Shown here: piece after piece, positions 1 through 64,000 of the stretch | How the letters are laid out: every line of letters begins with the position of its first letter | Numbering within the stretch: position 1 is the first letter of the stretch | Assembly (NCBI GenBank): GCA_041736805.1 | Contig: JBGSSW010000011.1 | Location: 18,395 to 82,394, forward strand | Source of the DNA: Minisyncoccia bacterium | Lineage (GTDB): Bacteria > Patescibacteriota > Minisyncoccia > Phycocordibacterales > UBA918 | Reading direction: 5' to 3' | DNA length: 64,000 bases | Position numbers and translations under genes: made by a program | Notes under the pieces: model-generated | Databases searched by the model: none | The model's input: only the letters and a program-made list of their open reading frames with translations | What the model was told of the DNA's origin: nothing

Positions 1-237
1 GTTGCCGATCCTCAAGCATACAAACCAATGATGCGGGACCTTTCGGTATTAAGTGGAGCGGCACTTGATAAGGTGTTCTTGGAAGACATGGTGATGCACC
101 ACAAGGGAGCGGTTATGATGGCAGAAAGTGTGCAACCGTATATTGAACATAAAGAGATTACTGATTTATCTAAAACAATAGTTGAAACACAGACTGAGGA
201 AATTCGACTGATGACACAGTTGCTCGGGGGGCTGTAA
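1..237 (+). CDS. DUF305-family protein, C-terminal fragment (ORF continues upstream of window)
   Basis: Translation ...HHKGAVMMAE... matches the conserved HH-G-A-x-MA core of DUF305. The reading frame is open from base 1. Confidence 0.45.
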   Translation, partial: VADPQAYKPMMRDLSVLSGAALDKVFLEDMVMHHKGAVMMAESVQPYIEHKEITDLSKTIVETQTEEIRLMTQLLGGL

Positions 238-408
238 CCGGTGTTACCAGCCTGCCCCAGGCTGTACAGCTTCCTCGTACGCACCACTACTCATGAACCT
301 GGCCTTCTCCGGCGCGGGATGGGTTTTGTGCGTGCAGGTACTGCGAAGCGGTGCTACACTATTTAGGTACCATTTACCATTTACCAGTTACCATTAACGA
401 TTACGCCT

Positions 409-1464
409 ATGAGCCCGCTTGGACAACGTATTGCCCCAATTCTTCTACTCCTGTTTCTCTCACCGTTTCTCACCGAGGTCTTTACCGGCAGTAGCCCGGT
501 ATACGCATTTTTTATGCCGGTAACGTTTATTCTCTTTACCACGGCGGGCTATGGTTTTCCGGTACTCATCCTGCGCGAATTGTACATTAGAAAAAAGTTG
601 AGCCTGCTCGCCCTTTTTATTCTCGGTCTGGCCTACGGTCTTTGGAATGAGGGGCTATTTGCGCAAACTATTTTCTACCCCCTCCACTCCCCCATTGATA
701 GCTTCGGGGCCTACGGAGTATACGGCGATATTCGTATCCCCTTCATGTTAGCCATTAGTTCGTGGCATGCACTCTTTGCGGTTGTCTTCCCGGTTTTGTT
801 TGTTAATTATTTATTTAAAGAACAAGCGAGCAAATCGTGGATTTCTAAAAAATTGGCCTGGGCACTGGGAGGACTATCGTTCGCGTTTGGTACGCTCGGT
901 TTCTTTATCAATACCCACCAAGCGGAATTTGGTGACACAACGCGAGAACTAACCGGCAACCCCTCTCATTATGTCTTCCTGGTCATCGCCGCTATTGTTT
1001 TAACTATTATTGCCCTAAAACTCCCGCGCTCCATGGACACAGGGAAGGTACTACTGATCTCAGCCAAAAAACTGCTGCTGCAGGGTATGGGGCTATACCT
1101 GGCAGTATTTTTCCTCCCCTCTCTACTAGCGAGCGCTGGGCTTCCGGCACCACTATTTATAGGCTACTTTGTGCTGGTTTTTATCGCGGGGGCGTATCGT
1201 TACTACCGTACACCATCACTCACTCCGGAAGGTACCGTACTCGTCGCTCTCGGTGGAGAAATAGGGGTTGCTCTGCTTGGTATTTTTGTGGCCGCCATCA
1301 CCGGTCAGTTTATGCAGGCGGGATTTGTAGTATTGTGTCTGCTGTTCTGTTTTTGGGCGGCGTATCGCGTCTCACACAGACTACCAAAGGAAAAGATGCC
1401 GATTCCACTACCTAGAGAGGATAGGGATACATCACGCATACAGCCGTCACAAGTGGACAGTTAA
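409..1464 (+). CDS. polytopic integral membrane protein, function unknown
   Basis: 351-aa ORF made almost entirely of hydrophobic helices (8–10 predicted TM segments). GC-rich codon usage, unlike the backbone. Confidence 0.5.
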   Translation: MSPLGQRIAPILLLLFLSPFLTEVFTGSSPVYAFFMPVTFILFTTAGYGFPVLILRELYIRKKLSLLALFILGLAYGLWNEGLFAQTIFYPLHSPIDSFGAYGVYGDIRIPFMLAISSWHALFAVVFPVLFVNYLFKEQASKSWISKKLAWALGGLSFAFGTLGFFINTHQAEFGDTTRELTGNPSHYVFLVIAAIVLTIIALKLPRSMDTGKVLLISAKKLLLQGMGLYLAVFFLPSLLASAGLPAPLFIGYFVLVFIAGAYRYYRTPSLTPEGTVLVALGGEIGVALLGIFVAAITGQFMQAGFVVLCLLFCFWAAYRVSHRLPKEKMPIPLPREDRDTSRIQPSQVDS

Positions 1465-1520
1465 CAGATTGGCAATTTACCGCTATACTGGTGGCGCTCT
1501 CAAGGACTAGGGAGAACCAG

Positions 1521-1608
1521 GGAGGATTGGATGAGAGGTTGATATCAGCGGTTTACTAAACCGCCAGACTTTAATCGGTCTCGTGGGTTCGAATCCCACA
1601 TCCTCCGC
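1521..1608 (+). tRNA. type-II (long variable arm) tRNA, Ser-like; anticodon loop reads UUACUAA (anticodon ACU?), assignment uncertain
   Basis: Acceptor GGAGGAT pairs with ATCCTCC, discriminator G. T-arm GTGGG-TTCGAAT-CCCAC. Long variable arm GAC..GTC. Anticodon stem GCGGT/ACCGC. CCA is not encoded. Confidence 0.6.
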
Positions 1609-1682
1609 ATTGACAACCTGTTAGTTGTGTGTTCCCACATGCTCGATGCCGAGCTGTGACCCACAAAGCTAGCGCGTTGCAA

Positions 1683-1710
1683 AAAGAGCGGCCTCGTGCC
1701 GCTTTTTTTG
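1683..1710. terminator. bidirectional rho-independent terminator between the tRNA and the minus-strand island genes
   Basis: A-run, then stem AGCGGC-CTCGT-GCCGCT, then TTTTTTT. Confidence 0.5.
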
Positions 1711-2280
1711 CTATTTGTTCACAAACTTTGCGACTATGCGACCGTGTATTTCGTGCATCTGATCTTCGCTGAATAGCTGATCGTATCTCCAAATCTTTCC
1801 TCCAAGAGAAAAAGCTTTTAGATACGCTTCGCAATAGATCCTTGGATTAATGACCAGAATGTCATCCCGTCTCTCCCATCCAAGTGTCGATTGGTAGTCG
1901 TACTCAATCCTGTGACCCATAGATCCGAGCCACTGGTGAGCGAGAATGTTCCGCCAATTATGAATATCCTCTGCGATTAAGGAGAATTTCAGATCGTCTG
2001 TATCTCCATCAACGAATGTTTCCAAGAATTGCTTGTAGTCCTTGAACATAGAATCAGGCTTGCCGTTAGCGAAGAACACCTCGCCTATGGTGAGTGCGGC
2101 TGCGTGTACGCCAAGAAACATCAGGGATGTTTGGTAGTGAGCGGGGGTGATCCCGATCTCGTTGTTGAAGTAATTTGCAATTGAGTTGAGTAACGTTTCA
2201 ATTGCTTCGACAGGATGACTCTTGAGTCGCTCTAGTCGATGTTCTTGTGACTCCGAATTGTGCGTGCGGTTTTTTCCCAT
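1711..2280 (-). CDS. hypothetical protein with HEPN-like R-x4-H motif (DIHNWRNILAHQW)
   Basis: 189-aa ORF. The motif W-R-N-x-L-A-H resembles the HEPN RNase signature Rx4-6H and recurs in the neighbouring gene. Confidence 0.4.
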   Translation of the reverse strand: MGKNRTHNSESQEHRLERLKSHPVEAIETLLNSIANYFNNEIGITPAHYQTSLMFLGVHAAALTIGEVFFANGKPDSMFKDYKQFLETFVDGDTDDLKFSLIAEDIHNWRNILAHQWLGSMGHRIEYDYQSTLGWERRDDILVINPRIYCEAYLKAFSLGGKIWRYDQLFSEDQMHEIHGRIVAKFVNK

Positions 2281-2284
2281 ATTT

Positions 2285-3127
2285 TTAAATTATTCTGTTA
2301 TCAATTTCGTGGAAGAGGTTGTTGATCATGATAAGCCGACCTAGTGCGTCGTGATGTGGAAGCTGATTTTCGTCGCCGTGGCTAAGATTATTCCTCCACC
2401 AATGCATGATGCCCATCACCGTCAACTTAAAGCCAAGCTGTTTGTTGACCTCCTGCGGTGTGGAAAGAGTGTTGAATTTTATCTTCGGATTTTGCTCGTT
2501 GAAAACGGTAGCCATCAGATCCGGACCTTGTTTATCATGAGTGCTTGTCAGATCTTGGACAGTTTTTTCAAATCGCTCAAGCGCTTTTCGTACGGACTCG
2601 TTGATATGTCCTTCAATGAACATCTTTTTGCAGTCAGGTAGCAATGATGGGTGAAGAGTATATGCATCCAGAATCTTCTGGATGGCGATTGGTGGCGGCA
2701 CCGTTCTCGGACGTTCCTTCGGAAGATTCATTGCCAATATTTCTTTCTCTAGGTCTATATTGAGAACCTTCAGTTTCAGATAAAGCTCAAGGGCTTCAGC
2801 TTCCAATACAGGCTCACCTTTCTCGTGACGCTTCTCTATAGCCTTGGGAAGTATCTCGCGCACGAGAATCTTTATTGTCCGAGGCTTATGGCAGTACAGA
2901 TTGCGAAGAAATTCGTAGAAGGCATCTTTTTTGTTTGAGGTCTTGGTTGAGAGATATTTACCGAGACCTCGTTCTTTGGCTATTGTGGTCAATGAAAACG
3001 AGCTGCGAAATCCTGAAAGCGAGATCAGTTTACCGAGCTGTTCCGCAAGCGCACGGATTGCCTGCGCTTGTGGCGCTGTGACTATCACTCTTTTCTTTGC
3101 AACCTTTTTCTTGATTTTCTTTTTCAT
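2285..3127 (-). CDS. HEPN-like protein (Abi_C / Ymh-like C-terminal domain; motif HWWRNNLSHGDE), Lys-rich N-terminus
   Basis: 280-aa ORF. The C-terminal W-R-N-x-L-S-H-G motif matches the HEPN Rx4-6H signature. The gene abuts another HEPN-motif gene in the same orientation. Confidence 0.45.
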   Translation of the reverse strand: MKKKIKKKVAKKRVIVTAPQAQAIRALAEQLGKLISLSGFRSSFSLTTIAKERGLGKYLSTKTSNKKDAFYEFLRNLYCHKPRTIKILVREILPKAIEKRHEKGEPVLEAEALELYLKLKVLNIDLEKEILAMNLPKERPRTVPPPIAIQKILDAYTLHPSLLPDCKKMFIEGHINESVRKALERFEKTVQDLTSTHDKQGPDLMATVFNEQNPKIKFNTLSTPQEVNKQLGFKLTVMGIMHWWRNNLSHGDENQLPHHDALGRLIMINNLFHEIDNRII

Positions 3128-3130
3128 AGA

Positions 3131-3661
3131 TTATTTGGTCGTATGCACATGGAATCCGCACGCCCGGCAGAGACCATTCATATTCGTGTTACCGTTGATA
3201 TGAAATTCAAAGTTTTCCTTACCACAAACAGGGCAAACCACACGACCGCCAGTGAGTTTCGTAGCATTAATCGTGTCCAGAACATCCCGCACGTCTCGTA
3301 CGTATTTGTTCACCTGCTCTCGATCATTTAAATAACCCTGCACCCACAGATTCGTTGTGATCCGCCCCGCTGACGTTTCCTTGTAGTGGATTTTCCCTTC
3401 GTTCAAAAGCTTCTCCCAGTACTGACGCGTCTTCCCGTACTCTCTGGCGACATCACCAGAGGACATGAGTGTCGCATTGTATGGAATGTAACCTTGAGCT
3501 TCCATATTTTCGACACAAGCACGAATACCTTCCGCAAGTGCGCTTTCTTTTTCTTCTTTGGAAAACTCACCAGTCAGATCAAGACCGAGGCTTAAAGTGC
3601 CGCCACTACTTGTATTGGCGTGCCAATAGAATTTTCGCTTGTCGTCCTTGGGTGCAGACAT
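3131..3661 (-). CDS. hypothetical protein with C-terminal CxxC...CxxC zinc ribbon
   Basis: 176-aa ORF ending ...VVCPVCGKENFEFHINGNTNMNGLCRACGFHV. No other recognisable motif. Confidence 0.45.
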   Translation of the reverse strand: MSAPKDDKRKFYWHANTSSGGTLSLGLDLTGEFSKEEKESALAEGIRACVENMEAQGYIPYNATLMSSGDVAREYGKTRQYWEKLLNEGKIHYKETSAGRITTNLWVQGYLNDREQVNKYVRDVRDVLDTINATKLTGGRVVCPVCGKENFEFHINGNTNMNGLCRACGFHVHTTK

Positions 3662-3704
3662 GCCACAAGTATATTCTCATTGGTTTCTAAATGCAACCAA
3701 TATC

Positions 3705-5057
3705 CTATTCCTCCAGCAAGGTAATCTGCTTGTCGTTCAGCACTAGTCTTGATCGTAAGTGTCCCATCAGTTCACGCTTCTCCAGTGGAGTACCCTCGCG
3801 GAGTACGTACTTCGCGTACTCTCTGGTTGCAATATCATCCTCGTCAATCTGCATCTTCGGCTTGCCTTTGGTCGCCAATCGTTGCAGTCGGTTGAATCGT
3901 TTAATTTCTTCTTCAAGTTTCATCCGCATACCAAGTTCGTTGATACTCACTTTGTCGATGACCTTGAAGAGTTCCTCCACCAGTTCTTCCTCACGGATGT
4001 ACTTGTTCTTGCAGTTTCTGTCTTTTGATTTTGAGCAAGAGTAGTAGATGTATTTGGCGTTCGTGCCGTCTTTTAGTTCTTTGTATTTTTCTTGCGCTGT
4101 TATCCCTGATCCGCACATACCGCAGGTGAAGAGTTTAGTGAAGGCGAACTCTCGGTTCCCTCGCACAATCTTATCTCGCTTCAGTTGCTCATTTACTTTC
4201 TTGAACAATTCTTCAGTGATAATAGGTTCATGTGCTCCTTGGTACCAGTTGCCACTGTTCTTTGGATATTCAAATGGTCCGTAGTAGATCGGCATTTGGA
4301 GCATGCGGTATACGCCACTTAAGGTGAGTGGTCGGTTTCCTCGCGTATGGAAGTTGAGATCAAAGCGGAGCCAGTTATATACCTTGCGCCCACTCCAGTG
4401 TTCATATGCCACCTTCTCAAACATTTGCTTTACGACCGGTGCACGCTCTGGATCTATGACGATCCGACACTTCCTGTCCATCAGCTTTTGATTGAGGTAC
4501 CCGAGTGGTGCCATGCCCGGCCATAGTCCCATCTCAACTCTTGTTCGTAGTCCTCGCTTCACGTTGATACCTCGGTTGTCGTTCTCAAGCTTTGCTTGTG
4601 ATCCGAGGATCATTAGGAGGAACTTCTCGTTGGGGTTGTTCCTAAAGCTCTGTCCAAAGGTACGTATCTCATGGAGCTTTCCCGCGTCCATCAAGTCCAC
4701 AATCTTTCCGAGGTCGCCTGCGTTTCTTGATATACGGTCTGGTGCCCAGGTGAGGATGCCGTTAAACTTGTTGTCTCTTAGTTCATCTATGATCTCGTTG
4801 AAGACCGGTCGTTGCCCAGTCTCCTTGGCTGAGTGTGATTCTCGCTTCATGGTCACGATCTCCAGACCCTCTCGTTCGGCGAGTTGGAGCATCTCACTGA
4901 TTTGTGAGTCGATGGACAGCACTTGCCGTTCCTCAGATTCACTACTTTTTCTTGCGTAGAGGCAGTATTTCACCCTTACAGGGATTGCTTCTGGTTTGAC
5001 CACCATTCCATGTGGCGCTTGTATTGTGTTATTCATACAGCTACATTGATGACGCAA
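3705..5057 (-). CDS. large serine recombinase (resolvase/invertase catalytic domain + recombinase domain + zinc ribbon)
   Basis: N-terminal YARKSSESEERQ..SIDSQ motif holds the catalytic serine. LTWAPDRISRN matches the resolvase R-x-SR motif. The C-terminal CGMCG...CSKSKDRNC is a zinc ribbon. The true start may be an internal Met (5036 or 5006). Confidence 0.85.
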   Translation of the reverse strand: MRHQCSCMNNTIQAPHGMVVKPEAIPVRVKYCLYARKSSESEERQVLSIDSQISEMLQLAEREGLEIVTMKRESHSAKETGQRPVFNEIIDELRDNKFNGILTWAPDRISRNAGDLGKIVDLMDAGKLHEIRTFGQSFRNNPNEKFLLMILGSQAKLENDNRGINVKRGLRTRVEMGLWPGMAPLGYLNQKLMDRKCRIVIDPERAPVVKQMFEKVAYEHWSGRKVYNWLRFDLNFHTRGNRPLTLSGVYRMLQMPIYYGPFEYPKNSGNWYQGAHEPIITEELFKKVNEQLKRDKIVRGNREFAFTKLFTCGMCGSGITAQEKYKELKDGTNAKYIYYSCSKSKDRNCKNKYIREEELVEELFKVIDKVSINELGMRMKLEEEIKRFNRLQRLATKGKPKMQIDEDDIATREYAKYVLREGTPLEKRELMGHLRSRLVLNDKQITLLEE

Positions 5058-5216
5058 ACCGCCCTAGGAGTCCAGAGCGTCCCGAGTGGGTAAGAGTTGG
5101 TAACCTTAGCCCATTAGGATTCTGATGTGTGCATATTTCTCTTTCGAATAAATGCACGGTGCGTCACAAATTCACGGTTTATATAAATACCAATACTGAT
5201 ACAATGTTTATTACAA

Positions 5217-7331
5217 ATGAGCCCACTAAAACAACTTTTTAACAACACTAGTAAATACAGAAATGCTATTACTAGATATAAGTATTTTCTCTCCGCACTG
5301 CTGATAGCTTTATTCTTTCTATCACTATGGATGACTGCTCAAGATGCTGATAAAAGATATAATTCACTTCTTTCGGTGACCATTTATGATCGAAATAACA
5401 CACCTCTTAGTATCAAAGAAAATGACAAAGGTCATTATGTGAGTTCTTTACAAACATTACCTGACGATTTTGCTCATCTCCTTATAGAAAAAGAAGACAA
5501 GTACTTTTACTACCATTTTGGAATCAATCCGTTCAGTACAGCAAGAGCTATGTACTACTATGTCATGGAAAGCAAGGCAGGTGGCGCGAGCACCATTACC
5601 CAACAACTTTCAAAAAATCTATTGGGCACTGAACTTAACAGGAATGTATTTAACAAATTACTTGAGGTTTTTTATAGCATTAGTATAGAGCTTTTTAATT
5701 CAAAGGAGGAAGTCTTAGTGATGTATGCGAACACGGTCTATTTGGGTAATCAAGTGCAAGGATTTCAAACTGGTAGTTATGCTTATTTTGACAAGCCGCT
5801 TATCGAAACTACGCATAATGAACGTATTTCACTTCTCGCAACGCTTTCATATCCAAACGCACGCAATCCATGGGAAGAAAAAAATAAAGACTTTGCAGAA
5901 AGTTTAAGTAAAAGAATTTCTCCGAATGAGATTTTTATTGAACCAGAAGCAACTGCTCGCTATTCATTTCAAAGTGAAACATTTTTTGAGCTAAAGTCCG
6001 CTGGAGTTACGTGTGAAGATACCTGTTATACTAGTGTTGATGACACACTCACAAAAAATATTCGAGGGATTCTCAAACGACATATTTCTGCTGAATGGGA
6101 GCGTGGAGCGAGAAACGGCGCAGTAGTCGTTATTAATCCACAGACCTCTGAAGTGCTTGCACTCGTGGGTAGCAAAAATCCAAAGAATGCAACTGGGGGA
6201 GATCAGATCAATATGGCTTTACAACCACGTCCAATTGGTTCAACAGTCAAACCTTTTATTTATCTTAAAGGATTTATTGACGGATTGCGTCCATATACAC
6301 TTGTAGACGACCGTGAATACAAGTACTCAATTGCAACAGGATTCCCTTTGTATCCCAAAAACTATGATGGACAATATCGTGGTGAAGTTACACTACACGA
6401 ATCATTAAGTAATAGCTTAAACGTACCCTCAGTGAAGGTTCTTGAGTATATTGGACTTCATAACTTCTACGCTTTTTTAAGTGAAAAACTCAAGTTTCAA
6501 CCGATACAAAGTTATGACAGCTACCAGTATGGCATCGCACTTGGTGGATTGGAAATGGATTTATTAACTCTTACACATTACTTCACAATATTTCCCCGCA
6601 TGGGTACTATAGAGCCGATACGTATTCTCAAGAATAACCCCGAAAACTACTCACTACCGCGACAGTCTGAAATACAAACAAAACAAACCGTATCAGACAA
6701 AAAATATACGCAACTAGTCCACGCGATAATCAGCGACCGTCTTTCTGGGGTAGATCAATTTGGTCTTGAGAGTACCCTCAATATTGATGCTAGTGATTAT
6801 GGATTAAAAACAGGCACATCAAGAGATTTCCACGATAGTTGGGTTGTGGGCTACACAGGAGATTTTGTTGTTGGGGTATGGATTGGGAACACTGAGAATG
6901 AACCTCTGAAACAAGTTACTGGCCAGTCGGGAGCTGGAGCAGTGTGGCACGATGTTATGGGTGTATTGCTCGAAACCACTTACAATAATAAGACTGCTAT
7001 ACCGAGAGACTTAGTGACACAGTTTCCAATTAAAAACTCAAATGAGTGGGGACTAATGGATGACAAAATTGATGATCATCGAATGCTTTTGTTAAGCGAT
7101 AATCTTATTCAAAGCCCATACAGCAATGACTCTTTCGAATTTTTTCAAGGTATAACCATACCTCTTAAAGGAGCGAAAGATTTGGAATGGTCAGTAAATG
7201 GGAAAGTGGTCGGTTTCGGTAAAGATATAGTGTTTCATCCTGATAGTAGTGCAACTTACGAAATCATAGCATTAGATAAAGAATCGAATCGCCGTGAAAT
7301 CATTCAAATATCTGTTATTAATCCTCAGTAA
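5217..7331 (+). CDS. class A penicillin-binding protein (GT51 transglycosylase + transpeptidase), PBP1C-like
   Basis: The GT51 motif GGASTITQQLSKN is present. Transpeptidase motifs are STVKPF (SxxK), SLSNS (SxN) and KTGTS (KTG). It is convergent with, and overlaps by 14 bp, an alpha-2-macroglobulin gene, as in the known PBP1C–A2M linkage. Confidence 0.8.
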   Translation: MSPLKQLFNNTSKYRNAITRYKYFLSALLIALFFLSLWMTAQDADKRYNSLLSVTIYDRNNTPLSIKENDKGHYVSSLQTLPDDFAHLLIEKEDKYFYYHFGINPFSTARAMYYYVMESKAGGASTITQQLSKNLLGTELNRNVFNKLLEVFYSISIELFNSKEEVLVMYANTVYLGNQVQGFQTGSYAYFDKPLIETTHNERISLLATLSYPNARNPWEEKNKDFAESLSKRISPNEIFIEPEATARYSFQSETFFELKSAGVTCEDTCYTSVDDTLTKNIRGILKRHISAEWERGARNGAVVVINPQTSEVLALVGSKNPKNATGGDQINMALQPRPIGSTVKPFIYLKGFIDGLRPYTLVDDREYKYSIATGFPLYPKNYDGQYRGEVTLHESLSNSLNVPSVKVLEYIGLHNFYAFLSEKLKFQPIQSYDSYQYGIALGGLEMDLLTLTHYFTIFPRMGTIEPIRILKNNPENYSLPRQSEIQTKQTVSDKKYTQLVHAIISDRLSGVDQFGLESTLNIDASDYGLKTGTSRDFHDSWVVGYTGDFVVGVWIGNTENEPLKQVTGQSGAGAVWHDVMGVLLETTYNNKTAIPRDLVTQFPIKNSNEWGLMDDKIDDHRMLLLSDNLIQSPYSNDSFEFFQGITIPLKGAKDLEWSVNGKVVGFGKDIVFHPDSSATYEIIALDKESNRREIIQISVINPQ

Positions 7332-10300
7332 CAGTAACGATGCCCCCCGAAGTTCTACCAAAGACCTCTGGGAAGTAAAGCTCTTCTGCACGAGCTGGAA
7401 GATGCTGGAAAGTACCTGGAATAAGTGCACGTAAGTAATACTCATACTCATATACACCTGGTTCCAGTCTTTCGACATAGAGAAACACTCTATCATCATG
7501 AGACTCAACGTGCGTTGGGTATAGTTTGCGATTTTCTTTTGAGTAAACGCCTCCAGAACTAAATGATCCGTATACCTGTGCTACTTGGGAATCGCTAAAT
7601 ATATTCTTTACTGAACCAAAAACACTCGCCGTAAAGTTTGAATTACCAGCGGACCATTCGTCATATACATCTTCTTGCTTATTCAATGACTGATCCTCAG
7701 TGCTCAAGTTAAAATTAACAATCTCAAACCCTGCTGGGATGAAGTCTTCGACCGCAACATTTTGATATTCGTCTGGAATAGTAATGGTCAATTTTCCACG
7801 GACGACATCTCCGACAGATACAGTTTGTAAACTTTCTGAATCACGCTCGTCACTAAGAGCATATAAATCTCTTGTTATAGTGATACCTTCGTCTCTTGGG
7901 GGGAGAGAATCAACAGGAAGGTAATACTTGAGCGACATGTCATAATACAAATTGTTCTCTCGACCATTCTTGTCTTCTTTTTCAAAAGCTAACGGTAGTA
8001 ACTTTTCTTTCGGTAATGCATCAATTGAAACAAAATGAGTAAACGTCTCGAAAACGGTCTTTGGATTAAATTCAAAACCAAATATCTCGACTCCATCTAG
8101 CAATCCTCGTAGGGTGAAGTGTGATTCAGTCTCGTGTTGCCATTTAAGATAATCAACCATGGCGCTCACTACTGTAAATGTATTGTGCGTACTGCCCCAA
8201 ACACCCTGATGATCACGGCTAGCGAGTAGCCACCTAAGCATATTTGGTAGAGTCTCATGTTCGTCTTCGTGAGCTGCAAATACTGCCACAGCAAGTGCTG
8301 TATTTTTAATAGGTGTCTCATAAAAGTCTCTATTTGAATGTTCGGTACTTGCGAGGTATGCTCCACGACCATCAATATCGATACGATTTTGGAATGCATC
8401 ATAAACCCTATTACGATCACTTCTACTGTAATCTTTAGATGTCAGGATTGCGAGGTAAGCAAGTGACATACTACTAATTTTCTCATTGAGGAAGGAGTCA
8501 TCTTTGATCAAAGTTATAACAATATCAGTAAGTGAGGTTTTGGTTTCTGGTGAAATCTTTCTGAGAACAGATTCTGCAAGAATCACTGTCTCGTTATTCT
8601 GATCTGGATATTGAGTATATAGTCGCTTTGTTTCAGATTCGATGTATCCAATACCTCGACTTAATACATCTTCACGTATTTCGTATCCAGCCATCTTTAA
8701 GTCATATAAAGCAGATACAACATGGATAGTAAGTGACAAGTTTGCATTCAGTCCTTTGTAGTATGCAAAACCACCACCAAGCGTTTGAGCTTCGTATACT
8801 TGTTTAAGACCATCAGTGACTACATTTTCAACTGTATACGTCACTCCATCGTGCTCGATAGTGTCAAATTCTCCTTCAACATTTGGCAATGTGAGTGCTT
8901 CTGTCAAAATACCAATAGTACTAAGCGAACTTGCCAATTGTTCACTGCAACCGTATGGATACGTAACCATGTACGACAACGCGTCAGTCATGAAGACTGC
9001 CATGGTAGCGTTAGCATTTATAGTGAGACCACCTTCACCATCAACTACTGTATCCGGTACATATAAATATTCTACGGCAGTGTCATCTTTTGTAGCATTT
9101 GCAGTTGCAACTGTTTCATAAGTCTTATTAGGTGTTATTGCAATTGATTGCTCTACACTATCAACAAAGGTATTAGCTTTATCAGAAGCAGTGAATGTAA
9201 ATACATGCTCACCAGCTCGCATTGTCTCTGGCGCTTCAACATCAAAGTAAACTGTTTTAGATTCTCCAGGGTTAATAAAGACAGACTCACTAGCATCACC
9301 CTTGAAGGCAAGTGTTTTACTCTCTAGAGTAACGGAAATCTCTTTACCGTCCGCTGTCTGATTAAATATTTTTGCTCCCAACGAGAAGACGTCCCCCGGT
9401 ACCACAAATCGTGGTTTAAGTGGTACAGCCATTAAATCTTTTTTGGTTGTAAATTCTTGATAATCAACACCCAGCTTAGTGTCTTTAGTAACACCTAGTG
9501 ATTCTATCTGCCACGTCGTCAAATTATCAGGTAGAGTGAAAGTAACACTCGCATCTCCGTTTTGATTAGTCTCTACCGATGCCTCCCAGAAAGCTGTATC
9601 CTTAAATACCCCTCGCTTTTTCTTGGCCAAGTCATCAGGCTCTGCTCCACCACCACCCTTAGTACCAAGAGGGATATCCACCTCGTGGAGAATATTTTTT
9701 ATATTACTTGCAGTGGTCACTGATAGTGGAAATCCGTTATAGAAAAATACGAGAGGATTTTTCTTTGGATTACCTTTTAGAGCAAGTACCGAAAGATCTG
9801 CAACAGCAACGGACACTTCGGCAGGGACACCTTGTCCTTGATGATTTTTAGTTTTAACTGTAAGTTTGACCTCCTCACCGGGTAAGTAGTGTGTTTTATT
9901 CGCAGTCACCTCCACTGAAAGCTCCTTCTCCTGCGTCCCAATATTGTAGTAAACGTTTCCGTATTTGACCTCAGGATCAGATGAAAGCAACAAGACTGAG
10001 ACATATACGTTAGGTGAATACTCACTTTTAATTGGGAACTTGTGGGAGTAAAGTCCTCCTATTACATCAACTATCCAATAGTCATACACTGTTCCGCGCT
10101 CTACTGAAATAAGTGCTTTTGCTTTTGGATATGGAGATTTGATTAAAACTGATGCTTCGTCGCCAACATCTAAATCAGTCTTATCGACTTCGAGATCGAG
10201 CTCATAATTATTATTTGGAGGAACAGTGACAGAGCCTGAACCATATATGTATACATTCGCAACAGTTTTAAGTTTATTGCCTTTATCGTCAGCTCCTGTC

Positions 10301-13300
10301 ACATGCACTTCGTACTGACCTTCAGTTGAAATCGAGAGATTTCCACTCCAGTCACCTTTGTTATCAGTCTTAACTTTTTCTCGATTAATCTCCGTTAGCT
10401 TTTTCTCAGACCGATAGTAAAAACCTCCGTCAACTTCTTGTCGTTTAAAAGTTTCCCATTCGACCTTGTAAAGGGTTTTTTCAATGTTGCCGATTGATAC
10501 GGGTTTTCCCTCCGTAGTAACAGTCTTCACACGAAGAGTGTTTGGAGAGTTAACACTTGTATAGTATTCATCTGTCTTCACGCCGAGATAAAATTCTCCC
10601 TTATGGACGACGAAAGATTTCTGTAGCGATACAGACCTGCCGTTAACGTCTTTTGCTGTTACTGACACCGTAACAAGCTTACTGCCTTCGCTCTCCACAT
10701 CATCAAAGTAGTCATCGAAATTGAACGTACGCTCAATAGTAGCCCGTCCATTTTCGTCAATCGTCGTCTCTCCTCTAAATAAGAAGTTGTCACCATAACC
10801 ACATGAGTAGCAGGAGTACCAATCACTACCGAAATTAAAGTAATCATCAGTGTATCTGTCGAAGTAATAGTCCTGCGCTGTAACAGCATAAGAAATTGCA
10901 CCCTCATCAAGTGGTACACCGAAATAGTAGTCTGCTTGAACATCAACCTTGAAGGTATCTCCATTTGTGTACTCCTCTTTATTTGTTGTAGCCTCTAGTT
11001 TGAATGCGGCTGGAACATATTCTTCAACATCAAAGTAAAAGCTCTGCCCGAACACTTCGATTCGGTAGGTTCCGAGAGGGGCATCACTCGGTATATCAAG
11101 TTTCGTTGAAAACGTTCCGTAAAGATTCTGTTCCAGATTTGTGTCGTAAATTCGAGCGCCTTGAGAATCAAATACTTCTAGAGATACCTTTTCTCTGTTC
11201 CAGACTTCATACTTTCCATCAAAACCAATGCGATCAATGCCTCGTATATTTACAGTGTGTCCAGGACGATAAATAGGCCTATCAGTATACACGTAGGTCT
11301 TGGAAGCATCTTGCGCAGGACTCGCATTACGTAGTGTGTCAGCCCAGTCAGTAATAACGGCGCTATCAAGTCCTGATTTAATCACTGCCCCACCTAATCC
11401 TTCATGAATCGCAACTCGTGCAATTCCTTGACCGTCAGTGACTCCTGAAGTTTTTTGTCCAAAATTACGATTGTACCCACCTTCAAATTGTGTGACCACT
11501 GCACCTGCAACTGGCAAAAGGGTCTTGTTGTTACTGATCCAATACAGGTTACTGGACGCACCCAACTCTTTCGTAAGGATGTTATCTTTACTTGGATTAC
11601 TGGAAACGCTCCAGGCTTCGTCAGAGTATTCGATCTCTTTTTTGCCTACGGCAAGATTCGTTACGCTTACATATGTTCTGTCAAATAATTGACGATTTTC
11701 ATATGTCTCTTTGTATAAAGGATTACTAAACGTCAATACGTAATGACCACGAGTATCAGAAAAATATTCAGTAAGATTAATTTGGAAGTAGTTATTGACC
11801 CAGTATCGAATCGGTAGTGGTATTTGCTTAGTGATTACTTCAATACATCCATCACTACGTGCGGGAGTATATTGATCATCGCGATCAATAGTTCGTGCAA
11901 GAAATGTCTCAGGGCTCATCTTGCAAATATGCATATCCACATACTCAAGATTCTCAACCGCGTACGTGAACTTAGACTTGTCCGGAGAGGTTACATTATA
12001 TTGCTGTTGCATATTATGGAACCGTGTGTACTGCTCTTTGGGTGGACTGGTTCTAAACGACAATTGATTTGATGCTTGCTGTCCAAAAACATCTACTGGT
12101 TTTACCTCTAAACTATAATTAGTCTCTGGTAGCAAACCATACGACAGCCGAGTTTCAAATTCTCCAGCTTGACATTTGTTATAAGAATTCTGAGATTCAA
12201 CATAGAAAGAATTAGACCAGCGCCCGAATACTATGTAGCCGTCAGTTTGTACATACGAATCTAGCCCGTCATCTTCAGGGTCTCGTAGAGGAGTGTTGGA
12301 ACAGATAGTTATTCCATCAAGATCAGCACTTGTTGATTGATTTTGAGGGAGTGAGCGGAGTATTTGGAATGCCGGATAACTCTTAAGTGCGATATTTATT
12401 GGCTCTGCATTGATACGAAAACCTTCCTTTGTAAGCACTTTCTTCAACTCAAGATTAAATGATTCGTTCACTCCGATCGCGCTTGGTTCAAAAGAAAATA
12501 TCAGTGTTTTTGTATCAGACTCTTTCTCACACGTTGATCCAAGTTGAATAGGTTCACCATTTTCGTCAGTCTTACATCGCTCTCCATAGGAAATATTTTT
12601 AAGCCCCTTAACTCCGATACTTGATTGATCTTTATCTATATCATCAAAAAAAGTTACTGTTACAGTGCCTTGTGGGTCAACTAAATCTGGACGAACGAGT
12701 GACGTACGATCTGACTGAGCAGTAACACTTTCAACGATATTAGCTACTGAAACTACGGTGTTTTTTCCCTCTTCTAAGTTCATTGTTCCGACAAAGGGTG
12801 TGGCGCCAGTCACAGATACTGAATAGGTGGTATCAAAATCCCAGAGTCGACTACGACCGTGAGCATCTTTTTTCTGATACACAAACAACTTACTCTTGTC
12901 TTCGTTTGTAATATATTTACGATCGCTTCTGTCATAGACAGTTACCTCACCGTATTCGACTTCGATTGAAACTTTACTGCCATCAGATTTTGAAACAGTA
13001 ATCTCCTTTTCAGTTTGACTTAAATCCACTGGCTGATTAAAAGCAATAATGATAGGTGAACTGTATCCGATTTGTTCTGTGGAGACATTTTCATAGCGAA
13101 GGGGGCGCGTTACAAAAGTATGGGTTACTGGAGCGACTGGCAGACCATCAAGAGAATAAAAACCACCCTTTACTTCAACTGTATATTTTGATGATGGAAT
13201 GAGAGTAGTTTCAGGTATAAATTGCAAATTTCTGGTACTAATCCATTTAAATTTACCTGGTGTTGGAGGAGATATGGTGATTGGTAGTTCAATTGATTCT

Positions 13301-13917
13301 TGCTCTGTTAGCGTTGTGAGTGGAACCATTGGACGATTGAAGACAATGGTGATTTCGCTATCTTCATGAGCTTCACTGAGTGAAGCTGGAAAAATTGTCT
13401 CAATTTTAGGATCTTCGTCAACGTAAAAATCTCCTGACATCTGGACAGAGCCCGTGTCCATATTGACTGCATAGTAGACTTTCGTACGAAGTGGTTTTTT
13501 TGGCTTAAATGAGACAACTCTTTCGAGATCCTCTGTCTGCCACTCTCCTTCGACTTCAGGACTAAAAGTAATGCTGGCACGCGCAACATCTTCGCTTACA
13601 CCTTCTGGGAGGTTGATTTGAATTGAAGCACTTTTTGATATTTTTTCCGGAACAAAGGAGTAAACATTTGTAAACTGCTTTACTGCCACATGCCTATCCT
13701 GCGTAGCATAAAAGAAAAGTGCTGCCCCAACAAAAATAAGAATTCCTAGAGCTATTAAAAATGGCGCCCTTTTACGTCCTAGCATTTTTAATGCATTTAG
13801 GAATTTCTGTTTAATTGATAGTTTTTCGGAGGTAGGAAGTACTGTCGGCAAAACTTGTTCAGTTGGTTGCGAATCAGGGACAGTGACTTTAGATGTAAAA
13901 TCTTCTTGTGAATCCAT
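7318..13917 (-). CDS. bacterial alpha-2-macroglobulin family protein (2199 aa) with thioester motif and N-terminal TM anchor
   Basis: MVTYPYGCSEQLASSL contains the CxEQ thioester signature. The size and repeated beta-rich (MG-like) domains fit the A2M family. The N-terminus has one TM helix (FLIALGILIFVGAALFFYA) and no lipobox. The gene pairs with a PBP gene. Confidence 0.75.
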   Translation of the reverse strand: MDSQEDFTSKVTVPDSQPTEQVLPTVLPTSEKLSIKQKFLNALKMLGRKRAPFLIALGILIFVGAALFFYATQDRHVAVKQFTNVYSFVPEKISKSASIQINLPEGVSEDVARASITFSPEVEGEWQTEDLERVVSFKPKKPLRTKVYYAVNMDTGSVQMSGDFYVDEDPKIETIFPASLSEAHEDSEITIVFNRPMVPLTTLTEQESIELPITISPPTPGKFKWISTRNLQFIPETTLIPSSKYTVEVKGGFYSLDGLPVAPVTHTFVTRPLRYENVSTEQIGYSSPIIIAFNQPVDLSQTEKEITVSKSDGSKVSIEVEYGEVTVYDRSDRKYITNEDKSKLFVYQKKDAHGRSRLWDFDTTYSVSVTGATPFVGTMNLEEGKNTVVSVANIVESVTAQSDRTSLVRPDLVDPQGTVTVTFFDDIDKDQSSIGVKGLKNISYGERCKTDENGEPIQLGSTCEKESDTKTLIFSFEPSAIGVNESFNLELKKVLTKEGFRINAEPINIALKSYPAFQILRSLPQNQSTSADLDGITICSNTPLRDPEDDGLDSYVQTDGYIVFGRWSNSFYVESQNSYNKCQAGEFETRLSYGLLPETNYSLEVKPVDVFGQQASNQLSFRTSPPKEQYTRFHNMQQQYNVTSPDKSKFTYAVENLEYVDMHICKMSPETFLARTIDRDDQYTPARSDGCIEVITKQIPLPIRYWVNNYFQINLTEYFSDTRGHYVLTFSNPLYKETYENRQLFDRTYVSVTNLAVGKKEIEYSDEAWSVSSNPSKDNILTKELGASSNLYWISNNKTLLPVAGAVVTQFEGGYNRNFGQKTSGVTDGQGIARVAIHEGLGGAVIKSGLDSAVITDWADTLRNASPAQDASKTYVYTDRPIYRPGHTVNIRGIDRIGFDGKYEVWNREKVSLEVFDSQGARIYDTNLEQNLYGTFSTKLDIPSDAPLGTYRIEVFGQSFYFDVEEYVPAAFKLEATTNKEEYTNGDTFKVDVQADYYFGVPLDEGAISYAVTAQDYYFDRYTDDYFNFGSDWYSCYSCGYGDNFLFRGETTIDENGRATIERTFNFDDYFDDVESEGSKLVTVSVTAKDVNGRSVSLQKSFVVHKGEFYLGVKTDEYYTSVNSPNTLRVKTVTTEGKPVSIGNIEKTLYKVEWETFKRQEVDGGFYYRSEKKLTEINREKVKTDNKGDWSGNLSISTEGQYEVHVTGADDKGNKLKTVANVYIYGSGSVTVPPNNNYELDLEVDKTDLDVGDEASVLIKSPYPKAKALISVERGTVYDYWIVDVIGGLYSHKFPIKSEYSPNVYVSVLLLSSDPEVKYGNVYYNIGTQEKELSVEVTANKTHYLPGEEVKLTVKTKNHQGQGVPAEVSVAVADLSVLALKGNPKKNPLVFFYNGFPLSVTTASNIKNILHEVDIPLGTKGGGGAEPDDLAKKKRGVFKDTAFWEASVETNQNGDASVTFTLPDNLTTWQIESLGVTKDTKLGVDYQEFTTKKDLMAVPLKPRFVVPGDVFSLGAKIFNQTADGKEISVTLESKTLAFKGDASESVFINPGESKTVYFDVEAPETMRAGEHVFTFTASDKANTFVDSVEQSIAITPNKTYETVATANATKDDTAVEYLYVPDTVVDGEGGLTINANATMAVFMTDALSYMVTYPYGCSEQLASSLSTIGILTEALTLPNVEGEFDTIEHDGVTYTVENVVTDGLKQVYEAQTLGGGFAYYKGLNANLSLTIHVVSALYDLKMAGYEIREDVLSRGIGYIESETKRLYTQYPDQNNETVILAESVLRKISPETKTSLTDIVITLIKDDSFLNEKISSMSLAYLAILTSKDYSRSDRNRVYDAFQNRIDIDGRGAYLASTEHSNRDFYETPIKNTALAVAVFAAHEDEHETLPNMLRWLLASRDHQGVWGSTHNTFTVVSAMVDYLKWQHETESHFTLRGLLDGVEIFGFEFNPKTVFETFTHFVSIDALPKEKLLPLAFEKEDKNGRENNLYYDMSLKYYLPVDSLPPRDEGITITRDLYALSDERDSESLQTVSVGDVVRGKLTITIPDEYQNVAVEDFIPAGFEIVNFNLSTEDQSLNKQEDVYDEWSAGNSNFTASVFGSVKNIFSDSQVAQVYGSFSSGGVYSKENRKLYPTHVESHDDRVFLYVERLEPGVYEYEYYLRALIPGTFQHLPARAEELYFPEVFGRTSGGIVTVTED

Positions 13918-13995
13918 AATATTGAGTAAATTATAGCATCTTACGCATAATCAAAATGATGATTTAGTCACAACTTAGTAACACGTTCACAACTT

Positions 13996-15528
13996 TTACC
14001 CCACCCGCTCTTTCTTAAACTCCTCCGCATACTTTTGCACGATATTGGCTGTGTCATCCTTCTCTTCAAGGTCAAACCAGAACTTTCCGTCCACGATGTG
14101 GATGCCATACCTGAAATCTTCCTTAGCGTTCGTATGCAGATGTTCTGTAGCCATGTCGGTCAGCTTCACGAGTTCGTGATTGAGAAGCATTACCTCGTCT
14201 TTGTACGATTCAATAAGCTCGTCATACCTTTCAGTAAGATCGGTATCAAATATATCTGACGCCTGCTTCCCGAGCTTCCGGAACTCGCAGAGGGTGTTGT
14301 ATTTCTCGACAGGCTTCGCATTCTTCTCGATGAACAGAGCGAGGTTCGAGAATGACAGAATCATCTCGACCTGTTTTTTGTATTCGTGCACGAACTCCAA
14401 ATCCTCCTTGCATGCATACAAGCTCTCACCCGTGAGCATCTCCACAACTCTCATTTCGCCGAACATGGACATCTCCGCTTCTTGCCGTTTCAGTTCCTTC
14501 GCGCAAAAGAGACTCGCAAAATACTTTCTGGTTTGCTCCATCTCAGCATACCAAATAGCGAACAGCTCCTTGTGGCTTTTTTTAGTGTTGCCGTTCCAAG
14601 TATCGAAGCGGTCACTTGCAAAGAATGGTGCAAAATCTTTGGTGAACAATCCGTTATCGAGCCATGAGTGAAGTGTCTCCCTAACCACATGCTCCATGGT
14701 CACGTCGTTGCCTGTAGCGTATTCCTCTATATTTTCCAGAACTTCGTCATCGTTCCGATCCTTGCACTTGATACGCGCATCGTGAGCAACTTTATACATA
14801 ATCTCCTTGAGCGGAAGCTCGGCGAAGAAGTCACCGATCATAAAGCCGTCCTTCTCCGTGCCACTGCGCATCTTTTTAATACCTTCGTAATACATGCGAG
14901 TGAAGATGGTATCGACGAGGGTGTCTTTGTCCTTCTTGCTAATCTTTCCGCCTTTGAACATTTCATAAAGGAGCGTGTGATCTTCCAGATATTGTTTGTT
15001 GTACCCCACAGAATCATCAAGTAGGACAAGGTCTTCTCGTATTTCCAGAGGTAAGTTGAAGAAAGTGAAGGTGTGGAGGACATGGCGGTACTCGAGGTAC
15101 GTATGAGCGAGAGCAAAGGAGAGACTTTCTTCCTTGGTGATGTTGTCCTGCATTAGACTGTTCACAGGTATGTCTGTCGTCTTCTTTAGATCAGCAAGAC
15201 AGTACGTGAGTATTCGCTCGTTCCTAACCAAGGACAACTCAGCATTGGTTGCAAACATTTGTGCATCAAGACGCATGGACTGTTCCAAGCGGACAATACC
15301 GATGTATCGGTTATATTCATTGATCTTTCCTGTATCTCCAGACCACTTTTGTGTTAGGGTATGAAGCTGCGAATCAGAGAAAATACTTGTACCAGTCTTT
15401 TCTCTATGTCTATCGTTATGCACAAGTGCAGTCACCCGTTCAAGCGGGGTCATGTTTGATCGCAATAAGATGTTGTTGAGGTTTTTCATACTATCTTGTC
15501 TTCTTGAGCATACTCTCAAGAAATTCAA
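13996..15528 (-). CDS. hypothetical protein (510 aa), acidic, no recognisable motif
   Basis: Long ORF in operon with the methyltransferases. The likely start is an internal Met (MKNLNN, ~15489). Confidence 0.5.
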   Translation of the reverse strand: MNFLRVCSRRQDSMKNLNNILLRSNMTPLERVTALVHNDRHREKTGTSIFSDSQLHTLTQKWSGDTGKINEYNRYIGIVRLEQSMRLDAQMFATNAELSLVRNERILTYCLADLKKTTDIPVNSLMQDNITKEESLSFALAHTYLEYRHVLHTFTFFNLPLEIREDLVLLDDSVGYNKQYLEDHTLLYEMFKGGKISKKDKDTLVDTIFTRMYYEGIKKMRSGTEKDGFMIGDFFAELPLKEIMYKVAHDARIKCKDRNDDEVLENIEEYATGNDVTMEHVVRETLHSWLDNGLFTKDFAPFFASDRFDTWNGNTKKSHKELFAIWYAEMEQTRKYFASLFCAKELKRQEAEMSMFGEMRVVEMLTGESLYACKEDLEFVHEYKKQVEMILSFSNLALFIEKNAKPVEKYNTLCEFRKLGKQASDIFDTDLTERYDELIESYKDEVMLLNHELVKLTDMATEHLHTNAKEDFRYGIHIVDGKFWFDLEEKDDTANIVQKYAEEFKKERVG

Positions 15529-15685
15529 CTCGTTCCTTCAGCTCGGTGTTGGCGATGTTCCTTGAAAGGGTTGAAGCGAGCTTAGCAATCATCGATGCCT
15601 GTTTGAACGATATCTCGCGACTCACCACTTTGCGGAGGGTGTCAGAGAGAATGTTGTTTATTTCTTCTAAATTAATTGATTCCAT
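15491..15685 (-). CDS. small hypothetical protein (64 aa), predicted helical
   Basis: ORF packed between two operon genes, overlapping both ends by a few bp. Confidence 0.3.
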   Translation of the reverse strand: MESINLEEINNILSDTLRKVVSREISFKQASMIAKLASTLSRNIANTELKERVEFLESMLKKTR

Positions 15686-15686
15686 A

Positions 15687-16061
15687 TTAGTGATGTTCTA
15701 CGATCTCAAACCACGCTCGTACCTCGTGTGCTCGGCCGCTCTTGATGATGTTCTTGTACAGAGCAAAGATGACGTTTGGCGTGAGTTTGCGTGCCCAGGC
15801 GTTTAGATCTTTGGTTAGACCGTCTTTCTCAAGACGTTTGTTCCAGTCGGTAAGGGTGCCGACATCGACCTCATACTTCTTCGAGAAGTCGAGCTGGGTC
15901 TTGAGCGTGAGCAGTTCAAACACCGTTTCCTCCTCGATACCAAACTTTTCAAGCGCTACTCTCGGCTGTCCTTTGAGAAATGAAGGTAGAGACTTCCAAA
16001 GAGCGTAGGTTGTGTATACCTGGCTTTTATACGTATCTTTGGAAAAATCTTCTTCATTCAT
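15687..16061 (-). CDS. small HTH-like protein (124 aa), resembles phage small-terminase/transposase-type HTH
   Basis: The segment FSKKYEVDVGTLTDWNKRLE has the pattern of an HTH followed by W-x-[KR]-R. It lies inside a mobile-looking operon. Confidence 0.35.
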   Translation of the reverse strand: MNEEDFSKDTYKSQVYTTYALWKSLPSFLKGQPRVALEKFGIEEETVFELLTLKTQLDFSKKYEVDVGTLTDWNKRLEKDGLTKDLNAWARKLTPNVIFALYKNIIKSGRAHEVRAWFEIVEHH

Positions 16062-16065
16062 ATGC

Positions 16066-16815
16066 TTATATCTTCACCGCCTTCGTGCCAGTGAGTTTTT
16101 CAAGTCGCTTGAGTGACGCTTCCACGTATGCCTCATCAAGCTCAATGCCAATGCACTTTCGACTCAAGTGCTCGCACGCGACAGCCGTTGACCCACTTCC
16201 AAGAAAAGGGTCGTAAACAACGTCGCCAACCTTCGTTGAGTTAGGGATAATCTTTCGCAAAAGACCCACAGGCTTCTGTGTTGGATGTAGTTTCGACCGT
16301 GATGGTCGAGGGTGGTAGATAACATTCTTCGCTTTGGCACGTTCCATCTTGTGCTTCCCAAACCAGCCGTAGGCAATGAGTTCGTACAGGGACAGGTAAT
16401 CCTTCCGGCTCATGACGGGCTGGTTCTTGAGCCAGATGATCATTTGGCTGTAGTAGAAGCCAGCAGACTTCATGCCCGAGCGAAGACTCGGGAACATTGA
16501 GTCAGCATTGAAGATATACACTGCGTTGTATTCGGTGAGATATGGGACAACGATTCCAAGATACTTGCGGGTGAATTCCTCGTATTCTACTTCACTCTGT
16601 AGGTGGTCGCCCATGATTGCTTTCGTTTCGTCCGTACCGATTTTTACGAACCCTTTCTTGTTCTCGACATAAGCAACGCCATAAGGCGGATCGCTGACCA
16701 CTGCTCGGATCTTATGTTGACCAATGACCTTGCCGACAAACTCTCTATCAAGCGAATCACCGCAGGCGATGATGTGACCACCGACCTTGAAGATATCTCC
16801 TTTAATTATTTTCAT
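16066..16815 (-). CDS. beta-class DNA methyltransferase (N6-adenine / N4-cytosine type)
   Basis: Motif IV VSDPPYGV precedes motif I DPFLGSGSTAVA, which is the beta-class order. The start is taken at the internal MKIIKGD; the longer ORF would overlap the upstream gene by 107 bp. Confidence 0.8.
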   Translation of the reverse strand: MKIIKGDIFKVGGHIIACGDSLDREFVGKVIGQHKIRAVVSDPPYGVAYVENKKGFVKIGTDETKAIMGDHLQSEVEYEEFTRKYLGIVVPYLTEYNAVYIFNADSMFPSLRSGMKSAGFYYSQMIIWLKNQPVMSRKDYLSLYELIAYGWFGKHKMERAKAKNVIYHPRPSRSKLHPTQKPVGLLRKIIPNSTKVGDVVYDPFLGSGSTAVACEHLSRKCIGIELDEAYVEASLKRLEKLTGTKAVKI

Positions 16816-18046
16816 AGATTCGCTTTGCTTTAAGTCCGGTAAACTTCTCCCATCGATCGATGAGGATGGTTGCGAAGATGAGATCCTGCTCAACTCCTCG
16901 CCACGCACGATTCAGTTCCTCGCACGCAATCAAGTCGCTACCGCTTCCAGCAAATCCGCTGTATACGATATGGAGCGGAGCGCTGCACCTTTTGAACGGC
17001 TTTTCGTTTAGGGTCACTGGCTTCTGGGTAGGATGCTGGTATGACTGGGCGCTGTCTCGCTTCTCAATCCAGATATCGATCATGTCGAATATTTCGTCAT
17101 GCACCTGATTGCCGGTGGTCACTTCCTGATTGAGGATTTCGTTCACGTTATTCATTCCCGTATTGAGATACGGCTTGCCGATCGTGCCGTACACGCATGG
17201 CTCGTACACCTTGTTGAAGGCAATTTTGTGCGTTGGGTTCTGGTTGTTCTTAAGCCAGAGGCAGACACGCTTGGCGTTCACCAGGTGTTTCTGATACAAG
17301 CTCTGCACCATTCCTATGTACGAGGAGTCGCACCAGTAGAAGTAGTGGGCATTCTTTTGGCTTATACCCTTCGCCACCTCTATGCTCTTGTCCAAGAAGT
17401 CTCGGTATTCACTGTCTTTCTTGGAGTCATCTTTGCTCGAATATGATCCCTGATACTTCTCTTTGTTGCCGACGCCTTTGGAGTAGTCCAAGCCGATGTT
17501 GTATGGAGGATCACAGTACACGATGTCCGCCAGGTCTCCGTTCATGAGCTTCTGCACGAGTTCACCATCAGTAGAGTCCCCGACGAGCAGTCGATGTTTG
17601 CCGAGTTCCCAGATTTCTCCAGTTTTAACTTTCGGCGTAATCATATCCTTGAGTGCCTTTTCGAAATTGAAGTCGTCATCGACCACATCAACATCGTCGA
17701 ATAAGCTTTGGAGCTCTTCGTCCCCAAAGCCAACATCGAGGAGCAGGTTCATATCGAACTCCTTGAGGAGCTCCTCGTTCCAAGAGCCGGTGTTTTTATT
17801 GAGACGGAGATTTAATTCTCGTTCCTCTTCGAGTGAAATCTCACGCGAAGGAATCATACACTCGACCTCCTTAATGCCGAGGTCGGCATACACCGTGACT
17901 CGTTGTTCACCGCCAATTATAGTATTGGCTCGTGAACCGATGTTGAGAACTATCGGAACAACTGTCCCAAATTCATGCACCGACTTCTCCAAGTCTCTGC
18001 GCTCGTTTTCGCTTAACTTGCGTGGATTGTATCCGTTCTTGATCAA
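16802..18046 (-). CDS. ParB-like nuclease domain fused to a beta-class DNA methyltransferase
   Basis: The N-terminus GYNPRKLSENERRDLEKSVHEFGTVVPIVLN matches the ParB/Srx domain. It is followed by CDPPYNIG (motif IV) and SGFAGSGSDLIA (motif I). Confidence 0.8.
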   Translation of the reverse strand: MIKNGYNPRKLSENERRDLEKSVHEFGTVVPIVLNIGSRANTIIGGEQRVTVYADLGIKEVECMIPSREISLEEERELNLRLNKNTGSWNEELLKEFDMNLLLDVGFGDEELQSLFDDVDVVDDDFNFEKALKDMITPKVKTGEIWELGKHRLLVGDSTDGELVQKLMNGDLADIVYCDPPYNIGLDYSKGVGNKEKYQGSYSSKDDSKKDSEYRDFLDKSIEVAKGISQKNAHYFYWCDSSYIGMVQSLYQKHLVNAKRVCLWLKNNQNPTHKIAFNKVYEPCVYGTIGKPYLNTGMNNVNEILNQEVTTGNQVHDEIFDMIDIWIEKRDSAQSYQHPTQKPVTLNEKPFKRCSAPLHIVYSGFAGSGSDLIACEELNRAWRGVEQDLIFATILIDRWEKFTGLKAKRIYENN

Positions 18047-18274
18047 GTCGCCGAGCTTGAAAGTGGCAGGTGACCAGGTGATCTTTTTTTTTCATGGGGT
18101 TAATTTCAGAAGAGGATCTAATTAAGCTCTTCTACCCCTATTCGTCATCCGATGACCAAATGACAATTGGTTTTCAGCGAGTGCGAGTGAATGACAAAAA
18201 ACTTCCTAAAACAAAAGACCTTTCACTACTTGAGTGAAAGGTCTTTTGTATCGTCATCTTTAACGAAATGACTA

Positions 18275-18982
18275 TCAGTCTCCTCGGATGACAAAGAGGG
18301 TCATGTATCCATGCCGACGAGTGTACCTTGGGATTGGATTTTTGGTCATGCCGAAAAATTGTTTCAGTCCTTCGTTGAGTTCATATTTAATGTTGCGATG
18401 GAGGCGGAAATCCCAGTGTTCTTTAGTGAGTGCACCACCGTGGTCAGCGATTGCCCGAAGCATTTCCCATTTCATGTCTGGTCGCATGGTTCGTTCATTG
18501 ACGAAGCCCATATCTTTGAAATCAAACTTCTTCGTCTGTTTACCTGGGTACGAGACACGAACAACGTGTCCATCGATAAATTGCATCTCAAGCGATTCCC
18601 ATGATGCGTTTCCGGGTAGCTGGTATGAAGCTTTCACATACTTTGTTTCAGCCGCTGGGATAGCGTCATCCACAGTGTATTCCTGAACAGATCGGTCGAG
18701 TGCGGTCATAATGAGGTCTTCGTCTGCACCCTCATAGAGAGAAGGAATGAACGGGGGCGCTATCTTTGGAACCATCTGAATTCTGCTCATCATTTCAAGT
18801 TGTGGTCGAACGCTTTCCATCACTTTATGCATATTTTCCATCGGTTTTCTCAGTGTCTCTACAAGTTTCTGAGATTGCTCGGCTGTTCTATTCAACGTCG
18901 AAAGGAACGACCCATCCGAGAAGACGGTTGTGGGTGTGTATCCATCCTTTGCTTGTTGAAGTATCAATTCGCCGACTGTCAT
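18275..18982 (-). CDS. hypothetical protein (235 aa), first gene of the block-2 operon
   Basis: ORF with no recognisable motif. Confidence 0.45.
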   Translation of the reverse strand: MTVGELILQQAKDGYTPTTVFSDGSFLSTLNRTAEQSQKLVETLRKPMENMHKVMESVRPQLEMMSRIQMVPKIAPPFIPSLYEGADEDLIMTALDRSVQEYTVDDAIPAAETKYVKASYQLPGNASWESLEMQFIDGHVVRVSYPGKQTKKFDFKDMGFVNERTMRPDMKWEMLRAIADHGGALTKEHWDFRLHRNIKYELNEGLKQFFGMTKNPIPRYTRRHGYMTLFVIRGD

Positions 18983-19235
18983 ACCTCCATATTATATCTT
19001 AAAAATTACTTCACGAAAATTGGCATTTGTTGGCATTTGGGACACACTCCAAAACGCCCTTGGTGTGTCTCATCTGTCTCATTCTCGAGAAAGAGACCCC
19101 GACCCACAAACCTCAAATTCTTCAAGGAAAAAGTGCTAGAATACCCTTATGTTGCTTGGAGCTGTGGGTACCATACCCGAGTACACCGCAGCAGTAGAAA
19201 GAAAAGGCTTGCCTGCGTACTGCTGCGGGAACCAG

Positions 19236-19305
19236 AACGATGTGAGTTTACGAACGAGTGGCAAAACAATGTTTAGACATTGTTTTGCGGGTTGAGAGTA
19301 CTTAG
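19236..19305. repeat. structured repeat family A, copy 1 (GAACGATGTGAGTTTACGAACGAGTGGCAAAACAATGT-TTAG-ACATTGTTTTGCGGGTTGAGA)
   Basis: ~88% identical to 37321–37382. It contains an 11-bp hairpin CAAAACAATGT/ACATTGTTTTG. The second copy has base changes in the stem that keep the pairing, with one mismatch. Confidence 0.6.
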
Positions 19306-19567
19306 ATTTTTATAAGCGTGCGCGACATTGTTTTCTTATGAGCTGGCGAACTATAAAACAAGAAGTACCCTTGTGGTGAAATAAAAAGCTTAGTAACTCG
19401 TGACCGCATGCGGGAGCCGCAGAGATGTCTTCTTTTTCTTCAAAAAAGAAGACTGCGAGGTGGTTTCAAGAAAGCTTAATATATTTGCAGTCGAAGACGA
19501 ATAAATATACCAAGTGGTCTGTGACCGCTAGAGTGACCTAGCTCATCTGATGAATGATTATGTACAC

Positions 19568-20452
19568 TTAAAGACTTATATGGGTGTGATTATTTTCAAA
19601 GTTGAAGGTACCTCCACACTGGGCCTTTTTTGCCAAAAGCAGCTGATGGAGTTTTTGTTCCGCAAGCAAATTTTGACCTCTGGCATTAAAGTCTACCGCT
19701 TTCGCACCGGTTCCACTTCCTCTTCCATAGTGCATAGAATTATTACTATGGCTACATGGACCACAAACGGTGTTGCCATTAGTCAAACTACATCTTGGAT
19801 TAGTTAGGTCTATAGTATATAACTGGCTTTTATCGGTTGCGGCATCTATAGCTGAATCACTCAAATAGCAATTTATCATTGTTCTTAGTCTTGGATCTTC
19901 AACTCCCACTGGTGAACCCTTATACTTTGCCATCAAGGCATTATCGTCTGTACAAGCCGCCGTCACATTGGGATCTGGAGGAGTCCCTCCCGCAGAAGGA
20001 AGTTCTAATTTGTCACCACCTTGTGGAGAAATTTGCTTCTGGCACTCAACCTGTGACCATGGACCATAACCAACCACGTTTCCATCAGCAATTCCATCTT
20101 GGTCACCATCTAGTAAACTTCGCATTATAGTATCCACCATCAGCCAGCCAGCCATAACGATTATGAGACCAATTATCGCATTCTGGAAACTACTTTTGGC
20201 GGCCTCAAGAGCAGATTGACTACCAGCAGAAGTAACTAGTCCAAAACCCGCTTTGGCCATCAAAACAGCAAAAAGTATAAATACGATTCCAAACAACCAC
20301 TTAATAATGGCATTTACCATCGATACAAAATCGCACGCACTACAATCTGCCCCGTTACACGGCACAAAGTTCCCAGTCTGTGCTTGCACGATGTCTGCTG
20401 GCAAGGCTGCCAGTAGTAAAATCGGAACGATAAATAAAATTATTTTTCTCAT
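19568..20452 (-). CDS. secreted protein: signal peptide + VirB2/TrbC-like two-TM pilin-like module + C-terminal LAS/M15-like zinc peptidase-like domain
   Basis: Signal peptide MRKIILFIVPILLLAALPADIVQA, then a CxxxxCxxC segment, then two TM helices (AIIKWLFGIVFILFAVLMAKAGFGLVTSAG ... IIGLIIVMAGWLMVDTIM). The C-terminal SMHYGRGSGTGAKAVDF ... NNHTHISL has an H..D...HxH arrangement. Confidence 0.55.
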   Translation of the reverse strand: MRKIILFIVPILLLAALPADIVQAQTGNFVPCNGADCSACDFVSMVNAIIKWLFGIVFILFAVLMAKAGFGLVTSAGSQSALEAAKSSFQNAIIGLIIVMAGWLMVDTIMRSLLDGDQDGIADGNVVGYGPWSQVECQKQISPQGGDKLELPSAGGTPPDPNVTAACTDDNALMAKYKGSPVGVEDPRLRTMINCYLSDSAIDAATDKSQLYTIDLTNPRCSLTNGNTVCGPCSHSNNSMHYGRGSGTGAKAVDFNARGQNLLAEQKLHQLLLAKKAQCGGTFNFENNHTHISL

Positions 20453-20459
20453 ATTTAAA

Positions 20460-21473
20460 TTATATCTTAGTAGCAATGGCTTTAATGTTAGCTACGTAGT
20501 TTCTGGTTTGTTCGTAAGAACTAAATCCGGTATTGGGAGTACAATTTGTTTTTGCCGTTCCATAACAACCTGGACTATTCCAGACACATTGCCAACGTCG
20601 CAAACCAGGACAATCAGCACTAGCCAGATTAGCGCCAGGACCACCATTGTAGGCCGCTAAAGCTAAATCTGAATCCCCTGCATATTTATTTATTAATTGA
20701 TTGAAATACTTGGCGCTAACTGAAAGGTTATAAGCATTATCATTTTGCAATTTATCAGCCACCTGAGCATCAGTAAGACCTTTGAGAGAAGGGTCGAGAG
20801 TTCTAGCTGTACTAACCAGCATCTGTCCACAACCATAAGCTATGCCGGAGTTTGTCGAAGGACCTACTTTATTTGTACAGTTACTAGACTCCTGTGAAAT
20901 TAGACCCTTTAGAAGTTTTACTTGATTTGGATCAGTGATTCCAGCTGCTGCTGCTGCATTTGCAATATCAGTCTGTAAAGCTCCTGAATTAACAATGCTG
21001 TTTACTCGATTATTTATATCGCCAGCTGGCAACACTGTAGAGTTATCACCAGAAGCAGTTGTTCTAGACCACTGCTGAGCAACTGGCTGAGCTACACACG
21101 ATAAAGTGTTCCAGGTACCATTGGTTAATAAAGTCTTAAGGACAGTATCTACCATCAGCCAACCTCCCAGCACTATCACATAACCAATCAATAAACTGGT
21201 AATAGTTTTCTTGGCCGAAGTCATGGCCGAAACATCACCGGCAGAAGTAACCAGTCTAAATCCAGAGATAACAATCAAAATAGCTGCAATGATGCCCATT
21301 ATCAATACTAACCAGCCCGCCAGACTATCAATCAAGCCGACAAAATGACAAGTTTGACACTCCGGCTCCCCTGGTCCACCACAAGGTACTAATCCGGCTG
21401 CCGACACAACATAAGGTAGAGCAAATAAAACCGTACTTAAAAATACTTTCCACATATCACTTAATAGTAGCAT
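20460..21473 (-). CDS. secreted protein: signal peptide + VirB2/TrbC-like two-TM module fused to an SLT-type lytic transglycosylase domain
   Basis: The N-terminus has the same architecture as the neighbouring gene (VPCGGPGEPECQTCHF, two TM helices). The C-terminal LLKGLISQESSN holds the catalytic E-S and AYNGGPG is an SLT family 1 signature. Confidence 0.6.
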   Translation of the reverse strand: MLLLSDMWKVFLSTVLFALPYVVSAAGLVPCGGPGEPECQTCHFVGLIDSLAGWLVLIMGIIAAILIVISGFRLVTSAGDVSAMTSAKKTITSLLIGYVIVLGGWLMVDTVLKTLLTNGTWNTLSCVAQPVAQQWSRTTASGDNSTVLPAGDINNRVNSIVNSGALQTDIANAAAAAGITDPNQVKLLKGLISQESSNCTNKVGPSTNSGIAYGCGQMLVSTARTLDPSLKGLTDAQVADKLQNDNAYNLSVSAKYFNQLINKYAGDSDLALAAYNGGPGANLASADCPGLRRWQCVWNSPGCYGTAKTNCTPNTGFSSYEQTRNYVANIKAIATKI

Positions 21474-21571
21474 GTTTACCTCTTTGAAAATGGAACAAGG
21501 TGTGGTAATTTGTACGCTACGTACTGAAAAATCTTTCGGTGCGAACAAGTAAAATCACCCTAAAATAAATC

Positions 21572-21614
21572 GCGTCGGTACGGTAGCGGGAAGCGGAGGC
21601 AGACTGTAAGGCTG
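21572..21614 (+). repeat. partial duplicate of the 5' half of tRNA-Tyr (first 10 nt identical, ~75% over 40 nt)
   Basis: GCGTCGGTAC...GGCAGACTGTAA aligns with the start of the intact tRNA-Tyr ~190 bp downstream. Confidence 0.45.
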
Positions 21615-21768
21615 TCGCTACGCGAACCTGGCGGTCTTTCTAGCAAGGGTGTTGCCCGCCGGCAACACAAAGTGTATAGTCGCCAGAGGCGACAGGGCTA
21701 GCAAATCTTTACGATTTCCAGTCTGCATAGATTCAGAAGAAATTAAAGAAACACAAAAGTATATAAAT

Positions 21769-21851
21769 GCGTCGGTACTCAAGCGGTCAACGAGGGCAGA
21801 CTGTAAATCTGCTGACTTATGTCTACGAAGGTTCGAATCCCTCCCGGCGCA
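21769..21851 (+). tRNA. tRNA-Tyr (GTA), type II
   Basis: Acceptor GCGTCGG/CCGGCGC with discriminator A. Anticodon stem GCAGA/TCTGC, loop CTGTAAA. T-loop TTCGAAT. CCA not encoded. Confidence 0.85.
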
Positions 21852-21860
21852 CTTTTGCGG

Positions 21861-21890
21861 AAAACACCCATAGGGGTGTTTTCTTTTTTT
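21861..21890. terminator. rho-independent terminator after tRNA-Tyr
   Basis: AACACCC-ATAG-GGGTGTT followed by TTCTTTTTTT. Confidence 0.6.
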
Positions 21891-21998
21891 CAGAAGTGTG
21901 CCGAGAGGGATTCGAAGGCCGGAGCCTCATGTGAATTTCGGAGCGTAGCGGAGAAAGAGAGAGGCGAGGCAGGGTCTGGAGTACTTAGATTTTTTTTA

Positions 21999-22226
21999 CT
22001 AAATAATCTTTATTTGCTTCAGCTGCTTCCATGTGCTCGACGGCTGTGCTTCAGCATGGACTTCTGCTGCTTCCTTATGCACCTCTGCAGCTTCCAAATG
22101 CACATCAACAACTGTTTCTCGCGCTTCCTCAACTTTGTTCTCTGCATTTTGCACTTTTACTTCAACGCCTACTACTTTATTATTTTCTGTCACTGGGCAT
22201 ACATCCTTTTTAGAATCATTAGTCAT
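21999..22226 (-). CDS. possible small repeat-containing protein (75 aa; EAAEVHKEAAEVHAEA)
   Basis: ORF only, containing an internal tandem peptide repeat. No other support. Confidence 0.25.
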   Translation of the reverse strand: MTNDSKKDVCPVTENNKVVGVEVKVQNAENKVEEARETVVDVHLEAAEVHKEAAEVHAEAQPSSTWKQLKQIKII

Positions 22227-22479
22227 ATTGTTTTAATTATTTTAGCCCTATCCACCTAAACCACTTTTTATAGAATCAATACATACCAATCCACTTACTT
22301 AAAATGTATTAGTTGATAAGAAATGATAATGCTAAATATTTTTGATAATGGGGTGACTTTTTTCAAGAGATTCAGAATACCTTTCTGGATAACTTGTTTC
22401 CTGCTAGACAATGATTAAATAGTAGCACAAAAGTGTCAAACCTTCTCCAAATCGGCGCACAAAATCAAACCCAGAAAGA

Positions 22480-22740
22480 AGTTTTTAATTTGCGCCGGAG
22501 TGAGTGACTAAACGTCACTCACATAAGGGATTCGAAACCGTGTCAGAAAGTTTTCGACCGAAGGGAGTAAAAATACCGACAACGGATACTGGTCGTGTAA
22601 CGACCGAAACTTCTTACAGAAGCTGTCCACTCATTGGGTTTTATTTCACTTCGTTACATAAACCCACAATGAGTCTTGCGAAAGTTCCAAGTATTCACTT
22701 TCTCACCCTCCCGGCGAACCTCCAAAAATATTGTTGCTTT
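22480..22740. ncRNA. candidate structured non-coding RNA (unclassified)
   Basis: ~250-nt gene-poor stretch. Terminal pairing GCGCCGGAG ... CTCCCGGCG. Internal hairpins GTGAGTGAC-TAAAC-GTCACTCAC and GGTCG-TGTAA-CGACC. No convincing ORF. It fits no RNase P, tmRNA or SRP consensus I can recall. Confidence 0.2.
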
Positions 22741-23307
22741 GCAATAGTATTTATTGTAGGCCTGGAGAAAGTTCGACACTTGATTGACTTTGACACTCTA
22801 TTCAAGTTTACTAGTCTCATCGTGCCATGTCGGCACGCGTTCTTGGAGAAACAACATGCAGAGAGTTCGTTTCATTAAATCTCCCCGACCCAGTGACCCT
22901 GAGCCATTACAGGCTCTCTGGATCGGCCTAGAGGCCACCGTCGTCGCGACACCAGAAGAACCTCTACCCGAAACCTTGCTTTGGGTCGATTACGAAGAGA
23001 TCATCAACGAAATCGACAAGCGGGGTCACACGGCCTACACTGACTTCTTCCGCAGACTGCGAGCTTCACCAGGTGGGTCGGCCGCTCCTGGATTCTGTGT
23101 TTTCAGCGAAACATGTAAAATAATCGTATAATCAGCTTCCGCAGTACGAAGACAGCCCGTCTTCCCCGCCGGAGCTGTTTTCTTTTTTTAAAAATTGTTG
23201 CTGTACCTAAATCAACAAAAATTGACTTTTGATACATAAAATAGTTTACTGTTCCCAATCCTGCCTCAATTTGTGCAGGCGATTCTTTAAATTTTGGAGT
23301 AAGTTCC

Positions 23308-23673
23308 ATGGAAAAAGTGACGTTGCGGCACTACGGTGGACGTGTTTCAAACCTACTAGCTCAGATACTGGTAGCTCGAAACAGCAGTAAAGGAGACTTC
23401 CAATATAGCCCAGACCAAGTGATCAACATCCCAGCAAAAAATTTCTTTGTGCACCTCAAAGACAATCCATTACCGCAGTTGAATGACGATAGCATCAGTC
23501 CTGAAATCTTGAAAGAAGCAAATCTGCTTATTGGTTTCATCAACACCACAGATGACATCTACAATCTAAAACGAGCTATTCATGTCTTGCTGCGGTTGGG
23601 TGGCAACACTAATGTCGTTTTTGCTGGACAAGACTATGAGCCTGAACGACTCAATATGGAAGAAGCTGACTAG
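23308..23673 (+). CDS. hypothetical protein (121 aa)
   Basis: ORF followed by a GC stem plus T-run at ~23690–23735. Confidence 0.4.
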   Translation: MEKVTLRHYGGRVSNLLAQILVARNSSKGDFQYSPDQVINIPAKNFFVHLKDNPLPQLNDDSISPEILKEANLLIGFINTTDDIYNLKRAIHVLLRLGGNTNVVFAGQDYEPERLNMEEAD

Positions 23674-23875
23674 CTTATCTTCACACAACCCGCCCTCGAA
23701 ACCATCTGGCTTTGTTGGGCGGTTTCTTTTTTTCTTAATAAATTTGTTAACAACAAGAATATTTTATAAATTTTGCAAATTATTGACAAAATGATACTGT
23801 AATGGTGGTTCGTGAATCCTTACGGACCCGGCAGACCACCAATAGGTCTGCTGAAATAGACCTAGGAGTGAGAGC

Positions 23876-24220
23876 ATGAAAACAAGCAAGGGGCTAATCG
23901 CCCTATACCTTGTGGTAGTAATACAACCAAACCTAGCCGTGGCTGCGGGGGAAACCCCAAATTTCTCGGTTGAGCTTGGCCAACGCATGACCTGTAGACC
24001 GTCACCAGAATGGCGGGTAAACAACGGACCGAGGCAGCAAAACTGCTTAGGGTTCGACCTTGGTTATTCCATTAGTCGAGATCCGTGGATTCAGGTTTAT
24101 GCTGGAGTGCTACCCGCCGGATTTGGCATCCGGTATCGGTATAACGAACTCACCTTTGTCGAATTTCGAGCTAATCGAAGTGGTGAATTCTTTTCCGTCA
24201 ATTTTAGCCATAAGTTCTGA
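23876..24220 (+). CDS. small secreted protein (114 aa) with signal peptide
   Basis: N-terminal MKTSKGLIALYLVVVIQPNLAVAAG. A terminator follows immediately. Confidence 0.45.
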   Translation: MKTSKGLIALYLVVVIQPNLAVAAGETPNFSVELGQRMTCRPSPEWRVNNGPRQQNCLGFDLGYSISRDPWIQVYAGVLPAGFGIRYRYNELTFVEFRANRSGEFFSVNFSHKF

Positions 24221-24236
24221 GCTTGAATTGAAGGAA

Positions 24237-24272
24237 GGCCCTACCAGTGTTTGGCAGGGCTTTTTTCTTTAG
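24237..24272. terminator. rho-independent terminator
   Basis: GCCCTACCA-GTGTT-TGGCAGGGC followed by TTTTTTCTTT. Confidence 0.55.
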
Positions 24273-24455
24273 ATCATTAAAAACTTATTCAAACTATTTT
24301 CATTTAATCCAATTACGATGGCGTATAATATGTTTACATGAAAAGAGTTTTACCTTTTCTGACTGTATCGTTGACCTATCTACATTATTGAACGTTTTAA
24401 TAGCGAGGACGATATCAGTATAGCCTCACAAACTTCCTCTATTAAAAAATAAACC

Positions 24456-25811
24456 ATGTCGAAAAAAATTCTCATGCCTTCCTTAAAAAAGCTTTTCGAC
24501 CTGCGTGAAGGGGCCGAGGATAAAAACACTATAATTGAAAATGTTAAGGACGACTCCGATTTCAGCAGTGCGCGTTTCTGGACACTAGTTTCAGCCATTG
24601 TAGTTGCCTCAATTGGTTTAAACATCAACTCCATCCCCGTAGTAATTGGCGCCATGTTAATTTCACCACTGACGGGACCAATTGTCAGTATTGGCTTGGC
24701 CTTGGCGATTTATGACTGGGGTCTTATGCGTAGATCTCTGCGAAACTTATTTATTTTAGTAGCCATTAGCATCTTCATTTCAACCCTTTACTTTGCCTTA
24801 TCTCCAATCACCAATGCTCAATCAGAACTATTATCTAGAATTCAACCAACAATCTTTGACGTCTTGATTGCTGTCTTCGGTGGTATTGCTGGTTTTATTG
24901 GCATTAGTCGATCAAGTAGACACAATAATGTAATTCCTGGAGTAGCTATCGCAACGGCCATCATGCCCCCACTTTGTACCGTTGGTTACGGAATTGCAAC
25001 CTTCCAACTAAAATTTATTTTTGGCGCTTTTTTCTTATTTTTAATTAATTGTATTTTTATTTGCCTCTCTGCTCTAGTAGTTGCTTCCTATATGGAGCTA
25101 CCTAAGAAAGATTACCCAGATGAAAAAAGGAGAGCCAGAGTGAAAAGAATTATCTCAGTCATCATCTTTATCATAGTTGTGCCGGCAATTTATTTAGCCT
25201 ACACTTTCGTTAGTCAAAACAACTTCTATCTTAATGCCGATAAATTTATTAAAGCCACTTTTGAGGATCGGGGTCAAATAGTAATCTATAAGAACATCAA
25301 ATATCACTCTCCTGGAAATATAATCGAATTAGCTTTTTTGTCTGACGTTTTTTCTGAAGAACAAATTGCTGAATTCCAAGCCAGACTTTTAGATTTTAAA
25401 TTAGATAAAACTACTTTAATTGTTAGACAAAACAGCTATGCCTTATCTCAAGAAGAATGGCAAGAAGCTCTTTCTGGTGTTCAAAACGGCATTGAGTCTA
25501 CTAATGTGTTGGAAGCTAAACTAGAGGCTGAACGAAATAAGGGACGTAACCCAGATAGACTTTTAAATGAATTGAGAACCTTAAATCCTAAAGTAACAAA
25601 AATTTCACTAGGGGTACTAAACACCAGCTCAGAAATACAAATCAATGAAACCCAAAACACAATAGTTTTTGTACATTCTGATATTGAAAATCCCTTAGGA
25701 CTAGCCGAGGCTAATTCTGTCTCTAATTGGCTTAAGTCACGCCTTGAAGATGATAATCTTATTATTCACTTTAACCCTCAACCAACTACACCAGAAATTA
25801 AAGTCAATTAA
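24456..25811 (+). CDS. DUF389-family membrane protein
   Basis: GAMLISPLTGPIVSIGLALA matches the DUF389 / TIGR00341 hydrophobic-domain signature. Multiple TM helices plus a C-terminal soluble domain. Confidence 0.65.
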   Translation: MSKKILMPSLKKLFDLREGAEDKNTIIENVKDDSDFSSARFWTLVSAIVVASIGLNINSIPVVIGAMLISPLTGPIVSIGLALAIYDWGLMRRSLRNLFILVAISIFISTLYFALSPITNAQSELLSRIQPTIFDVLIAVFGGIAGFIGISRSSRHNNVIPGVAIATAIMPPLCTVGYGIATFQLKFIFGAFFLFLINCIFICLSALVVASYMELPKKDYPDEKRRARVKRIISVIIFIIVVPAIYLAYTFVSQNNFYLNADKFIKATFEDRGQIVIYKNIKYHSPGNIIELAFLSDVFSEEQIAEFQARLLDFKLDKTTLIVRQNSYALSQEEWQEALSGVQNGIESTNVLEAKLEAERNKGRNPDRLLNELRTLNPKVTKISLGVLNTSSEIQINETQNTIVFVHSDIENPLGLAEANSVSNWLKSRLEDDNLIIHFNPQPTTPEIKVN

Positions 25812-25864
25812 TCATAAAGAGAAAAGGTGCTATAATTTAGTCAGCTTATAGACTGGAGACGAAA

Positions 25865-26251
25865 ATGAGCAAACTTTTTCTGACGCTTCTTCTCTGCCTT
25901 CCCCTTTGCGCTGAAGCTGAAAACACAGCTTCAAATTTCTCCTTTGATCTTTCCATGAGTAACACTTTTCGCTGCACGGAGCGAACATATCTTCAGTTTA
26001 ATCAACATGGCCAAGTCCCAACAGAAAACTTTCTGGAATTTCCGCTTTTAAGCAAATGCTTACCTTCAAGTCAGTTGAAATCTGAAGATTCAGAAAAACT
26101 TGTGACCTCTACAACTACTTGGCTTAAAGTGGGCGGGAGTTCATCTGTTCGTTTTGTGGGGCTAGGACTTAGATTTACTTCTGACAAGAGCTTTACTCAA
26201 TTCAGATTTAAAGGTAGGGGTTTCTATATACTTTACCGAACTGAGTTTTGA
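25865..26251 (+). CDS. small secreted protein (128 aa) with signal peptide
   Basis: N-terminal MSKLFLTLLLCLPLCAEA. Confidence 0.4.
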   Translation: MSKLFLTLLLCLPLCAEAENTASNFSFDLSMSNTFRCTERTYLQFNQHGQVPTENFLEFPLLSKCLPSSQLKSEDSEKLVTSTTTWLKVGGSSSVRFVGLGLRFTSDKSFTQFRFKGRGFYILYRTEF

Positions 26252-26459
26252 GTAAACTTAGATGGCGTCCGACCTTATGGTCTGACGCCATTTTCCTTAT
26301 TTATATAAGTCACCGGTTAAGGGTTAGAATCCGTATACTACTAGCGCTAGTTGCTGGTGAGAAGAGTGAATAAAAACTTGATATTTACAACACTTAACAT
26401 TTATGTTATGATATTTAAGGTGTTGATCTTAAAAAATCTGCTACTCCTAGGAGGTTATC

Positions 26460-26951
26460 TTGAAAGTTTCTGCTGTTGTGGCTTTTGCGTTTGGTACCCC
26501 CAAGACAATCTTGTCCAACCAAATCATTGGTGAGCTGGCTTCCAAGCAGGCTTACGATGAGGAAATTCCTGTCTATACCCAGTATGACGTTCCAATAATC
26601 AAGGGAGTTCGGACAACCTACGCCGACGAAAAAATCGGCACTCCGCCCCCTACCCTGCGCATCGCACGCGGTGCCGTAGCCTGGGCAAAGTACAGGCTAA
26701 TCAACCATTTCTATGTGGTTGCTGCTAAACCTCACCTTTGGCGAGCGGTGAGAGATCTCGAAAGGGCGACTCAAGAATACCGCGTACCAATCGAGATTCA
26801 GGTCTGCCCCGAAATTGAGCTCTATCCTGAAACTTCATGGTTTTGTGCAGACTCAACCCAAGAGCGGGTTAGAACGCCCAAGGATTGGAACAAGCGGGAA
26901 AGGATTCTCAAATTGATGCCCTTTTCCATCTACAAACTGGTAGCCAGCTGA
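26460..26951 (+). CDS. hypothetical protein (163 aa)
   Basis: ORF with an AT-rich promoter-like region upstream. Confidence 0.4.
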   Translation: MKVSAVVAFAFGTPKTILSNQIIGELASKQAYDEEIPVYTQYDVPIIKGVRTTYADEKIGTPPPTLRIARGAVAWAKYRLINHFYVVAAKPHLWRAVRDLERATQEYRVPIEIQVCPEIELYPETSWFCADSTQERVRTPKDWNKRERILKLMPFSIYKLVAS

Positions 26952-27041
26952 GTAGGTGACAAGATAGTCGAATAGCCTTAGTGAAATACCAAGGCTATTT
27001 TTTAATAAAGAATCACTAAAAATTATTTATTAACCAGCAGC

Positions 27042-27734
27042 TTAAACTTCCTCTGAAAAAACGGTACCTTCTTTGAGGTCTTTTATTACGCAAGCCGGAA
27101 TAGCCTGCTTTTCACAATCTGATTTTATTAAAAAATTTTTAATTATCTCTCTTTTTCTTTCGCCTACGGCGTATACAATTGCTTCATCAACCAAAGTCCT
27201 AAGGAAAGTTTTGGTCACTGTGATTCTCTCTGTATATTCGTTAATTGTTTTTGGTATTGAGTAGGAAACAACCCACTCACTACCATCAAAATCTACCTCA
27301 AACTCGCCAGCAAAAATACCGGCGGTATGCCCATCATTTCCTATCCCCATAGTGACAACAACAATTCCTTCTTTATTAAAATTTTTCCATTCTTTTAAAG
27401 CAGACTCCCATCTTTTTTTCAATAAGCTTGTAGATTCTCCGTTTGACACTGAAGTAACAATATAATTGACTCCGTTACTTACAGCCAACTTGAAAAAATC
27501 CGTTTGTGATAGTTGTAAAAAATTGTTGACTTTAATATCAGTCGAAAAACGTTCATCTAAAACACTCAAAGTTATATTTGGACCAAGGACGCTACCCGAA
27601 ACAGCCTGCAAAATATCAAATGAGGAGCCTCCGGAAAGCATTAGCAGAACCGGCCGAGTAGTGTTTATTTTTAAGACCTCACTTAGTTTATGACCAGCTG
27701 CCTCAAGTGGTGTTTTAGACCAAACAATTTCCAT
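27042..27734 (-). CDS. pgl: 6-phosphogluconolactonase
   Basis: LMLSGGSS and MGIGNDGHTAGIF motifs of the Pgl/NagB family. Last gene of the zwf-gnd-pgl operon. Confidence 0.7.
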   Translation of the reverse strand: MEIVWSKTPLEAAGHKLSEVLKINTTRPVLLMLSGGSSFDILQAVSGSVLGPNITLSVLDERFSTDIKVNNFLQLSQTDFFKLAVSNGVNYIVTSVSNGESTSLLKKRWESALKEWKNFNKEGIVVVTMGIGNDGHTAGIFAGEFEVDFDGSEWVVSYSIPKTINEYTERITVTKTFLRTLVDEAIVYAVGERKREIIKNFLIKSDCEKQAIPACVIKDLKEGTVFSEEV

Positions 27735-27735
27735 G

Positions 27736-28635
27736 TTATTTTTTACCGATTACTTTATGTCCACCAAATTGATTGCGCATCGCCGCCACTAATTTGCCTA
27801 AGTATGATTCTTTTTCTCTTGTCATTTTTCTTTGTTGTAAAGCAGCTTCAAGAACTTTTACTTCACCAATTGTGGTTATGTGTTCCATTTCTTCTTCAGT
27901 CTCGCCTCGAGGCACCTCACCAGCAATTAAATCAATTTGTCCTTCGCCGTAGGCTTTAGCTAACCAAGAGACCAGCTTGCTAGTAATAATACTTTCGTTT
28001 TCATAAGGCTTTAACACCTCAGCTAAATCAATACCAAATTTTTCTTCATTATCATGCAGAACGGTCATCCCTTCGGCAATTGCACCCATCATGCCATATT
28101 CAATACCATTATGTATCATCTTAACAAAGTGCCCCGCACCTTCATTACCAACTCTAGCATAGCCGTTTTGGGCTGCTAGAGCTTTAAAGACATGCTCATT
28201 ATCATGGAACACACTTAAAAGCCCCCCGACCATAATTGAAGCTCCATGACGAGCCCCCAGCATGCCGCCAGAAGTGCCGCAATCAAGGTAATTTATTTTT
28301 AGAGCTTTTAATTGCTCGTGCCTTCGAATTGAATCTTTGTAAAAACTATTTCCTCCATCAATAACCGTATCTCCAGGACTAAGTAGTGGTAACAATTCTT
28401 CCAAGATACTATCTACAGCATTGCTAGACACCATCAGCCAAATTAGTTTAGGTGAAGACAAAGACTCAACCATTTTAACCAGAGATGAAGTCCCCTCAAT
28501 CCCAATCTCCGATGCCTCTTTCAAGACTTCTTCGCTACGATTGTAACCAACGACACGATAACCTTTCTCAACTAAATTGGTAGCCATATTCAAACCCATT
28601 CGACCCAAACCAACAAACCCGATTTCTTTTTTCAT
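27736..28635 (-). CDS. gnd: 6-phosphogluconate dehydrogenase, short (~300 aa) form
   Basis: N-terminal Rossmann motif GFVGLGRMGLNMATNL and 6PGD-like body. Sits between zwf and pgl. Confidence 0.7.
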   Translation of the reverse strand: MKKEIGFVGLGRMGLNMATNLVEKGYRVVGYNRSEEVLKEASEIGIEGTSSLVKMVESLSSPKLIWLMVSSNAVDSILEELLPLLSPGDTVIDGGNSFYKDSIRRHEQLKALKINYLDCGTSGGMLGARHGASIMVGGLLSVFHDNEHVFKALAAQNGYARVGNEGAGHFVKMIHNGIEYGMMGAIAEGMTVLHDNEEKFGIDLAEVLKPYENESIITSKLVSWLAKAYGEGQIDLIAGEVPRGETEEEMEHITTIGEVKVLEAALQQRKMTREKESYLGKLVAAMRNQFGGHKVIGKK

Positions 28636-28645
28636 GTTAAATAAA

Positions 28646-30067
28646 TTATTTTTCTTCTTTAATAACAGGTCTTTCTGCTCCCTTTTCGTATTTATATAAA
28701 GGCAAGGCTGAAAATGACTCTAATATAGGTGTAATAAAGCTCCAAGCTGCTTCTACTTCCTTACCACTAACGAATCTAGTCTGGTCCCCAATGATACAAT
28801 CATACAAAACTCTTTCGTAAGCTTCTGGTGAACGAAATACCTCAGTCTCATGTTTGGTCAAAACTAATTTTCTCTCTTGAAGTTTAAATTCAAAACTAGG
28901 CTCCTTAACCCACATTGTTAATGAAATGCTTTGTTCTGGAGAAATTGTAATTGTTAAAACATTACGATGACTATGTACTTCGCTCTCAGCTACACAAACA
29001 CAATTATCAATTGGTTTAAAGGTAATTACCGCTTCAGTTAAGGATTGATTTAAGGCTTTACCGGACTCTAATGTCACTTGGACATTTTTCCAAAGCTCAC
29101 TATCAATATGTGTTTCTAATTTAAAATAAGTTTCTGTTTTGCTTTCGGAAGCGACTCCAGACGTTTCTAAATAGCCATCGTATTGAGCTCTTAATCGTAA
29201 ATCAGTGTCGTGAATGGACAAAGATTTCAAAGCTGACAAGCGACTAGCCCGAACTGAGTCTGCTGAATTAATATCAACTGGTTTCATGGTCAGAAGAGAC
29301 AGCATTTGCAACATATGGTTTTGACCAACGTCGCGCAGTGCCCCAATCCCGTCATAAAATGAACCGCGAGTTGAAACATCTTGTTTTTCAAATAATCGTA
29401 GTTTAATTGACTCAATTCTTTCACCGTTCCATGAGTCAGAAATAATACTATTTGCAAATCTTAACGAAATTATATTTTCAATGGCATCTTTGGCTAAATA
29501 ATGATCAATTCGATAGATTTGTTCTTCGGTAAATAACTCACAAAGTTGCTTTTCTAGACTTTGAGCTGTTACTAAATCGCTACCAAAAGGCTTTTCTACC
29601 AACAGCCGAGACCAAGAGCCTAATCCGTCGCAAAGTGACATAGCTTGGCTCTTTTTTAGATTCTCAAATATTTCAGCGTAGAGATTTGGTGGTACAGCTA
29701 AATAAAATAATTTACTTGTGCATTGTCCAACCTCTGTGTCAAAAAGATTTAATTCATCTTTTATCCTTTCGTAGGCTGCTTCATCTGCAAAGCTACCGGA
29801 AGCAAAGCGAACGTGCGAGCAAAAATTAGCCAATTCTTCTTCCTTATATTCACTTACCTTGGTCTTGATACTTTGTCTAGCAAATTGTTGATACTGTTCA
29901 TTTGATAGTTCTTTTCTGGAAAGACCAATAATTGTAAATCGGGTTGGTAATAGTTTGGTCTGGTACAGATTGAAAAGAGCTGGTAATAATTTAGTTTCGG
30001 CCAAATTTCCAGTACCACCAAAAATAACAATTGCTGTTGGGTAGTTTAAGTCATCTTTTTTTGCCAT
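28646..30067 (-). CDS. zwf: glucose-6-phosphate 1-dehydrogenase
   Basis: IFGGTGNLA NADP-binding motif. EKPFG (VEKPFGSD) and RIDHYLAKD (G6PD active-site motif). Start taken at MAKKDDL. Confidence 0.8.
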   Translation of the reverse strand: MAKKDDLNYPTAIVIFGGTGNLAETKLLPALFNLYQTKLLPTRFTIIGLSRKELSNEQYQQFARQSIKTKVSEYKEEELANFCSHVRFASGSFADEAAYERIKDELNLFDTEVGQCTSKLFYLAVPPNLYAEIFENLKKSQAMSLCDGLGSWSRLLVEKPFGSDLVTAQSLEKQLCELFTEEQIYRIDHYLAKDAIENIISLRFANSIISDSWNGERIESIKLRLFEKQDVSTRGSFYDGIGALRDVGQNHMLQMLSLLTMKPVDINSADSVRASRLSALKSLSIHDTDLRLRAQYDGYLETSGVASESKTETYFKLETHIDSELWKNVQVTLESGKALNQSLTEAVITFKPIDNCVCVAESEVHSHRNVLTITISPEQSISLTMWVKEPSFEFKLQERKLVLTKHETEVFRSPEAYERVLYDCIIGDQTRFVSGKEVEAAWSFITPILESFSALPLYKYEKGAERPVIKEEK

Positions 30068-30162
30068 CAAACTATAATACACTTTGAAACCTAGTTCGGA
30101 CACCCCTTTATTTTTCAAGTAAAAGTAAAAGCCCACCGCTTACGCGATGGGCTTTTACTAGT

Positions 30163-32871
30163 CTAGGCAGCCACCATATCTCTCTTACTAACTACTTTTT
30201 TCTTTGTTTTGTTAGCTTTATTCTTTACTCCTTGTCTTTTGACTTCAAATTGTAGTTCGTCCTTTTTTACCGAAACCTTTACAAATCCTCTTTGTAACAT
30301 CCCTTCACCGACCATCATATTTGCTACCGGTGTCAAAATCCTACTTTGAATCACTCGCTTTAATGGTCTAGCCCCAAACTTTGGATCGTAACCTTGCTTA
30401 GCCAAGTAATCTAATACATCATCTGTAACAGAAAGTGCAATTTCCTTTTTCTCCAAACGCTTTCTTACATCCTCAATTTGAATATCAACAATACTGCGAA
30501 TTGTAGTTGGGGAAAGAATGTCAAAAATAATTATTTCATCCAACCGGTTCAAGAATTCTGGACGGAAGAATAATTTCAAACTATCCATAACCTTATCCTT
30601 GGCTTGTGTATACTGGGCAACATCTCCCTTATCGGAAGCAAAACCGAAACTAGACATACGGTCTATATGCTCAGCTCCAATATTGGAAGTCATAATAATT
30701 ACAGTATTACGGAAATTTACTTTACGTCCCTTGGCGTCAGTTAGATGGCCTGAGTCTAGTACTTGTAACAAAATATTAAAGACTTCAGGATGAGCCTTTT
30801 CAATCTCATCCAACAAAATAACTGAGTATGGCCGGTGACGCACTCTTTCAGTAATCGAACCTCCTTCTTCATGACCCACATATCCAGGTGGAGAGCCAAT
30901 AATTTTTGAAACTGAATGTTTCTCCATAAACTCAGACATATCAATACGAACCAATGAATCAGGGTCGTTGAACATAAATTCAGTCAAAGCTCTTGAGAGT
31001 TCTGTTTTACCAACTCCGGTTGGACCCAAAAATAGAAATGACCCAATTGGCCTATTAGGATCAGAGATGCCGGCTCGCGAACGTTTGATAGCATCAGCGA
31101 CTAGTTTAATGGCGTGTGTTTGTCCGACTACTTTTTCTTTTAAGAAATCTTCCATGCGAGACAACTTCATGGCTTCAGCCTCTAGCATTCTTGATACTGG
31201 AATACCAGTCCAGCGTGAAACCACTCCAGCAATGTCTTCTTCAGTCACCTCTTCTTTTAACAATCTTCGATTATGCTGTAGTTTCTTTAATTTCTTTAAT
31301 TTTTCATCCAATTCACGCTGAGTAGAAGGAATTGAATCGTAGCGAATTTCAGCAGCCTTAGTTAAGTCAGCAATAGCTTCAGCATTTTCAGCCTCAACTC
31401 TTAATTCTTCCAACTCTTTCTTTAATCTACTTATTTCACCTAAAGCTGCTCTTTCGTTAATCCACTTTGTTTCGATTGCTGAAGTAGTTTCTTTTAAATC
31501 ACCAACTTCTCTTTCGATTTCCTTTATCCTTTCTTTAATTTTCTTTTTATTTTCAGAAATTTCTACTTCTTTGCGCAAAGCTTCTCGTTCTATTTCCAAA
31601 CGACGCACTTTTCGGTCAGCGATCACCAATTCTTCAGGCTTATTCTCTAGAGAAATACGTAAAGCTGAAGCAGCCTCATCAATCAAATCCACTGCCTTAT
31701 CAGGCAAGAAACGGTCAGAAATATACCTTGAAGAAAGGTTTACGGCTGAGACAATGGCGTCATCACTAATACGAACCCCGTGGAATAACTCATACTTTTC
31801 TGACAGACCACGTAAAATCGCAATCGCATCTTCCGGAGATGGTTCGTTTACAAACACGGGCTGAAAGCGCCTTGTTAGGGCTGGGTCTTTTTCAATATGT
31901 TTTTGGTATTCTTTAAGAGTCGTAGCGCCAATCACTCTCATTTCTCCCCGAGCCAAAGCTGGCTTTAGCATATTTGAAGCATCCATTGAACCCTCGGCCT
32001 GACCCGCTCCCACAATTGTATGTAATTCATCAATAAATAAAATCACTCCGCCATTTGAAGCTTCAACCTCTTTCATAACTGACTTCAACCTATCTTCAAA
32101 TTCACCCCGAAACTTTGTTCCAGCCACCAAGAGACCCAAGTCCAAAGATAAAATTTCTTTATCTTTAACTGATTCTGGCACTTGACCAAGGACAACCTGT
32201 TGAGCCAATCCTTCAGCAATTGCGGTCTTGCCGACACCGGCTTCTCCAATCAAAACTGGATTATTTTTGGTGCGACGTGAAAGAATTTGTATCACTCGCT
32301 GGATTTCCATATCACGACCAATTACTGGATCGAGTTTGTTTTCTTGAGCTAACTTAGTCAGGTTTCTAGTGTACTTTGTGAGAGCGCGATATTTTTTGGG
32401 AGCATGAACATCTGAGGCACTACTATGCTCTCTGATTTCCTTTACCGTACGAACCACTTTTTCTTTTTCTACCCCCATACGCTGCAGCATTTCCGCTGCT
32501 GGACCGGGATGTTCTAAAGTAGCAATAAATAAATGCTCAACTCCAACATAAGAATCTCCCATTTGTTCTGCCAATTGTCCAGAAAATTCTAACGCCTTGG
32601 CTAGTTCAGGAGTTAGGTATAGTTGATAAGAGGGCGAAATGGTAGTTTGGGCCTCAGCCGCCTCCAAAGCTTCAAGTAGCAAATCTGTGAACGCAATAAT
32701 ATCAATATCTAAACGGTCTAACACGGAAATCACAGTACTTTCATCTTGCATGGCTAAAGCAGTCAAAAGATGAATTGGGCTGACATGATTTTGTCCACGC
32801 TCAATAGCAAGCTCATGGGCTTTTCTAATTGCTTCCTTTGCTTTTGATGTAAAATTTTGAAAATTAGGCAT
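30163..32871 (-). CDS. clpB: ATP-dependent chaperone ClpB
   Basis: Clp N domain and two AAA+ modules ([16 protein letters not shown]). A long coiled-coil M domain between them points to ClpB rather than ClpC. Confidence 0.85.
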
Positions 32872-32982
32872 AGTTCAAACTTGATTATACGACACGTTGT
32901 TACAAGACAGAAAAATGGCTGTGCTTAAACAATCAGATACTTTATTATACGTGTTCGTTTCCTCTATATTGCAACGAAAAAA

Positions 32983-34191
32983 CTAGTTGGTCAAGTTATT
33001 CATTTTTTTGAAGTATTTCACCAAAACAACTAGAACATTCTGCATATCTGATTTTGTTGTCTCTTCTCCTAGAGATAAACGTAAAGTTGATTTGGCTCTT
33101 TCACTATTCCCTGTCATTGCTAAGACTACTGCGCTTTCTCCACCATCAGCCCCAGCACAAGCACTTTTAGTACTAACAGATATACCATTAGTATCTAAGT
33201 AAATCACCGCAAACTCGGTATCAAGTTTTGGTAAGGAAATATTTATATTATTAGGTAAACGATTTTCACCATCAGGACCATTTAATAAAGCTTCGGGTAA
33301 AGCAGCTTGTAGCTCAACAATAAAAGCCTCTCTGATCGCTTGGACTTTTTTTGCTCGCTCTGAATAATTCACTTGAGCAATTTCTAAAGCTTTTGCTGCT
33401 CCGACAATTCCAGCCACATTTTCTGTCCCCGGTCGCAGCCCAGACTCCTGTCCCCCACCATACAAAATTGGTGACAAAGCAGTCAAAGAGCGGTTCGCTA
33501 AAATACCGACCCCTTTTGGTCCATTACATTTTCCGACATCTAGCGACATCATATCTACTCCCAATCTTTCTAACTCACAAGGTAACCAGAGTGGAGCCTG
33601 GGCCGCATCTATGTGTAATGAAATTTTAGTATTATTTTCTCTTTCGTATTTTCTTACTACTCTGGCTAAACGAGATACGGCTTGAACTGTACCAACTTCA
33701 CTATTAGCATACGCAAAAGTAATCAATTTGGTTCTAGAGCTCAAAACACTACTCAAGGCCTCAACTGTGACTTTACCTTCACTATCAATGGGCACATATT
33801 TAATCACGGCCCCTTTGTTTATTAAAAGTGGTAGTAATTCAGTAATTGAAGGGTGTTCAATTTTTGTGGTAATTATCTCAATCTCTTTATACGCCAACCC
33901 CTGAATATTGTGAAGATTTTCTACAAAACCCAAGATGGCTAAATTGTTACTCTCTGTACCCCCAGAGGTAAAGACTACTTCGCTTGCTTTTATTCCTAGT
34001 ATCGAGGCTACTTTTTCTCTAGCTGACTCAACGGCCTGCCTTGCTTGTACCCCTTCAAAATGAACAGCACTTGGATTACCAAAAGTATCTTCCCAAAATG
34101 GCAACATTACTTCCTTCACCTGTGGGTGTATTGGCGTAGCCGCGGCGTGATCAAGATAAATTCGCTTTTTTTTAGGCTTAGTGAAAAACAT
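32983..34191 (-). CDS. cysteine desulfurase (class V aminotransferase, IscS/NifS-like)
   Basis: N-terminal IYLDHAAATP and a PLP-lysine region (SLDVGKCNGPKGVG) are typical of the family. Confidence 0.7.
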   Translation of the reverse strand: MFFTKPKKKRIYLDHAAATPIHPQVKEVMLPFWEDTFGNPSAVHFEGVQARQAVESAREKVASILGIKASEVVFTSGGTESNNLAILGFVENLHNIQGLAYKEIEIITTKIEHPSITELLPLLINKGAVIKYVPIDSEGKVTVEALSSVLSSRTKLITFAYANSEVGTVQAVSRLARVVRKYERENNTKISLHIDAAQAPLWLPCELERLGVDMMSLDVGKCNGPKGVGILANRSLTALSPILYGGGQESGLRPGTENVAGIVGAAKALEIAQVNYSERAKKVQAIREAFIVELQAALPEALLNGPDGENRLPNNINISLPKLDTEFAVIYLDTNGISVSTKSACAGADGGESAVVLAMTGNSERAKSTLRLSLGEETTKSDMQNVLVVLVKYFKKMNNLTN

Positions 34192-34326
34192 TTCAAAATC
34201 ATGACACAAGGTGAAAAATATGTAAATCTTTGCTATACTGCCTGCACTTATTTATTAGTACGCCATTTTAAGGCTTTTTAAATGAACAAACGAGCACACC
34301 AGTGCGACTATTGTGAATTTATACCG

Positions 34327-34371
34327 TTGCCTCGACAGATTCGACCTCATAGAGAGAATCTGTCGAGGCAA
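34327..34371 (+). promoter_or_regulatory. perfect 16-bp inverted repeat in the infB leader (TTGCCTCGACAGATTC ... GAATCTGTCGAGGCAA)
   Basis: Arms 16/16 complementary with a 13-nt loop, ending 20 nt before the infB ATG. No T-run follows, so it is not an intrinsic terminator. Confidence 0.5.
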
Positions 34372-34390
34372 TCAGTTGCTTGTACACACC

Positions 34391-35890
34391 ATGAAAAAAC
34401 AAAAAAATAACAAGGAAAATATAGTTAAGCGACCGCCGATTGTGGTTGTGATGGGTCATATTGACCATGGCAAATCTACACTATTAGACTACATTCGTAA
34501 AAGTAACGTGGTTGACGCTGAAGCTGGCGGAATCACCCAACACCTTTCAGCTTACGTAGTTAGTCACAAGACCAAGGAAGGTAGTAATGAGCAAATAACT
34601 TTCTTAGACACTCCAGGCCACGAAGCCTTCCAGAAAATGCGTCTGCGTGGAGCTGATGTGGCCGACATCGCGATTTTGGTTGTTTCAGCGGAAGATGGTG
34701 TTAAACCACAAACTCTAGAAGCACTTAACTCCATCAAGCAAGCTAATATTCCTTACATTGTTGCTATCAACAAAATTGACAAGCCTGGTGCTGATATTGT
34801 TCGTACTCAATCTAGTCTGATTGAGAATGAAATCTACGTTGAAGGTATGGGTGGGGATATACCTTGGGTTGGTGTTTCCGCTAAGTCTGGTGAAGGAATT
34901 CATGAACTACTAGATTTAGTAATTCTCTCAGCAGAATTAGTGGGGTTGACGGGAGACACTAACGCCGCCGCCGTTGGACAAATTATCGAAGGACGTCTTG
35001 ATCCCAAACGAGGCAATACGGCCACTTTAATTGTAAAAGACGGGACCTTAAAAAAAGGTACTTTTGTAGTAGCAGGGACTTCATACACTCCGGTTCGCAT
35101 TATGGAAGATGACCTGGGTAAAACAATTTCTGAAGCCGGCCCATCTGTTCCAGTCGGAATAGTTGGTTTTAATGAAACTCCAGCTATTGGTACCAACTTC
35201 TACACTGTTAACTCAAAAAAAGAAGCTGAAGTAGCTATTGAAGCAAATCAAACTAAGCCAGCTGAGTATGTCCGCCAAGTGAACTCATTGCCAACTATCC
35301 CGATTCTAATTAAAGCCGATGTATTGGGTACAATTGAAGCCATTGAACACGAGCTTAGTAAATTTACTTCTGACCGTATTGCCGTAAGAATTATCAGTAC
35401 TGGAGTGGGAGACATCACCTCAAACGACATTCAAAATGTTAGCGCGACCAAAAACTCAATCGTGGTAGGTTTTAATGTAAAAGTCGAAAGACAAGCAGCT
35501 GAACTAGCAGAAAGATTAGGGGTTGAAATCGATACTTTTAGTATCATCTATGAATTATCTGATTGGTTAAACACGGCCCTAAAAAACCGCACTCCTCAAA
35601 TTGAAGAAATGAAAGTTACCGGAAAAGTAAAAGTACTAAAATTCTTTAGTACGCAAAAGAATCTTCATGTTTTAGGAGCCCGTGTAGAGGAAGGAATGAT
35701 AAAAATGAATCAAAAAGTAAAAATCACACGTCGTGATATTGAAGTTGGTAAAGGAACAATAAAAAATCTGCAGCAGTACAAATCTGACGTACAACATGTT
35801 GAAGAGGGTGAATTTGGACTCCAATTAGAAACCAAGAATGAAGTTGCGCCTGGTGACCACCTAGAACCGTACGATCTAATAATTACATAA
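34391..35890 (+). CDS. infB: translation initiation factor IF-2, short form
   Basis: G domain [28 protein letters not shown]. Followed by rbfA. Confidence 0.85.
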
Positions 35891-35898
35891 TCTCTCTT

Positions 35899-36258
35899 AT
35901 GTCAGACCGTCATCTTCGTGTAGAATCCTTGATTAGAGAACTAGTAGCTAGCTTTATTCAGCAAGAGGCAAATACTGATCCTTTGATTACAGTTACTCGA
36001 ACTTCGACTTCTCCTGATTATCGTCGGGTAACAATTTTCTTTACTACTATTCCCGATGGCCGCGAAGAAGATGCTTTAAATTTCTTGAAGCGTTGCGGAA
36101 GTGAACTTCGCGGTTACATCAAAAAGAAGAGTAATCTGAAAATAATACCCTTTATTGAGTTCAGTGTTGATTATGGAGAACGTCACAGGCAAGACATCGA
36201 TGTTATTGCCAGAGAAATAGAAGACCAAGCAAATAAATCGTCTGAGGGCAGAGTCTAA
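35899..36258 (+). CDS. rbfA: ribosome-binding factor A
   Basis: RbfA-like sequence (RVESLIRELVASFI...VTRTSTSPDYRRVTIFFT) directly downstream of infB, the conserved gene order. Confidence 0.75.
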   Translation: MSDRHLRVESLIRELVASFIQQEANTDPLITVTRTSTSPDYRRVTIFFTTIPDGREEDALNFLKRCGSELRGYIKKKSNLKIIPFIEFSVDYGERHRQDIDVIAREIEDQANKSSEGRV

Positions 36259-36308
36259 TACTTTTGTTTTAGTCGAAAAAAATGCTAAAGTAGTGCGTAC
36301 AGAAATTA

Positions 36309-36382
36309 AGTCCTGGTGGCGAAGTGGTTAACGCTGCGGTTTGCAAAACCGCCATACGTGGGTTCAACTCCCACCCAGGACT
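36309..36382 (+). tRNA. tRNA-Cys (GCA)
   Basis: Acceptor GTCCTGG/CCAGGAC with discriminator U. Anticodon stem GCGGT/ACCGC, loop TTGCAAA. Confidence 0.8.
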
Positions 36383-36570
36383 CAAGTGTTTGCCGCGGCA
36401 AACACGAGTTCTGGGTGGGAGTTGAAAAGCGAGCGATGTGAGGTGCTTTTCATTAAGCAACCGAACCAGCGAGCTATGGTCAAGCAAATAAGTTTATTTG
36501 TGAGTCATCAGACGAAACAAATAACCATGAAAGTGACCGACCCCCATTAGCAGAGATAATATATTGCTGT

Positions 36571-36654
36571 GCCCAGATGGTGTAATTGGTAGCCACGCAA
36601 GACTTAAAATTTTGTGGTCGCAAGGCCGTGCGGGTTCGATTCCCGCTCTGGGCA
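36571..36654 (+). tRNA. tRNA-Leu (TAA), type II
   Basis: Acceptor GCCCAGA/TCTGGGC with discriminator A. Anticodon loop CTTAAAA. Long variable arm. T-arm CGGGTTCGATTCCCG. Confidence 0.8.
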
Positions 36655-36778
36655 CCTAAAATTAAAGACCTTATTCCTTTTAGGATAGGGTCTTTAATTT
36701 TAGGCGAGGGAGTCGAAAAGCTTTTGAGATAGATTGACTGAAAGGAAATATATCCAAAAGGTGTACCGAACATGTAAT

Positions 36779-36800
36779 GTTCGATTCCCGCTCTGGGCAC
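36779..36800 (+). repeat. 22-nt exact duplicate of the tRNA-Leu(TAA) 3' end (GTTCGATTCCCGCTCTGGGCAC), att-like scar
   Basis: Identical to 36634–36655, located 125 bp downstream of the intact tRNA. Confidence 0.6.
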
Positions 36801-36845
36801 AATAATAAAAGATGACGGACAAATTGTCCGTCATCTTTTATTATT
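36801..36845. terminator. long perfect palindrome / bidirectional terminator (AATAATAAAAGATGACGGACAA-A-TTGTCCGTCATCTTTTATTATT)
   Basis: ~22-bp perfect inverted repeat with A/T-rich flanks. Confidence 0.55.
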
Positions 36846-36898
36846 GCTAGCGGAAATCGAAGCCTGATTGAGCTTGATTATGAGCTTGCGAAATAATC

Positions 36899-36935
36899 AA
36901 GCCAATTGGGATACTGCTTCTGTAAGAAGCGATTC
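36899..36935. repeat. repeat family B, copy 1: AGCCAATTGGGATACTGC + hairpin GCTTCT-GTAA-GAAGC
   Basis: The same 18-mer recurs at 37427. Each copy is followed by a hairpin with a different stem sequence but the same GTA(A) loop. Confidence 0.5.
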
Positions 36936-37153
36936 CCAGCAAGGTGGCCAGAGCGAGAATCGAAAAGCGGAGCAATGTTAACTTGTGAGCCAGTGTACCA
37001 GGACCCCGGAACACTTAGTAAATTTGAGCCGAAGACTAAAAATATACTTAGTCACGCGCGACCTATTTATTTTTATACATCTTAATTAGTCCTTGCAAAG
37101 CAATCCCCCTAACCTTGTTTAAAGAAAATATATATTGTACACTTCTTTCCATT

Positions 37154-37226
37154 GCGCCCTTAGCTCAGCTGGTAGAGCAGCTCCCTCTTAAGGAGAAGGT
37201 CCAAGGTTCGATCCCTTGAGGGCGCA
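37154..37226 (+). tRNA. tRNA-Lys (CTT)
   Basis: Acceptor GCGCCCT/AGGGCGC with discriminator A. D-arm GCTC-AGCTGGTA-GAGC. Anticodon stem GCTCC/GGAGA, loop CTCTTAA. T-arm CAAGG-TTCGATC-CCTTG. Confidence 0.85.
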
Positions 37227-37233
37227 CTAGAGC

Positions 37234-37279
37234 AAAACAACAAGACCATTATTCAATTGAATAATGGTCTTGTTGTTTT
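37234..37279. terminator. perfect 21-bp palindromic terminator after tRNA-Lys (AAAACAACAAGACCATTATTC-AATT-GAATAATGGTCTTGTTGTTTT)
   Basis: Perfect inverted repeat flanked by A/T runs. A second hairpin, GTACCTGCC-CCGA-GGCAGGTAC, follows at 37281–37302. Confidence 0.65.
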
Positions 37280-37320
37280 AGTACCTGCCCCGAGGCAGGT
37301 ACGGCTCTAGTGCGAACTGG

Positions 37321-37411
37321 AACGATGTGAGTTTGCGAACGAGTGGTAAAACAGTGTCTACACAATGTTTTACGGGTCGAGAAAATTTCTGAAAGAAATT
37401 ATTCGTGACCA
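37321..37411. repeat. structured repeat family A, copy 2, fused to a GGGTCGAGAAAATTTCTGAAAGAAATTATTCGTGACCA module
   Basis: ~88% identical to 19236–19305 with stem changes that keep the pairing. The 3' module is near-identical to 37836–37873. Confidence 0.6.
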
Positions 37412-37426
37412 CATGTGCGCCTCAAT

Positions 37427-37460
37427 ATAGCCAATTGGGATACTGCCCTCGTAGAGGGAG
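37427..37460. repeat. repeat family B, copy 2: AGCCAATTGGGATACTGC + hairpin CCCTC-GTA-GAGGG
   Basis: See copy 1 at 36899. Confidence 0.5.
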
Positions 37461-37651
37461 ATACCCCTTGAGGTATCAGTTTAAGTCACTGACTAACAAA
37501 TATACTTAGTAACTTGTGTCAGACGTTATACTTAATGCCCACGAACAGTTGACTTTTAACTCGTGACTACAAACATATCTATGTATATTTAATTATTTAA
37601 ATTCATCCTCTCGCCATCTCCTCATTTTATGATATACTCTTCCCCACACCC

Positions 37652-37733
37652 GCGTGGGTGGCGAAATTGGTAGACGCGTTAGTCTTAGGAACTAATAGGG
37701 TAACCTGTGGAGGTTCAAGTCCTCTCCCACGCA
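37652..37733 (+). tRNA. tRNA-Leu (TAG), type II
   Basis: Acceptor GCGTGGG/CCCACGC with discriminator A. Anticodon stem TTAGT/ACTAA, loop CTTAGGA. Long variable arm. T-arm GGAGG-TTCAAGT-CCTCT. Confidence 0.8.
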
Positions 37734-37835
37734 CAAATCGACAGACTCAGAAATTTTGTTTCTGAGTCTTTGTCGTTTGTAGTGAGGGAGAGGACTTGAA
37801 AGACGGAGCCGGGGCCCCTTTGGGCCGGCGAGTCC

Positions 37836-37873
37836 GGGTCGAGAAAATTTCTAAAAGAAATTATTCGTGACCA
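37836..37873. repeat. GGGTCGAGAAAATTTCTAAAAGAAATTATTCGTGACCA module, copy 2 (37/38 identical to 37374–37411)
   Basis: Direct sequence comparison. Contains the hairpin AATTTCT-AAA-AGAAATT. Looser relatives (GGGTYGAGAGTACTTA ... TAGTAACTCGTGACC) occur at 19296, 21963 and 59814. Confidence 0.6.
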
Positions 37874-37974
37874 AGTCTTTTTCTCACAAAAGCTATCTAC
37901 TAATTAGCTCAAATTCCTCCGTCATTGAGACAGTATACTCATTGGCTAAAATTTTTCCTTATTCTAAATTATTA

Positions 37975-39012
37975 TTACGCAACCGACCGTAATCTTGCCT
38001 TCTTAAACTGTGCTCCCCTGAAATAACGATTGTAATAACGAGCAAAACGTTTTTTTAAGCCAGTCGGAGCCTTGTCACTTAATTCACACCATCTTGAACA
38101 ATAACCTTGTCTTTTACTAACACAATCTTCACAGCCCAAGAAAAGAACGTGACAAATTTGATTTTTACAATGATAGTGTTTATCACTCTTAGTGGTCCGA
38201 CAAAGATGGCAGTGAGAAATTATTTCGACCCCAATAGTCTCCCCTAGTCTTTCATCAAAAACAAAGTTCTTACCTTTAAATTTATTTGGTAGGCCTTCTC
38301 TTTCGACTTGATGTTTATAATCAATTACTCCCCCTCTAAGGTGTTTTACATTGCTGTAGCCTTGGTGCTTGAGCCAAGCACTAGCTTTTTCGCAGCGAAT
38401 TCCCCCTGTGCAGTATAAAGCAATTTTTTTATTCTTGTGGATTTTCAAGAGCTCAGGTACCACCTTTAATTCTTCACGAAAAGTATCCACATCTGGAGTA
38501 ACAGCATTTTCAAAGTGGCCAATTTCACTTTCGTAAGCATTTCTCATATCTATCACTACCGCTTCTGGATCATCAATATATTTATTCATTTCCGCTGCCG
38601 TCAGGTACTCTCCAGTGTTAGTAACATCAAAACTATCATCATCAAGACCGTCGGCGACAATCTTTGGACGGACCTTAATGGTAAGTTTATAGAAAGATGG
38701 TAAATCACCCTCTTCGACGGCAATTTTATACGGAACACCGGCTAATTCAGGTTGAGCGTGCACCCAGTTGTCAAACTTTTCCCAATTTTCCTTCGGTACA
38801 TTCATTTGGGCATTGATACCTTCGTGAGCAATATAGATTCTACCTAAACAACCCATTTCAGTCCAAGCCAGCAAAAGACGCTGTCTAAACCCTATAGGGT
38901 CAGCGATTTTTACGTAGCGGTAAAAAGACAAGGTGGTACGAGGACGAACATCACCTAAAGCCGCTTGTCTTTTTTCACTTCTTGGCCGGAGATCTTTGGT
39001 AATAGCGGGCAT
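37975..39012 (-). CDS. trhO: rhodanese-related sulfurtransferase / tRNA uridine(34) hydroxylase TrhO (YceA family)
   Basis: Rhodanese active-site loop YCTGGIRCEKA, UPF0176 N-terminal region, and a Cys-rich C-terminus. Confidence 0.7.
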   Translation of the reverse strand: MPAITKDLRPRSEKRQAALGDVRPRTTLSFYRYVKIADPIGFRQRLLLAWTEMGCLGRIYIAHEGINAQMNVPKENWEKFDNWVHAQPELAGVPYKIAVEEGDLPSFYKLTIKVRPKIVADGLDDDSFDVTNTGEYLTAAEMNKYIDDPEAVVIDMRNAYESEIGHFENAVTPDVDTFREELKVVPELLKIHKNKKIALYCTGGIRCEKASAWLKHQGYSNVKHLRGGVIDYKHQVEREGLPNKFKGKNFVFDERLGETIGVEIISHCHLCRTTKSDKHYHCKNQICHVLFLGCEDCVSKRQGYCSRWCELSDKAPTGLKKRFARYYNRYFRGAQFKKARLRSVA

Positions 39013-39430
39013 AAAATAGTTTAAGCAGATGAGAACAAAATGTTACCAGAGTAACCTAAGCGGTGCAACCAAAACTAAATTAATTTGCTTGCACCATCAT
39101 AAATATCAAGAGAATTATTAATAGTAAAAGCTTTCTTAGTTAAATAAGATAACTGTGGATGACCGGGGCAGAAAGCTTCGCTTTCTGCCCTCACTTTATC
39201 CCAAAACCCCCTTCCTCTCCAATTCTCCCCCAAATCCTAAAATTACCCTTATTTATAAGGCTAGAATAAGCACTGTAAACTTGACTTTTCTACCTAAATA
39301 TGGTATCATGGTAAATGGAAGAGGTTGTATTAAAAACAGCCCCTACAAAAGTTGGAGCGGCCCACAAGCCACCCCGTCACTTCTTTGACAATTGATTTAC
39401 GTCGGAATTAATCCGACAAGGAGAACCTAT

Positions 39431-40789
39431 ATGAACAAAGTTGAACAACCCATGAGTATTTTCGGGACTTTCTTCAAAGTGACCATTCCAGATTTTCTGA
39501 CAAAGAATCTCAAGTCCACAATTCACGTGGGGGTACCGCCTGAAAGCAAAGAACTAACAAGAGTTGGTTGGTACCTCAATACCATCTCAGCTCAAGTCGC
39601 TCGGGTATTGGTAAGTATTGCTGGGGGTTTTGTTCTAACCTATTTCCTGGCTTTCATCTTCGGAATATTCAATATCCAATACTTGAACGGCCTTTGGTGG
39701 ATAATCGGTTCAGCTATGGCCATTACAGTAGCCTGGAACGAACCGAAAATCACAGTTCCAGCGAACCATGTTGGAATCATTACTTTCCTTGGTACGAGAT
39801 ACCATGTCTTTATCCAGGAAGGTGATTACTGGTGGCTGGGTCAAAGGTTCTTTTTTGGTATCAGCATTCAACCTCTACCCAAGGCGGAAAATGTTCAAGC
39901 TGGACCAGGCGAAGCACAAGGCTTTGTCTTCATAGGCAAGAGAATTTTGCAAATTTGGAACTCAGCAGACTCAAAAGTAAAGGACACTGTAATTCTTCTA
40001 CAAACACAAGGAGGAAGTACTGTAACGTCTTCTTTGGACGTTAATACAACAACAATAGACCCTATCAAAAGGGCTCGTGTGACCGATGCTAACCTTCGGA
40101 TTGCAAATACAACCAGAACCGGCCTTCGGAAGGCGGCTGGTCTAATTCGTGACACTGACTTCAATGTTGCAAAGGAAATTGTTACTGACTTAATCGTCGG
40201 GGACAGGGTTCTGGTAGTTTTCACTCTCAAAAAGAAAGACTCTTACCTAGAAGGTACGATGGTGAAGGACAATTCTGGCAGCCCTATATACCACAGACTA
40301 GTGTTGGAGGGTAAGCCAGAAACTTTCCCAGATCAAATCGCTCCTCAAGTGGTGGAATTTGCCAGGTTGGTTGAACAAACCGGCAATCCAGAACAAGTGT
40401 CTGTGTCGAAACGCGACGGAAATCTGGCAGTAGCGATCCTGGATGTGCGAGAGAAGCTTAGCCCTATCCTTGAAGAGGTGGGTGAGGCTTTAGATAACCT
40501 TATCCTGAGTGACGCTCAACTTTCAGGGACAGTCAGAGAAGCTGGCGAAAAGGCCTCATCTGAAGGTTATCAGCGTACAGCACAAGTCATTAGTGCACAG
40601 ACGCAACAGGAAGTTGCGGCAATCCTGTCATTTGACTCGAAAGGTGAACCGATTAGCGATTTCGCCAGAGCACTTGCTGCTACCGCCGATGGTAACAAGG
40701 GTGTTTCCATCGTAATGGTACCTGGTAGTGATCCACTTACGAGAGCAGCTATTGCTGGCGGCCAACAAATAGGGGGTAAAGGTAAATGA
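39431..40789 (+). CDS. membrane-anchored hypothetical protein, weakly SPFH/band-7-like
   Basis: One N-terminal TM region, then a large soluble domain. GC-richer than the backbone. Start taken at MNKVEQ. Confidence 0.35.
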   Translation: MNKVEQPMSIFGTFFKVTIPDFLTKNLKSTIHVGVPPESKELTRVGWYLNTISAQVARVLVSIAGGFVLTYFLAFIFGIFNIQYLNGLWWIIGSAMAITVAWNEPKITVPANHVGIITFLGTRYHVFIQEGDYWWLGQRFFFGISIQPLPKAENVQAGPGEAQGFVFIGKRILQIWNSADSKVKDTVILLQTQGGSTVTSSLDVNTTTIDPIKRARVTDANLRIANTTRTGLRKAAGLIRDTDFNVAKEIVTDLIVGDRVLVVFTLKKKDSYLEGTMVKDNSGSPIYHRLVLEGKPETFPDQIAPQVVEFARLVEQTGNPEQVSVSKRDGNLAVAILDVREKLSPILEEVGEALDNLILSDAQLSGTVREAGEKASSEGYQRTAQVISAQTQQEVAAILSFDSKGEPISDFARALAATADGNKGVSIVMVPGSDPLTRAAIAGGQQIGGKGK

Positions 40790-41586
40790 AGAAGATTAAC
40801 TGGATATGGCTATTCACAGCAGCTGCCCTGTTGTTTGTGGCTGGAACTATCACTTTTCGAGGAGTAACTGATCGGGACCTTTTTACCGGTGACAAACAGC
40901 ATGAGGAGACGATAAGCAAAAAGGTTGATAACAATACCGGTGCTGCTAACACTACGCGGAGCAAGCTCGACAATACGGAAGCTGGCAAGCTTCTGGAGAC
41001 TTGGGACTGGAACGTCACCACACCTGGGAAGGCACTCGGTGATTCTATTGGTCCAGAGTGGACTAATTGGGTAATCTGGGGAGTAATCCTCTTGGTTGTC
41101 TGGTTGGTAGTGCGGAGTTTTCTGCCTTCAACAAGGAAGTCATCTAGCGGTGGCTTCCCTACCTTCTTGGGGTGGATGTTGGCCATCCTGATGATGGTGG
41201 GTATTTGGTTCCTGTACCAAAACTACAAGCCAGTACCGTACGCCGAGCTTCCGCCCTTGAACTTTCGCAATGCGGTTCCAGGACAAAGCGCCAGCACAGT
41301 GATGGGACTCAACTCCCTCGCCGTGGTCGACGTCAAGCTGACCAACATCAACTTGGGATATCGGCATTTTATCTGCCCGGAAGCCCAGAACCAAGGGGAC
41401 TTCAAGTTCTCGGTGATGTACGTTGAAGTAAAGCCGGTTGGAACAGATCGGATGCGCTTTCGGTTCACCGATGAAACGAAAGCCAAGTTGGCAGCTCTAA
41501 GTGTGAACTCGGTTGACACCAAATTCACACTTGTGAAAGGAGGTTTTCACGAACAACCTTGTCCATATGGGCAGAAAGGAAACTGA
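40786..41586 (+). CDS. hypothetical membrane protein (266 aa)
   Basis: N-terminal TM plus two central TM helices. Overlaps the upstream gene by 4 bp, so likely an operon. Confidence 0.4.
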   Translation: MKKINWIWLFTAAALLFVAGTITFRGVTDRDLFTGDKQHEETISKKVDNNTGAANTTRSKLDNTEAGKLLETWDWNVTTPGKALGDSIGPEWTNWVIWGVILLVVWLVVRSFLPSTRKSSSGGFPTFLGWMLAILMMVGIWFLYQNYKPVPYAELPPLNFRNAVPGQSASTVMGLNSLAVVDVKLTNINLGYRHFICPEAQNQGDFKFSVMYVEVKPVGTDRMRFRFTDETKAKLAALSVNSVDTKFTLVKGGFHEQPCPYGQKGN

Positions 41587-41618
41587 CTGCTCAGAAATGT
41601 TCCTTGACGAAAGGATTC

Positions 41619-41654
41619 AAGCCCACTAGATTGAAAATCTAGTGGGCTTTTTTA
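41619..41654. terminator. bidirectional rho-independent terminator
   Basis: AAGCCCACTAGATT-GAAA-ATCTAGTGGGCTT followed by TTTTTT. Confidence 0.65.
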
Positions 41655-41684
41655 TTTATAATTAAAATGATTTAAGTCTAGGGA

Positions 41685-42020
41685 TTAAGGAGAAAACTTA
41701 AAAACTTGATCACAACCTGTGGCAGTGGGGTCCAAAGCACAATCGGTCTGCTTATCTAAGCCAAAAGTGCCGGTTGCAATAGCTAAAATAGTGTAAGCCG
41801 AGAGCATTACCACCAAGCCGATGATGCCATACATCATATGCTTTTTACCCTCTTCTCGGGCGGAGTCGTTATCAGCGTTTAAAATATAGACAGCACAACC
41901 CCAAATAAAGAATAAAAAAGCAATCCCTGATAGTAGGGCTATCAAAGGGTAAAGGATGATGTCGTTTACCTTTGAAACAAACTTTCCGGCTTCTTCAGCG
42001 GCCTGTTGTTGCGGTGTCAT
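41685..42020 (-). CDS. small VirB2/TrbC-like (T4SS-pilin-like) two-TM protein, paralogue 1 of 4
   Basis: Two TM helices separated by a charged loop (NADNDSAREEGKKHMMYGIIGLVV). Shares the pattern hydrophobic-helix, [DN]-x-[DE]..EEGK, hydrophobic-helix with the three neighbouring genes. Confidence 0.5.
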   Translation of the reverse strand: MTPQQQAAEEAGKFVSKVNDIILYPLIALLSGIAFLFFIWGCAVYILNADNDSAREEGKKHMMYGIIGLVVMLSAYTILAIATGTFGLDKQTDCALDPTATGCDQVFKFSP

Positions 42021-42070
42021 AATGCTTAAATTATAGCAAATTGTTAATAAAGAAGTATCACTAATACACA

Positions 42071-42095
42071 AAAAAGCCCCTGACGGGGCTTTTTT
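42071..42095. terminator. bidirectional rho-independent terminator
   Basis: AAAAAGCCCC-TGAC-GGGGCTTTTTT. Confidence 0.65.
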
Positions 42096-42120
42096 GTGCA
42101 TTAGTGCATTAGCTAGAAAA

Positions 42121-42519
42121 CTATGGAGCCGGAGTCAGAGTCGGAGTGGTTGGAATAGTTACCTGTGTAGACTTTCCAGAAAGACCAATTGTATCGACCA
42201 AGAAGGTTACGATTCCCCAGAAAACAAAGATAAGGACGAAACCAAGAGTTGCGTAAATCATCAAACTCTTTCCTTTTTCCTTTGAATCATCATTAGCGCC
42301 GCCAAGAATAAAGTATTGGAACATTCCCCAAACAAATACTAGGAAACCAATTCCGATAATGAAAGGAATAAGGACTTTGTTAGTAAACTCAAGAATATTC
42401 GCTAGTAGAGTACCAAAAGGTCCTCCTGAACCAGTAGTAACCAATCCTTGTGCAGCCACCATAGCTACTGGAAGTAGGAATAGTGAAGCTGAACCGATAA
42501 ATAATTTTAAACTTCGCAT
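42121..42519 (-). CDS. small VirB2/TrbC-like pilin-like protein with signal peptide, paralogue 2
   Basis: Signal peptide MRSLKLFIGSASLFLLPVAMVAAQG, then two TM helices around GGANDDSKEKGKS. Confidence 0.5.
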   Translation of the reverse strand: MRSLKLFIGSASLFLLPVAMVAAQGLVTTGSGGPFGTLLANILEFTNKVLIPFIIGIGFLVFVWGMFQYFILGGANDDSKEKGKSLMIYATLGFVLIFVFWGIVTFLVDTIGLSGKSTQVTIPTTPTLTPAP

Positions 42520-42627
42520 ACAAACTATATATTTATACATTAAATAATAACACTACCCACTATTATACAGGTAATATCACCAATAATCAAGTTTTTTTGA
42601 CGACCTGTGTATAAGTAAGCTACTGGT

Positions 42628-42921
42628 CTAAATGCCAAAAAGTGAACTCCGGATCATTCGTACTATGCCCCAAGTGACAACCATAACGACAAAGACAACA
42701 ACAGCCACGAGAGCAAACTGCTTACCTTCTTCACGCTTTCTTTCATCGCCAGCATTAATAATCCAAGCATCAATTATTTTCCAAACTAAAAAAACAAAAA
42801 CGACAGCAAAAATTGCTGGGATAATTAAATTGATTAAACTTAGAAATAAATCTACTATCTTTCTAAAGGTGGTTGGTGGCATAATGACAGATAATTTAAG
42901 GAGTGGTAGTAAATGAACCAA
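42628..42921 (-). CDS. small VirB2/TrbC-like two-TM protein, paralogue 3 (start uncertain)
   Basis: Two TM helices around INAGDERKREEGKQ. Confidence 0.45.
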   Translation of the reverse strand: MVHLLPLLKLSVIMPPTTFRKIVDLFLSLINLIIPAIFAVVFVFLVWKIIDAWIINAGDERKREEGKQFALVAVVVFVVMVVTWGIVRMIRSSLFGI

Positions 42922-43279
42922 CTAGATTTTTAACAATCTCGGCAATAGCAACCGCACCGATAATAAGTACACCACCAATAATGGCATAGGTAAGGGCTCT
43001 GGTGGCTTGCTCCACTTGAGCGGCATTGCCTCTGGCTGTAACATAAAGAAAACCAGCGTAGATAATAAAGAAGACTACAATCGGCGCAGCGAGGACAATT
43101 AAAATATTTAGAATGGCTACTAGCAAGTCCTCTAGAGAATTTATTTTAAGAGGATTAACGATAGAAACATTTTGTGTAACCCCTAACCCTTGAGCCGCGA
43201 CAGTAGTAGCCGAAACTAAAAAAATTACTGTGACCAAAGGTAAAACTTTACTTGAAAATTTTTTGATTTTACTAAACAT
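42896..43279 (-). CDS. small VirB2/TrbC-like pilin-like protein with signal peptide, paralogue 4
   Basis: Signal peptide ...LVSATTVAAQG, then two TM helices. Confidence 0.5.
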   Translation of the reverse strand: MFSKIKKFSSKVLPLVTVIFLVSATTVAAQGLGVTQNVSIVNPLKINSLEDLLVAILNILIVLAAPIVVFFIIYAGFLYVTARGNAAQVEQATRALTYAIIGGVLIIGAVAIAEIVKNLVGSFTTTP

Positions 43280-43298
43280 AAGCCTATTATAATATAGA

Positions 43299-44600
43299 TT
43301 AATAAATTTGCTGGATACGATTCATAGCATCTGTTGTAGCAGAGTATATATCACTCCGATTAGCATTAACATCACCAATCATTCTACTTAGTATTTCATC
43401 TAAACGATTCTTGTCTGGAGAAAGCCAGCCACGAGCGTAATTGGCTGATTTGTAAGCAATACGTCCGTATATATCGTTACTACCTGATATTATGGAACTT
43501 CTGTAAACCGGTACCATATTGTAGCCACTTGCCAATTCTTTTGCATTCTCTTGACTACCTAAATTTTGCATCACACTAAATGAACCATTCTTATTCTTAG
43601 CAGCCTTTGGAATCATTAGCGAATAAAATTGGCCATAAGTACGCTTCACGCTAGCTTCAGCTCCTTGAGGCACTTCAGCTATATCAAAGCTGAGGTTTGG
43701 ATTTTTAGTTTCAATATCTCTTCCTTCACTAGCAAAGCCAAAATAAATGGCTAAATCTTCGCTCAAAAACATGTCTCTGTCTAAAGGAAGTGAGCGATTC
43801 CAACTATATAGCGTATTAGAGGTATTGCTAAAATTTGTAAAGAAAGTAACAGCATTGGTAAAGGGTGTTGCACCAGACCTGTTTAGAGTCTCATTTAGTC
43901 GAATGCTATATATCTTATTCTCTTCTGTTACTAAAGCACTACCACCCTGTAGTAATAATAAAGATAAGATAGGAAAAGCATTTTTGATATTACTATACTC
44001 GCCCATCGCTAAAGCAGAGCGCTTGATGGTTCGATTAAAGTCTCTATTGGTAATAGTCGGAACAATATCAGCCACAATCTCTTCCCAGGTACTTGGGGCA
44101 GTCAGCAAACCGTTACTGGCAAAAATATCCCGGTTCCAAAACATTACCAAAGGATCAACGAAGACTGGGTAGCCATAAATACCGTCACTCAAAACAAAAA
44201 TATCTGCTCCATCAATGTAAGTGCTTCTAAAGTCTCGTTCTGGAAAAGACTCAAGGATTAAAGGTTGTAAACGGGAACGATGCTTGGCTAACAAGTCGTG
44301 TGGAAGAAGCAGTAGGTCGGGGCTATTTTGGTCGGCTAGGGTATTGAGAAAAGCTTCATCAAATTTTTCTGGGGGAAAGTAGCTATAAGTGACCATCTCA
44401 TAGCTTTTGTCTTTGAGGCTAATTTTTTTGATTAAATCATTAATTGCACTTGGGGGTAATGTACCCCAAATTGAAACAGTACCTACGACGGTAACACTCT
44501 CGTCTGCGGGGGGGTCATAGGTACGAATCAAAATAAGGGCCGTGATAAAAAGAGCTCCAAATATAATTACTAAAGTTAGCTCAAATGGTCTTAATTTCAT
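43299..44600 (-). CDS. membrane-anchored extracellular protein, possibly a solute-binding-protein-like fold
   Basis: N-terminal TM anchor plus a 400-aa ectodomain. The SBP assignment is only a weak pattern impression. Confidence 0.35.
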   Translation of the reverse strand: MKLRPFELTLVIIFGALFITALILIRTYDPPADESVTVVGTVSIWGTLPPSAINDLIKKISLKDKSYEMVTYSYFPPEKFDEAFLNTLADQNSPDLLLLPHDLLAKHRSRLQPLILESFPERDFRSTYIDGADIFVLSDGIYGYPVFVDPLVMFWNRDIFASNGLLTAPSTWEEIVADIVPTITNRDFNRTIKRSALAMGEYSNIKNAFPILSLLLLQGGSALVTEENKIYSIRLNETLNRSGATPFTNAVTFFTNFSNTSNTLYSWNRSLPLDRDMFLSEDLAIYFGFASEGRDIETKNPNLSFDIAEVPQGAEASVKRTYGQFYSLMIPKAAKNKNGSFSVMQNLGSQENAKELASGYNMVPVYRSSIISGSNDIYGRIAYKSANYARGWLSPDKNRLDEILSRMIGDVNANRSDIYSATTDAMNRIQQIY

Positions 44601-45145
44601 ATTTTACGAAAAGCTAAACCGTAGTGATGGCCTCCCGCCTCAAATTCTCGCTCAAAAATAAACTGCTGTGATTCAAATAAGTCAGTGGCCATTTCTTTGG
44701 TGATTACGTCTTTACTTTGTGGACCCAAACCACCAAAAGACTCTGACCAATCTATGACGTAGACAACACCACTTGGCCTAAGTACTCGCCTAATCTCGGT
44801 TAAGGCTGCTTCCTTTAACTCGAACTGAAATAGTGTGTTTACCAAAATCGCGGAATCTAAAGTATTATTTGGTAATTTGATTCCTCCCACCTCTTCTAAG
44901 TCACACCATAAGGGTTGAATGTTGGTTAAGCCATTTGCACGCGCATAGTCACCTAGTTTTTCAACTAAAACTTTTTGTATCTCACAAGCATAAACCTTAC
45001 CTTCAGGTCCCACGGCTTCAGACAGTGGCTTCAAGAAAAAGCCCGCTCCAGAACCAAGGTCAGCTACTTTTTCACCTTCTTTAATGTGAAAGTGTGTAGA
45101 CACTACTTCTGGAATTACAAATCGACCAGGTAAAACAAAATTCAT
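44597..45145 (-). CDS. class I SAM-dependent methyltransferase
   Basis: Motif I VADLGSGAGFF. Confidence 0.65.
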   Translation of the reverse strand: MNFVLPGRFVIPEVVSTHFHIKEGEKVADLGSGAGFFLKPLSEAVGPEGKVYACEIQKVLVEKLGDYARANGLTNIQPLWCDLEEVGGIKLPNNTLDSAILVNTLFQFELKEAALTEIRRVLRPSGVVYVIDWSESFGGLGPQSKDVITKEMATDLFESQQFIFEREFEAGGHHYGLAFRKI

Positions 45146-45251
45146 TACTTCTAATTATACATGAAAAAGAAGCTACTTCGGGTAATGGTTGTGAAATAAA
45201 GGACGGCTGCCGTAGGCAGTCGTCCTTTATTTCTAACTATCCAAACATACT

Positions 45252-47723
45252 TTAGACAAAAACCACACTAGCAATCGCATCTCCTTCGCGCATTTTCATT
45301 ACCCGTACTCCTTGTGTCTGGCGACCCAGGGTAGGTACTGACTTGAGAGGAAGTTTAATTACCTGGCCCTTTTGACTCATGATGACTAGTTCTCCATCGT
45401 TTTTTTCATCTTCTCGCAAGACAATACCGCACACTACTTCACCGGTCTTGCTAGTGACTTTTGCAGTTTTGATACCAGAACCACCACGTTTTTGTGTCTT
45501 ATACTCCTTGGCCGGAGTAGCTTTACCATAACCTTGTTGGGTCACGATAAGGACCTCGGTCTTTTTTTCATCTTTGTTAAAGACGTCCGCCGAAACAACC
45601 ATGTCGCCCTTAGAAAGTTTCATACCAGACACGCCAGCGGCTGTTCGTCCCATCTGACGAACATCACTTTCCTTAAAGCGTATCGATTGTCCATGCAAAG
45701 TTACCAAAGAAATCTCATCTCCTTTACCAACAAACTTGGCAGCAATCAGTGAGTCGTCGTCTTTTAAAGTAATAGCAATTAGTCCACTGCGTCTTACATC
45801 TTTGAAAGAAGCTGCATCACTTTTCTTAGCTACACCATTTTTTGTAACCATCATTAGACTCCAATCCCCAGTCCACTCTTCCTTTCGGACCGCCAAAACA
45901 GAAGTTACCTTTTCTTCTTGTGTCATAGACAGAAAATTCATAATTGATTTCCCTCTGGTTGCCCGACGACCTTCTGGAATTTCGTACATCTTGCTTTGAT
46001 AAACTTTTCCTTTGTCAGTAAAGAAAAGTAAGTCACTATGAGCAGAAGTAGTCAACAAAACAGTCACCACATCTTCCTCTTTGGTGTTGAGGTCAACTAC
46101 TCCCACTCCACCTCTTTTTTGAGTTTTGTATTCTTCTGGGTTAGTTCTTTTAACGTAACCACCCGCAGTCAAGACCAGCACACTTTCATCATCTGGTACC
46201 AAATCTTCTTGTGAAAGTTGTTTCACTCCCCCTTTAACAATTTTAGTTCTTCTGTCGTCTCCATATTTTTCAGCAATTTCTAGCAAATCTTCTTTGACGA
46301 TTTTCATCATCTTTTCTTTACTCTTAAGAATGGTTTCCAGTTCCTTAATCAGTTTTTGTACTTCGGTTAACTCATCCTCAATCTTCTTGCGTTCTAGTCC
46401 AGCCAATTTCTGAAGGCGCATGTCGAGAATAGCCTGAGCTTGAATAGCTGAGAACTTAAACTCTTTCATCAATGCGGCGTGGGCGGTCGGAACATCTTTT
46501 GAAGCTCGAATAGTCTTTATAATCTTATCAATATGATCAAGAGCTTTCTTGAGGCCAAGTAAAATATGTTCGCGATCTTGAGCCTTTCTCAAATCATAAG
46601 CGGTACGACGACGAATTACTTCGAGTCTATGTTTTACATACTCTTGAAGAATCACCTTTAACGATAAGGTCTGAGGGATTCCGTCAACTAAAGCCACCAT
46701 ATTATAGTGGAAAGTATCTTCCAGTTGAGTGTGTTTATATAATTTATTTAAAACAGTTTGCGGTTGAGCCCCACTCTTAAGCTCGATAACAATTCTGATA
46801 TCAGAAGTAGACTCATCGCGCATATCGCGAATTCCTTCAATTCTCTTGTCTCGTACCAGGTCAGCTATTTTAACTTGCAAATCGGCCTTGTTGACACGAT
46901 AAGGAATAGAGGTGATGACAATCATAAAAGCGCCCCGTTTGTCCTCAACAATTTCGGCCTCTCCCCGCACAACCACCCCACCCTTACCGTTAGAGTAGGC
47001 ATGTAATATATCCTTTTGGTTGAAAGCCACCGCTCCAACCGGAAAATCAGGACCTTTAACAAACTTAAGCAAATCATCAGTAGTGGCAGCAGGATTATCA
47101 ATCAAGTGAGCTACGGCCGCAGCAATCTCGCGCAAATTATGCGGTGGGATATTAGTAGCCATACCCACTGCAATACCAAGTGAGCCCATCAAAAGCAGGT
47201 TGGGTACGGCAGCCGGCAGGACAATTGGTTCTTTCTTGGTGCCGTCAAAGTTGGGTCGCCAGTCAACAGTGTCTTTCTCTAGATCACGAAGTAGTTCTTC
47301 AGCCAGTTTTGACATTTTTGCTTCAGTGTATCGATAGGCGGCCGCGGAGTCTCCGTCAATAGAACCAAAGTTTCCCTGCCCAAGCACGAGTGGGTAACGC
47401 GTAGAAAAAGGCTGAGCCAATTTTACCATTGCTTCATAGACGGAGGCGTCGCCATGAGGGTGAAGACTACCAAGAACGTCTCCTACTACTGTAGCTGACT
47501 TCTTAAATTTAGCGCTAGCAGTTAAGCCGTTTAAGCGCATAGAATAGAGAATTCTTCGGTGTACTGGCTTTAGACCATCACGAACATCTGGCAAGGCTCG
47601 CTGGGTAATAACTGACATCGCATAATCAAGATATGCGGTCTCCATTTCAGTCGTAATATTTTGTACCACTATTCCCCTAGGTGAGGCCGGTATTTCGTCA
47701 ACAACAATTGTCTTTTTCGGCAT
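45252..47723 (-). CDS. gyrA: DNA gyrase subunit A
   Basis: The N-terminus is classic GyrA, including the active-site region [11 protein letters not shown] and the [17 protein letters not shown] motif. 823 aa. Confidence 0.9.
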
Positions 47724-47767
47724 ATGTCTTTACAGCTGGAATAAAAATAATAATGAGTATAACACAT

Positions 47768-48223
47768 TTACTGAGTGTTGGTGCTAGTACCAACAGAAGT
47801 CTCAGTCGAGTTGGTAGTGGTAGCAATCATTACCTCATTGTAGCTTTTATTTTCAATAACCCTGTTTTGTTCAGAATTTTGACGCAGTAATTCTAAATCT
47901 TCATCATTTAGAATGATTCCACTAGGATTACTACTAGAAGAATTGGCAGCTGAAGCAGTTTGAGAATCCTCAACTTTTGAAGTCTGTGAAATAGAATCCT
48001 TCATCTGAGATATTTTTTCCTTAGACTCACTAATGAGTGTCGAAAAAGGGGTGGTGGAATTTTTTTCGACTGAAATTTCTTCGTTTGATTTAAAAACACC
48101 CCCCGGACTAGCCACCAACCAAATGAAAAGTACCAAGGACGTAAAAGCTGTCGCTATACCTAAAGCATAATTATCCCTAACTGACTTTGGCTTTTTATTG
48201 ATGTAGAGGAAGATTTTTTTCAT
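47768..48223 (-). CDS. hypothetical membrane-anchored Ser/Thr-rich protein
   Basis: One N-terminal TM helix, low-complexity S/T-rich tail. Confidence 0.35.
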   Translation of the reverse strand: MKKIFLYINKKPKSVRDNYALGIATAFTSLVLFIWLVASPGGVFKSNEEISVEKNSTTPFSTLISESKEKISQMKDSISQTSKVEDSQTASAANSSSSNPSGIILNDEDLELLRQNSEQNRVIENKSYNEVMIATTTNSTETSVGTSTNTQ

Positions 48224-48260
48224 TACAATTATTTTGCCGAAGCGGCAACGTATTTTGAAT

Positions 48261-48884
48261 CTAAGCCGCCTTCAAAACCTTTACTTCTCCTTCCATTTCG
48301 TTGATATCTTTCTTTTTAAGGGTCAATTTGTCTACAGACGTAGTACCGTCAGCCCCAATTTCTTTTAGAAAAGCTCCGAGGGAATTTTTGTCATAGTGCA
48401 TAGGGATAATCAGTTTAGCTTCTAATTTGATAGCTAGTTTTGAAGCTTGAGGTACATCAATTACATCCCCTCCCCCAATTGGGACAAACAAGATGTCTAT
48501 TTCACCTAGTTCGGAAAGAATCTTTGGGTCAATCTCAGCATCGCCGAGTGCGCCCAAGAAAATCATATTGATATCTTCGAGTCTGACTTGATAAATGGTG
48601 TTGTATCTTTCGACTCCTTCGTAGGTAGTCTTGGTGCCATAACCTCGGGCCGTGACTTCTCCGACCTCATACTCGCCCGGACCTTGAATAACATAAGCTT
48701 CTTTGCTGCCGTGTGAGGCTTGGTCTACTCCATTAAAATTAGGATGATTTAAAGAAACAAAAGCGATATCAGCCCCGAACTTGGCGCTGGGTAATTTTGA
48801 TTGTTTCGCGATGGGATCAAATGCTAAAGTGGTGTCGCCAAAAGACACTTTAAAGCACTGCCCTCCCTGATATGTAATAACCAT
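48261..48884 (-). CDS. UPF0173/MBL-fold-like hydrolase family protein (tentative)
   Basis: Size and N-terminus (MVITYQGGQCFKVSFGDTTLAFDP) resemble the YtkL-type family. The His motif is not obvious. Confidence 0.35.
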   Translation of the reverse strand: MVITYQGGQCFKVSFGDTTLAFDPIAKQSKLPSAKFGADIAFVSLNHPNFNGVDQASHGSKEAYVIQGPGEYEVGEVTARGYGTKTTYEGVERYNTIYQVRLEDINMIFLGALGDAEIDPKILSELGEIDILFVPIGGGDVIDVPQASKLAIKLEAKLIIPMHYDKNSLGAFLKEIGADGTTSVDKLTLKKKDINEMEGEVKVLKAA

Positions 48885-49134
48885 AGTGTCAGTAGTATAC
48901 GATATACCAGCCAGAACGGGAAATCTTTTGACTGACCAAGAGTGTAGCTCTGGCCTTTTCTATTAAGCTAGACATTTTCACTTTTTTATACTATATTTGG
49001 CGGACCATTTTTGGTACATGGATTTATGTCCATATTTATTAGTTCCTAGCGACACACGTTAACCCTGTACTGATGCTTACGGCCCTGAGACTCGGCAGTA
49101 CAGACGCGTGTCGTCGGAATAACACAAAAGAATT

Positions 49135-50244
49135 ATGTCAGAAATTACTTCTTCTGCTTTGTCAGAAGTTAGTGGTGTAATGCAGTCTTATGCTGCCAAC
49201 ACACCAGTTGCCCCGAAGGAAGGTCATCTTATAGACAGTACGGTATCAGCTATTGGCCGAGCTAGAGTATTTGTCGACCTACCACCATTTGGTACTGGAA
49301 TTATCTACGGTCGTGAATACATGAACGCCCGAGATATTCTGCGCAAAGTCTCCGTTGGTGACTCTATTACCGCCAAAGTTGTTACTCCAGAAAATGAAGA
49401 TGGTTATATTGAACTATCTCTCAAAGAAGCTAGACAAGCTCTTATATGGGCTGACGCTGAAGAAGCAGTCAAACGCGGTACGGTCATGAGTCTAGAGGCT
49501 AAAGAAGCTAATAAAGGAGGTCTTATTATTGAATGGCAAGGTATTCAAGGTTTCCTACCAGCTTCACAGCTTTCTACCGACAACTACCCACGCGTAGCTG
49601 ATGGAGACAAAGACAAGATTCTTAATGCTCTTAATGAACTGATTGGTAAGCACCTAAGTGTAGTAATGATTACTGCTGACCAAAAAGAACATAAACTAAT
49701 CTTCTCTGAGAAGGGACTACAGGAGAAAGAAGAGAAAGAAGAGAAGGTCGGTAAGTATGAAGTCGGAGACGTGCTAACCGGTGAAGTTACTGGGGCAGTT
49801 GATTTCGGTATCTTTGTTAAGGTTGAACAAGGCCTCGAAGGACTGGTTCATATTTCTGAACTTGACTGGGGTCTAGTTGAAGACACTCGAGCTCTCTACA
49901 AAGTTGGCGACAAAGTAAAAGTCAAAGTAATTGAAGTTAAGGATGACAAAATTTCTCTATCTATCAAACAATTACGTGAAAATCCTTGGATGGAAGCCGC
50001 TAAGAAGTTCAAGAAAGATCAAATTGTTGATGCGGTTGTTATCAAATACAACAAGCATGGGGCTTTGGCCTCAATTGAAGAAGGTGTAGCTGGTCTAGTT
50101 CATATTTCTGAATTCGAAAAGGAAGAAATGTTGAAGTCTTCCCTTTCACTTGGAAATGTTTACAAGTTCAAAATCACACTTTTTGAACCAACCGAGCAAC
50201 GTATGACTCTGTCTTACAAGGAAGGCAATCCAGTGGCGCAATAA
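49135..50244 (+). CDS. rpsA: 30S ribosomal protein S1, short form with four S1 domains
   Basis: Repeated S1-domain signatures (GEVTGAVDFGIFVKV...GLVHISEL; AVVIKYNKHGALASIEEGVAGLVHISEF). Confidence 0.75.
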   Translation: MSEITSSALSEVSGVMQSYAANTPVAPKEGHLIDSTVSAIGRARVFVDLPPFGTGIIYGREYMNARDILRKVSVGDSITAKVVTPENEDGYIELSLKEARQALIWADAEEAVKRGTVMSLEAKEANKGGLIIEWQGIQGFLPASQLSTDNYPRVADGDKDKILNALNELIGKHLSVVMITADQKEHKLIFSEKGLQEKEEKEEKVGKYEVGDVLTGEVTGAVDFGIFVKVEQGLEGLVHISELDWGLVEDTRALYKVGDKVKVKVIEVKDDKISLSIKQLRENPWMEAAKKFKKDQIVDAVVIKYNKHGALASIEEGVAGLVHISEFEKEEMLKSSLSLGNVYKFKITLFEPTEQRMTLSYKEGNPVAQ

Positions 50245-50307
50245 GTAGACCAAGGTGGTAAAGATAAAAGGCGGCGAGCGTAGCTCGCCGCCTTTTATCT
50301 TGTTCGC

Positions 50308-50895
50308 TTAATTTAAGGTGTTCATCGCCTTTACATAGCCTTCTTTCACCGTCAAAGTGACAGCTTCGAGTACTTTAGGAAAGACTTCCTCTTTCAATTT
50401 ATTTTTTTCACTACTCGTAAAATTACCCAAGACGAATTTTGGCAAAGCTTCGCCTGACAGAGGTTTGATTTTACCAGTCCAAAAACTTGTTATCCCAACA
50501 CCTATCCGCACTCTAATAAAGGCTCTACTATTTAAAGAGCTAATAATAGATTTAATTCCGTTATGTCCTCCATCACCTCGATCAAAAGAAACCTTTATTT
50601 CTCCGAACGGCAGAGCCACATCATCATAAAGCACAATTAAATTAGAAATTTCTTGGTCGGGGACAAATTTCCTAACTGCTTGCCCGCAGTGATTCATGAA
50701 GGTTTCAGGGTACAAGAAACTGACCGATTCATTTTCTACTATCCCGCTGGTGTGTTTTCCTAAAAAGTCATTTGATTTTTCTAAACTAGGAAAATCAAAT
50801 GACTCAATAATGAAATCCAGGGCTTTAAAGCCAACGTTATGACGATTGTTGATATATTCTTCTCCTGGATTTCCTAAAGCCACTACGTAATACAT
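50308..50895 (-). CDS. pth: peptidyl-tRNA hydrolase
   Basis: N-terminal VVALGNPGEEYINNRHNVGF matches the Pth signature. Confidence 0.85.
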   Translation of the reverse strand: MYYVVALGNPGEEYINNRHNVGFKALDFIIESFDFPSLEKSNDFLGKHTSGIVENESVSFLYPETFMNHCGQAVRKFVPDQEISNLIVLYDDVALPFGEIKVSFDRGDGGHNGIKSIISSLNSRAFIRVRIGVGITSFWTGKIKPLSGEALPKFVLGNFTSSEKNKLKEEVFPKVLEAVTLTVKEGYVKAMNTLN

Positions 50896-51305
50896 GATAC
50901 ATAGAATATCACAACCTTAAATCTGAGGTTGAGTAAATTATTTTCAGCTAGGGTATTTAGATACAATTTTGTGGTAAATACGAACCTCGAATTCGAACGA
51001 TTTGCCCTAGGAAAGGATAGTCTCCCTTTCCATAATACATAAGTAAAATAATGAGCGTGACGAATATATTTTAATTATATCCTGATTTTTTCTCTCCCTG
51101 ATAAAATCATCAGACAAAGTAACTTATATACTTTGCGTGGTTTGTTTTTATTACTACTTGGCAGGCCACTACAGTCGACCGCTCCCTGCGGGGTCGCGGC
51201 TCGACTAAGTGTCTGCATAAGTAAAATATAGTCGCGCTTTGCGCTCCTTATTTCTACTTATTGTTTTTACTTTTTCATTCAAGTATAATGATGTAAATTT
51301 AAGTT

Positions 51306-51965
51306 ATGAATTTGTTTTCACAAAAAAAACACGAAGAAAATAATGAGTATAAATGGCCTGAAGAGGACGAAAACAATGACGAACCCGAAGAAAAAAAAGA
51401 AAATTCTATTGTCGAGATTTTGCGGTTTTCTCTAATTGCACTTCTAATAGTTATTCCTGTCAGAATGTTTATTGCCCAACCTTTTATTGTGTCTGGAGCT
51501 TCAATGAAAGAAACTTTTCATAATGGTGAGTACTTAATTGTTGACCAAGTAAGTTATCATTTACATTCCCCTCAAAGAGGTGACGTAATAGTTTTCCGTT
51601 ACCCTAGGGACCCATCTAAATATTTTATTAAAAGAATAATTGGTGTTCCAGGCGATACGATTTCAATTGAAAACAGCATTGTCTCAATAACTAACGAAGG
51701 CCACCCTGAAGGCTTTAATCTAAACGAACCTTACATAAAATCCATGAAGCCTAATGTAGCCATGTCAGAAACTCTAGGCGATAGAGAATACTTTGTCATG
51801 GGTGATAACCGAGATGAAAGTTCTGATTCTCGAGTTTGGGGAGTTTTGCAAGAGGAAAGAATCATTGGGAAAGCTTTCTTGAGGCTCTTCCCCTTCAGTG
51901 AGGTTTCCATACTACCCGGTGAATCAGATGAAAGTATTATGAATAGCGTAAAAATAGCTAAATAA
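51306..51965 (+). CDS. lepB: signal peptidase I
   Basis: Catalytic-Ser box SGASMKETF, GDNRDESSDSRVWG box, N-terminal TM. Confidence 0.8.
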   Translation: MNLFSQKKHEENNEYKWPEEDENNDEPEEKKENSIVEILRFSLIALLIVIPVRMFIAQPFIVSGASMKETFHNGEYLIVDQVSYHLHSPQRGDVIVFRYPRDPSKYFIKRIIGVPGDTISIENSIVSITNEGHPEGFNLNEPYIKSMKPNVAMSETLGDREYFVMGDNRDESSDSRVWGVLQEERIIGKAFLRLFPFSEVSILPGESDESIMNSVKIAK

Positions 51966-51972
51966 GCAACTT

Positions 51973-53139
51973 ATGAAATATTCACCCACAGAATTTCTAA
52001 AGATTGCCACTAACACCGCAGAACATTTCGGTTTTCGTACAGTTAATACTCTAAAAAAGGATCCTCTGTGTAAAAACTGTGAAATACCTCTCTCCTATAC
52101 TCCAGCCGAATCCGATAACAAGAAAGGTTCTCAAGAGGGTTTATTAACTAGTGGGGTATTCACTTTCTGTTCTGAAAATCTACACGCTTTAAATGCTCCT
52201 GTTTTACTTTACTCACTTGACCAACTTCCCGACTCTAATAGTACAGCTGTTACTTTCAGTATTTTCAACGTTCAAAAAAGTATTGCTGAAGCGATACTGA
52301 TTCAAGCCAGTCGCTCTCTCTTGCAAGAAGCCGGTCAAGAAAATCACTTAGTGAAAATTAATTCGCTTGGAGACAATGAGTCTAGTACTCGTTACAATCG
52401 AGAATTAACAAACTTTCTTAAGAAAAGACTAGATGTCATGCCCCCCTCTGCTCGAGAATTAATGAAAAAGCATCCTTTTTTGGCTCTCGCAAACTTGCTA
52501 GAGCTTGAACATGAGTTGGCCGTTCGTAGCCCTAACCCACTTGAATACTTAAGCGACCCGAGTCGAAAGCATTTCCGTGAAATTGTTGAATACTTGGACA
52601 TGACTGAAACCCCATACGAAATTGATCCAAAGATGATGGGTCATCACGAATATTTTTCTGACGCCTTATTTTCAATTGAATCAACCGATGAATTTATAGT
52701 TGGAGAACCAGCTATCTCGGTTAAGGGTGGCCGTTATGATGAATTTGTTTTCAGAAAAACCCGAAATCGTATCCCTGCCGCTGGTGCGGTTGTGACTTAT
52801 AGTAATGCCAAACAGCCCACTCGTTTACCAAAAGCAAAATCAATGAACCCTTCTGTTTACGTTGTACAACTTGGTTTTGGACCAAAAATCAGAAGTCTAA
52901 TGATAATTGAACAGCTAAAAAATGCTGGTATTCCCGTAAGACACGATTTGGCTAGCGATTCACTTTCCACTCAACTACGAGACGCTGAGTCAAAAGGGGT
53001 CCTTTATACCGTCATAATCGGACAAAAAGAATTTGTTGATCAAACAGTTATTTTACGTGACATGAAGGCCCGCAACCAAGAGAATGTCCCAATTGACACT
53101 ATGATTAAAAAACTTAAAAAACAGTTGTCTTTAGCATAA
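51973..53139 (+). CDS. hisS: histidyl-tRNA synthetase-like class II aaRS (motif 3 GGRYDEF, C-terminal anticodon-binding domain); catalytic motifs 1 and 2 divergent
   Basis: KGGRYDEFV matches HisRS motif 3. INSLGD...RLDVMPP resembles the HisRS insertion region. The C-terminal VYVVQLG...VIIGQKEF is a class IIa anticodon-binding domain. The FRYERPQ-type motif 2 is not recognisable. Confidence 0.5.
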   Translation: MKYSPTEFLKIATNTAEHFGFRTVNTLKKDPLCKNCEIPLSYTPAESDNKKGSQEGLLTSGVFTFCSENLHALNAPVLLYSLDQLPDSNSTAVTFSIFNVQKSIAEAILIQASRSLLQEAGQENHLVKINSLGDNESSTRYNRELTNFLKKRLDVMPPSARELMKKHPFLALANLLELEHELAVRSPNPLEYLSDPSRKHFREIVEYLDMTETPYEIDPKMMGHHEYFSDALFSIESTDEFIVGEPAISVKGGRYDEFVFRKTRNRIPAAGAVVTYSNAKQPTRLPKAKSMNPSVYVVQLGFGPKIRSLMIIEQLKNAGIPVRHDLASDSLSTQLRDAESKGVLYTVIIGQKEFVDQTVILRDMKARNQENVPIDTMIKKLKKQLSLA

Positions 53140-53190
53140 TCTAAAAACGCTTGCGAATATCCCTGCTTAATGATATGCTCTTGCCCACAT

Positions 53191-53436
53191 ATGGCAATAA
53201 ACGTCCAAGTTGAAAAAAACAACAATGAAAGTAGTGCTAACGTCATTCGACGTTTTACTAAGCGAGTGCAAGGAGCAGGAATTGTTCCTAAGGCCCGAGC
53301 AGGTCGCTACTACACTCGTATCAAGAGTGAAAATGTACAACGTACGGCAAAGTTAAAAAAACTAGCTAAGAAAGAAACTTACGAAAAACTTCTGAAGCTG
53401 GGAAAGATTCCAGAACAAAGAGGCTATCGTCGTTAA
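53191..53436 (+). CDS. rpsU: 30S ribosomal protein S21
   Basis: MAINVQVEKNNNESSANVIRRFTKRVQGAGIV fits the S21 pattern, with a basic C-terminus. Confidence 0.65.
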   Translation: MAINVQVEKNNNESSANVIRRFTKRVQGAGIVPKARAGRYYTRIKSENVQRTAKLKKLAKKETYEKLLKLGKIPEQRGYRR

Positions 53437-53498
53437 CAAAAACCCCTTCTCTACTTGAAGGGGTTTTTGTTTGTTCTTTGGTATGTCATACTGACCTT

Positions 53499-53885
53499 AT
53501 GTCTGAACAAAATTTTTCTATTTCTAGCACTATTTCTAAATACCCAAATTTTCCCTACTTGGAAATTAAAGAAGCTATTTTAGGTAAAAAATACCTATTG
53601 TCTCTAGCTTTTATTGGTACAAAAAGAGCTCAAAAATTAAATGTCGACTATAGAAAAAAAACTTACGTACCAAACGTACTATCATTTCCACTCGATGCAG
53701 AGCAAGGTGAAATATTCATTTGTCCGGAAATTGCTTACCCTGAAGCTAAAGATTTTAATTTAACTAAAGATGGTTATATTGCTTTCTTGTTTATGCACGG
53801 TTTACTACATTTGAAAGGACATGACCATGGCGATACAATGGAATCACTTGAGCGACGTTATATGAAAAAATACTCTATAGCCTAG
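53499..53885 (+). CDS. ybeY: endoribonuclease YbeY
   Basis: HGLLHLKGHDH zinc-binding motif of the UPF0054/YbeY family. Confidence 0.8.
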   Translation: MSEQNFSISSTISKYPNFPYLEIKEAILGKKYLLSLAFIGTKRAQKLNVDYRKKTYVPNVLSFPLDAEQGEIFICPEIAYPEAKDFNLTKDGYIAFLFMHGLLHLKGHDHGDTMESLERRYMKKYSIA

Positions 53886-53898
53886 TATCAAAACCATT

Positions 53899-55068
53899 AT
53901 GGCAGAACACATTATCACAGGAATAGACGTAGGGACTTACCATGTAAAAGTGGCTATTGCGCGCCTACCCAAAAATGCCACCGAAAGGTCTATCCCCGAA
54001 ATAATTGGCACGGGCTTTGCTGAAACCCGGGGACTTAAAAGTGGCTACATCATGCAAAGCGATGAAGTATCTCGTAGTATAAAAAGTGCCGTTGCTCAAG
54101 CGGAAAAAAGCGCTGGTGTCATCGTCAAAAAGGCCCATGTAGCGATAGGAAGCATCGGTCTTGAGGAAACCTACTCACGCGGTGAAATTATTCCAGCTAG
54201 AGCAGATTCTGAAGTAACTACGACTGACATTGAAAAGGTCATGCAAGATAGCGAGGATAGGATTATTGACCATATTCCCAATCGAAAAATCCTACACAAC
54301 ATCCCCTTACGCTATTCTGTCGATGGCAAAGAGGTTTTAGGTCGTCCGCAAGGTATGCGCGGGACCAAACTGGAAGTTGATACTCTTTTTATTACTTCCT
54401 ATGAACAACATATTAATGATTTAATGTCAGCCATTGAAAGTATCGGTATATACGTCGAGGATGTTATTGCTTCCCCTTTGGCCGCAAGTTTTGTCATGTT
54501 GAACAAAACCCAAAAAAGAGCTGGTTGTATTCTTACCAACATCGGTTCCGAAACTACTTCAATTGTAGTTTTTGAAGACAATACCCCTATTTCACTAAAA
54601 ATATTTCCAACTGGCTCAAATGATATAACCAACGATATTGCCCTCGGACTCAAGGTACCGATTGAGGAAGCTGAAAAAATTAAAAGAGGAGGAATGACAA
54701 GTGCCACTTTTTCTAAAAAGAAATTAGACGAGATTGTTCAAAATCGCTTAAATACTATTTTTGGTCTAATTGACGCCCACCTCAAAAAAATTAAGCGTGA
54801 CGGTTTGCTTCCTGCCGGAATCATCCTAACCGGTGGAGGATCTAATACTCATGCCATTACTGATGTCGCAAAAAACGTTCTGTCTCTACCAGCCAGAACT
54901 GCCACTTTAGAAATAGGGAAAAATACTAAAGTAAAGGATGCCACTTGGGCTGTTGCTTACGGTTTATGCATGTGGGGAGCAAGTGATACTGAAGACTCCT
55001 CCACTTTAGGGATTGTTAAACAAACGAGAAAGAATATATTCTCTTGGTTTAATCAATTCTTACCATAA
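53899..55068 (+). CDS. ftsA: cell division protein FtsA
   Basis: Actin-like ATPase (ITGIDVGTYHVKVAI...) immediately upstream of ftsZ. Confidence 0.85.
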   Translation: MAEHIITGIDVGTYHVKVAIARLPKNATERSIPEIIGTGFAETRGLKSGYIMQSDEVSRSIKSAVAQAEKSAGVIVKKAHVAIGSIGLEETYSRGEIIPARADSEVTTTDIEKVMQDSEDRIIDHIPNRKILHNIPLRYSVDGKEVLGRPQGMRGTKLEVDTLFITSYEQHINDLMSAIESIGIYVEDVIASPLAASFVMLNKTQKRAGCILTNIGSETTSIVVFEDNTPISLKIFPTGSNDITNDIALGLKVPIEEAEKIKRGGMTSATFSKKKLDEIVQNRLNTIFGLIDAHLKKIKRDGLLPAGIILTGGGSNTHAITDVAKNVLSLPARTATLEIGKNTKVKDATWAVAYGLCMWGASDTEDSSTLGIVKQTRKNIFSWFNQFLP

Positions 55069-55207
55069 CAAAAGATAGTTTTTGTCAATCACATGAAAAA
55101 GATATGTGTCAATATCGTGACAGATAGTTTTTTAGGCTGTATGATTACAGAGCTTATTAAATAGAGGTACTCAGGGGTGGGTACGAGCAAAATTTTATAA
55201 AATTTTT

Positions 55208-56458
55208 ATGGAACAAATAAAATCAGACGTTGAATCATTTGCACGTATTCGTGTAGTTGGAGTCGGTGGTTCTGGAGGAAACGCCGTCAATCATATGGTT
55301 GCTTCAAAAGTTAAAGGTGTGGAGTTTATCGCTATTAATAGTGATGCTCAAGACCTGCACCACTCACTAGCTAAGAAAAAAATTCACGTTGGAAAAAATC
55401 TTACCCGTGGACTAGGAGCTGGTGGTAATCCAGACATGGGCCGCAGGGCTGCTGAAGAGACTCGTGAAGAAATTGCTAATGCTATTAAGGGCTCCGACAT
55501 GATTTTCATTACTGGTGGAATGGGTGGAGGAACAGGTACAGGAGCAGCTCCGGTTGTTGCAAAAATTGCCCGTGAGAGTGGGGCCTTAACAGTAGGGGTT
55601 GTTACCAAACCTTTCTTATTTGAGGGACAAGAACGTATGCGCTTAGCCATGCAGGGTATTGAAGAACTCAAAAAAGAAGTCGATGCTCTTATCACCATCC
55701 CTAACGACCGCCTCCTTGCTATTGTTGACCGCGAAACAACTGTGCAGAATGCTTTTGAACAGTGCGACAATGTACTTAAACAAGCAGTTGAGGGTATTTC
55801 AGACCTCATCACTATGCCAGGTATCATTAACGTCGACTTTGCAGATATCCGTAGTGTGATGGAAAATGCAGGCTCTGCTTTAATGGGAGTTGGATTATCT
55901 ACTGGTGAAAAACGAGCTGAAGATGCTGCCCAAAGAGCTATTAACTCTCCGCTACTAGAAGTATCAATTACTGGCGCTAAGGGAGTTCTCTTTGCTATAG
56001 CAGGTGGAGACGACTTAGCGATGCTTGAAATCCAAGATGCGGCTAGGATAATTACTGAGTCTATTGACCCTCATGCCAAAGTTATTTTTGGAGCTATTAA
56101 AGATGAGAAACTAAAAAAGAATGAACTCAAAGTTACTGTTATTGCCACCGGTTTCCCAGAAGAAACAACTTCTTCATACAATAGTATTTCAAGAAGAGTT
56201 CCTACGGCTGCTCCGAGTCGAGTGGAACCTGAAGATGAAGTTGTAGAATCTTCACGAGGAAAGATTTTTAATTCTCTTTCTATGCCAAAGAAAGTAGAGT
56301 CCGAGACAAACTCGCAAACAGCACCAACAAATTCTACTCTTAAACAACCTGAGGTTATTAAGCGTGAACCTAAACCAGTTGACCCTATTGATGAAGAAGA
56401 TGATGGAGATGATTGGGGCGCGGTTCCCGCTTTTCTCAGACGCTCAAAATTAAAATAA
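55208..56458 (+). CDS. ftsZ: cell division protein FtsZ
   Basis: Tubulin signature [13 protein letters not shown] and NTD. Confidence 0.9.
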
Positions 56459-56562
56459 ACTTTATCCGATCAAGAACAAAATGCTACCCTAACGGGTGGT
56501 TTTTTGTTCTTCTTACTATCCTGCGGTACAATAGCACCACTAAGAAATAATAATTACTTTTT

Positions 56563-57483
56563 ATGTACGAATTGACGATTATAGGTGGAGGTCCAGCCGG
56601 GATTGCAGCAGGAGTCTATGCTTCGCGTAAACAACTTAAAACCCTTTTTATTACCAAAGACTGGGGTGGTCAAAGTATTGTTTCGACCGATATTCAAAAC
56701 TGGATTGGTACACCTTCAATTGAAGGTTCTAAGCTGGCTGACAATCTACGCACCCATCTAGAAACTTACGCAGGTGAGTATGTTGATATAAAAAACGGTT
56801 CTTTAGTCAAGAAAATTGAAAAAAATGGGTCTGGTTTCAATGTCCATTTAGACAATGGCGAAACTTTTGAATCTAAAACTATTTTAGTTGCTAGTGGTTC
56901 AGAAAGACGCAAACTTCCCGCTACCAACTCTGATATCTTTGAACACAAAGGTCTTACTTATTGCGCCAGTTGTGATGGTCCTATCTTTTCAGGACAAGAT
57001 GTAGTAGTGGTTGGAGGAGGTAACGCTGCTTTCGAGACAGCTGCTCAACTACTAGCCTACACCAAGAGTGTCACCTTACTTCAGCGACATGATGTTTATA
57101 AAGCTGACCCTGTTACCGTTGAAAAAGTCCTGTCCCACCCAAACATGAGGGGTATTAAGAATGTTGAAGTAAAAGAAATTATTGGAGACAAATTTGTTTC
57201 TGGATTAAAATACCTTGATGAAAATAAGGAAATGCAGACCCTAGCGGTGACGGGCATTTTTGTGGAAATTGGAATGATACCAAATACTGATTATTTAAAA
57301 GATGTCGTTGAATTGGATACTTATAACCGTGTAATAATAGATCCATGGACCCAAAAGACAAAGGCGGAAGGTATCTGGGCGGCTGGTGATTGTACAAATG
57401 TTCTTTACCACCAAAATAATATTGCCGCTGGTGATGCTGTCCGTGCCATTGAAGACATTTATGTAACCCTTAGAGCAAAATAA
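56563..57483 (+). CDS. trxB: thioredoxin reductase
   Basis: FAD motif IIGGGPAGIAAG, redox-active CASCDG, NAD(P) motif VVGGGNAAFE. Confidence 0.85.
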   Translation: MYELTIIGGGPAGIAAGVYASRKQLKTLFITKDWGGQSIVSTDIQNWIGTPSIEGSKLADNLRTHLETYAGEYVDIKNGSLVKKIEKNGSGFNVHLDNGETFESKTILVASGSERRKLPATNSDIFEHKGLTYCASCDGPIFSGQDVVVVGGGNAAFETAAQLLAYTKSVTLLQRHDVYKADPVTVEKVLSHPNMRGIKNVEVKEIIGDKFVSGLKYLDENKEMQTLAVTGIFVEIGMIPNTDYLKDVVELDTYNRVIIDPWTQKTKAEGIWAAGDCTNVLYHQNNIAAGDAVRAIEDIYVTLRAK

Positions 57484-57931
57484 TTATTTCAGATATAGCA
57501 AAAGGCACCCCTCCAGGTGCCTTTTGCTTTTGTACAACGTAGAGTTGGCCTGGGCGCTTTGCTCTTAAATTAGAGCGTGTATTTAGAATACATCACCACC
57601 GCACAGGCCTGATACAAGCTTCTCATGTCTTTGACAGATAGGTCAATATTTGATAAAAGCCTTATTTTTAGCCAAACTGTGTATAAAGCTGTGTAAAAGG
57701 TCTGGAAAACTATGTATAGAACCTTGGTTATAAAGTATGTAAAAGCTTGTTGAGGCTTAAGTTTTTACGTTGCGGGAAAATATTGAAAAAAGCTAAATTT
57801 CTTACTTAATTTTTTTGCTACTGAAATCAATATCTACTAAACCAAAAAAAACTTTTCCACTTACTATAATATTAAATATTTTGTGGCTGGAATTTATTGC
57901 TATTTCTGTTACTATGTGGCGAACCCTAAAC

Positions 57932-58003
57932 GGCCCCATCGTCTAACGGCTAGGACACTTGGTTCTCATCCAAGAAATCGGAGTTCGATTCTCCGTGGGG
58001 TCA
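57932..58003 (+). tRNA. tRNA-Glu (CTC)
   Basis: Acceptor GGCCCCA/TGGGGTC. Anticodon stem CTTGG/CCAAG, loop TTCTCAT. T-arm CGGAG-TTCGATT-CTCCG. Confidence 0.75.
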
Positions 58004-58011
58004 CAAAATAC

Positions 58012-58049
58012 AAAAGACACATTCCCAAAGAATGTGTCTTTTGTATTTT
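58012..58049. terminator. rho-independent terminator after tRNA-Glu
   Basis: AAAAGACACATTC-CCAAA-GAATGTGTCTTTT followed by GTATTTTG. Confidence 0.6.
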
Positions 58050-58321
58050 GTGAGGAAGCAGATTATTGCATAGGAAAGGCCTATGCCAAGCAGGCCTATG
58101 CCAAGCAAAATACTGAACTAAATAGTCAGTCGTACTAGCGTAGACAAAATTTCTAACATTAAAAATGTTTGACTGTATCGCCTCCACTAAAAACGGCGGT
58201 CGGTAAAACTGTTTGATCAAGAGCCCAGTCTCTGTCCAGTGAAGGTCTAATTGAATGATAGTAAAAAATTAAAACTCCTATTACTAAAATATAAAAAAGT
58301 TTGCGCATATGATTTTTTAAG

Positions 58322-58357
58322 TATAACAAAAGACGTCTTACGACGTCTTTTGTTATA
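58322..58357. promoter_or_regulatory. perfect 16-bp inverted repeat TATAACAAAAGACGTC-TTAC-GACGTCTTTTGTTATA (operator or terminator-like)
   Basis: 16/16 complementary arms with a 4-nt loop. Followed at ~58390–58420 by tandem TTCCCCAGTAATT units, ~260 bp upstream of the EEP gene. Confidence 0.5.
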
Positions 58358-58619
58358 CTTTCAACAACTGAAAACTATCCTATATTTCCCCAGTAATTTC
58401 CCCAGTAATTTCCCATTGCAAAAGCGAAGCATAGAGTAACGGCCCACACCATTAATTGATTTGTCGGTACATTCTTCATAAAAAGATAGTAAAATATTAA
58501 AACTTCAGCTTTATTATTATACCACTAAATAAGGAGACCTTTGAAAAAAGATATAAACACCTAAAGAAGAGCTGTAAATATGACTTATTCTGGTATACTA
58601 AATTTTCACTTAAAAAGTC

Positions 58620-59372
58620 TTGGTCAATATGCTAAAAATCATCAGCCTAAACATGGAGACAAATAAGCATTACACTAAAATCCTTCCGTTTATTAAAAAA
58701 GAAAATCCAGACGTTATTTGTCTTCAGGAGGCACCAGAATCCTTTGCTGAAGAACTACAAAAGAAAGGTTATAAAACTTTTTTTGCTCCCATGTTCTTAA
58801 GAGATGATTTGGGCGGGAATGAATTATATACTCTCGGAATAATGCTTGCTTCTAAACTACCTTTTCAGGCCAAGAGTGTCTATTACCACAAACCGAACGA
58901 AAAAATAATCCTTCATGATAGGAAGAATAGAAATAACACAGTGGCTACAGCCTATATATTTGCAAACATAATGACATCAGATGGATTATATAATGTCGCT
59001 ACTACACATCCCTTAAAATCTGATGACGGTAAAGCGAACGATTTTCAAACTAAAATGTTTAGTTCACTTCTCAAACTTTTAGCACCAGAGGAACCACACA
59101 TGATCTGCGGGGACTTTAACATGCCTCGGGGTTACAACACTATATATGAAGAAGTAACTAAAAAATACACCGACGCAGTCCCCCTAAGTTACAAAAGTAG
59201 TCTTGATCGGGATATTCATCTACTTGGAAACAAAAAGACAGATGTCCCTATCTTTGATATTTATATGGTTGACTACGTTTTTACCCAGCCACCCTATCAA
59301 GCTGAAAATGTCCGTCTTGAATTTGGACTTAGTGATCACGCGGCTGTTATTGCCACCGTTACAAAACGTTAG
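58620..59372 (+). CDS. endonuclease/exonuclease/phosphatase (EEP) family protein
   Basis: VICLQEAPE, CGDFNMPR and GLSDHAAV motifs of the EEP fold. Confidence 0.7.
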   Translation: MVNMLKIISLNMETNKHYTKILPFIKKENPDVICLQEAPESFAEELQKKGYKTFFAPMFLRDDLGGNELYTLGIMLASKLPFQAKSVYYHKPNEKIILHDRKNRNNTVATAYIFANIMTSDGLYNVATTHPLKSDDGKANDFQTKMFSSLLKLLAPEEPHMICGDFNMPRGYNTIYEEVTKKYTDAVPLSYKSSLDRDIHLLGNKKTDVPIFDIYMVDYVFTQPPYQAENVRLEFGLSDHAAVIATVTKR

Positions 59373-59444
59373 TTTTTAGATATTCAAGTCTAGATTAAAA
59401 TATGCTATTATCGAGCCACAGAAACGAACAAAGGTGGATTAATC

Positions 59445-59609
59445 AAAGCTAGTAGCGGTTCGCAAGTGTCCCACACTTACTTACCATTTCCATTTGCAGG
59501 GCACCATCGTAGAGTACAAATGACCGATTAGCTCAGCTGGTAGCGGTTCGCAAGTGTCCCACACTTACTTACCATTTCCATTTGCAGGGCACCATCGTAG
59601 AGTACAAAT
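59445..59609 (+). repeat. two tandem ~88-bp units upstream of tRNA-Val; each full unit begins with the first 22 nt of tRNA-Val (GACCGATTAGCTCAGCTGGTAG)
   Basis: Unit 2 (59522–59609) starts with a 22-nt match to 59610–59631. Unit 1 (59445–59521) is a truncated copy that retains only a degraded remnant of the tRNA 5' segment (...AAAGCTAGTAG...), followed by the same 66-nt non-tRNA body. Confidence 0.7.
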
Positions 59610-59682
59610 GACCGATTAGCTCAGCTGGTAGAGCGCTACATTGACATTGTAGAGGCCACAAGTTCAAGTCTTGTATCGGTCA
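59610..59682 (+). tRNA. tRNA-Val (GAC)
   Basis: Acceptor GACCGAT/ATCGGTC with discriminator A. D-arm TAGCTCAGCTGGTAGAGCG. Anticodon stem CTACA/TGTAG, loop TTGACAT. T-arm ACAAG-TTCAAGT-CTTGT. Confidence 0.8.
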
Positions 59683-59691
59683 CACAAGTAT

Positions 59692-59726
59692 AAAAACGCC
59701 TAGTCTTTTAAGACTAGGCGTTTTTA
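59692..59726. terminator. rho-independent terminator after tRNA-Val
   Basis: AAAAA-CGCCTAGTCT-TTTA-AGACTAGGCG-TTTTT. A second hairpin, GGAAGCAAA-CTG-CTTTGCTTCC, follows. Confidence 0.65.
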
Positions 59727-59995
59727 TAGGAAGCAAACTGCTTTGCTTCCGCACTTGTGTGACAGGCGGAAACATCTTTTCTTCCCTTTCATCAGAAAGA
59801 AAAGGGTTGCGCCGGGGTCGAGAGTACTTATGAAAGCAGTGAATTAGTAACTCGTGACCACAAGTAATTCAACCTAATGTTGCTTGCTGCCTCTGTGACA
59901 GCCATAGATAAAAATATATTAAAATGCAAATAATTTGCATTTTAATATAATTTTATAGACACTAGCTGCGTTCTCTTGTATAGTGCGAACTCAAT

Positions 59996-61165
59996 ATGAT
60001 TATTCTTTCCATCGAAACCAGTTGTGATGAGACGGCTATCAGTATTGTAGAAGCGGTTGGTGATTTTCCCAGTGCTACATATAAAATACTAGGTAACGCC
60101 CTGTTTTCACAAATAGATATTCATCGAGAATTTGGTGGAGTCTTTCCCACCATCGCCAAACGCGAACATATCGCTACTATTTTACCGATGCTAGAAAAGG
60201 CTTTGGCAAGTTCAGGTTTTAAACCAGAATACACCCCAGAATTAAATCCGGAGAAAGTAGAAAAAGTTAGGAAAATATTAGAAAGAGAAACGGGCCTAGC
60301 TGACCAATTAATTAATTTTCATAATAAATTTGGACAGCCACCGATTGATGCTATCGCTGTAACTAGTGGGCCAGGGCTAGAGCCAGCCCTGTGGGTAGGT
60401 ATAAATTTTGCTAAAGCTTTAGCCACGCTCTGGAACGTACTAGTAGTACCAGTAGACCACATGGAAGGACATATTTTAGCTTCTATTTATGATGGACATA
60501 TCTTAGCTCCTCTAAAATTCCCGGCTTTGGCACTTTTGGTCTCTGGCGGACATACAGAAATGATACTTATGACTGACTGGGGTCAGTATAAAAAAGTCGG
60601 TCAAACTAGGGATGATGCCGTAGGTGAAGCTTTTGATAAAGTCGCCCGCTTACTTGGTCTACCCTATCCCGGCGGACCAGAAATTGGACGTTTAGCCGAA
60701 GAAGCTCGAAACAAAAATCTTCCTGTCTTTGAAAGAATGCCTCGACCAATGATGAATTCTGGTGATTTAGACTTTTCTTTTTCTGGCTTAAAAACCGCCG
60801 CTAGATACGCAATTGCGGACAAGGACCTGTCTGAAGATAACAAGAAGTCTTTAGCTCGAGATTTTGAAGATGCGGCTATTGATGTCCTGATTCACAAATC
60901 AATCAAAGCCATTGAGAAGTACAACGTGGGTAGCTTTATTCTTGGCGGCGGAGTTTCGGCCAGTAATTATTTAAGAAAAGCTGTTACCGCTTTAAACTCA
61001 CCGCAATCTTTTCCTGACCTGAAAGTATTTCTGCCCGAAAAATCTCTCTCGACTGACAATAGTATTATGATTGCCTTGGCTGGTCATGCCAGAATCAAAG
61101 AAGCCCTGACTGCAGAAATTTTTACTAATACAATTAAAGCTGATGGAAACCGGTCTTTGGATTAA
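59996..61165 (+). CDS. tsaD: tRNA N6-adenosine threonylcarbamoyltransferase TsaD (Kae1/Gcp family)
   Basis: N-terminal ILSIETSCDETAISIV and ASKH-fold body. Confidence 0.8.
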   Translation: MIILSIETSCDETAISIVEAVGDFPSATYKILGNALFSQIDIHREFGGVFPTIAKREHIATILPMLEKALASSGFKPEYTPELNPEKVEKVRKILERETGLADQLINFHNKFGQPPIDAIAVTSGPGLEPALWVGINFAKALATLWNVLVVPVDHMEGHILASIYDGHILAPLKFPALALLVSGGHTEMILMTDWGQYKKVGQTRDDAVGEAFDKVARLLGLPYPGGPEIGRLAEEARNKNLPVFERMPRPMMNSGDLDFSFSGLKTAARYAIADKDLSEDNKKSLARDFEDAAIDVLIHKSIKAIEKYNVGSFILGGGVSASNYLRKAVTALNSPQSFPDLKVFLPEKSLSTDNSIMIALAGHARIKEALTAEIFTNTIKADGNRSLD

Positions 61166-61240
61166 TTTGTGACAATTTCTTTCTCTAAATACTTCAAATA
61201 AACACTTTTTGTGGTAATATTCGTTTCTAACTAAGTCATT

Positions 61241-63469
61241 ATGAACGAGTCCGAATCACAAAATAAGCCAAATATTCCAGAGGTTTTTCTAAATCCTTAT
61301 AATCCGGCAGACTATGAACAGAAACTATATAAAATGTGGGAAGATTCTGGTTTTTTTAACCCTGACGTCTGTATAAAAAAGGGTGTTACTTCTCCAGAGG
61401 CGGAGACTTTTTCGATTGTCCTTCCGCCTCCAAACGTCACAGGGACACTGCACATGGGTCACGCTGCGATGCTAGCAATTGAAGATATCCTGATTCGTTA
61501 CCACCGCATGCAGGGTAAAAGAACGCTTTGGATTCCTGGCACGGATTCTGCGGCACTAGCTACCCAATCAAAAGTTGAAGGGATTATTTTTAAGGAAGAA
61601 AAAAAACGTCGTGATGAAATAGGTCGTGAAGAACTTCTAAAAAGAATAACGGCTTTTGCTGAAGAAAGTAAAGATACTATTCTAAATCAAACTCGAAAAA
61701 TGGGCTCTAGTCTAGACTGGTCTCGTTATGCCTACACTCTTGATGATACCCGTTACAAGGCAGTGATGACGGCTTTTGTGAATATGTATAAAGACGATTT
61801 AATCTATCGTGGCGACCGTATCATCAACTGGGACCCAAACATGCAGACAACTGTATCTGATGATGAAATTGAGTACGTAGAAAAGACTGACCCCTTTTAT
61901 TATTTTAAATACGGACCATTTACAATCGGAACCGTTCGTCCTGAAACTAAGTTCGGTGACAAATATGTAGTCATGCATCCAGATGATGTTCGCTACAAGG
62001 AATATAAACATGGTCAAACCATTGAAGTCGAATGGATAAACGGACCAATTACAGCCACGATCATTAAAGACGAAGCAGCAGACCCTGAAATCGGTACTGG
62101 TGTTATGACTATTACTCCTTGGCACTCTACCGTCGATTATGAAATAGCCGAACGGCATGGATTAGATAAAGAGCAGGTTATTGATGAGCGCGGTCTTTTA
62201 CTCCCAATTGCTGGGGAATTTGCTGGACAACATATTAAAAAAGTCCGAGCTGCTATTCTTGAAAAAATGCAGTCCAAAAATTTGATAGAGCGAGTTGATG
62301 AAAAATACATCCACAATATTGCTACCAACAGCCGCGGCGGCGGGACAATTGAACCACAAATTAAACGTCAATGGTTTGTGGCCGTTAATAAAAAATTTAT
62401 TTTAAAACATTCTGAAATTCCTGGTGTCCCTAGTGGTAGTGAAGTAACCCTCAAAGAGCTTATGGTTGCGGCAGTTGAGCATGGAGGAACCGACATCTTT
62501 CCCGAACGTTTTAAGCGAGTCTATTTTAACTGGATAAATAACCTGCGTGACTGGTGTATTTCAAGACAAATTTGGTTTGGTCATCGTATTCCGGTTTGGT
62601 ACAAAGGCGATGAAATTTACTGTGGTGTAGAAGCTCCTACGGGCGAAGGCTGGTTGCAAGACCACGACACTTTAGATACTTGGTTTTCTTCTGGTCTTTG
62701 GACTTTTTCAACTCTTGGTTGGCCAGAGAAAACAGAGGATTTAAAAACCTATCATCCTACTACCGTCCTCGAAACAGGCTATGATATTATATTTTTTTGG
62801 GTTGCGCGTATGATTCTAATGAGTACTTATCACCTTGGTCAGGTACCGTTTAAAAACGTCTATATGCATGGTCTAATTCGCGATGAGAAAGGTAAAAAAA
62901 TGAGTAAATCCCTTGGTAATGTAATTGACCCGCTTACCATGATTGATAAGTATGGCACTGACGCGACGCGTCTATCGCTTATTATTGGTGCCGCTCCCGG
63001 TAATGATATGCCTTTATCAGAAAATAAAGTGAAGGGTTATAAAAACTTTGGCAATAAAATCTGGAATATTAGTCGCTTTATTCTTACTCATACTGCTGAT
63101 TTAGATACAAAGAACTTTGTGTCAAAGAGTATTCGGGATGAAGAAATTATTGCTCAACTAAAATCAACCGTAGCTGATGTAAGTAGTGAAATTGAAAAAT
63201 TTAATCTTTATTTAGCTGGAGAAAAAGCCTACCATTATGTCTGGAGTGAATTGGCTGATGTTATTCTTGAGGAATCTAAACTTATCTTAAACGGTACAAA
63301 CTTAGAGGAGAAAAATTCACGCCAAATTGTTTTACTTGAATGTCTAACCACCTCACTAAAACTTCTGCATCCTTTCATGCCTTTTGTGACTGAAGCAATT
63401 TGGCAGGAGCTACCTGTTGAAATGAAAGATAGTGACATGCTCATGGTTGCAAAGTGGCCAAACGCCTAA
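61241..63469 (+). CDS. valS: valine--tRNA ligase, short form
   Basis: Class I HIGH motif PPPNVTGTLHMGHA (typical of ValRS) and KMSKS (KMSKSLGN). 742 aa. Confidence 0.7.
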   Translation: MNESESQNKPNIPEVFLNPYNPADYEQKLYKMWEDSGFFNPDVCIKKGVTSPEAETFSIVLPPPNVTGTLHMGHAAMLAIEDILIRYHRMQGKRTLWIPGTDSAALATQSKVEGIIFKEEKKRRDEIGREELLKRITAFAEESKDTILNQTRKMGSSLDWSRYAYTLDDTRYKAVMTAFVNMYKDDLIYRGDRIINWDPNMQTTVSDDEIEYVEKTDPFYYFKYGPFTIGTVRPETKFGDKYVVMHPDDVRYKEYKHGQTIEVEWINGPITATIIKDEAADPEIGTGVMTITPWHSTVDYEIAERHGLDKEQVIDERGLLLPIAGEFAGQHIKKVRAAILEKMQSKNLIERVDEKYIHNIATNSRGGGTIEPQIKRQWFVAVNKKFILKHSEIPGVPSGSEVTLKELMVAAVEHGGTDIFPERFKRVYFNWINNLRDWCISRQIWFGHRIPVWYKGDEIYCGVEAPTGEGWLQDHDTLDTWFSSGLWTFSTLGWPEKTEDLKTYHPTTVLETGYDIIFFWVARMILMSTYHLGQVPFKNVYMHGLIRDEKGKKMSKSLGNVIDPLTMIDKYGTDATRLSLIIGAAPGNDMPLSENKVKGYKNFGNKIWNISRFILTHTADLDTKNFVSKSIRDEEIIAQLKSTVADVSSEIEKFNLYLAGEKAYHYVWSELADVILEESKLILNGTNLEEKNSRQIVLLECLTTSLKLLHPFMPFVTEAIWQELPVEMKDSDMLMVAKWPNA

Positions 63470-63534
63470 TCCCCTGAAACTGTTCAGGAAATTAAAAGTC
63501 ACGTATTTTGCTGATACAATGCTACTAGTATGGC

Positions 63535-64000
63535 CTCGACTAATTTTGCAGTCGCCTTTCTAGCTGGTCTAATACCAGCCCTTTTTTGGCTCTGGTTTTG
63601 GCTACGCGAAGACCAAAAAAAACCCGAGCCAATACTACTTATCATTATTACTTTTATTGCCGGAATGATTGTTGTTCCAATTGCCCTTCCTTTACAAAAA
63701 TTGGCGATTGGGCTTTATGAAGGAATGAACTTAACTTTAGTTTGGGTAATGATTGAAGAAATACTGAAGTACACAGCTGCTCTTATCGTTATTTTTTGGA
63801 ATAAAGCAGTTGACGAGCCAATTGACTATATTATTTACATGATAGCTATTGCTTTAGGTTTTGCTTCACTTGAAAATGCTTTATTTATATTAAATCCTCT
63901 AACTAATAATGAATATATCACCGTTGCTGTAACTGGTTCTTTTAGGTTTTTGGGAGCAACATTATTACACGTTCTAGCATCGGCAACCATCGGCGTCTTC
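63535..64000 (+). CDS. PrsW-family intramembrane protease-like protein (partial, runs off the window end)
   Basis: Polytopic membrane protein with the EExxK (MIEEILKY) and GFASLEN motifs of the PrsW family. Confidence 0.5.

Follow-up and report, generated by a model that had tools for sequence, protein, structure and literature searches.

Active sites of HEPN proteins are generally built from two HEPN domains. In the HepT-MntA (HEPN-MNT) type VII toxin-antitoxin system, HepT is a small HEPN toxin with an Rx4H motif that is active as a homodimer, and another nuclease, PrrC, backs up a restriction system. Small integrative elements also have their hotspots of defence cargo, such as the P2/P4-type hotspots and the SCCmec-linked defence islands. 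The abortive-infection protein AbiV is a homodimer with its motif at residues 91-97, a beta-hairpin at residues 141-151 and two C-terminal core helices (bioRxiv 10.1101/2024.05.05.592566). Anantharaman et al. (2013, PMC3710099) list Ymh, with its conserved Rx4-6H motif, among the HEPN families; PD-lambda-3 behaves as an abortive-infection system (PMC13190303). Here we compare these systems with a locus in which a gene for a 189-aa protein (F189) lies beside a gene for a 280-aa protein of the Ymh family.

The window, that is the whole stretch of 64,000 nucleotides that was analysed, belongs to a CPR/Patescibacteria-type genome; these bacteria are uncultivated and host-dependent, and their immunity and mobile elements are poorly charted. 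Positions ~1609-5106 are an integrative island of ~3.5 kb at the 3' end of a tRNA-Ser gene (1521-1608, plus strand; anticodon called ACT by ARAGORN; Rfam tRNA, 51.7 bits), and the 3' part of this gene is the insertion point. Alignment A4 shows the T-arm, the 3' acceptor portion and the spacer after it to be conserved in the related loci L007, L010 and L011, where the 5' portions and the anticodons are different. The island-end spacer (1609-1711) contains two blocks that are conserved in the same alignment, TTGACAACCTGTTAG and TGTGACCCACAAAGCTA, and the terminator scan placed a bidirectional terminator with a 14-bp stem at 1679-1711, abutting the stop codon of F189. At 1633-1644, 12 nt repeat part of the tRNA 3' end. 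Apart from this copy there were no long att direct repeats around the island, which is expected because the recombinase is of the serine type. The recombinase-side end (5058-5106) was set by alignment A5, where similarity to locus L051 ends near 5100-5110. Between the two ends lies a single minus-strand operon, which begins with a large serine recombinase of 450 aa (3705-5057; domains Resolvase, Recombinase and Zn_ribbon_recom; PHROG 95 integrase, 5e-67), continues with P176 (3131-3661), the Ymh HEPN protein (2285-3127) and F189 (1711-2280), and closes with the terminator. P176 (176 aa) carries a CxxC...CxxC zinc ribbon in its C-terminal part; its profile matches were limited to weak zinc-ribbon ones. 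As in the P2/P4-type and SCCmec-linked hotspots, a recombinase and one or more backbone genes flank a slot that is filled by unrelated defence systems from one genome to another. The islands described here differ from those hotspots in their size of 2-4 kb, their CPR hosts and their large serine recombinase, in their insertion at tRNA-Ser or beside a small-RNA promoter, and in a conserved flank gene that is HEPN-like.

The open reading frames of F189 and of the 280-aa protein are separated by 4 nt. The first-pass annotation had noticed that both proteins carry the sequence WRNxLxH, and this proved real: WRNILAH occupies residues 109-115 of F189 (nt 1936-1956, minus strand) and WRNNLSH occupies residues 244-250 of the 280-aa protein (nt 2378-2398, minus strand), where the second HEPN motif, E177-x3-K181, lies upstream. 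Among the window's 165 six-frame open reading frames of 60 aa or more, these two proteins gave the only matches to WRN.L.H. Since ~0.0007 matches are expected from the amino-acid composition, the motif pair is not due to chance. The BLASTP alignment of the two proteins covered the motif alone (E 0.19), and comparison of the two families with hhalign gave probabilities of 6% and 1%, the second run consisting of 13 motif columns. The comparisons aligned the motif or nothing, so the earlier statement that the proteins are not paralogues outside it is correct. The motif was also said to lie near the C-terminus, which does not apply to F189, where it is found mid-protein with 74 residues after it. 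We considered the W of WRN as part of the common signature and rejected it, for it is variable in the F189 family. A short catalytic motif common to neighbouring genes need not imply joint function.

The HEPN reading is firm for the 280-aa protein, which matched PF09509 (Ymh) with 73.8 bits at a cut-off of 25 (E 1.4e-20) and TIGR02391 with 51 bits at a cut-off of 39.45 (E 1.4e-13); the PADLOC models Aga_HEPN (9e-10) and PD-Lambda-3_B (5e-8) matched as well. It has the Rx4-6H motif with a polar residue after the R and the upstream E-x3-[KR]; in alignment A2 (34 homologues) N246, H250, E177 and K181 never vary, and at least 90% of the sequences have R245. Three parts can be distinguished: residues 1-13 (nt 3089-3127) form a Lys-rich tail, a conserved N-domain of helices extends to about residue 157, and residues 158-273 (nt 2309-2656) make up the C-terminal HEPN domain. 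The Lys-rich N-terminus, also pointed out in the first-pass annotation, is conserved in composition, with a net charge of +6 to +13 over the first 25 residues in 33/34 homologues. The AF2 model had a pLDDT of 86.7 and was all-helical over residues 158-276 (pLDDT ~90). Judged by its profile matches, the protein is an ordinary representative of the known Ymh/TIGR02391 HEPN family, with nothing new in its assignment. Like the described family, it combines RNxxxH and E-x3-K motifs with a strong profile match and is a 'solo' gene in a defence or mobile context (PMC3710099). It differs in that its N-terminal ~157 residues match no model and are none of the pMORC, AbiJ-NTD1 or AbiTii fusions of Ymh (PMC3710099), and in its repeated pairing with the unannotated zinc-ribbon protein P176. 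The system resembles PD-lambda-3 in having two genes with the small partner upstream, and in that the alignment to the model of component B falls on the HEPN domain. The likeness is at the level of this domain only; P176 has no match to the A component, and therefore membership in PD-lambda-3 is not established.

F189 matched no model of Pfam, NCBIfam, PHROG or PADLOC. We found 158 homologues. A set of 1.84 billion proteins yielded 130 clusters at 50% identity, and nearly the whole family comes from CPR/Patescibacteria. Since neither a profile search of the 1.84 billion representatives nor a second search, based on an alignment, returned any Pfam-annotated match, no bridge from F189 to a named family emerged. 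A PDB sequence search with the profiles of both the F189 and Ymh families found nothing, and F189 was absent from IMG/VR viral contigs, INPHARED phages and PLSDB plasmids. F189 founds, as far as these searches tell, a small, undescribed and unannotated family. For a defence gene its conservation is high (at least 50% identity across CPR classes). R110, N111 and H115, the core of the motif, are invariant in alignment A3, which comprises 44 sequences down to 26% identity, and are three of only five invariant positions; the extended family varies at the motif's W and L. The Rx4-6H motif with a polar residue after the R is therefore family-wide. The canonical spacing of the upstream E-x3-[KR] is absent, and the acidic candidates are E10-x4-R15 and D91; E10 does not vary within the close family, and at least 90% of the wide family have R15. 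No HEPN profile reached threshold and profile-profile comparison with the Ymh family gave only the low probabilities stated above; HEPN_Swt1, the only Pfam family to match more than one member, did so in 4/44 at sub-threshold scores (best E 0.011).

The AF2 model of F189 (pLDDT 86.5, pTM 0.84) was compared with known structures using Foldseek. AbiV supplied the three best PDB matches, followed by sacsin HEPN and HepT, all of them non-significant (E at least 0.15, TM 0.3-0.46). In the same library the model of the true HEPN protein did worse, finding HEPN structures only at E 3-6, so this kind of search detects the HEPN fold poorly. In F189 the structural elements follow one another in parallel with what has been published for AbiV. 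F189 (189 aa) is close in size to AbiV (201 aa; Lactococcus abortive-infection HEPN RNase, PDB 9bj7), its best structural match. Both are small stand-alone proteins in a defence context, with an RN-type Rx4-6H motif mid-protein in a less ordered segment, then a beta-hairpin and two C-terminal core helices. In contrast, there is no sequence or profile similarity between the two, PF18728 being unmatched by all 44 F189 members at E<=10, and the Foldseek matches are as weak as given above. F189 is acidic, whereas AbiV has a large positive patch. AbiV also needs the upstream RNA antitoxin abiV2 (bioRxiv 10.1101/2024.05.05.592566), whereas in 62-66 loci we found neither up- nor downstream of F189 a family-wide non-coding element that could be an AbiV-style antitoxin RNA or a recombination site. 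[quoted passage not shown] HepT structures were among the weak fold matches of both models. Unlike HepT-MntA, the island has no nucleotidyltransferase (none of the recombinase, P176, Ymh and F189 matched one), and neither of the two proteins matches DUF86/HepT profiles. The search for an antitoxin or regulator of F189 identified none.

Against F189 being a HEPN protein stand the want of a significant fold match (best E 0.15) and of a HEPN profile at threshold, the missing canonical E-x3-[KR] and the acidic pI of 5.9, unexpected for an RNA-binding enzyme. Its conservation, unusual for a defence gene, and the lack of an antitoxin, regulator or conserved RNA element also count against the reading preferred below. 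Given the invariant RNxxxH core, the HEPN proteins at the top of the fold matches and the weak HEPN_Swt1 matches, a HEPN-type reading of F189, as first put forward, is still probable. F189 is probably a divergent AbiV-like HEPN protein, with predicted RNase activity.

It had originally been proposed that the pair could be either a heterodimer with a composite active site or a toxin with its regulator, here taken to include a dedicated antitoxin. Adjacency in one operon with a 4-nt gap speaks for such a relation, as do the recurrence of the gene order in L051 and L055, the opposite net charges (F189 -6, the 280-aa protein +17) and the fact that HEPN active sites usually comprise two domains, as in the AbiV and sacsin dimers. 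However, the pairing is not conserved. In a comparison set of 68 unique loci with an F189 homologue (about 70 related loci overall), Ymh and F189 occurred together in four and Ymh was missing from 64; it was upstream of F189 only in the window's own lineage (L036, L051 and L055). The 280-aa homologues were found in six independent contexts, none with F189. Divergence is incongruent as well: compared with the window's proteins, those of L055 share 87% identity for Ymh and 54% for F189, within a mosaic of 87%, 71%, 72% and 54%, and the closest relatives of the window's F189 (87%) are in loci without Ymh. F189 is apparently frameshifted in L051, where Ymh is intact. Furthermore, the recurrent partner of Ymh is P176 rather than F189, since the order P176-then-Ymh recurs in L036, L037, L051 and L055. 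The genes upstream of F189 comprise at least 39 unrelated families (47 partners), or the recombinase alone. Neither version of the pairing is supported, and together they are the least probable of the explanations weighed here. Because the upstream families are so varied, Ymh occurs in contexts without F189 and the identities are incongruent, the gene neighbourhoods indicate that F189 and the Ymh protein are two independent HEPN-type modules, probably acting as homodimers, and not a matched pair. The 4-nt spacing, the opposite charges and the recurrence of Ymh followed by F189 in three lineages leave room for an interaction in this lineage. Genes downstream of Ymh homologues (L038, 191 aa; L040, 169 aa; L090, 184 aa) were considered as cryptic relatives of F189, and they are not.

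Our preferred reading, to which we assign a probability of about 0.6, is an island with two independent HEPN modules, predicted RNases, side by side. The two would have become adjacent through modular assembly of the island. By gene order, P176 is the partner that recurs upstream of Ymh, and the two together would be a mobile cargo cassette of the abortive-infection type, in which the HEPN domain (R245-N-x3-H250 and E177-x3-K181) comes after a basic N-domain and Lys tail, which probably bind nucleic acid. F189 would be the backbone or terminal gene of this island family: a small, mildly acidic, highly conserved protein whose helices are arranged as in AbiV, with a beta-hairpin and, mid-protein, R110-N-x3-H115. 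Most likely each protein is a homodimer, as characterised HEPN RNases are, and may cut RNA without metal ions in response to a trigger, for example phage infection or loss of the island, in a presumed role in defence or addiction.

Other readings concern F189 itself. A modular defence architecture of CPR bacteria could have F189 as its constant module, or F189 could anchor a cargo slot; it would then work with the upstream effector operon, for example as a PrrC-like back-up suicide RNase, with Ymh as one of many interchangeable partners. The upstream neighbour was co-directional with F189 in 49/54 loci, with a median gap of 11 nt; the 47 partners, falling into 39 unrelated clusters, include many complete or partial defence systems, and in two island lineages no gene lies closer to the island end than F189. 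Short gaps are, however, common anyway because CPR genomes are compact. Moreover, F189 directly follows the recombinase with no effector in L001, L011 and L022 and is divergent from it in L007 and L010, a -10-like box 4-14 nt before the F189 ATG in 20/66 loci suggests a promoter of its own, and some upstream genes are non-defence (GreA/B, TraG-like, M23, Replic_Relax). This makes the constant module unlikely. An accessory role for the serine recombinase, in which F189 would be a directionality factor or other DNA-binding protein and no nuclease, with the conserved H-x-W-R-N-x-x-A-H-Q-W helix and the beta-hairpin after it as a winged-helix-like recognition element, is quite improbable. A member of the window's recombinase family was found no more than 3 kb from F189 in 10/25 unique loci with full flanks (40%), minimal islands of recombinase and F189 exist (L001 and L011), F189 is the gene nearest the attachment site, and helix 99-107, helix 109-117 and strands 135-144 resemble an HTH and wing in one dimension. 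On the other hand, 60% of the loci with at least 3 kb of flank per side lack such a recombinase, F189 is acidic, its top fold matches are HEPN and none is winged-helix or HTH, no HTH profile matched even at E<=10, and the invariant R, N and H form a catalytic-type HEPN pattern. Finally, F189 might be a non-HEPN helical protein whose heptad is functionally meaningless, a coincidence aided by local helix-forming preferences, as the absence of any significant structural or profile link to a HEPN family and the unconserved W and L would allow. The invariance of R-N-x3-H throughout A3, the ~0.0007 chance expectation for the full pattern, and a fold list and recurrent Pfam matches that are headed by, or limited to, HEPN families make this very improbable.

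In a broader and rather doubtful reading, F189 would be the hallmark of undescribed miniature CPR islands that consist of a large serine recombinase and a HEPN-like terminal gene, with a 5' slot that captures unrelated defence operons (CBASS, ABC-3C, OLD, Shedu, CHAT or Ymh), and would act as a universal co-effector, a fail-safe RNase or the factor that defines the slot. If F189 is an RNase, it would extend the AbiV-like branch of HEPN toxins. F189 is a compact, strongly conserved and unannotated protein with a HEPN catalytic signature that marks the ends of tiny recombinase islands, and since it lies beside many defence operons it could serve to locate defence cargo, including unknown partners, in CPR metagenomes. 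PADLOC returned nothing for ten unannotated upstream partners of F189. The defence systems among the partners, CBASS operons included, were SMODS with Cap15 (as in L032), SMODS with SLATT, patatin with SMODS, a Cap2-like protein with patatin, ABC-3C, STAND, OLD, Shedu, CHAT, trypsin and Ymh. Immediately around F189, the upstream regions had in common only their AT-richness and -10-like boxes, and conservation downstream was that of individual island lineages.

Four closely packed minus-strand ORFs adjoin a tRNA-Ser gene (1521–1608, plus strand). They encode a large serine recombinase of 450 aa (3705–5057), a 176-aa protein, P176 (3131–3661), a 280-aa protein (2285–3127) and a 189-aa protein, F189 (1711–2280), with intergenic gaps of 43, 3 and 4 nt in that order, and a bidirectional terminator (1679–1711) abuts the F189 stop codon. 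The first-pass annotation had reported that the last two proteins carry the same HEPN-like motif and are not obvious paralogues outside it, and both statements held. The heptads are WRNILAH at residues 109–115 of F189 (nt 1936–1956, minus strand) and WRNNLSH at residues 244–250 of the 280-aa protein (nt 2378–2398, minus strand). Among 165 six-frame ORFs the pattern WRN.L.H was matched by these two proteins only, against approximately 0.0007 matches expected from composition. A BLASTP alignment of the two proteins was confined to the motif (E 0.19). Profile–profile comparison of the F189 family with Ymh, the family of the 280-aa protein, gave a probability of 6%, out of register, and a more diverse F189 alignment gave 1%, covering 13 motif columns only. 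The heptad is therefore non-random and common to neighbours that are otherwise unrelated.

The 280-aa protein is an ordinary member of the known Ymh/TIGR02391 family, and all the defining features that could be tested were found in it. Residues 158–273 matched Pfam PF09509 (Hypoth_Ymh; E 1.4e-20), and the protein also matched NCBIfam TIGR02391 (1.4e-13) and the PADLOC models Aga_HEPN (9e-10) and PD-Lambda-3_B (5e-8). A superfamily survey defined HEPN proteins by Rx4-6H, a polar residue after the R and an upstream E-x3-[KR], and counted Ymh (PF09509) among the families with a conserved Rx4-6H, its members being solo proteins or fusions in R-M/Abi contexts (PMC3710099). In 34 full-length homologues of the 280-aa protein (41–88% identity) N246, H250, E177 and K181 were invariant and R245 was nearly so. 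The N-terminal ~157 residues matched no model. The Lys/Arg-rich N-terminus was kept in composition, the first 25 residues carrying a net charge of +6 to +13 in 33 of the 34 homologues. Overall the protein is strongly basic (pI 9.8, net +17), with its HEPN domain neutral. The conserved charge and the basic character of the protein support the initial suggestion that the Lys-rich N-terminus may be a nucleic-acid-binding tail.

F189 is assignable to no named family. Searches of Pfam, NCBIfam, PHROGs and PADLOC gave no match, even with the limit set at E ≤ 1, and F189 was not found in IMG/VR viral contigs, a phage collection or a plasmid collection. CPR/Patescibacteria metagenome bins supplied nearly all of its 158 close homologues (53–88% identity). 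Only 130 clusters came up in a profile search that covered 1.84 billion representatives; the family is therefore small and sharply bounded, and it contains a subfamily of 215–224 aa. In the close family 36 of the 189 positions were invariant, and in an alignment of 44 sequences reaching down to 26% identity only R110, N111, H115, G134 and N145 remained so. What defines the family is thus the R-N-x3-H core; W and L, the two motif residues behind the striking likeness to the neighbouring protein, vary across it. F189 has the Rx4H and polar residue of HEPN proteins and lacks both a profile match and the canonical upstream E-x3-[KR]. When the 44 members were scanned against Pfam at E ≤ 10, HEPN_Swt1 was the sole family matched repeatedly (four members, best E 0.011) and one other member matched a different HEPN family; these matches can probably not be counted as evidence separate from the motif.

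The AlphaFold2 model of F189 was confident (pLDDT 86.5, pTM 0.84). It comprises helices 12–21, 23–48, 51–69, 77–90, 99–107 and 109–117, the last holding the motif, then a small beta-meander (125–144) and helices 146–156, 162–168 and 172–187. A Foldseek search of the PDB gave no significant match; AbiV (9bj7) occupied the first three ranks (best E 0.15, probability 0.57, below significance), followed, also without significance, by the sacsin HEPN domain and HepT toxins. The model of the 280-aa protein, a certified HEPN, performed worse in the same search, with HEPN matches only at E 3–6, and the missing significance for F189 therefore says little. AbiV is a 201-aa homodimeric HEPN RNase in which the RN-type motif (residues 91–97) lies in a flexible middle segment and is followed by a beta-hairpin (141–151) and two C-terminal core helices (bioRxiv 10.1101/2024.05.05.592566). 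The order of elements in F189 is the same as in published AbiV. However, F189 is not a member of the AbiV family, and AbiV's RNA antitoxin context is absent at F189. We consider it probable (about 0.7), rather than proven, that F189 is a divergent, AbiV-like HEPN domain. The top match of the F189 model in a viral fold library was BFVD A0A0H4TI24 (170 aa, probability 0.96, TM 0.47–0.51, E 0.25), which, judged from the fold, could be a phage-borne F189 relative.

The recombinase contains Resolvase, Recombinase and Zn_ribbon_recom domains and matched PHROG 95 'integrase' (5e-67). A tRNA-Ser gene adjoins F189 in the window and in L007, L010, L011 and L055 (L-numbers denote collected loci encoding relatives of F189 and/or the 280-aa protein), the anticodon differing between loci. 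The tRNA T-arm, the 3' end and a ~100-nt spacer were conserved among these five loci and the 5' parts of the tRNA differed, a pattern characteristic of elements that insert into tRNA-Ser genes at their 3' end; F189 is the gene closest to the attachment site. On the recombinase side, the window and L051 ceased to be similar near 5100–5110, ~50 nt upstream of where the recombinase gene begins, and the island is therefore ~3.5 kb. In 20 of 66 loci (examples are L011:7985–8000, L022, L053, L056 and L066) a TATAAT-like (–10-like) hexamer ended 4–14 nt upstream of the F189 start codon, against 1–11 loci at control offsets, which suggests that F189 may often have its own promoter, with transcription leaderless or nearly so.

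The tRNA-Ser anticodon was called ACT in three independent loci (window 1521–1608, L007:4693–4780 and L055:3238–3327), an unusual call for bacteria, with the loop TTACTAA on a stem of 5 bp; at this position sister loci carry tRNA-Ser(TGA) or tRNA-Ser(GGA). A 12-nt partial copy of the tRNA-Ser 3' end (TCCCACATCCTC at 1594–1605, TCCCACATGCTC at 1633–1644), 39 nt downstream of the tRNA, may have been left by an earlier insertion or may belong to the attachment site. Elsewhere in the window, a 2199-aa ORF (7318–13917, minus strand) lies directly downstream of a 704-aa ORF (5217–7331).

The neighbours of F189 were compared in 68 unique loci, drawn from 26 genome and 46 metagenome loci with F189 relatives and from contigs obtained by exact-protein look-up. 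A Ymh homologue stood upstream of F189 only in the window's own lineage (L036, which is the same element, L051 and L055), always in the order recombinase–P176–Ymh–F189. At other loci 49 of 54 upstream genes ran in the same direction as F189, the median gap being 11 nt, and the 47 upstream partners, otherwise unrelated to each other, fell into 39 BLAST clusters. Many of these partners are defence genes. Annotated ones were a CHAT protease, a trypsin-like protease, patatin, SLATT_4, Cap15, SMODS-AGS_C, Shedu SduA_C, an OLD-type ATPase-TOPRIM, an ABC-3C ATPase (DUF2326) and DUF5677 (three times); a TraG-like ATPase, M23, GreA/B and, in some loci, the recombinase itself also occurred. At several loci the genes preceding F189 formed a complete system, among them SMODS+Cap15 (L032), SMODS-AGS_C+SLATT (L031), patatin+SMODS (L076), a Cap2-like E1/E2/JAB protein with patatin (L046), SMEK+ABC-3C (L035) and helicase+STAND (L014). 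F189 could be a constant co-effector or slot anchor for such a variable upstream operon, a reading that we regard as rather unlikely. Minimal islands consist of recombinase and F189 only (L001, L011), and among the 25 unique loci flanked by 3 kb or more on each side, 10 had the same recombinase family no more than 3 kb from F189. A role as recombinase accessory or DNA-binding factor appears quite unlikely.

The 280-aa homologues, for their part, occurred without F189 in six independent contexts (L037, L038, L040–43, L090, L091 and L092), and at L037 P176 was again the upstream gene. At L055 identity to the window was 87% for Ymh, 71% for P176 and 72% for the recombinase, against 54% for F189. 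The nearest relatives of the window's F189 (87%; L007, L010) lack Ymh, and those of the L055 F189 (64–65%) stand after a patatin gene. At L051 F189 is split into overlapping ORFs (6001–6420 and 6305–6571), either by a frameshift (pseudogene) or by an assembly error, and recombinase, P176 and Ymh are intact. Rare co-occurrence, incongruent divergence and the apparent F189 decay fit shuffled modules rather than a co-evolving heterodimer or a dedicated toxin–regulator pair, both of which had been proposed from the adjacent motifs. We consider either form of that proposal highly improbable, given the single lineage of co-occurrence and the many other partners of F189. That the shared motif is functionally meaningless is very unlikely too; its W and L are variable in the F189 family, and its R, N and H are not.

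Most probably the island, a small recombinase element, carries two HEPN-type modules that are independent of each other. P176 and Ymh would form a cargo cassette of the abortive-infection kind, and F189 would belong to the island family as a backbone or terminal gene. PD-lambda-3 behaves as an abortive-infection system (PMC13190303), and its B component shares a domain with the 280-aa protein, the HEPN domain. Because of established HEPN biochemistry (bioRxiv 10.1101/2024.05.05.592566; PMC3710099), we infer that each protein would be a homodimer whose two subunits each contribute their R/H motif to the usual HEPN composite site, and would cleave RNA without metal ions. No conserved neighbouring protein or non-coding element that might restrain F189 was found among its loci. 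The acidity and unusually strong conservation of F189 are atypical of defence toxins. Two distinct HEPN domains in adjacent genes are not in themselves new; new here are an undescribed, CPR-restricted, HEPN-like family and the role of F189 in marking miniature islands that carry defence genes.

P176 recurs as the upstream partner of Ymh (window 3131–3661, minus strand; L037:4465–4995; L051:4557–5165; L055:1219–1749; 71–91% identity). It has a C-terminal CxxC...CxxC zinc ribbon and falls in no annotated family. Its central part resembles an excisionase-type helix-turn-helix, with no profile support.

In another lineage a tandem TGTCNCWTT repeat, part of a conserved promoter-like region, follows F189 at 40–60 nt, and at L038 the same repeat follows the Ymh gene. 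The intergenic region 18983–19549 of the window (especially 19020–19295) contains tandem TTGGCATTTG (two copies), tandem TGTCTCAT (two copies), GACCCACAAACCTCAAAT and a –10-like TAGAAT. These are followed, near 19.1 kb, by an RNA candidate of ~150 nt with strong folding (z –4.6) and a terminator hairpin at its end, for which Rfam gave no match at E ≤ 1. Among 92 fetched loci, 11 had the repeat TGTCNCWTTTGTCNCWTT and the candidate's 5' part 40–60 nt downstream of F189 or Ymh, the promoter side and this 5' part being conserved directly downstream of these genes in other genomes. The region looks like a conserved CPR small-RNA gene, and these islands may use it as a second hotspot for insertion.

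What the first reader, a model, noticed from the sequence alone, without database searches (positions are those of the whole stretch)
13950..19310. Second compositionally foreign block: minus-strand operon of unknowns with a ParB-fused methyltransferase and a second methyltransferase, possibly a prophage remnant or unnamed defence cassette
Six co-directional genes with overlapping stop/start codons (18982 down to 13996). The GC is visibly higher than the flanks. Two beta-class DNA methyltransferases sit back to back; the first is fused to a ParB/Srx nuclease-like domain, a fusion typical of phages and conjugative elements. The flanking 235-aa and 510-aa proteins and the 64-aa gene have no recognisable motifs. 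The 124-aa protein has an HTH resembling small-terminase or transposase HTHs. No restriction endonuclease, ATPase or helicase is apparent, so the methyltransferases look orphan or anti-restriction.
Basis: partly seen in the sequence, partly recalled or inferred. Interest (0 to 1): 0.6.

Follow-up and report, generated by a model that had tools for sequence, protein, structure and literature searches.

The report
Core operon of tRNA-Ser integrative island
The GC-rich block is not a stray prophage scrap: it is the strongly conserved core gene set (two DNA methylases, a small-terminase-like DNA binder and proteins of unknown fold) of a 17.6-kb mobile island that carries its own serine recombinase, sits at a serine tRNA gene, and recurs in hundreds of ultra-small Paceibacteria (CPR) genomes.

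Summary
Six minus-strand genes lie at 13996-18982, with GC 0.467 against 0.40 and GC3 0.48-0.62 against 0.27-0.37. There are two beta-class DPPY methyltransferases, the first fused to ParB. Corrections: the 235-aa gene is a separate unit followed by a strong terminator; the large protein is 497 aa; the ParB-methyltransferase is frameshifted at an A9 run.

The block is one arm of a larger island, about 1609-19189. Its order is: left-end motif, p235, ParB-MTase, MTase, p124, p64, p497, cargo, large serine recombinase (3705-5006), more cargo, right-end segment, tRNA-Ser. The five-gene operon keeps the same order in every Paceibacterota locus fetched with p497 that held the region. A co-oriented recombinase lies downstream in at least 20 of them. 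Flanks and cargo differ.

ParB-MTase, MTase, p124, p64 and the recombinase are under strong purifying selection (dN/dS 0.02-0.07). p497 and p235 evolve about four times faster. p124 is related to small-terminase-like HTH proteins. Sibling islands carry ParB-MTase/TerS/TerL, the order seen in Streptococcus phages. p497 is a closed family with a confident model and no fold match.

Best reading: a phage-derived DNA-modification and DNA-recognition module serving island transfer. This function is inferred, not shown.

The parts
19166..19189 (-). Left-end motif GCGGTGTACTCGGGTATGGTACCC, the island's left boundary (attL side). The conserved non-coding leader continues to 18983.
   Evidence: It has one copy in the window, with 0 expected by chance, and one copy per related locus, always upstream of the cassette. 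Near-identical islands with unrelated left flanks start homology exactly at GCGG. It does not fold as a stable RNA (z = +0.86), so it is probably a DNA site.
18275..18982 (-). p235, a fast-evolving first gene with an invariant N-terminus (MTVGEL), a variable coiled middle and a conserved C-terminal domain of about 120 aa. It is replaced by unrelated genes (310-619 aa) in some islands.
   Evidence: No family hit. A DNA-binding (winged-helix-like) C-terminus is my reading of the sequence pattern only and was not tested.
18207..18249 (-). Intrinsic terminator after p235: a 17-bp stem followed by UUUUGUUUU.
   Evidence: Fold of -30 kcal/mol, z = -6.25, with 0 of 200 shuffles as stable.
18108..18133 (-). 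Stem-loop (AGAAGAG...CTCTTCT) 13 nt upstream of the ParB-MTase ATG.
   Evidence: It is present in relatives with compensatory stem variants (GGGAAG/CTTCCC and GGAGAG/CTCTCC). The fold of the window copy alone is not significant (z = -1.1).
16802..18095 (-). ParB_N-fused beta-class (DPPY) DNA methyltransferase, frameshifted at an A9 run (18084-18092). The readable ORF runs 16802-18046.
   Evidence: PF02195 plus PF01555, phrog_498 at 1.4e-80, PADLOC MTase_II. The frameshift is seen. Identity to relatives is 67-91%. dN/dS is 0.03-0.05.
16066..16815 (-). Second beta-class (DPPY) DNA methyltransferase, 249 aa, without a ParB domain.
   Evidence: PF01555 at 3e-32 and phrog_498 at 9.6e-62. Identity to relatives is 76-88%. 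dN/dS is 0.04-0.07.
15687..16061 (-). p124, an all-helical HTH protein related to small-terminase-like proteins.
   Evidence: Identity across islands is 63-94%. The family has 507 clusters. The AF2 model has pLDDT 79 and 8 helices, with no PDB fold hit. hhalign against a 131-aa sibling-island protein gives probability 96.9% and E = 2e-10. That protein hits TerS PHROGs at 1e-5.
15491..15685 (-). p64, a small protein of unknown function.
   Evidence: Identity across islands is 56-94%, and it always lies between p124 and p497. No family hit.
13996..15489 (-). p497, a protein of unknown function. Its model is confident and mostly alpha-helical, and it evolves faster than its neighbours.
   Evidence: AF2 pLDDT 88 and pTM 0.78. 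No match in PDB or BFVD by Foldseek and none by profile against PDB. A closed family of 206 representatives among 1.84 billion proteins. No Pfam hit even in distant members. Identity across islands is 36-66%.
5217..13917 (.). Cargo slot 1 in this copy: an alpha-2-macroglobulin-like gene (7318-13917, -) and a class A PBP gene (5217-7331, +), both of host-like composition.
   Evidence: Pfam hits. GC3 is 0.31-0.32. In relatives this slot spans 0.16-9.8 kb of unrelated genes.
3705..5120 (-). Large serine recombinase (433 aa from ATG 5006) with a conserved leader of about 110 nt.
   Evidence: Resolvase, Recombinase and Zn_ribbon_recom domains. CcrB, XisF, SprA and A118-type hits. A copy 72-92% identical lies co-oriented downstream of p497 in at least 20 loci. 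The leader is conserved. dN/dS is 0.02-0.03.
1711..3661 (-). Cargo slot 2: a 176-aa gene, a 280-aa Hypoth_Ymh/TIGR02391 gene and a 189-aa gene.
   Evidence: GC3 is 0.49-0.52. In L091 the 176-aa and Ymh genes follow a 92%-identical recombinase at 89-91% identity. L007 and L032 carry a SduA_C (Shedu) gene in this position.
1609..1730 (-). Right-end segment that abuts the 3' end of tRNA-Ser (attR side).
   Evidence: The pattern ..GGGTC.C-hairpin-TGGG..(20-25 nt)..TTGTC.|(TG)GCGGAG, with CCGATA in the four other loci, is shared by five independent loci. A second tRNA-Ser in L031 without this segment shows a plain terminator.
1521..1608 (+). tRNA-Ser, the proposed integration target. Its 3' end faces the island.
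   Evidence: ARAGORN and Rfam. The same arrangement occurs in L007, L039, L031 and L092.

Best explanation
The block is the conserved core operon of an integrative genomic island found in Paceibacterota (CPR/Patescibacteria).

Shown. In this window the island spans about 1609-19189. It begins with a conserved end motif (GCGGTGTACTCGGG...). It then carries p235 as a separate unit, followed by the operon ParB-MTase / MTase / p124 / p64 / p497. Next come a variable cargo slot, a large serine recombinase and a second cargo slot. It ends with a conserved segment that abuts the 3' end of a tRNA-Ser gene. The operon, the recombinase and the end motif recur together in many genomes whose flanks and cargo are unrelated.

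Inferred mechanism.
- The serine recombinase integrates and excises the island at the (TG)GCGG of the tRNA-Ser acceptor end.
- The operon descends from the phage gene block 'ParB-methyltransferase, second methyltransferase, small terminase, large terminase'.
- The two orphan N6-adenine-type methyltransferases pre-methylate island DNA so that it survives restriction when it enters a new cell. The ParB domain may load the enzyme on DNA.
- The small-terminase-like p124, with p64 and p497, recognises island DNA and hands it to a transfer route. That route would most likely be the capsids of a helper phage, as in phage satellites. It could otherwise be a DNA export or uptake pathway.
- p497 sits where the large terminase sits in sibling islands, but it is unrelated to terminase. 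Its activity is unknown.
- In this particular copy the ParB-MTase start is frameshifted at an A9 tract. The enzyme is therefore N-terminally truncated, switched off, or expressed through slippage.
For: - Co-linearity. In every fetched locus that spans the region, the five genes keep the same order and lengths. These are the 30 genome loci found with p497 plus context look-ups. Flanks are unrelated.
- Recombinase linkage. A recombinase 72-92% identical lies co-oriented 0.16-9.8 kb downstream of p497 in at least 20 loci.
- Sharp left end. Pairs of islands 95-99% identical (L012/L019, L020/L021, L033/L035) have unrelated left flanks, and their homology starts exactly at GCGG. The motif is single-copy in each locus.
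- Independent ascertainment. A metagenome scan with the left-end motif found 62 further loci. Of about 25 with enough downstream sequence, 13 have the cassette, 5 have a divergent version and 7 have none.
- Right end. Five loci share tRNA-Ser facing the island together with the right-end segment. One unoccupied tRNA-Ser serves as a contrast.
- Composition. GC3 is 0.48-0.62 for the cassette and 0.57 for the recombinase, against 0.27-0.37 for host genes.
- Selection. dN/dS is 0.02-0.07 with dS above 1 for ParB-MTase, MTase2, p124, p64 and the recombinase. Cassette GC ranges from 0.31 to 0.53 across hosts.
- Phage ancestry. Full-length ParB-MTase homologues occur in 239 phage records. Streptococcus phage Javan159 has ParB-MTase / MTase / small ORFs / TerS / TerL / portal. 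Sibling island L075 has ParB-MTase / TerS-like / TerL-like (phrog_38, 1.7e-31), and L091 and L100 have ParB-MTase followed by TerS-like proteins.
- p124. Its profile matches a TerS-like sibling-island protein at probability 96.9% and E = 2e-10.
- Cargo is accessory or defence-like: Shedu, Hypoth_Ymh, type I and type III restriction genes, RHS toxin, DGR, PemK.
- Precedent. Orphan mobile-element methyltransferases aid establishment against restriction (PMC7736820). ParB-N6N4 methyltransferase fusions are enriched in prophages (PMC12704722).
Against: - No att site has been demonstrated. No empty site or circular junction was recovered for this window. The two ends share only a short repeat, (TG)GCGG.
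- tRNA-Ser was found near only 5 islands. Several loci have 3-8 kb to the right of the recombinase without it.
- Homology between islands stops at the recombinase stop codon, not at a recognisable site.
- Related islands with the same end motif lack the cassette: L075 (86% recombinase), L056/L104 (63% recombinase) and L092 (no recombinase found). The cassette is therefore common but not indispensable.
- Neither p124 nor p497 has a fold match to terminase subunits. p124 itself hits no TerS model directly.
- The cassette is absent from IMG/VR and from deposited phages, and no helper phage is known.
- No replication, relaxase or capsid gene was identified.
- The A2M/PBP cargo has host composition, which was not expected for DNA that arrived with the island.
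- The methyltransferases' targets and any anti-restriction effect are untested.
Confidence: 0.5

Rival explanations
1. The block is an unconventional restriction-modification or other defence/addiction module that the island carries to stabilise itself. The two methyltransferases would each modify one strand of an asymmetric site. p497, possibly with p64, would be the unrecognised effector nuclease or toxin, and p124 would be the controller protein.
For: - Two adjacent beta-class methyltransferases are typical of type IIS-like systems (my own knowledge).
- The methyltransferases are far more conserved than p497 (76-91% against 36-66%). This resembles the usual contrast between methyltransferases and restriction enzymes.
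- The best PADLOC models are type II methyltransferases.
- The other island cargo is defence-like.
- p497 has many invariant polar and aromatic residues, as an enzyme would.
Against: - p497 matches no nuclease family, motif or fold.
- Its model is mostly helical and lacks the beta-sheet core of PD-(D/E)xK, HNH or GIY-YIG enzymes.
- p124 is related to TerS-like proteins, not to Xre-type controller proteins.
- Sibling islands have a real TerS and TerL in the same position.
- The ParB-MTase fusion is characteristic of phages, not of restriction-modification systems.
- This copy has a frameshifted ParB-MTase but an intact p497. That would be hazardous if p497 were the cognate nuclease.
Confidence: 0.2
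2. The block is a decaying prophage or satellite fragment with no present function, left beside an unrelated recombinase.
For: - No structural, replication or lysis genes are present.
- The ParB-MTase start is frameshifted in this copy.
- Gene order resembles the front of a phage late operon.
Against: - The operon is intact, with constant lengths, in every fetched locus that spans it, and it belongs to families of hundreds of clusters.
- dN/dS is 0.02-0.07 with saturated dS, across hosts whose GC ranges from 0.31 to 0.53.
- Linkage to the same recombinase and the same end motif is recurrent.
- Near-identical copies sit in different contexts.
Confidence: 0.07
3. The block is an epigenetic regulatory module. 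The orphan methyltransferases would methylate host DNA to control gene expression, switched on and off by the A-tract (a phasevarion), with p124 as a transcription factor. Its mobility would be incidental.
For: - A homopolymeric A9 tract at the start of the ParB-MTase gene causes a frameshift that one slipped base would correct.
- The methyltransferases are orphan and under very strong constraint.
- A stem-loop with compensatory variants lies just upstream of the start codon.
Against: - The A-tract is unique to this copy. Relatives read GCAAAAGAAAAG, so phase variation is not a family trait.
- This reading does not explain p64 and p497, the TerS/TerL siblings, or the linkage to a recombinase and the end motifs.
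Confidence: 0.08

Closest known systems
Phage-inducible chromosomal islands and other phage satellites (PICI, P4-like)
   Same: - Size of 10-18 kb.
- A site-specific recombinase gene lies towards one end (separated from the tRNA-Ser junction by the second cargo slot), and the island is inserted at a conserved chromosomal site (here tRNA-Ser).
- No capsid or tail genes.
- A small-terminase-like DNA-recognition protein.
- Variable hotspots filled with defence-type cargo.
   Different: - The recombinase is a large serine recombinase, not the usual tyrosine integrase.
- No primase/replicase, repressor or capsid-size-redirection genes were recognised.
- No helper phage is known, and the cassette is absent from viral collections.
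- The position of the large terminase is taken by p64 and p497, which have unknown folds.
Phage late-operon head: ParB-fused N6/N4 methyltransferase, second methyltransferase, TerS, TerL (for example Streptococcus phage Javan159)
   Same: - The same order of the first two genes, followed by a small HTH protein and a protein of about 500 aa.
- The ParB-MTase is a full-length homologue at 28-32% identity (phrog_498).
   Different: - p124 is only distantly TerS-like.
- p497 is not a terminase: it has no P-loop, is helical, and shows no profile relation.
- No portal or head genes follow.
- In the example phage the second methyltransferase is a C5-cytosine enzyme. Here it is a paralogous beta-class enzyme.
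Serine-recombinase islands and transposons (SCC elements with CcrAB/CcrC, Tn4451/Tn5397, SPbeta/A118-type prophages)
   Same: - The recombinase has a three-domain large-serine-recombinase architecture, and its best family hits are CcrB, XisF, SprA and A118.
- The islands carry variable cargo.
- Tandem arrays occur in which a second recombinase gene abuts the next island's end.
   Different: - The target is the 3' end of a tRNA gene, which is unusual for serine recombinases (my own knowledge).
- No imperfect inverted repeat typical of attP/attB was identified.
- The accessory core genes are unrelated to those of SCC or Tn4451.
Orphan anti-restriction methyltransferases of mobile elements (M.EcoGIX, M.BceJIII)
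   Same: A methyltransferase encoded by a mobile element without a partner nuclease, proposed to protect incoming DNA (PMC7736820).
   Different: - No sequence relationship was tested here.
- Those enzymes act on single strands during conjugative entry. Substrate, motif and timing are unknown here.

Membership tests
Beta-class N6/N4 DNA methyltransferase (PF01555) | Match to the family model above its curated cut-off. | tested here: met
   112.8 bits and 65.1 bits against a cut-off of 26.7.
Beta-class N6/N4 DNA methyltransferase (PF01555) | The catalytic (D/S)PP(Y/F) motif lies N-terminal to the FxGxG SAM-binding motif. | tested here: met
   DPPY precedes GSGS in both proteins, read from the translations.
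Beta-class N6/N4 DNA methyltransferase (PF01555) | Methyl transfer to DNA at a defined motif. | not testable with these tools
   Requires a methylome or an enzyme assay.
ParB-fused phage/plasmid methyltransferase (phrog_498 type) | An N-terminal ParB/Srx fold joined to a PF01555 domain in one polypeptide. | tested here: met
   ParB_N at 3.6e-5 (24.2 bits, just below the 26.3 cut-off). phrog_498 at 1.4e-80 spans residues 2-409. Relatives of 431 aa carry both Pfam domains. In this copy the first 16-17 codons are out of frame.
Type II (or IIS) restriction-modification system | A cognate restriction endonuclease encoded beside the methyltransferase(s). | tested here: not met
   No nuclease family, PADLOC REase model or nuclease fold was found for p235, p124, p64 or p497. 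A novel nuclease cannot be excluded.
Known multi-gene defence systems with methyltransferases (BREX, DISARM and others in PADLOC) | The signature partner proteins, such as PglZ, BrxC or DrmA/B. | tested here: not met
   PADLOC hits only MTase_II and orphan-MTase models.
Prophage | Capsid, portal, tail and lysis genes. | tested here: not met
   No PHROG structural hit in the block. The island's other genes are A2M, PBP, the recombinase and small unknowns. The cassette is absent from IMG/VR and from deposited phages.
Phage satellite (PICI-like) | A site-specific recombinase and a fixed chromosomal attachment site. | tested here: inconclusive
   The recombinase is present. Five loci lie at tRNA-Ser with shared end sequences. 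No excision product was observed.
Phage satellite (PICI-like) | A packaging-redirection function (TerS or equivalent). | tested here: inconclusive
   p124 is related to a TerS-like protein by hhalign (96.9%). It has no direct TerS model hit and no fold hit.
Phage satellite (PICI-like) | Its own replication module, and induction by a helper phage. | not testable with these tools
   No primase or Rep domain was recognised. Helper dependence needs an experiment.
Integrative conjugative or mobilisable element | A relaxase with oriT (and a T4SS/T4CP in the case of an ICE). | tested here: not met
   No relaxase or coupling-protein domain in the island. T4SS_pilin-like genes lie just outside the left end in this window only.
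Large-serine-recombinase integrative element | A recombinase with Resolvase, Recombinase and zinc-ribbon domains. | tested here: met
   9.7e-19, 3.4e-14 and 1.3e-9.
Large-serine-recombinase integrative element | The same element occurs in different genomic contexts. | tested here: met
   L012/L019, L020/L021 and L033/L035 are 95-99% identical yet have unrelated left flanks.
Large-serine-recombinase integrative element | Defined attL and attR sites with a common core and half-site symmetry. | tested here: inconclusive
   (TG)GCGG occurs at both junctions and the end segments are conserved. No dyad symmetry, empty site or circle junction was found.
Terminase large subunit (as proposed for the 510-aa protein) | A Walker A/B ATPase domain plus an RNase-H-like nuclease domain. 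| tested here: not met
   No P-loop. The model is mostly helical. No PHROG or Pfam hit. hhalign against the TerL-like protein of sibling island L075 gives probability 0.2%.

The most novel reading that the evidence does not exclude
The island family is a self-contained, CPR-specific gene-transfer vehicle. In it, p64 and p497 (a fold with no known relative) have replaced the large terminase as a new kind of DNA-handling machine, working with a terminase-small-subunit-like protein and a ParB-loaded methyltransferase. The orphan LOOT RNA, present in 10 of 17 related islands, would be its regulatory or cis-acting RNA. If so, this would be the first described dedicated route of horizontal transfer, and a first biological context for LOOT RNA, in ultra-small Patescibacteria.
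Probability: 0.15. Interest if true: 0.8.

Novelty: new variant of a known kind. Interest (0 to 1): 0.55.

Why it matters
Mobile elements of the Candidate Phyla Radiation are almost undescribed. Two full-text searches for such elements, and a closer look at one study of horizontal transfer in Patescibacteria, turned up no description of this island.

A recurrent island with sharply bounded ends and its own large serine recombinase would explain how these tiny genomes exchange defence and surface genes. Its two cargo slots add to that picture.

It could also supply parts for genetics in organisms that are very hard to manipulate: a recombinase with candidate att sequences, and methyltransferases that may help DNA evade restriction.

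The work places three conserved protein families of unknown function (p124, p64, p497) and the orphan LOOT RNA in a concrete, testable context. It also turns two 'foreign blocks' of this window into one element.

Tried and rejected
- **Exact-protein look-ups.** The large protein with the TTG or ATG start is not on record. The flanking pilin gene and the 176-aa gene found only contigs identical to the window, so no empty site was recovered.
- **Profile searches with p497.** No hit against PDB sequences. Pfam scans of ten distant, longer p497 relatives also gave nothing.
- **p497 as terminase or as a relative of sibling-island proteins.** Rejected by hhalign.
- **Viral origin.** p497 is absent from IMG/VR, and p497 and p124 are absent from deposited phages.
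- **Left-end motif as a structured RNA or a tRNA fragment.** Its fold is no better than shuffles, and ARAGORN and Rfam find nothing there.
- **Recombinase stop codon as the right end of the island.** Homology between islands does stop there. However, the 176-aa and Ymh genes travel with the recombinase in L091. In addition, a conserved segment abuts tRNA-Ser. I therefore place the end at about 1609.
- **Inverted repeats between the two ends.** None found by eye. A loose search for the ACTCGGG-type motif was too noisy to use.
- **LOOT RNA in the window.** Not found, even at E up to 1.
- **Supplement of the paper that defined LOOT.** Not held.

Full report
**1. The observation**

- Domain scans confirm two PF01555 N6_N4 methyltransferases. 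The first also has a ParB_N domain, and phrog_498 covers both of its domains at 1.4e-80.
- In both proteins DPPY precedes the C-terminal GSGS motif, which is the beta-class order.
- The 235-, 64- and 497-aa proteins match nothing in Pfam, PHROGs, PADLOC or NCBIfam. No nuclease, ATPase or helicase model is hit.

The compositional claim survives computation.
- GC is 0.467, rank 2 of 237 5-kb windows.
- GC3 is 0.48-0.62, against 0.27-0.37 in host genes.

Four corrections are needed.
- Only the two methyltransferase genes overlap. The other junctions are gaps of 1-4 nt.
- The 235-aa gene is a separate unit followed by a strong terminator (z = -6.25).
- The large protein most likely starts at ATG 15489 and is 497 aa.
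- The ParB-MTase gene is frameshifted. Its ATG (18095-18093) is followed by A9 and is out of frame. Relatives read ATG GCA AAA GAA AAG ATC and encode 431 aa. A Logan assembly of SRR28170465 is 100% identical across this region, including the A9 run.

**2. The block is conserved as a unit, in unrelated surroundings**

- The 497-aa protein has at least 133 relatives at 38-85% identity, all about 495 aa long.
- Context look-ups and a scan of species-representative genomes gave 30 loci in MAGs labelled Paceibacterota, Parcubacteria, Vogelbacteria, Nomurabacteria, Minisyncoccia and the like.
- Wherever the contig spans the region, the order ParB-MTase / MTase / 124 / 64 / ~495 is the same, with the same gene lengths. 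Flanking genes differ completely.
- Conservation is uneven. Identity is 67-91% for ParB-MTase, 76-88% for MTase2, 63-94% for p124 and 56-94% for p64. It is only 36-66% for p497 and 40-68% for p235. In some loci p235 is replaced by unrelated genes of 310-619 aa.
- Cassette GC ranges from 0.31 to 0.53 and roughly tracks its host.
- dN/dS is 0.02-0.07 with saturated dS for the conserved genes. dN of p497 and p235 is about four times higher.

These are long-resident, functional genes, not a remnant.

**3. It is one arm of a recombinase island**

- The ORF at 3705-5057 is a large serine recombinase with Resolvase, Recombinase and Zn-ribbon domains. It resembles CcrB, XisF, SprA and A118 integrase.
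- A copy 72-92% identical lies co-oriented downstream of p497 in at least 20 loci. The distance varies from 0.16 to 9.8 kb.
- The interval holds unrelated cargo: an RHS toxin, a DGR, ABC transporters and type III-like restriction genes. In this window it holds an alpha-2-macroglobulin/PBP pair of host-like GC3.
- The recombinase and the three genes beyond it share the cassette's GC3.

**4. The ends**

*Left end.*
- Islands 95-99% identical to each other (L012/L019, L020/L021, L033/L035, and the L027/29/30 group) have unrelated left flanks.
- Their homology begins exactly at GCGGTGTACTCGGGTATGGTACCC.
- This motif is single-copy in each locus. In the window it lies at 19166-19189.
- It does not fold as a stable RNA.

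*Independent sample.*
- A metagenome scan with 18 nt of the motif returned 62 more loci.
- About 25 of them have enough downstream sequence to judge. Thirteen carry the cassette, five carry a divergent version and seven carry none.

*Right end.*
- Homology between islands stops at the recombinase stop codon. That is not the end of the island, for two reasons.
- First, in L091 a 92%-identical recombinase is followed by the same 176-aa and Hypoth_Ymh genes as in the window, at 89-91% identity.
- Second, in five independent loci (window, L007, L039, L031, L092) a tRNA-Ser gene lies on the opposite strand with its 3' end facing the island. It is preceded by a shared segment ...GGGTC.C-hairpin-TGGG..(20-25 nt)..TTGTC.|(TG)GCGGAG. 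The four loci other than the window also share CCGATA within it.
- A second tRNA-Ser in L031 without this segment shows the unoccupied state: a plain terminator next to TGGCGGAG.
- Many left flanks are a terminator-like hairpin plus T-run directly before GCGG.

I infer integration at the tRNA-Ser acceptor end, with a short (TG)GCGG repeat at both junctions. On this reading the window's island is 1609-19189, or 17.6 kb. I found no empty site, no circle junction and no half-site symmetry, so this step is not shown.

*Tandem islands.* In several loci the left-end motif lies inside the 3' end of another, divergent serine-recombinase gene (L037/L018, L039, L041, L082, L089). This suggests islands inserted in tandem.

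**5. What the genes are**

*ParB-MTase.*
- It belongs to a family with full-length homologues at 28-32% identity in 239 phage and 109 plasmid records.
- In Streptococcus phage Javan159 the order is ParB-MTase, second methyltransferase, three small ORFs, TerS, TerL, portal.

*Sibling islands.* These share the same end motif and related recombinases.
- L075 carries ParB-MTase, a TerS-like protein and a TerL-like protein (phrog_38, 1.7e-31).
- L091 and L100 carry ParB-MTase followed by TerS-like proteins (phrog_4044, 4102 and 24579, at about 1e-6).

*p124.*
- It hits no TerS model directly.
- Its family profile matches a 131-aa L091 protein at probability 96.9% and E = 2e-10. That protein hits TerS PHROGs at 1e-5.
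- The AF2 model (pLDDT 79) is an eight-helix bundle with an HTH and has no PDB match.

*p497.*
- The model is confident (pLDDT 88, pTM 0.78) and mostly helical, with helices up to 50 residues long and one beta-hairpin.
- It has no P-loop.
- It has no match in PDB or BFVD, and none by profile against PDB sequences.
- An exhaustive profile search found only 206 representatives among 1.84 billion proteins, most of similar length and the rest apparent fragments.
- It shows no relation to the sibling TerL-like protein.

*Viral collections.* The cassette is absent from IMG/VR and from deposited phages.

**6. Mechanism**

*Shown:* a recurrent, sharply bounded island with its own serine recombinase, whose most common core is this operon.

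*Inferred:*
- The operon is a derivative of the phage 'DNA modification plus packaging initiation' block.
- The orphan DPPY methyltransferases methylate island DNA so that it survives restriction in a new host. There is precedent for mobile-element methyltransferases that aid establishment (PMC7736820). ParB-N6N4 methyltransferase fusions are enriched in prophages (PMC12704722).
- p124, with p64 and p497, recognises island DNA and delivers it to a transfer route. A helper phage's capsids are the most likely route, by analogy with phage satellites. Satellites have the same size, a recombinase gene near one end, a TerS-type gene and defence-rich cargo hotspots.

*Against:* no helper phage, no replication gene, cassette-less siblings (L075, L056/L104, L092), and no biochemical handle on p497.

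I put about 0.8 on 'core operon of a serine-recombinase island', and about 0.35-0.4 on the specific modification-plus-packaging role. I report 0.5 overall.

*Rivals:*
- An unconventional restriction/addiction module with p497 as effector (0.2).
- An epigenetic phase-variable regulator (0.08).
- A dead remnant (0.07).

**7. Novelty and score**

- The parts are ordinary kinds: orphan phage-type methyltransferases, an HTH protein, a serine recombinase, a tRNA-linked island.
- The combination is not. It is restricted to Paceibacteria, it carries three conserved families of unknown function, and one of these has no detectable fold relative.
- It is not described in the literature I could search.
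- I rate it a new variant of a known kind, with interest 0.55.

Noticed in passing
L002 13036-13165, L012 12019-12145, L020 12486-12612, L009, L010, L011 16558-16679, L030, L029, L075, L091 (Rfam coordinates of those loci): LOOT RNA (Rfam RF03000, 74-85 bits against a gathering score of 46) lies inside the cargo region of 10 of 17 related islands scanned, including the cassette-less sibling L075. In several loci it sits in a piece of about 290 bp that is 85-95% conserved, directly upstream of a 226-aa/265-aa gene pair on the opposite strand. The window's island has no copy. This gives an orphan RNA motif a mobile-element context.
   Followed up: partly
window 18084-18095 (minus strand): In this copy the ParB-MTase start is ATG followed by A9, which is out of frame. 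A8 or A11 would restore the frame. Relatives have GCAAAAGAAAAG here. This could be a fixed inactivating mutation, a slippage-prone switch, or a site rescued by transcriptional slippage. The run is identical in the Logan contig from run SRR28170465.
   Followed up: partly
window 5217-13917: The alpha-2-macroglobulin-like gene (2199 aa) and its class A PBP partner lie between the island's core operon and its recombinase. They have host-like GC3 (0.31-0.32), unlike the rest of the island (0.48-0.62). In most relatives the cargo in this slot has island-like GC. How host-like genes came to sit inside the island is unexplained.
   Followed up: partly
window 1711-3661; L091 13195-14121: A three-gene set follows the recombinase: a 176-aa gene, a 280-aa Hypoth_Ymh/TIGR02391 gene and a 189-aa gene. 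The first two recur at 89-91% identity behind a 92%-identical recombinase in L091. L007 and L032 carry a SduA_C (Shedu) gene in the same slot. This may be a defence-type cargo.
   Followed up: partly
window 19190-19420; left flanks of L002, L009, L010, L011, L020, L025, L028, L030: A variable unit of about 200-230 nt lies just outside the left-end motif. It begins with GCGGAG.., and in L011 and L020 its first 18 nt equal the reverse complement of a tRNA-Ser 3' end. It contains a long stem whose two arms co-vary between loci (GGTGAGATTC/GAATCTCACC, GGAGGGATTTG/CAAATCCCTCC, GCAGAATA/TATTCTGC). It may be a scar of earlier insertions at tRNA-Ser or a structured element. The Logan contigs break at 19377-19405, inside this unit.
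   Followed up: partly
L016, L017, L029, L032, L033, within about 150 nt after the p497 stop: Five islands carry a conserved leader of about 70 nt (..AACGATACCCGACCTCT..GGGTGTCGGGACCCAGTTCTTTC..). It follows a good promoter-like sequence (TTGACA-17-TAAAAT in L016) and precedes a cargo gene. It has obvious internal complementarity. Rfam finds no family there. It may be an undescribed cis-regulatory RNA.
   Followed up: no
L037/L018, L039 4103-5701, L041 3285-4982, L082, L089: A second, divergent large serine recombinase (532-565 aa) lies immediately upstream of the island, and its last codons run into the left-end motif. The window's motif still encodes the same peptide tail (RCTRVWYP..*). This suggests tandem islands, or that the attachment site overlaps a recombinase 3' end.
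   Followed up: partly
window 19568-21548: Two T4SS_pilin-domain genes, one of them also carrying an SLT lytic transglycosylase domain, lie just outside the island's left end, followed by tRNA-Tyr at 21769. L083 has distant (30% identical) relatives of these genes on the same side; they were not detected beside the islands in the other loci.
   Followed up: no
window 1521-1608 and L039 18062-18149: ARAGORN calls a tRNA-Ser with anticodon ACT in both loci. This anticodon is unusual. The call was not checked further.
   Followed up: no
window 40001-42000: Another stretch of elevated GC (0.47-0.48) in the window. It was not examined.
   Followed up: no

Follow-up and report, generated by a model that had tools for sequence, protein, structure and literature searches.

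The window analysed here, a 64,000-nt stretch of a Minisyncoccia contig, contains two copies of a short repeat, one (copy 1) at the edge of a variable block (block 2) and the other (copy 2) beside tRNA-Lys, as stated in the original prediction. Copy 1 sits between two minus-strand genes, downstream of a pilin gene and upstream of a 235-aa ORF. The 18 kb that separate the copies (19.4-37.3 kb) encode ClpB, G6PD, 6PGD, 6PGL, a cysteine desulfurase-like enzyme and IF-2, and since these housekeeping genes fill the interval, the two copies do not bound a single island. The likeness between them is real, positions 19229-19297 matching 37314-37382 over 69 ungapped nucleotides, but the identity is 86% and not the ~88% first given; moreover, the repeat in copy 1 starts one base earlier than was thought, and the likeness ends at 19297 instead of 19305. 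The window holds exactly two occurrences of a 27-mer, GAACGATGTGAGTTTRCGAACGAGTGG, one at 19235 and one at 37320, where 100 shuffles lead one to expect none. Because the likeness stops after 69 nt, the pair is not part of a larger segmental duplication.

Related loci were reached through the proteins flanking the two copies. On one side this protein is the rhodanese-like TrhO/UPF0176, whose closest homologues belong to bins labelled Paceibacteria, Nomurabacteria or Patescibacteria; it led to loci L007 (86% TrhO identity), L008 (82%), L024 (80%), L025 (80%), L027 (78%) and L032 (75%). On the copy 1 side, an SLT-pilin protein led to L029, L030 and L031, with 62-67% identity. These relatives carry the element with its structure conserved.

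The internal hairpin announced for the repeat, with its preserved pairing and single mismatch, is present, but comprises 12 bp and not 11. This hairpin, HP3, is formed by GCAAAACAATGT/ACATTGTTTTGC in copy 1 and by GTAAAACAGTGT/ACAATGTTTTAC in copy 2 (Table 1). Pair 2 is compensated, changing from C-G to T-A between the copies, while pair 9 differs in all three copies compared: copy 1 has A-T, copy 2 a mismatched G·A, and the L007 copy that follows tRNA-Leu(taa) has G-C. With G-C at pair 9 in L007, copy 1 and L007 differ by two fully compensated pairs. These changes, together with the covariation of a second hairpin described below, bear out the proposal that pairing is under selection. HP3 is A/T-rich and followed by CGGGTYGAGA, not a G+C-rich stem followed by a T-run, and the terminator scan was negative, so that a Rho-independent terminator, one of the candidates originally put forward, was rejected. 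The downstream module GGGTYGAGA ... TCGTGACC is real, and so are the inverted repeats reported upstream (19186-19196/19218-19228 and 37222-37233/37303-37314); the latter, thought to be separate, are in fact the tRNA's 3' end pairing with an inverted copy of itself. Overall, the view of a non-coding, structured, repeated and lineage-specific element is supported.

The 70-nt repeat is the 5' part of a core of ~90-180 nt, hereafter body A, within a larger hairpin-rich non-coding element; instead of a unit, it represents the first domain, an optional hairpin and the 5' foot of a second domain. What had been taken for a family of two copies has at least eight members within the window. Body A is composed of a G·A-rich hairpin (D1), the optional HP3, and a long hairpin (D2, GGUCG...UGACC), and an nhmmer search from a seed of ten copies retrieved ~20 body-A copies. 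D1 has a short covarying outer helix (GAC/GUC, GCC/GGC, ACC/GGU, AGC/GCU), above which come internal loops of the GNA/GA type and, at the apex, a variable hairpin; in the Lys subtype, D1 corresponds to the 27-mer. Read by eye, the Lys-subtype D1 displays three 5'-GA-3'/5'-GA-3' steps with 2-bp helices between them and a UUUG, UUUA or CUUG loop. HP3, located between D1 and D2, is found in copy 1, copy 2 and the L007 Leu(taa) copy and is absent from the tRNA-Lys orthologue of L007. D2 reads GGUCG-A-GAGUACUUAG on its 5' side and CUUAGUAACUC-G-UGACC on its 3' side, with the apex GUC-GNA-GAC; a shortened D2 is present in copies 2 and 3 as well as in L032, and is common to the Lys and Leu(tag) copies of the window (37/39 identical).

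Covariation in D2 is strong, and D2 is under selection for pairing. In an alignment of 17 copies, 85.2% of cells are standard pairs, versus 34-40% when the partner is slid; 12/22 pairs have changed on both sides, and 0/500 shuffles reach the observed values. When the 238 kb made up of the window and ten relatives' loci were searched with a covariance model of D2 (R1), 23 distinct copies emerged, seven of them in the window (Table 1), and reverse-strand shadows scored ~50 bits lower. A tRNA gene adjoins 21 of the 23 copies, always on the same strand as the copy; the exceptions are copy 1 and its neighbour, copy 1b. The tRNAs concerned are Cys, Leu(taa), Leu(tag), Leu(caa), Lys, Val and Trp, and a degenerate copy after tRNA-Tyr is seen as a weaker nhmmer match only.

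This tie to tRNA 3' ends, with inverted and direct copies of the target, is the decisive feature that the original prediction lacked. In the window and in the relatives' spacers the same order recurs: the tRNA 3' end (T), a palindrome, an inverted copy of the end (I), a body, and a direct copy (D). T extends from the T-loop onward, or from 2 nt before the end of the tRNA. The palindrome after T is often perfect, and a second small hairpin follows it in some units. I usually ends with ..TYGAA, the complement of the first T-loop bases, and D begins midway through the T-loop or, in the case of Lys and Val, 2 nt short of the end of the tRNA.

Table 1. Features of the repeat elements in the window, with the span matched by the D2 covariance model (T, tRNA 3' end; I and D, its inverted and direct copies).
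Feature	Position	Strand	Parts and remarks	D2-model match
Left border of 5-kb methylase block	13964-13990	+	TTAGTCAC..CTTAGTAACACGTTCAC, like 3' half of D2	
Copy 1, entry hairpin	19186-19233	+	T-like arm CCGCAGCAGTA 19186-19196; inverted arm TACTGCTGCGG+GAACC 19218-19233	
Copy 1, D1	19234-19261	+	G·A-rich hairpin containing the 27-mer	
Copy 1, HP3	19261-19288	+	12 bp, loop TTAG; compensated vs 37346-37373 and L007	
Copy 1, D2	19289-19405	+	Long hairpin GGGTTGAGAGTACTTAGA...CTTAGTAACTCGTGACC; apical insertion of ~55 nt	19287-19405
Copy 1b	19406-19526	+	Degenerate second body A; orthologue of the body behind tRNA-Trp in L031	19461-19526
Element behind tRNA-Tyr	21857-21999	+	Hairpin; 21-nt inverted copy of tRNA 3' end 21896-21916 (inverted score 16 vs shuffle maximum 9.5); degenerate body A ending GGGTCTGGAGTACTTAGA (nhmmer E 0.0063)	
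Element behind tRNA-Cys	36384-36547	+	Palindrome; I 36407-36426; body A of Cys subtype 36427-36538; D 36539-36547	36475-36538
Array behind tRNA-Leu(taa)	36656-37063	+	Palindrome, I, body B, direct copy, palindrome, I, body C, I, body A; full 22-nt direct copy of tRNA 3' end 36779-36800; degenerate body A 36965-37063	37000-37063
tRNA-Lys(ctt), host of copy 2	37154-37227	+		
Copy 2, entry structure	37222-37318	+	T 37222-37233 (last 6 nt of tRNA-Lys + 6 nt trailer); HP1, perfect 46-nt palindrome, 37234-37279; HP2 hairpin 37281-37302; I 37303-37318; L007 orthologue of same architecture, stems changed but still pairing	
Copy 2, body A	37319-37410	+	D1 37319-37346; HP3 37346-37373; short-form D2 37374-37410	37372-37410
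Element behind tRNA-Leu(tag)	37735-37891	+	Hairpin 37740-37774; I 37782-37800; D1 37801-37835; D2 37836-37872; decayed D 37873-37891	37834-37872
Element behind tRNA-Val	59679-59866	+	T; HP1; HP2; I 59753-59763; D1; D2 59816-59859; D (ACAAGTA)	59813-59859

The last 24 nt of 28 tRNAs were sought downstream of each gene, with shuffled downstream sequence and upstream sequence as controls. They recur in inverted orientation at +20..+75 for ~16 of the 28 tRNAs (scores 10-21) and in direct orientation at +120..+215 for ~10 of the 28 (scores 13-22); the shuffle maxima are mostly ~9-11 (one reaches 14.5) and the upstream controls are <=9 save one. Behind the Leu(tag) gene of L007 the direct repeat is perfect over 22-23 nt. 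Furthermore, for tRNA-Cys the T-arm variant of a given species reappears in its I and D (AACTCCCAC, GACTCTCAC, GATTCCCGC). I can pair with D, producing a three-way junction whose closing helix is the host tRNA's own sequence. With DNA parameters, the I-body-D segment of L007 Leu(tag) folds into such a junction with a 15-bp I:D helix, and its fold energy is -36.6 kcal/mol versus -19.1 for shuffles (z -5.4). Two further bodies, B (GGTTAGTCAGATATTTT..AAAATATCGACAACC...) and C (GATTGAGCTWGATT..AATCWAGCCAATTGGGATA...), occupy the same slot between I and D; since they are unrelated to body A, the scaffold is broader than body A.

A much simpler explanation would be a REP-like or terminator-like palindromic repeat with no link to tRNA genes, or a chance or recent local duplication. 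The copies are indeed intergenic, hairpin-rich and several in number. However, no T-run follows HP3 or D2, no GTAG-type REP signature was noticed on reading the sequences, and a local duplication is at odds with the 69-nt limit of the likeness, as is the absence of a tRNA link with the 21 D2 copies abutting a tRNA in fixed orientation. The target-derived flanks, the covariation of D2 and the tRNA linkage of the D2-model matches already contradict this explanation, which we regard as very improbable.

Comparison between orthologous loci reveals turnover of the units. Occupancy differs, as tRNA-Leu(tag) in L008 and tRNA-Trp in L029 are not followed by a body and their orthologues are. In L027, tRNA-Leu(taa) is followed by a tandem array, T-palindrome-I-B-D-palindrome-I-A-D-palindrome, in which the tRNA end is present three times, and the window array behind the same tRNA resembles it. 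Within L027, the body A behind Cys and that behind Leu(taa) are identical at 112/115 positions while their palindromes and I differ, a sign that movement or conversion may be confined to the core. In L032, D matches the tRNA-Leu(taa) allele of L025 and not that of its own tRNA. Modules are also shared in a mosaic fashion: copy 1 has D1 and HP3 in common with the tRNA-Lys copy (86%), and the flanks of its D2 with the Leu(tag) copy of another species (61/63 identical to L007). Finally, L007, L024 and L032 show inversions of tRNA genes inside the cluster, and the TrhO-RbfA interval varies from 1.2 to 6.5 kb with different cargo genes.

Copy 1 has no intact tRNA upstream, and its entry hairpin is placed as the T/I stems are behind tRNA genes. 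Its D2 matches the covariance model with 43.7 bits (E 1.3e-6). Copy 1b is recognised both by nhmmer (E 0.0011) and by the covariance model (E 1.6e-9), and is identical to the L031 body at 90/112 positions overall and 45/49 in D1. In L029 and L031 the gene order is tRNA-Tyr, SLT-pilin, pilin, tRNA-Trp and MiaA, with body A after tRNA-Trp in L031. In the window the same pilin genes are followed by copy 1b, copy 1 and a 5-kb block encoding two DNA methylases, beyond which the genes are unrelated; no tRNA-Trp is found at this locus, where the relatives have pilin-tRNA-Trp-MiaA. Since tRNA-Trp and MiaA occupy this place in the relatives, copy 1 lies on a former tRNA-Trp unit at a synteny breakpoint. 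The left border of the block carries CTTAGTAACACGTTCAC (13973-13990), comparable to CTTAGTAACTCGTGACC at 19388-19405, a weak but suggestive sign that repeats may flank the block plus copy 1. The block 2 proteins (a 510-aa ORF called as 485 aa, and proteins of 235, 124 and 64 aa) have no match in Pfam or PHROG, the 485-aa and 235-aa proteins have no sequence match in the PDB, and a Foldseek search of the PDB with the AlphaFold model of the 485-aa protein (pLDDT 89.7) gave no match either. The 485-aa protein represents a clade-specific family, and its fold, predicted with confidence, has no known relative. Block 2 was considered as an autonomous parent of the element and rejected, its proteins giving no evidence of a recombinase.

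The element folds better on one strand than on the other. RNAfold gives the same two-domain fold for 22 copies on the tRNA-sense strand, with a summed minimum free energy of -778 kcal/mol on the + strand versus -638 on the - strand, and the + strand folds better in 21 of the 22. Such a strand bias would fit a host-useful structured RNA, co-transcribed with the tRNA cluster, in which the I:D helix mimics an acceptor/T-stem helix. Cleavage by RNase P and RNase Z could then free the body from the polycistronic precursor, and the released two-hairpin RNA (D1 with its tandem G·A pairs, and D2) would act in trans or insulate the folding of neighbouring tRNAs. The location of all tRNA-adjacent copies on the tRNA-sense strand fits this explanation, as does a conserved G·U at the base of D2 (G·U in 12 copies, A-U in 4), the excess of G·T over A·C in D2 (24 vs 13), the presence of tandem G·A loops, GNRA- and CUUG-type loops and conserved unpaired nucleotides beside covarying stems, and the retention of orthologous copies across species. 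In addition, no + strand promoter precedes the bodies, and because just one palindrome in 36200-38000 meets terminator criteria, transcriptional read-through is plausible. On the other hand, several palindromes located between a tRNA and its body form long perfect stems and carry T-runs, features that should make transcription stop or pause, and T:I pairing would compete with folding of the tRNA. Stable hairpins of single-stranded DNA just as typically contain C(GNA)G loops and sheared G·A pairs. A function in the host also leaves unexplained why the helix copies the local tRNA, as well as the arrays with three tRNA ends, the foreign-allele D of L032 and the empty orthologous sites. We consider a host RNA possible yet rather unlikely, while noting that it and a mobile element are not mutually exclusive.

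Structured RNAs derived from tRNA precursors (plant tRNA-snoRNA dicistrons, mascRNA, bacterial 3'ETS sRNAs) offer a precedent, being likewise on the same strand directly 3' of a tRNA, with a tRNA-like helix at their borders to which RNase P or RNase Z could be recruited. Unlike them, the element has a helix that exactly repeats the end of the neighbouring tRNA in inverted and direct form, and its units are gained, lost and stacked. In Rfam 15, only tRNAs pass the gathering threshold in the window, and a search at E<=10 of 18950-19600 and 36200-38000 returns only hairpin noise far below threshold, so a known RNA family was rejected. The Cys-subtype apex UGUGAGUCGUAAGACGAAAC resembles the CUGAUGA-stem-GAAAC of the hammerhead ribozyme but is without C3 and A6 and has no Rfam match, and this ribozyme was rejected. 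A promoter role of GTGACC or TTAGTAAC was discarded, as GTGACC-16-GATAAT fits the tRNA-Cys to tRNA-Leu spacer only; minus-strand AATAAT sites are restricted to short-D2 copies. Apparent ACTTAGT direct repeats proved to be the two strands of D2.

The reading that we favour, with about an even chance of being right, is a small, non-coding and non-autonomous element of a Paceibacteria-like lineage that inserts at tRNA 3' ends and whose folded core is selected. Beyond the architecture, covariation, tRNA linkage, differences in occupancy, arrays and breakpoint observed here, we infer mobility, an enzyme that acts on the element, and an active form that is either DNA or RNA. A unit would enter through site-specific recombination, either within the T-loop (TTC|RA) or close to the discriminator at ..C|AC, remaking a working tRNA 3' end (T) and pushing the old end away (D) as tRNA-integrating islands do. 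Units would stack in tandem and be lost through recombination between T and D, cores would be exchanged among copies by gene conversion or transposition, and copies would act as breakpoints for inversions and rearrangements. The folded core, perhaps with the T:I and I:D stems, would probably be recognised on the tRNA-sense strand, as single-stranded DNA or as a transcript, by a trans-acting factor encoded elsewhere. Copy 1 would then be a unit set atop a decayed tRNA-Trp-linked unit, at the breakpoint that joins the 5-kb methylase block.

Several observations temper the idea of a mobile unit. A different tRNA end for each of eight targets cannot easily be carried by one, and gene conversion alone could account for the high identity within a genome. 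The conservation of orthologous copies where TrhO is only 75-86% identical fits a host-level function as well as mobility. The units contain no gene, be it for a recombinase, a transposase or another protein, and none is consistently found beside them in the window and the loci; no excision products or circles were observed. A phage origin was rejected, since scans of viral contigs gave no homologues and nothing or chance matches inside coding sequence. Exact 20-mers of the core, sought in genome-representative and metagenome collections, gave only chance matches in unrelated high-GC DNA.

A close parallel for a mobile element at tRNA ends is provided by tRNA-gene islands and CIMEs. As a general rule, tRNA-integrating islands regenerate the tRNA end, displace the old one and accrete in tandem (PMC4383910). 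In both, a regenerated tRNA 3' end and a displaced direct copy mark the two ends, units accrete in tandem at one tRNA, and the tRNA cluster is a hotspot with variable cargo; moreover, CIMEs have no recombinase inside the unit. A regenerated end with a displaced copy is best seen here in L007 Leu(tag), in L027 and at the Leu(taa) of the window. Nevertheless, the units described here are only ~150-300 nt, the same core is found at at least eight different tRNAs, an inverted target copy pairs with T or D, and the core is a covarying two-hairpin fold instead of protein-binding arms, with no cognate integrase found.

The units could also be decayed attachment-site or arm remnants of full-size integrative islands or prophages using a tyrosine or large serine recombinase, left by repeated integration into and deletion from tRNA genes, with the conserved motifs as former binding sites of recombinases or accessory proteins. 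Direct repeats of tRNA 3' ends are a classic mark of integration (PMC4383910), the inter-tRNA spacers hold variable cargo genes, and large serine recombinase genes are located beside tRNA-Ser in the window and running into tRNA-Tyr in L030; these genes are not linked to body A, and the units are gene-less. Independent deletions, however, would not leave the same 100-180 nt body at eight tRNAs in more than six genomes, nor would relics retain hairpins by compensatory change or remain 97% identical across species (copy 1 D2 vs L007). Furthermore, known tRNA-att scars do not include an inverted copy such as I, and no full-size element with body A at its end was found, block 2 being a weak candidate. 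We therefore judge such remnants improbable.

Miniature elements share other traits with the family. MITEs, REP/BIME and the palindrome-associated elements of IS200/IS605 are likewise small, non-coding, hairpin-rich, multi-copy, lineage-specific and found at rearrangement breakpoints, and they too insert beside a short motif (here ..TTC| or ..C|AC) with a hairpin end. Here, by contrast, the terminal repeats are copied from the local target and are not element-specific, and the copies are strictly tRNA-adjacent in fixed orientation. A MITE was rejected because the inverted repeats (I/D) are locus-specific tRNA copies and the direct repeats vary from 7 to 23 nt. REP/BIME sequences (20-40 nt palindromes with a 5' tetranucleotide, spread genome-wide) were rejected as well, the units here being ~100-180 nt, of two domains and confined to tRNA flanks. 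The core resembles an IS200/IS605 omega-RNA in that it ends at a conserved GUGACC followed by target-derived D, like a scaffold followed by a guide, with D pairing with I; no tnpA or tnpB was seen in the loci, nor any transposase or RAYT in the window or loci. The TIGR stem-loop arrays of CPR bacteria similarly combine variable palindromes, short conserved motifs and segments matching both target strands, but their guides are ~36 nt compared with units of ~100-180 nt here, and the spacing of box C (CCA) and box D (UG) is absent (PMC12045711). A TIGR-Tas array was rejected given this difference in unit size and the lack of an adjacent Tas/Nop-domain gene in the gene lists of all loci. The IS110 bridge RNA, retrons, group II introns and integrons are not supported on architecture.

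In the literature searched and in Rfam, we found no description of such elements or of the inverted plus direct arrangement of tRNA ends. We rate known tRNA-integrating or miniature elements as the likely kin. More tentatively, and although we consider it rather unlikely, these units may constitute a new element class, in which a nucleic acid forms a three-way junction and the host tRNA 3' end, copied once inverted and once direct, serves as template for the closing helix. The scaffold is shared by at least three unrelated cores (A, B and C). Two mechanisms would fit it. The first, proposed by analogy, would be hairpin-att single-strand integration, similar to that of CTXphi and attC and aimed at tRNA T-loops. 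In the CTXphi attP(+) hairpin (XerCD/dif) and in the integron attC, the stem formed on folding of inverted target-like copies can imitate the duplex target. The T:I and I:D stems of the present element resemble such sites, a likeness that concerns architecture only, namely a strand-specific structure, a conserved shape with variable sequence, and tandem arrays; no dif-like or R''/R' (RYYYAAC/GTTRRRY) consensus is seen here, and the target is a tRNA end. An integron attC as such was rejected, the palindrome ends being TTCRA.. / ..TYGAA, without RYYYAAC / GTTRRRY boxes. GC skew was uninformative regarding the lagging-strand template. If true, this mechanism would suit bacteria living on imported single-stranded DNA. 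The second would be tRNA mimicry that hijacks RNase P/Z and releases a mobile structured RNA.

In Patescibacteria the genomes are tiny, the tRNA genes are single-copy and few mobile elements are recognised. A compact family without genes, found at many tRNA 3' ends, with a covarying fold and a target copied both ways, and marking rearrangement breakpoints, would thus be informative in these bacteria. Should the core be an RNA, it would define a new structured RNA family tied to tRNA maturation; should it act as single-stranded DNA, hairpin-att recombination would extend beyond dif and integrons. The D2 covariance model can be used to annotate these elements, which could explain the gain of cargo and the rearrangements at tRNA clusters in these genomes. 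They could also explain the breaks of short-read assemblies at tRNA clusters; short-read contigs from the same sample have ends exactly at 19405 and 37705.

Besides body A, the repeat family of the original prediction, the hairpin-rich elements found 3' of tRNA genes carry structured bodies of two other kinds, B and C, whose sequences are unrelated to that family. Both take the same slot as body A, between the inverted and direct copies of the tRNA 3' end, and occur in the window as well as in relatives (see table). At tRNA-Glu (57932-58060), a palindrome alone, without any body, lies downstream of the gene, and its outer stem (TCACA...TGTGA) takes in the final 5 nt of the tRNA. This palindrome may represent the element architecture in a minimal or empty state, comparable to that at tRNA-Trp in the relative L029.

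In three relatives, one tRNA gene, either Leu(tag) or Lys, is flipped with respect to the rest of an otherwise syntenic Cys-Leu-Lys-Leu cluster, which suggests that recombination between inverted copies of the element lies behind the flipped genes.

Features at tRNA loci and in the methylase block (window coordinates unless a relative's locus is named)
Feature	Position	Strand	Remarks
Bodies B/C, window	36718-36778, 36862-36940, 37422-37473
Bodies B/C, relatives	L008, L024, L027, L029, L032
Inverted single tRNA gene	L007 11101-11183
Inverted single tRNA gene	L024 12042-12115
Inverted single tRNA gene	L032 11920-12002
Large serine recombinase	3705-5057	-	Domains: Resolvase, Recombinase, Zn-ribbon
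485-aa protein, methylase block	13996-15453	-

In copy 1 of body A, at the edge of the methylase block, the long hairpin D2 bears an apical insertion of ~55 nt (19314-19375) containing ACATTGTTTT, which repeats the 3' arm of the hairpin originally described (19277-19286). tRNA-Trp is absent from 19406-19567, where L029 and L031 carry it between a pilin gene and miaA, and the gene must be located elsewhere in the source genome.

The 485-aa protein encoded in the methylase block has ~110 homologue clusters, every one from Paceibacteria-like bins, and no sequence match was found in Pfam, PHROG or PDB. Its AlphaFold2 model (pLDDT 89.7) is helical for the most part and, since the best PDB match retrieved with Foldseek reached only an E-value of 0.12, the predicted fold is without known relative.

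Large serine recombinases also lie beside tRNA genes. A four-gene minus-strand block (1609-5057) closes with such a recombinase immediately downstream of tRNA-Ser, and in L030 a similar recombinase gene extends into tRNA-Tyr.

An 88-nt near-perfect tandem duplication (59447-59534 and 59535-59622, 99% identity) overlaps the 5' end of tRNA-Val, and an additional copy of the first ~22 nt of this tRNA precedes the genuine gene by 86 nt. Finally, a 43-nt stretch (21572-21614), in which ARAGORN calls no tRNA, lies ~200 nt upstream of tRNA-Tyr; it shares 77% identity with the 5' half of that gene (21769-21811) and looks like a pseudo-tRNA fragment.
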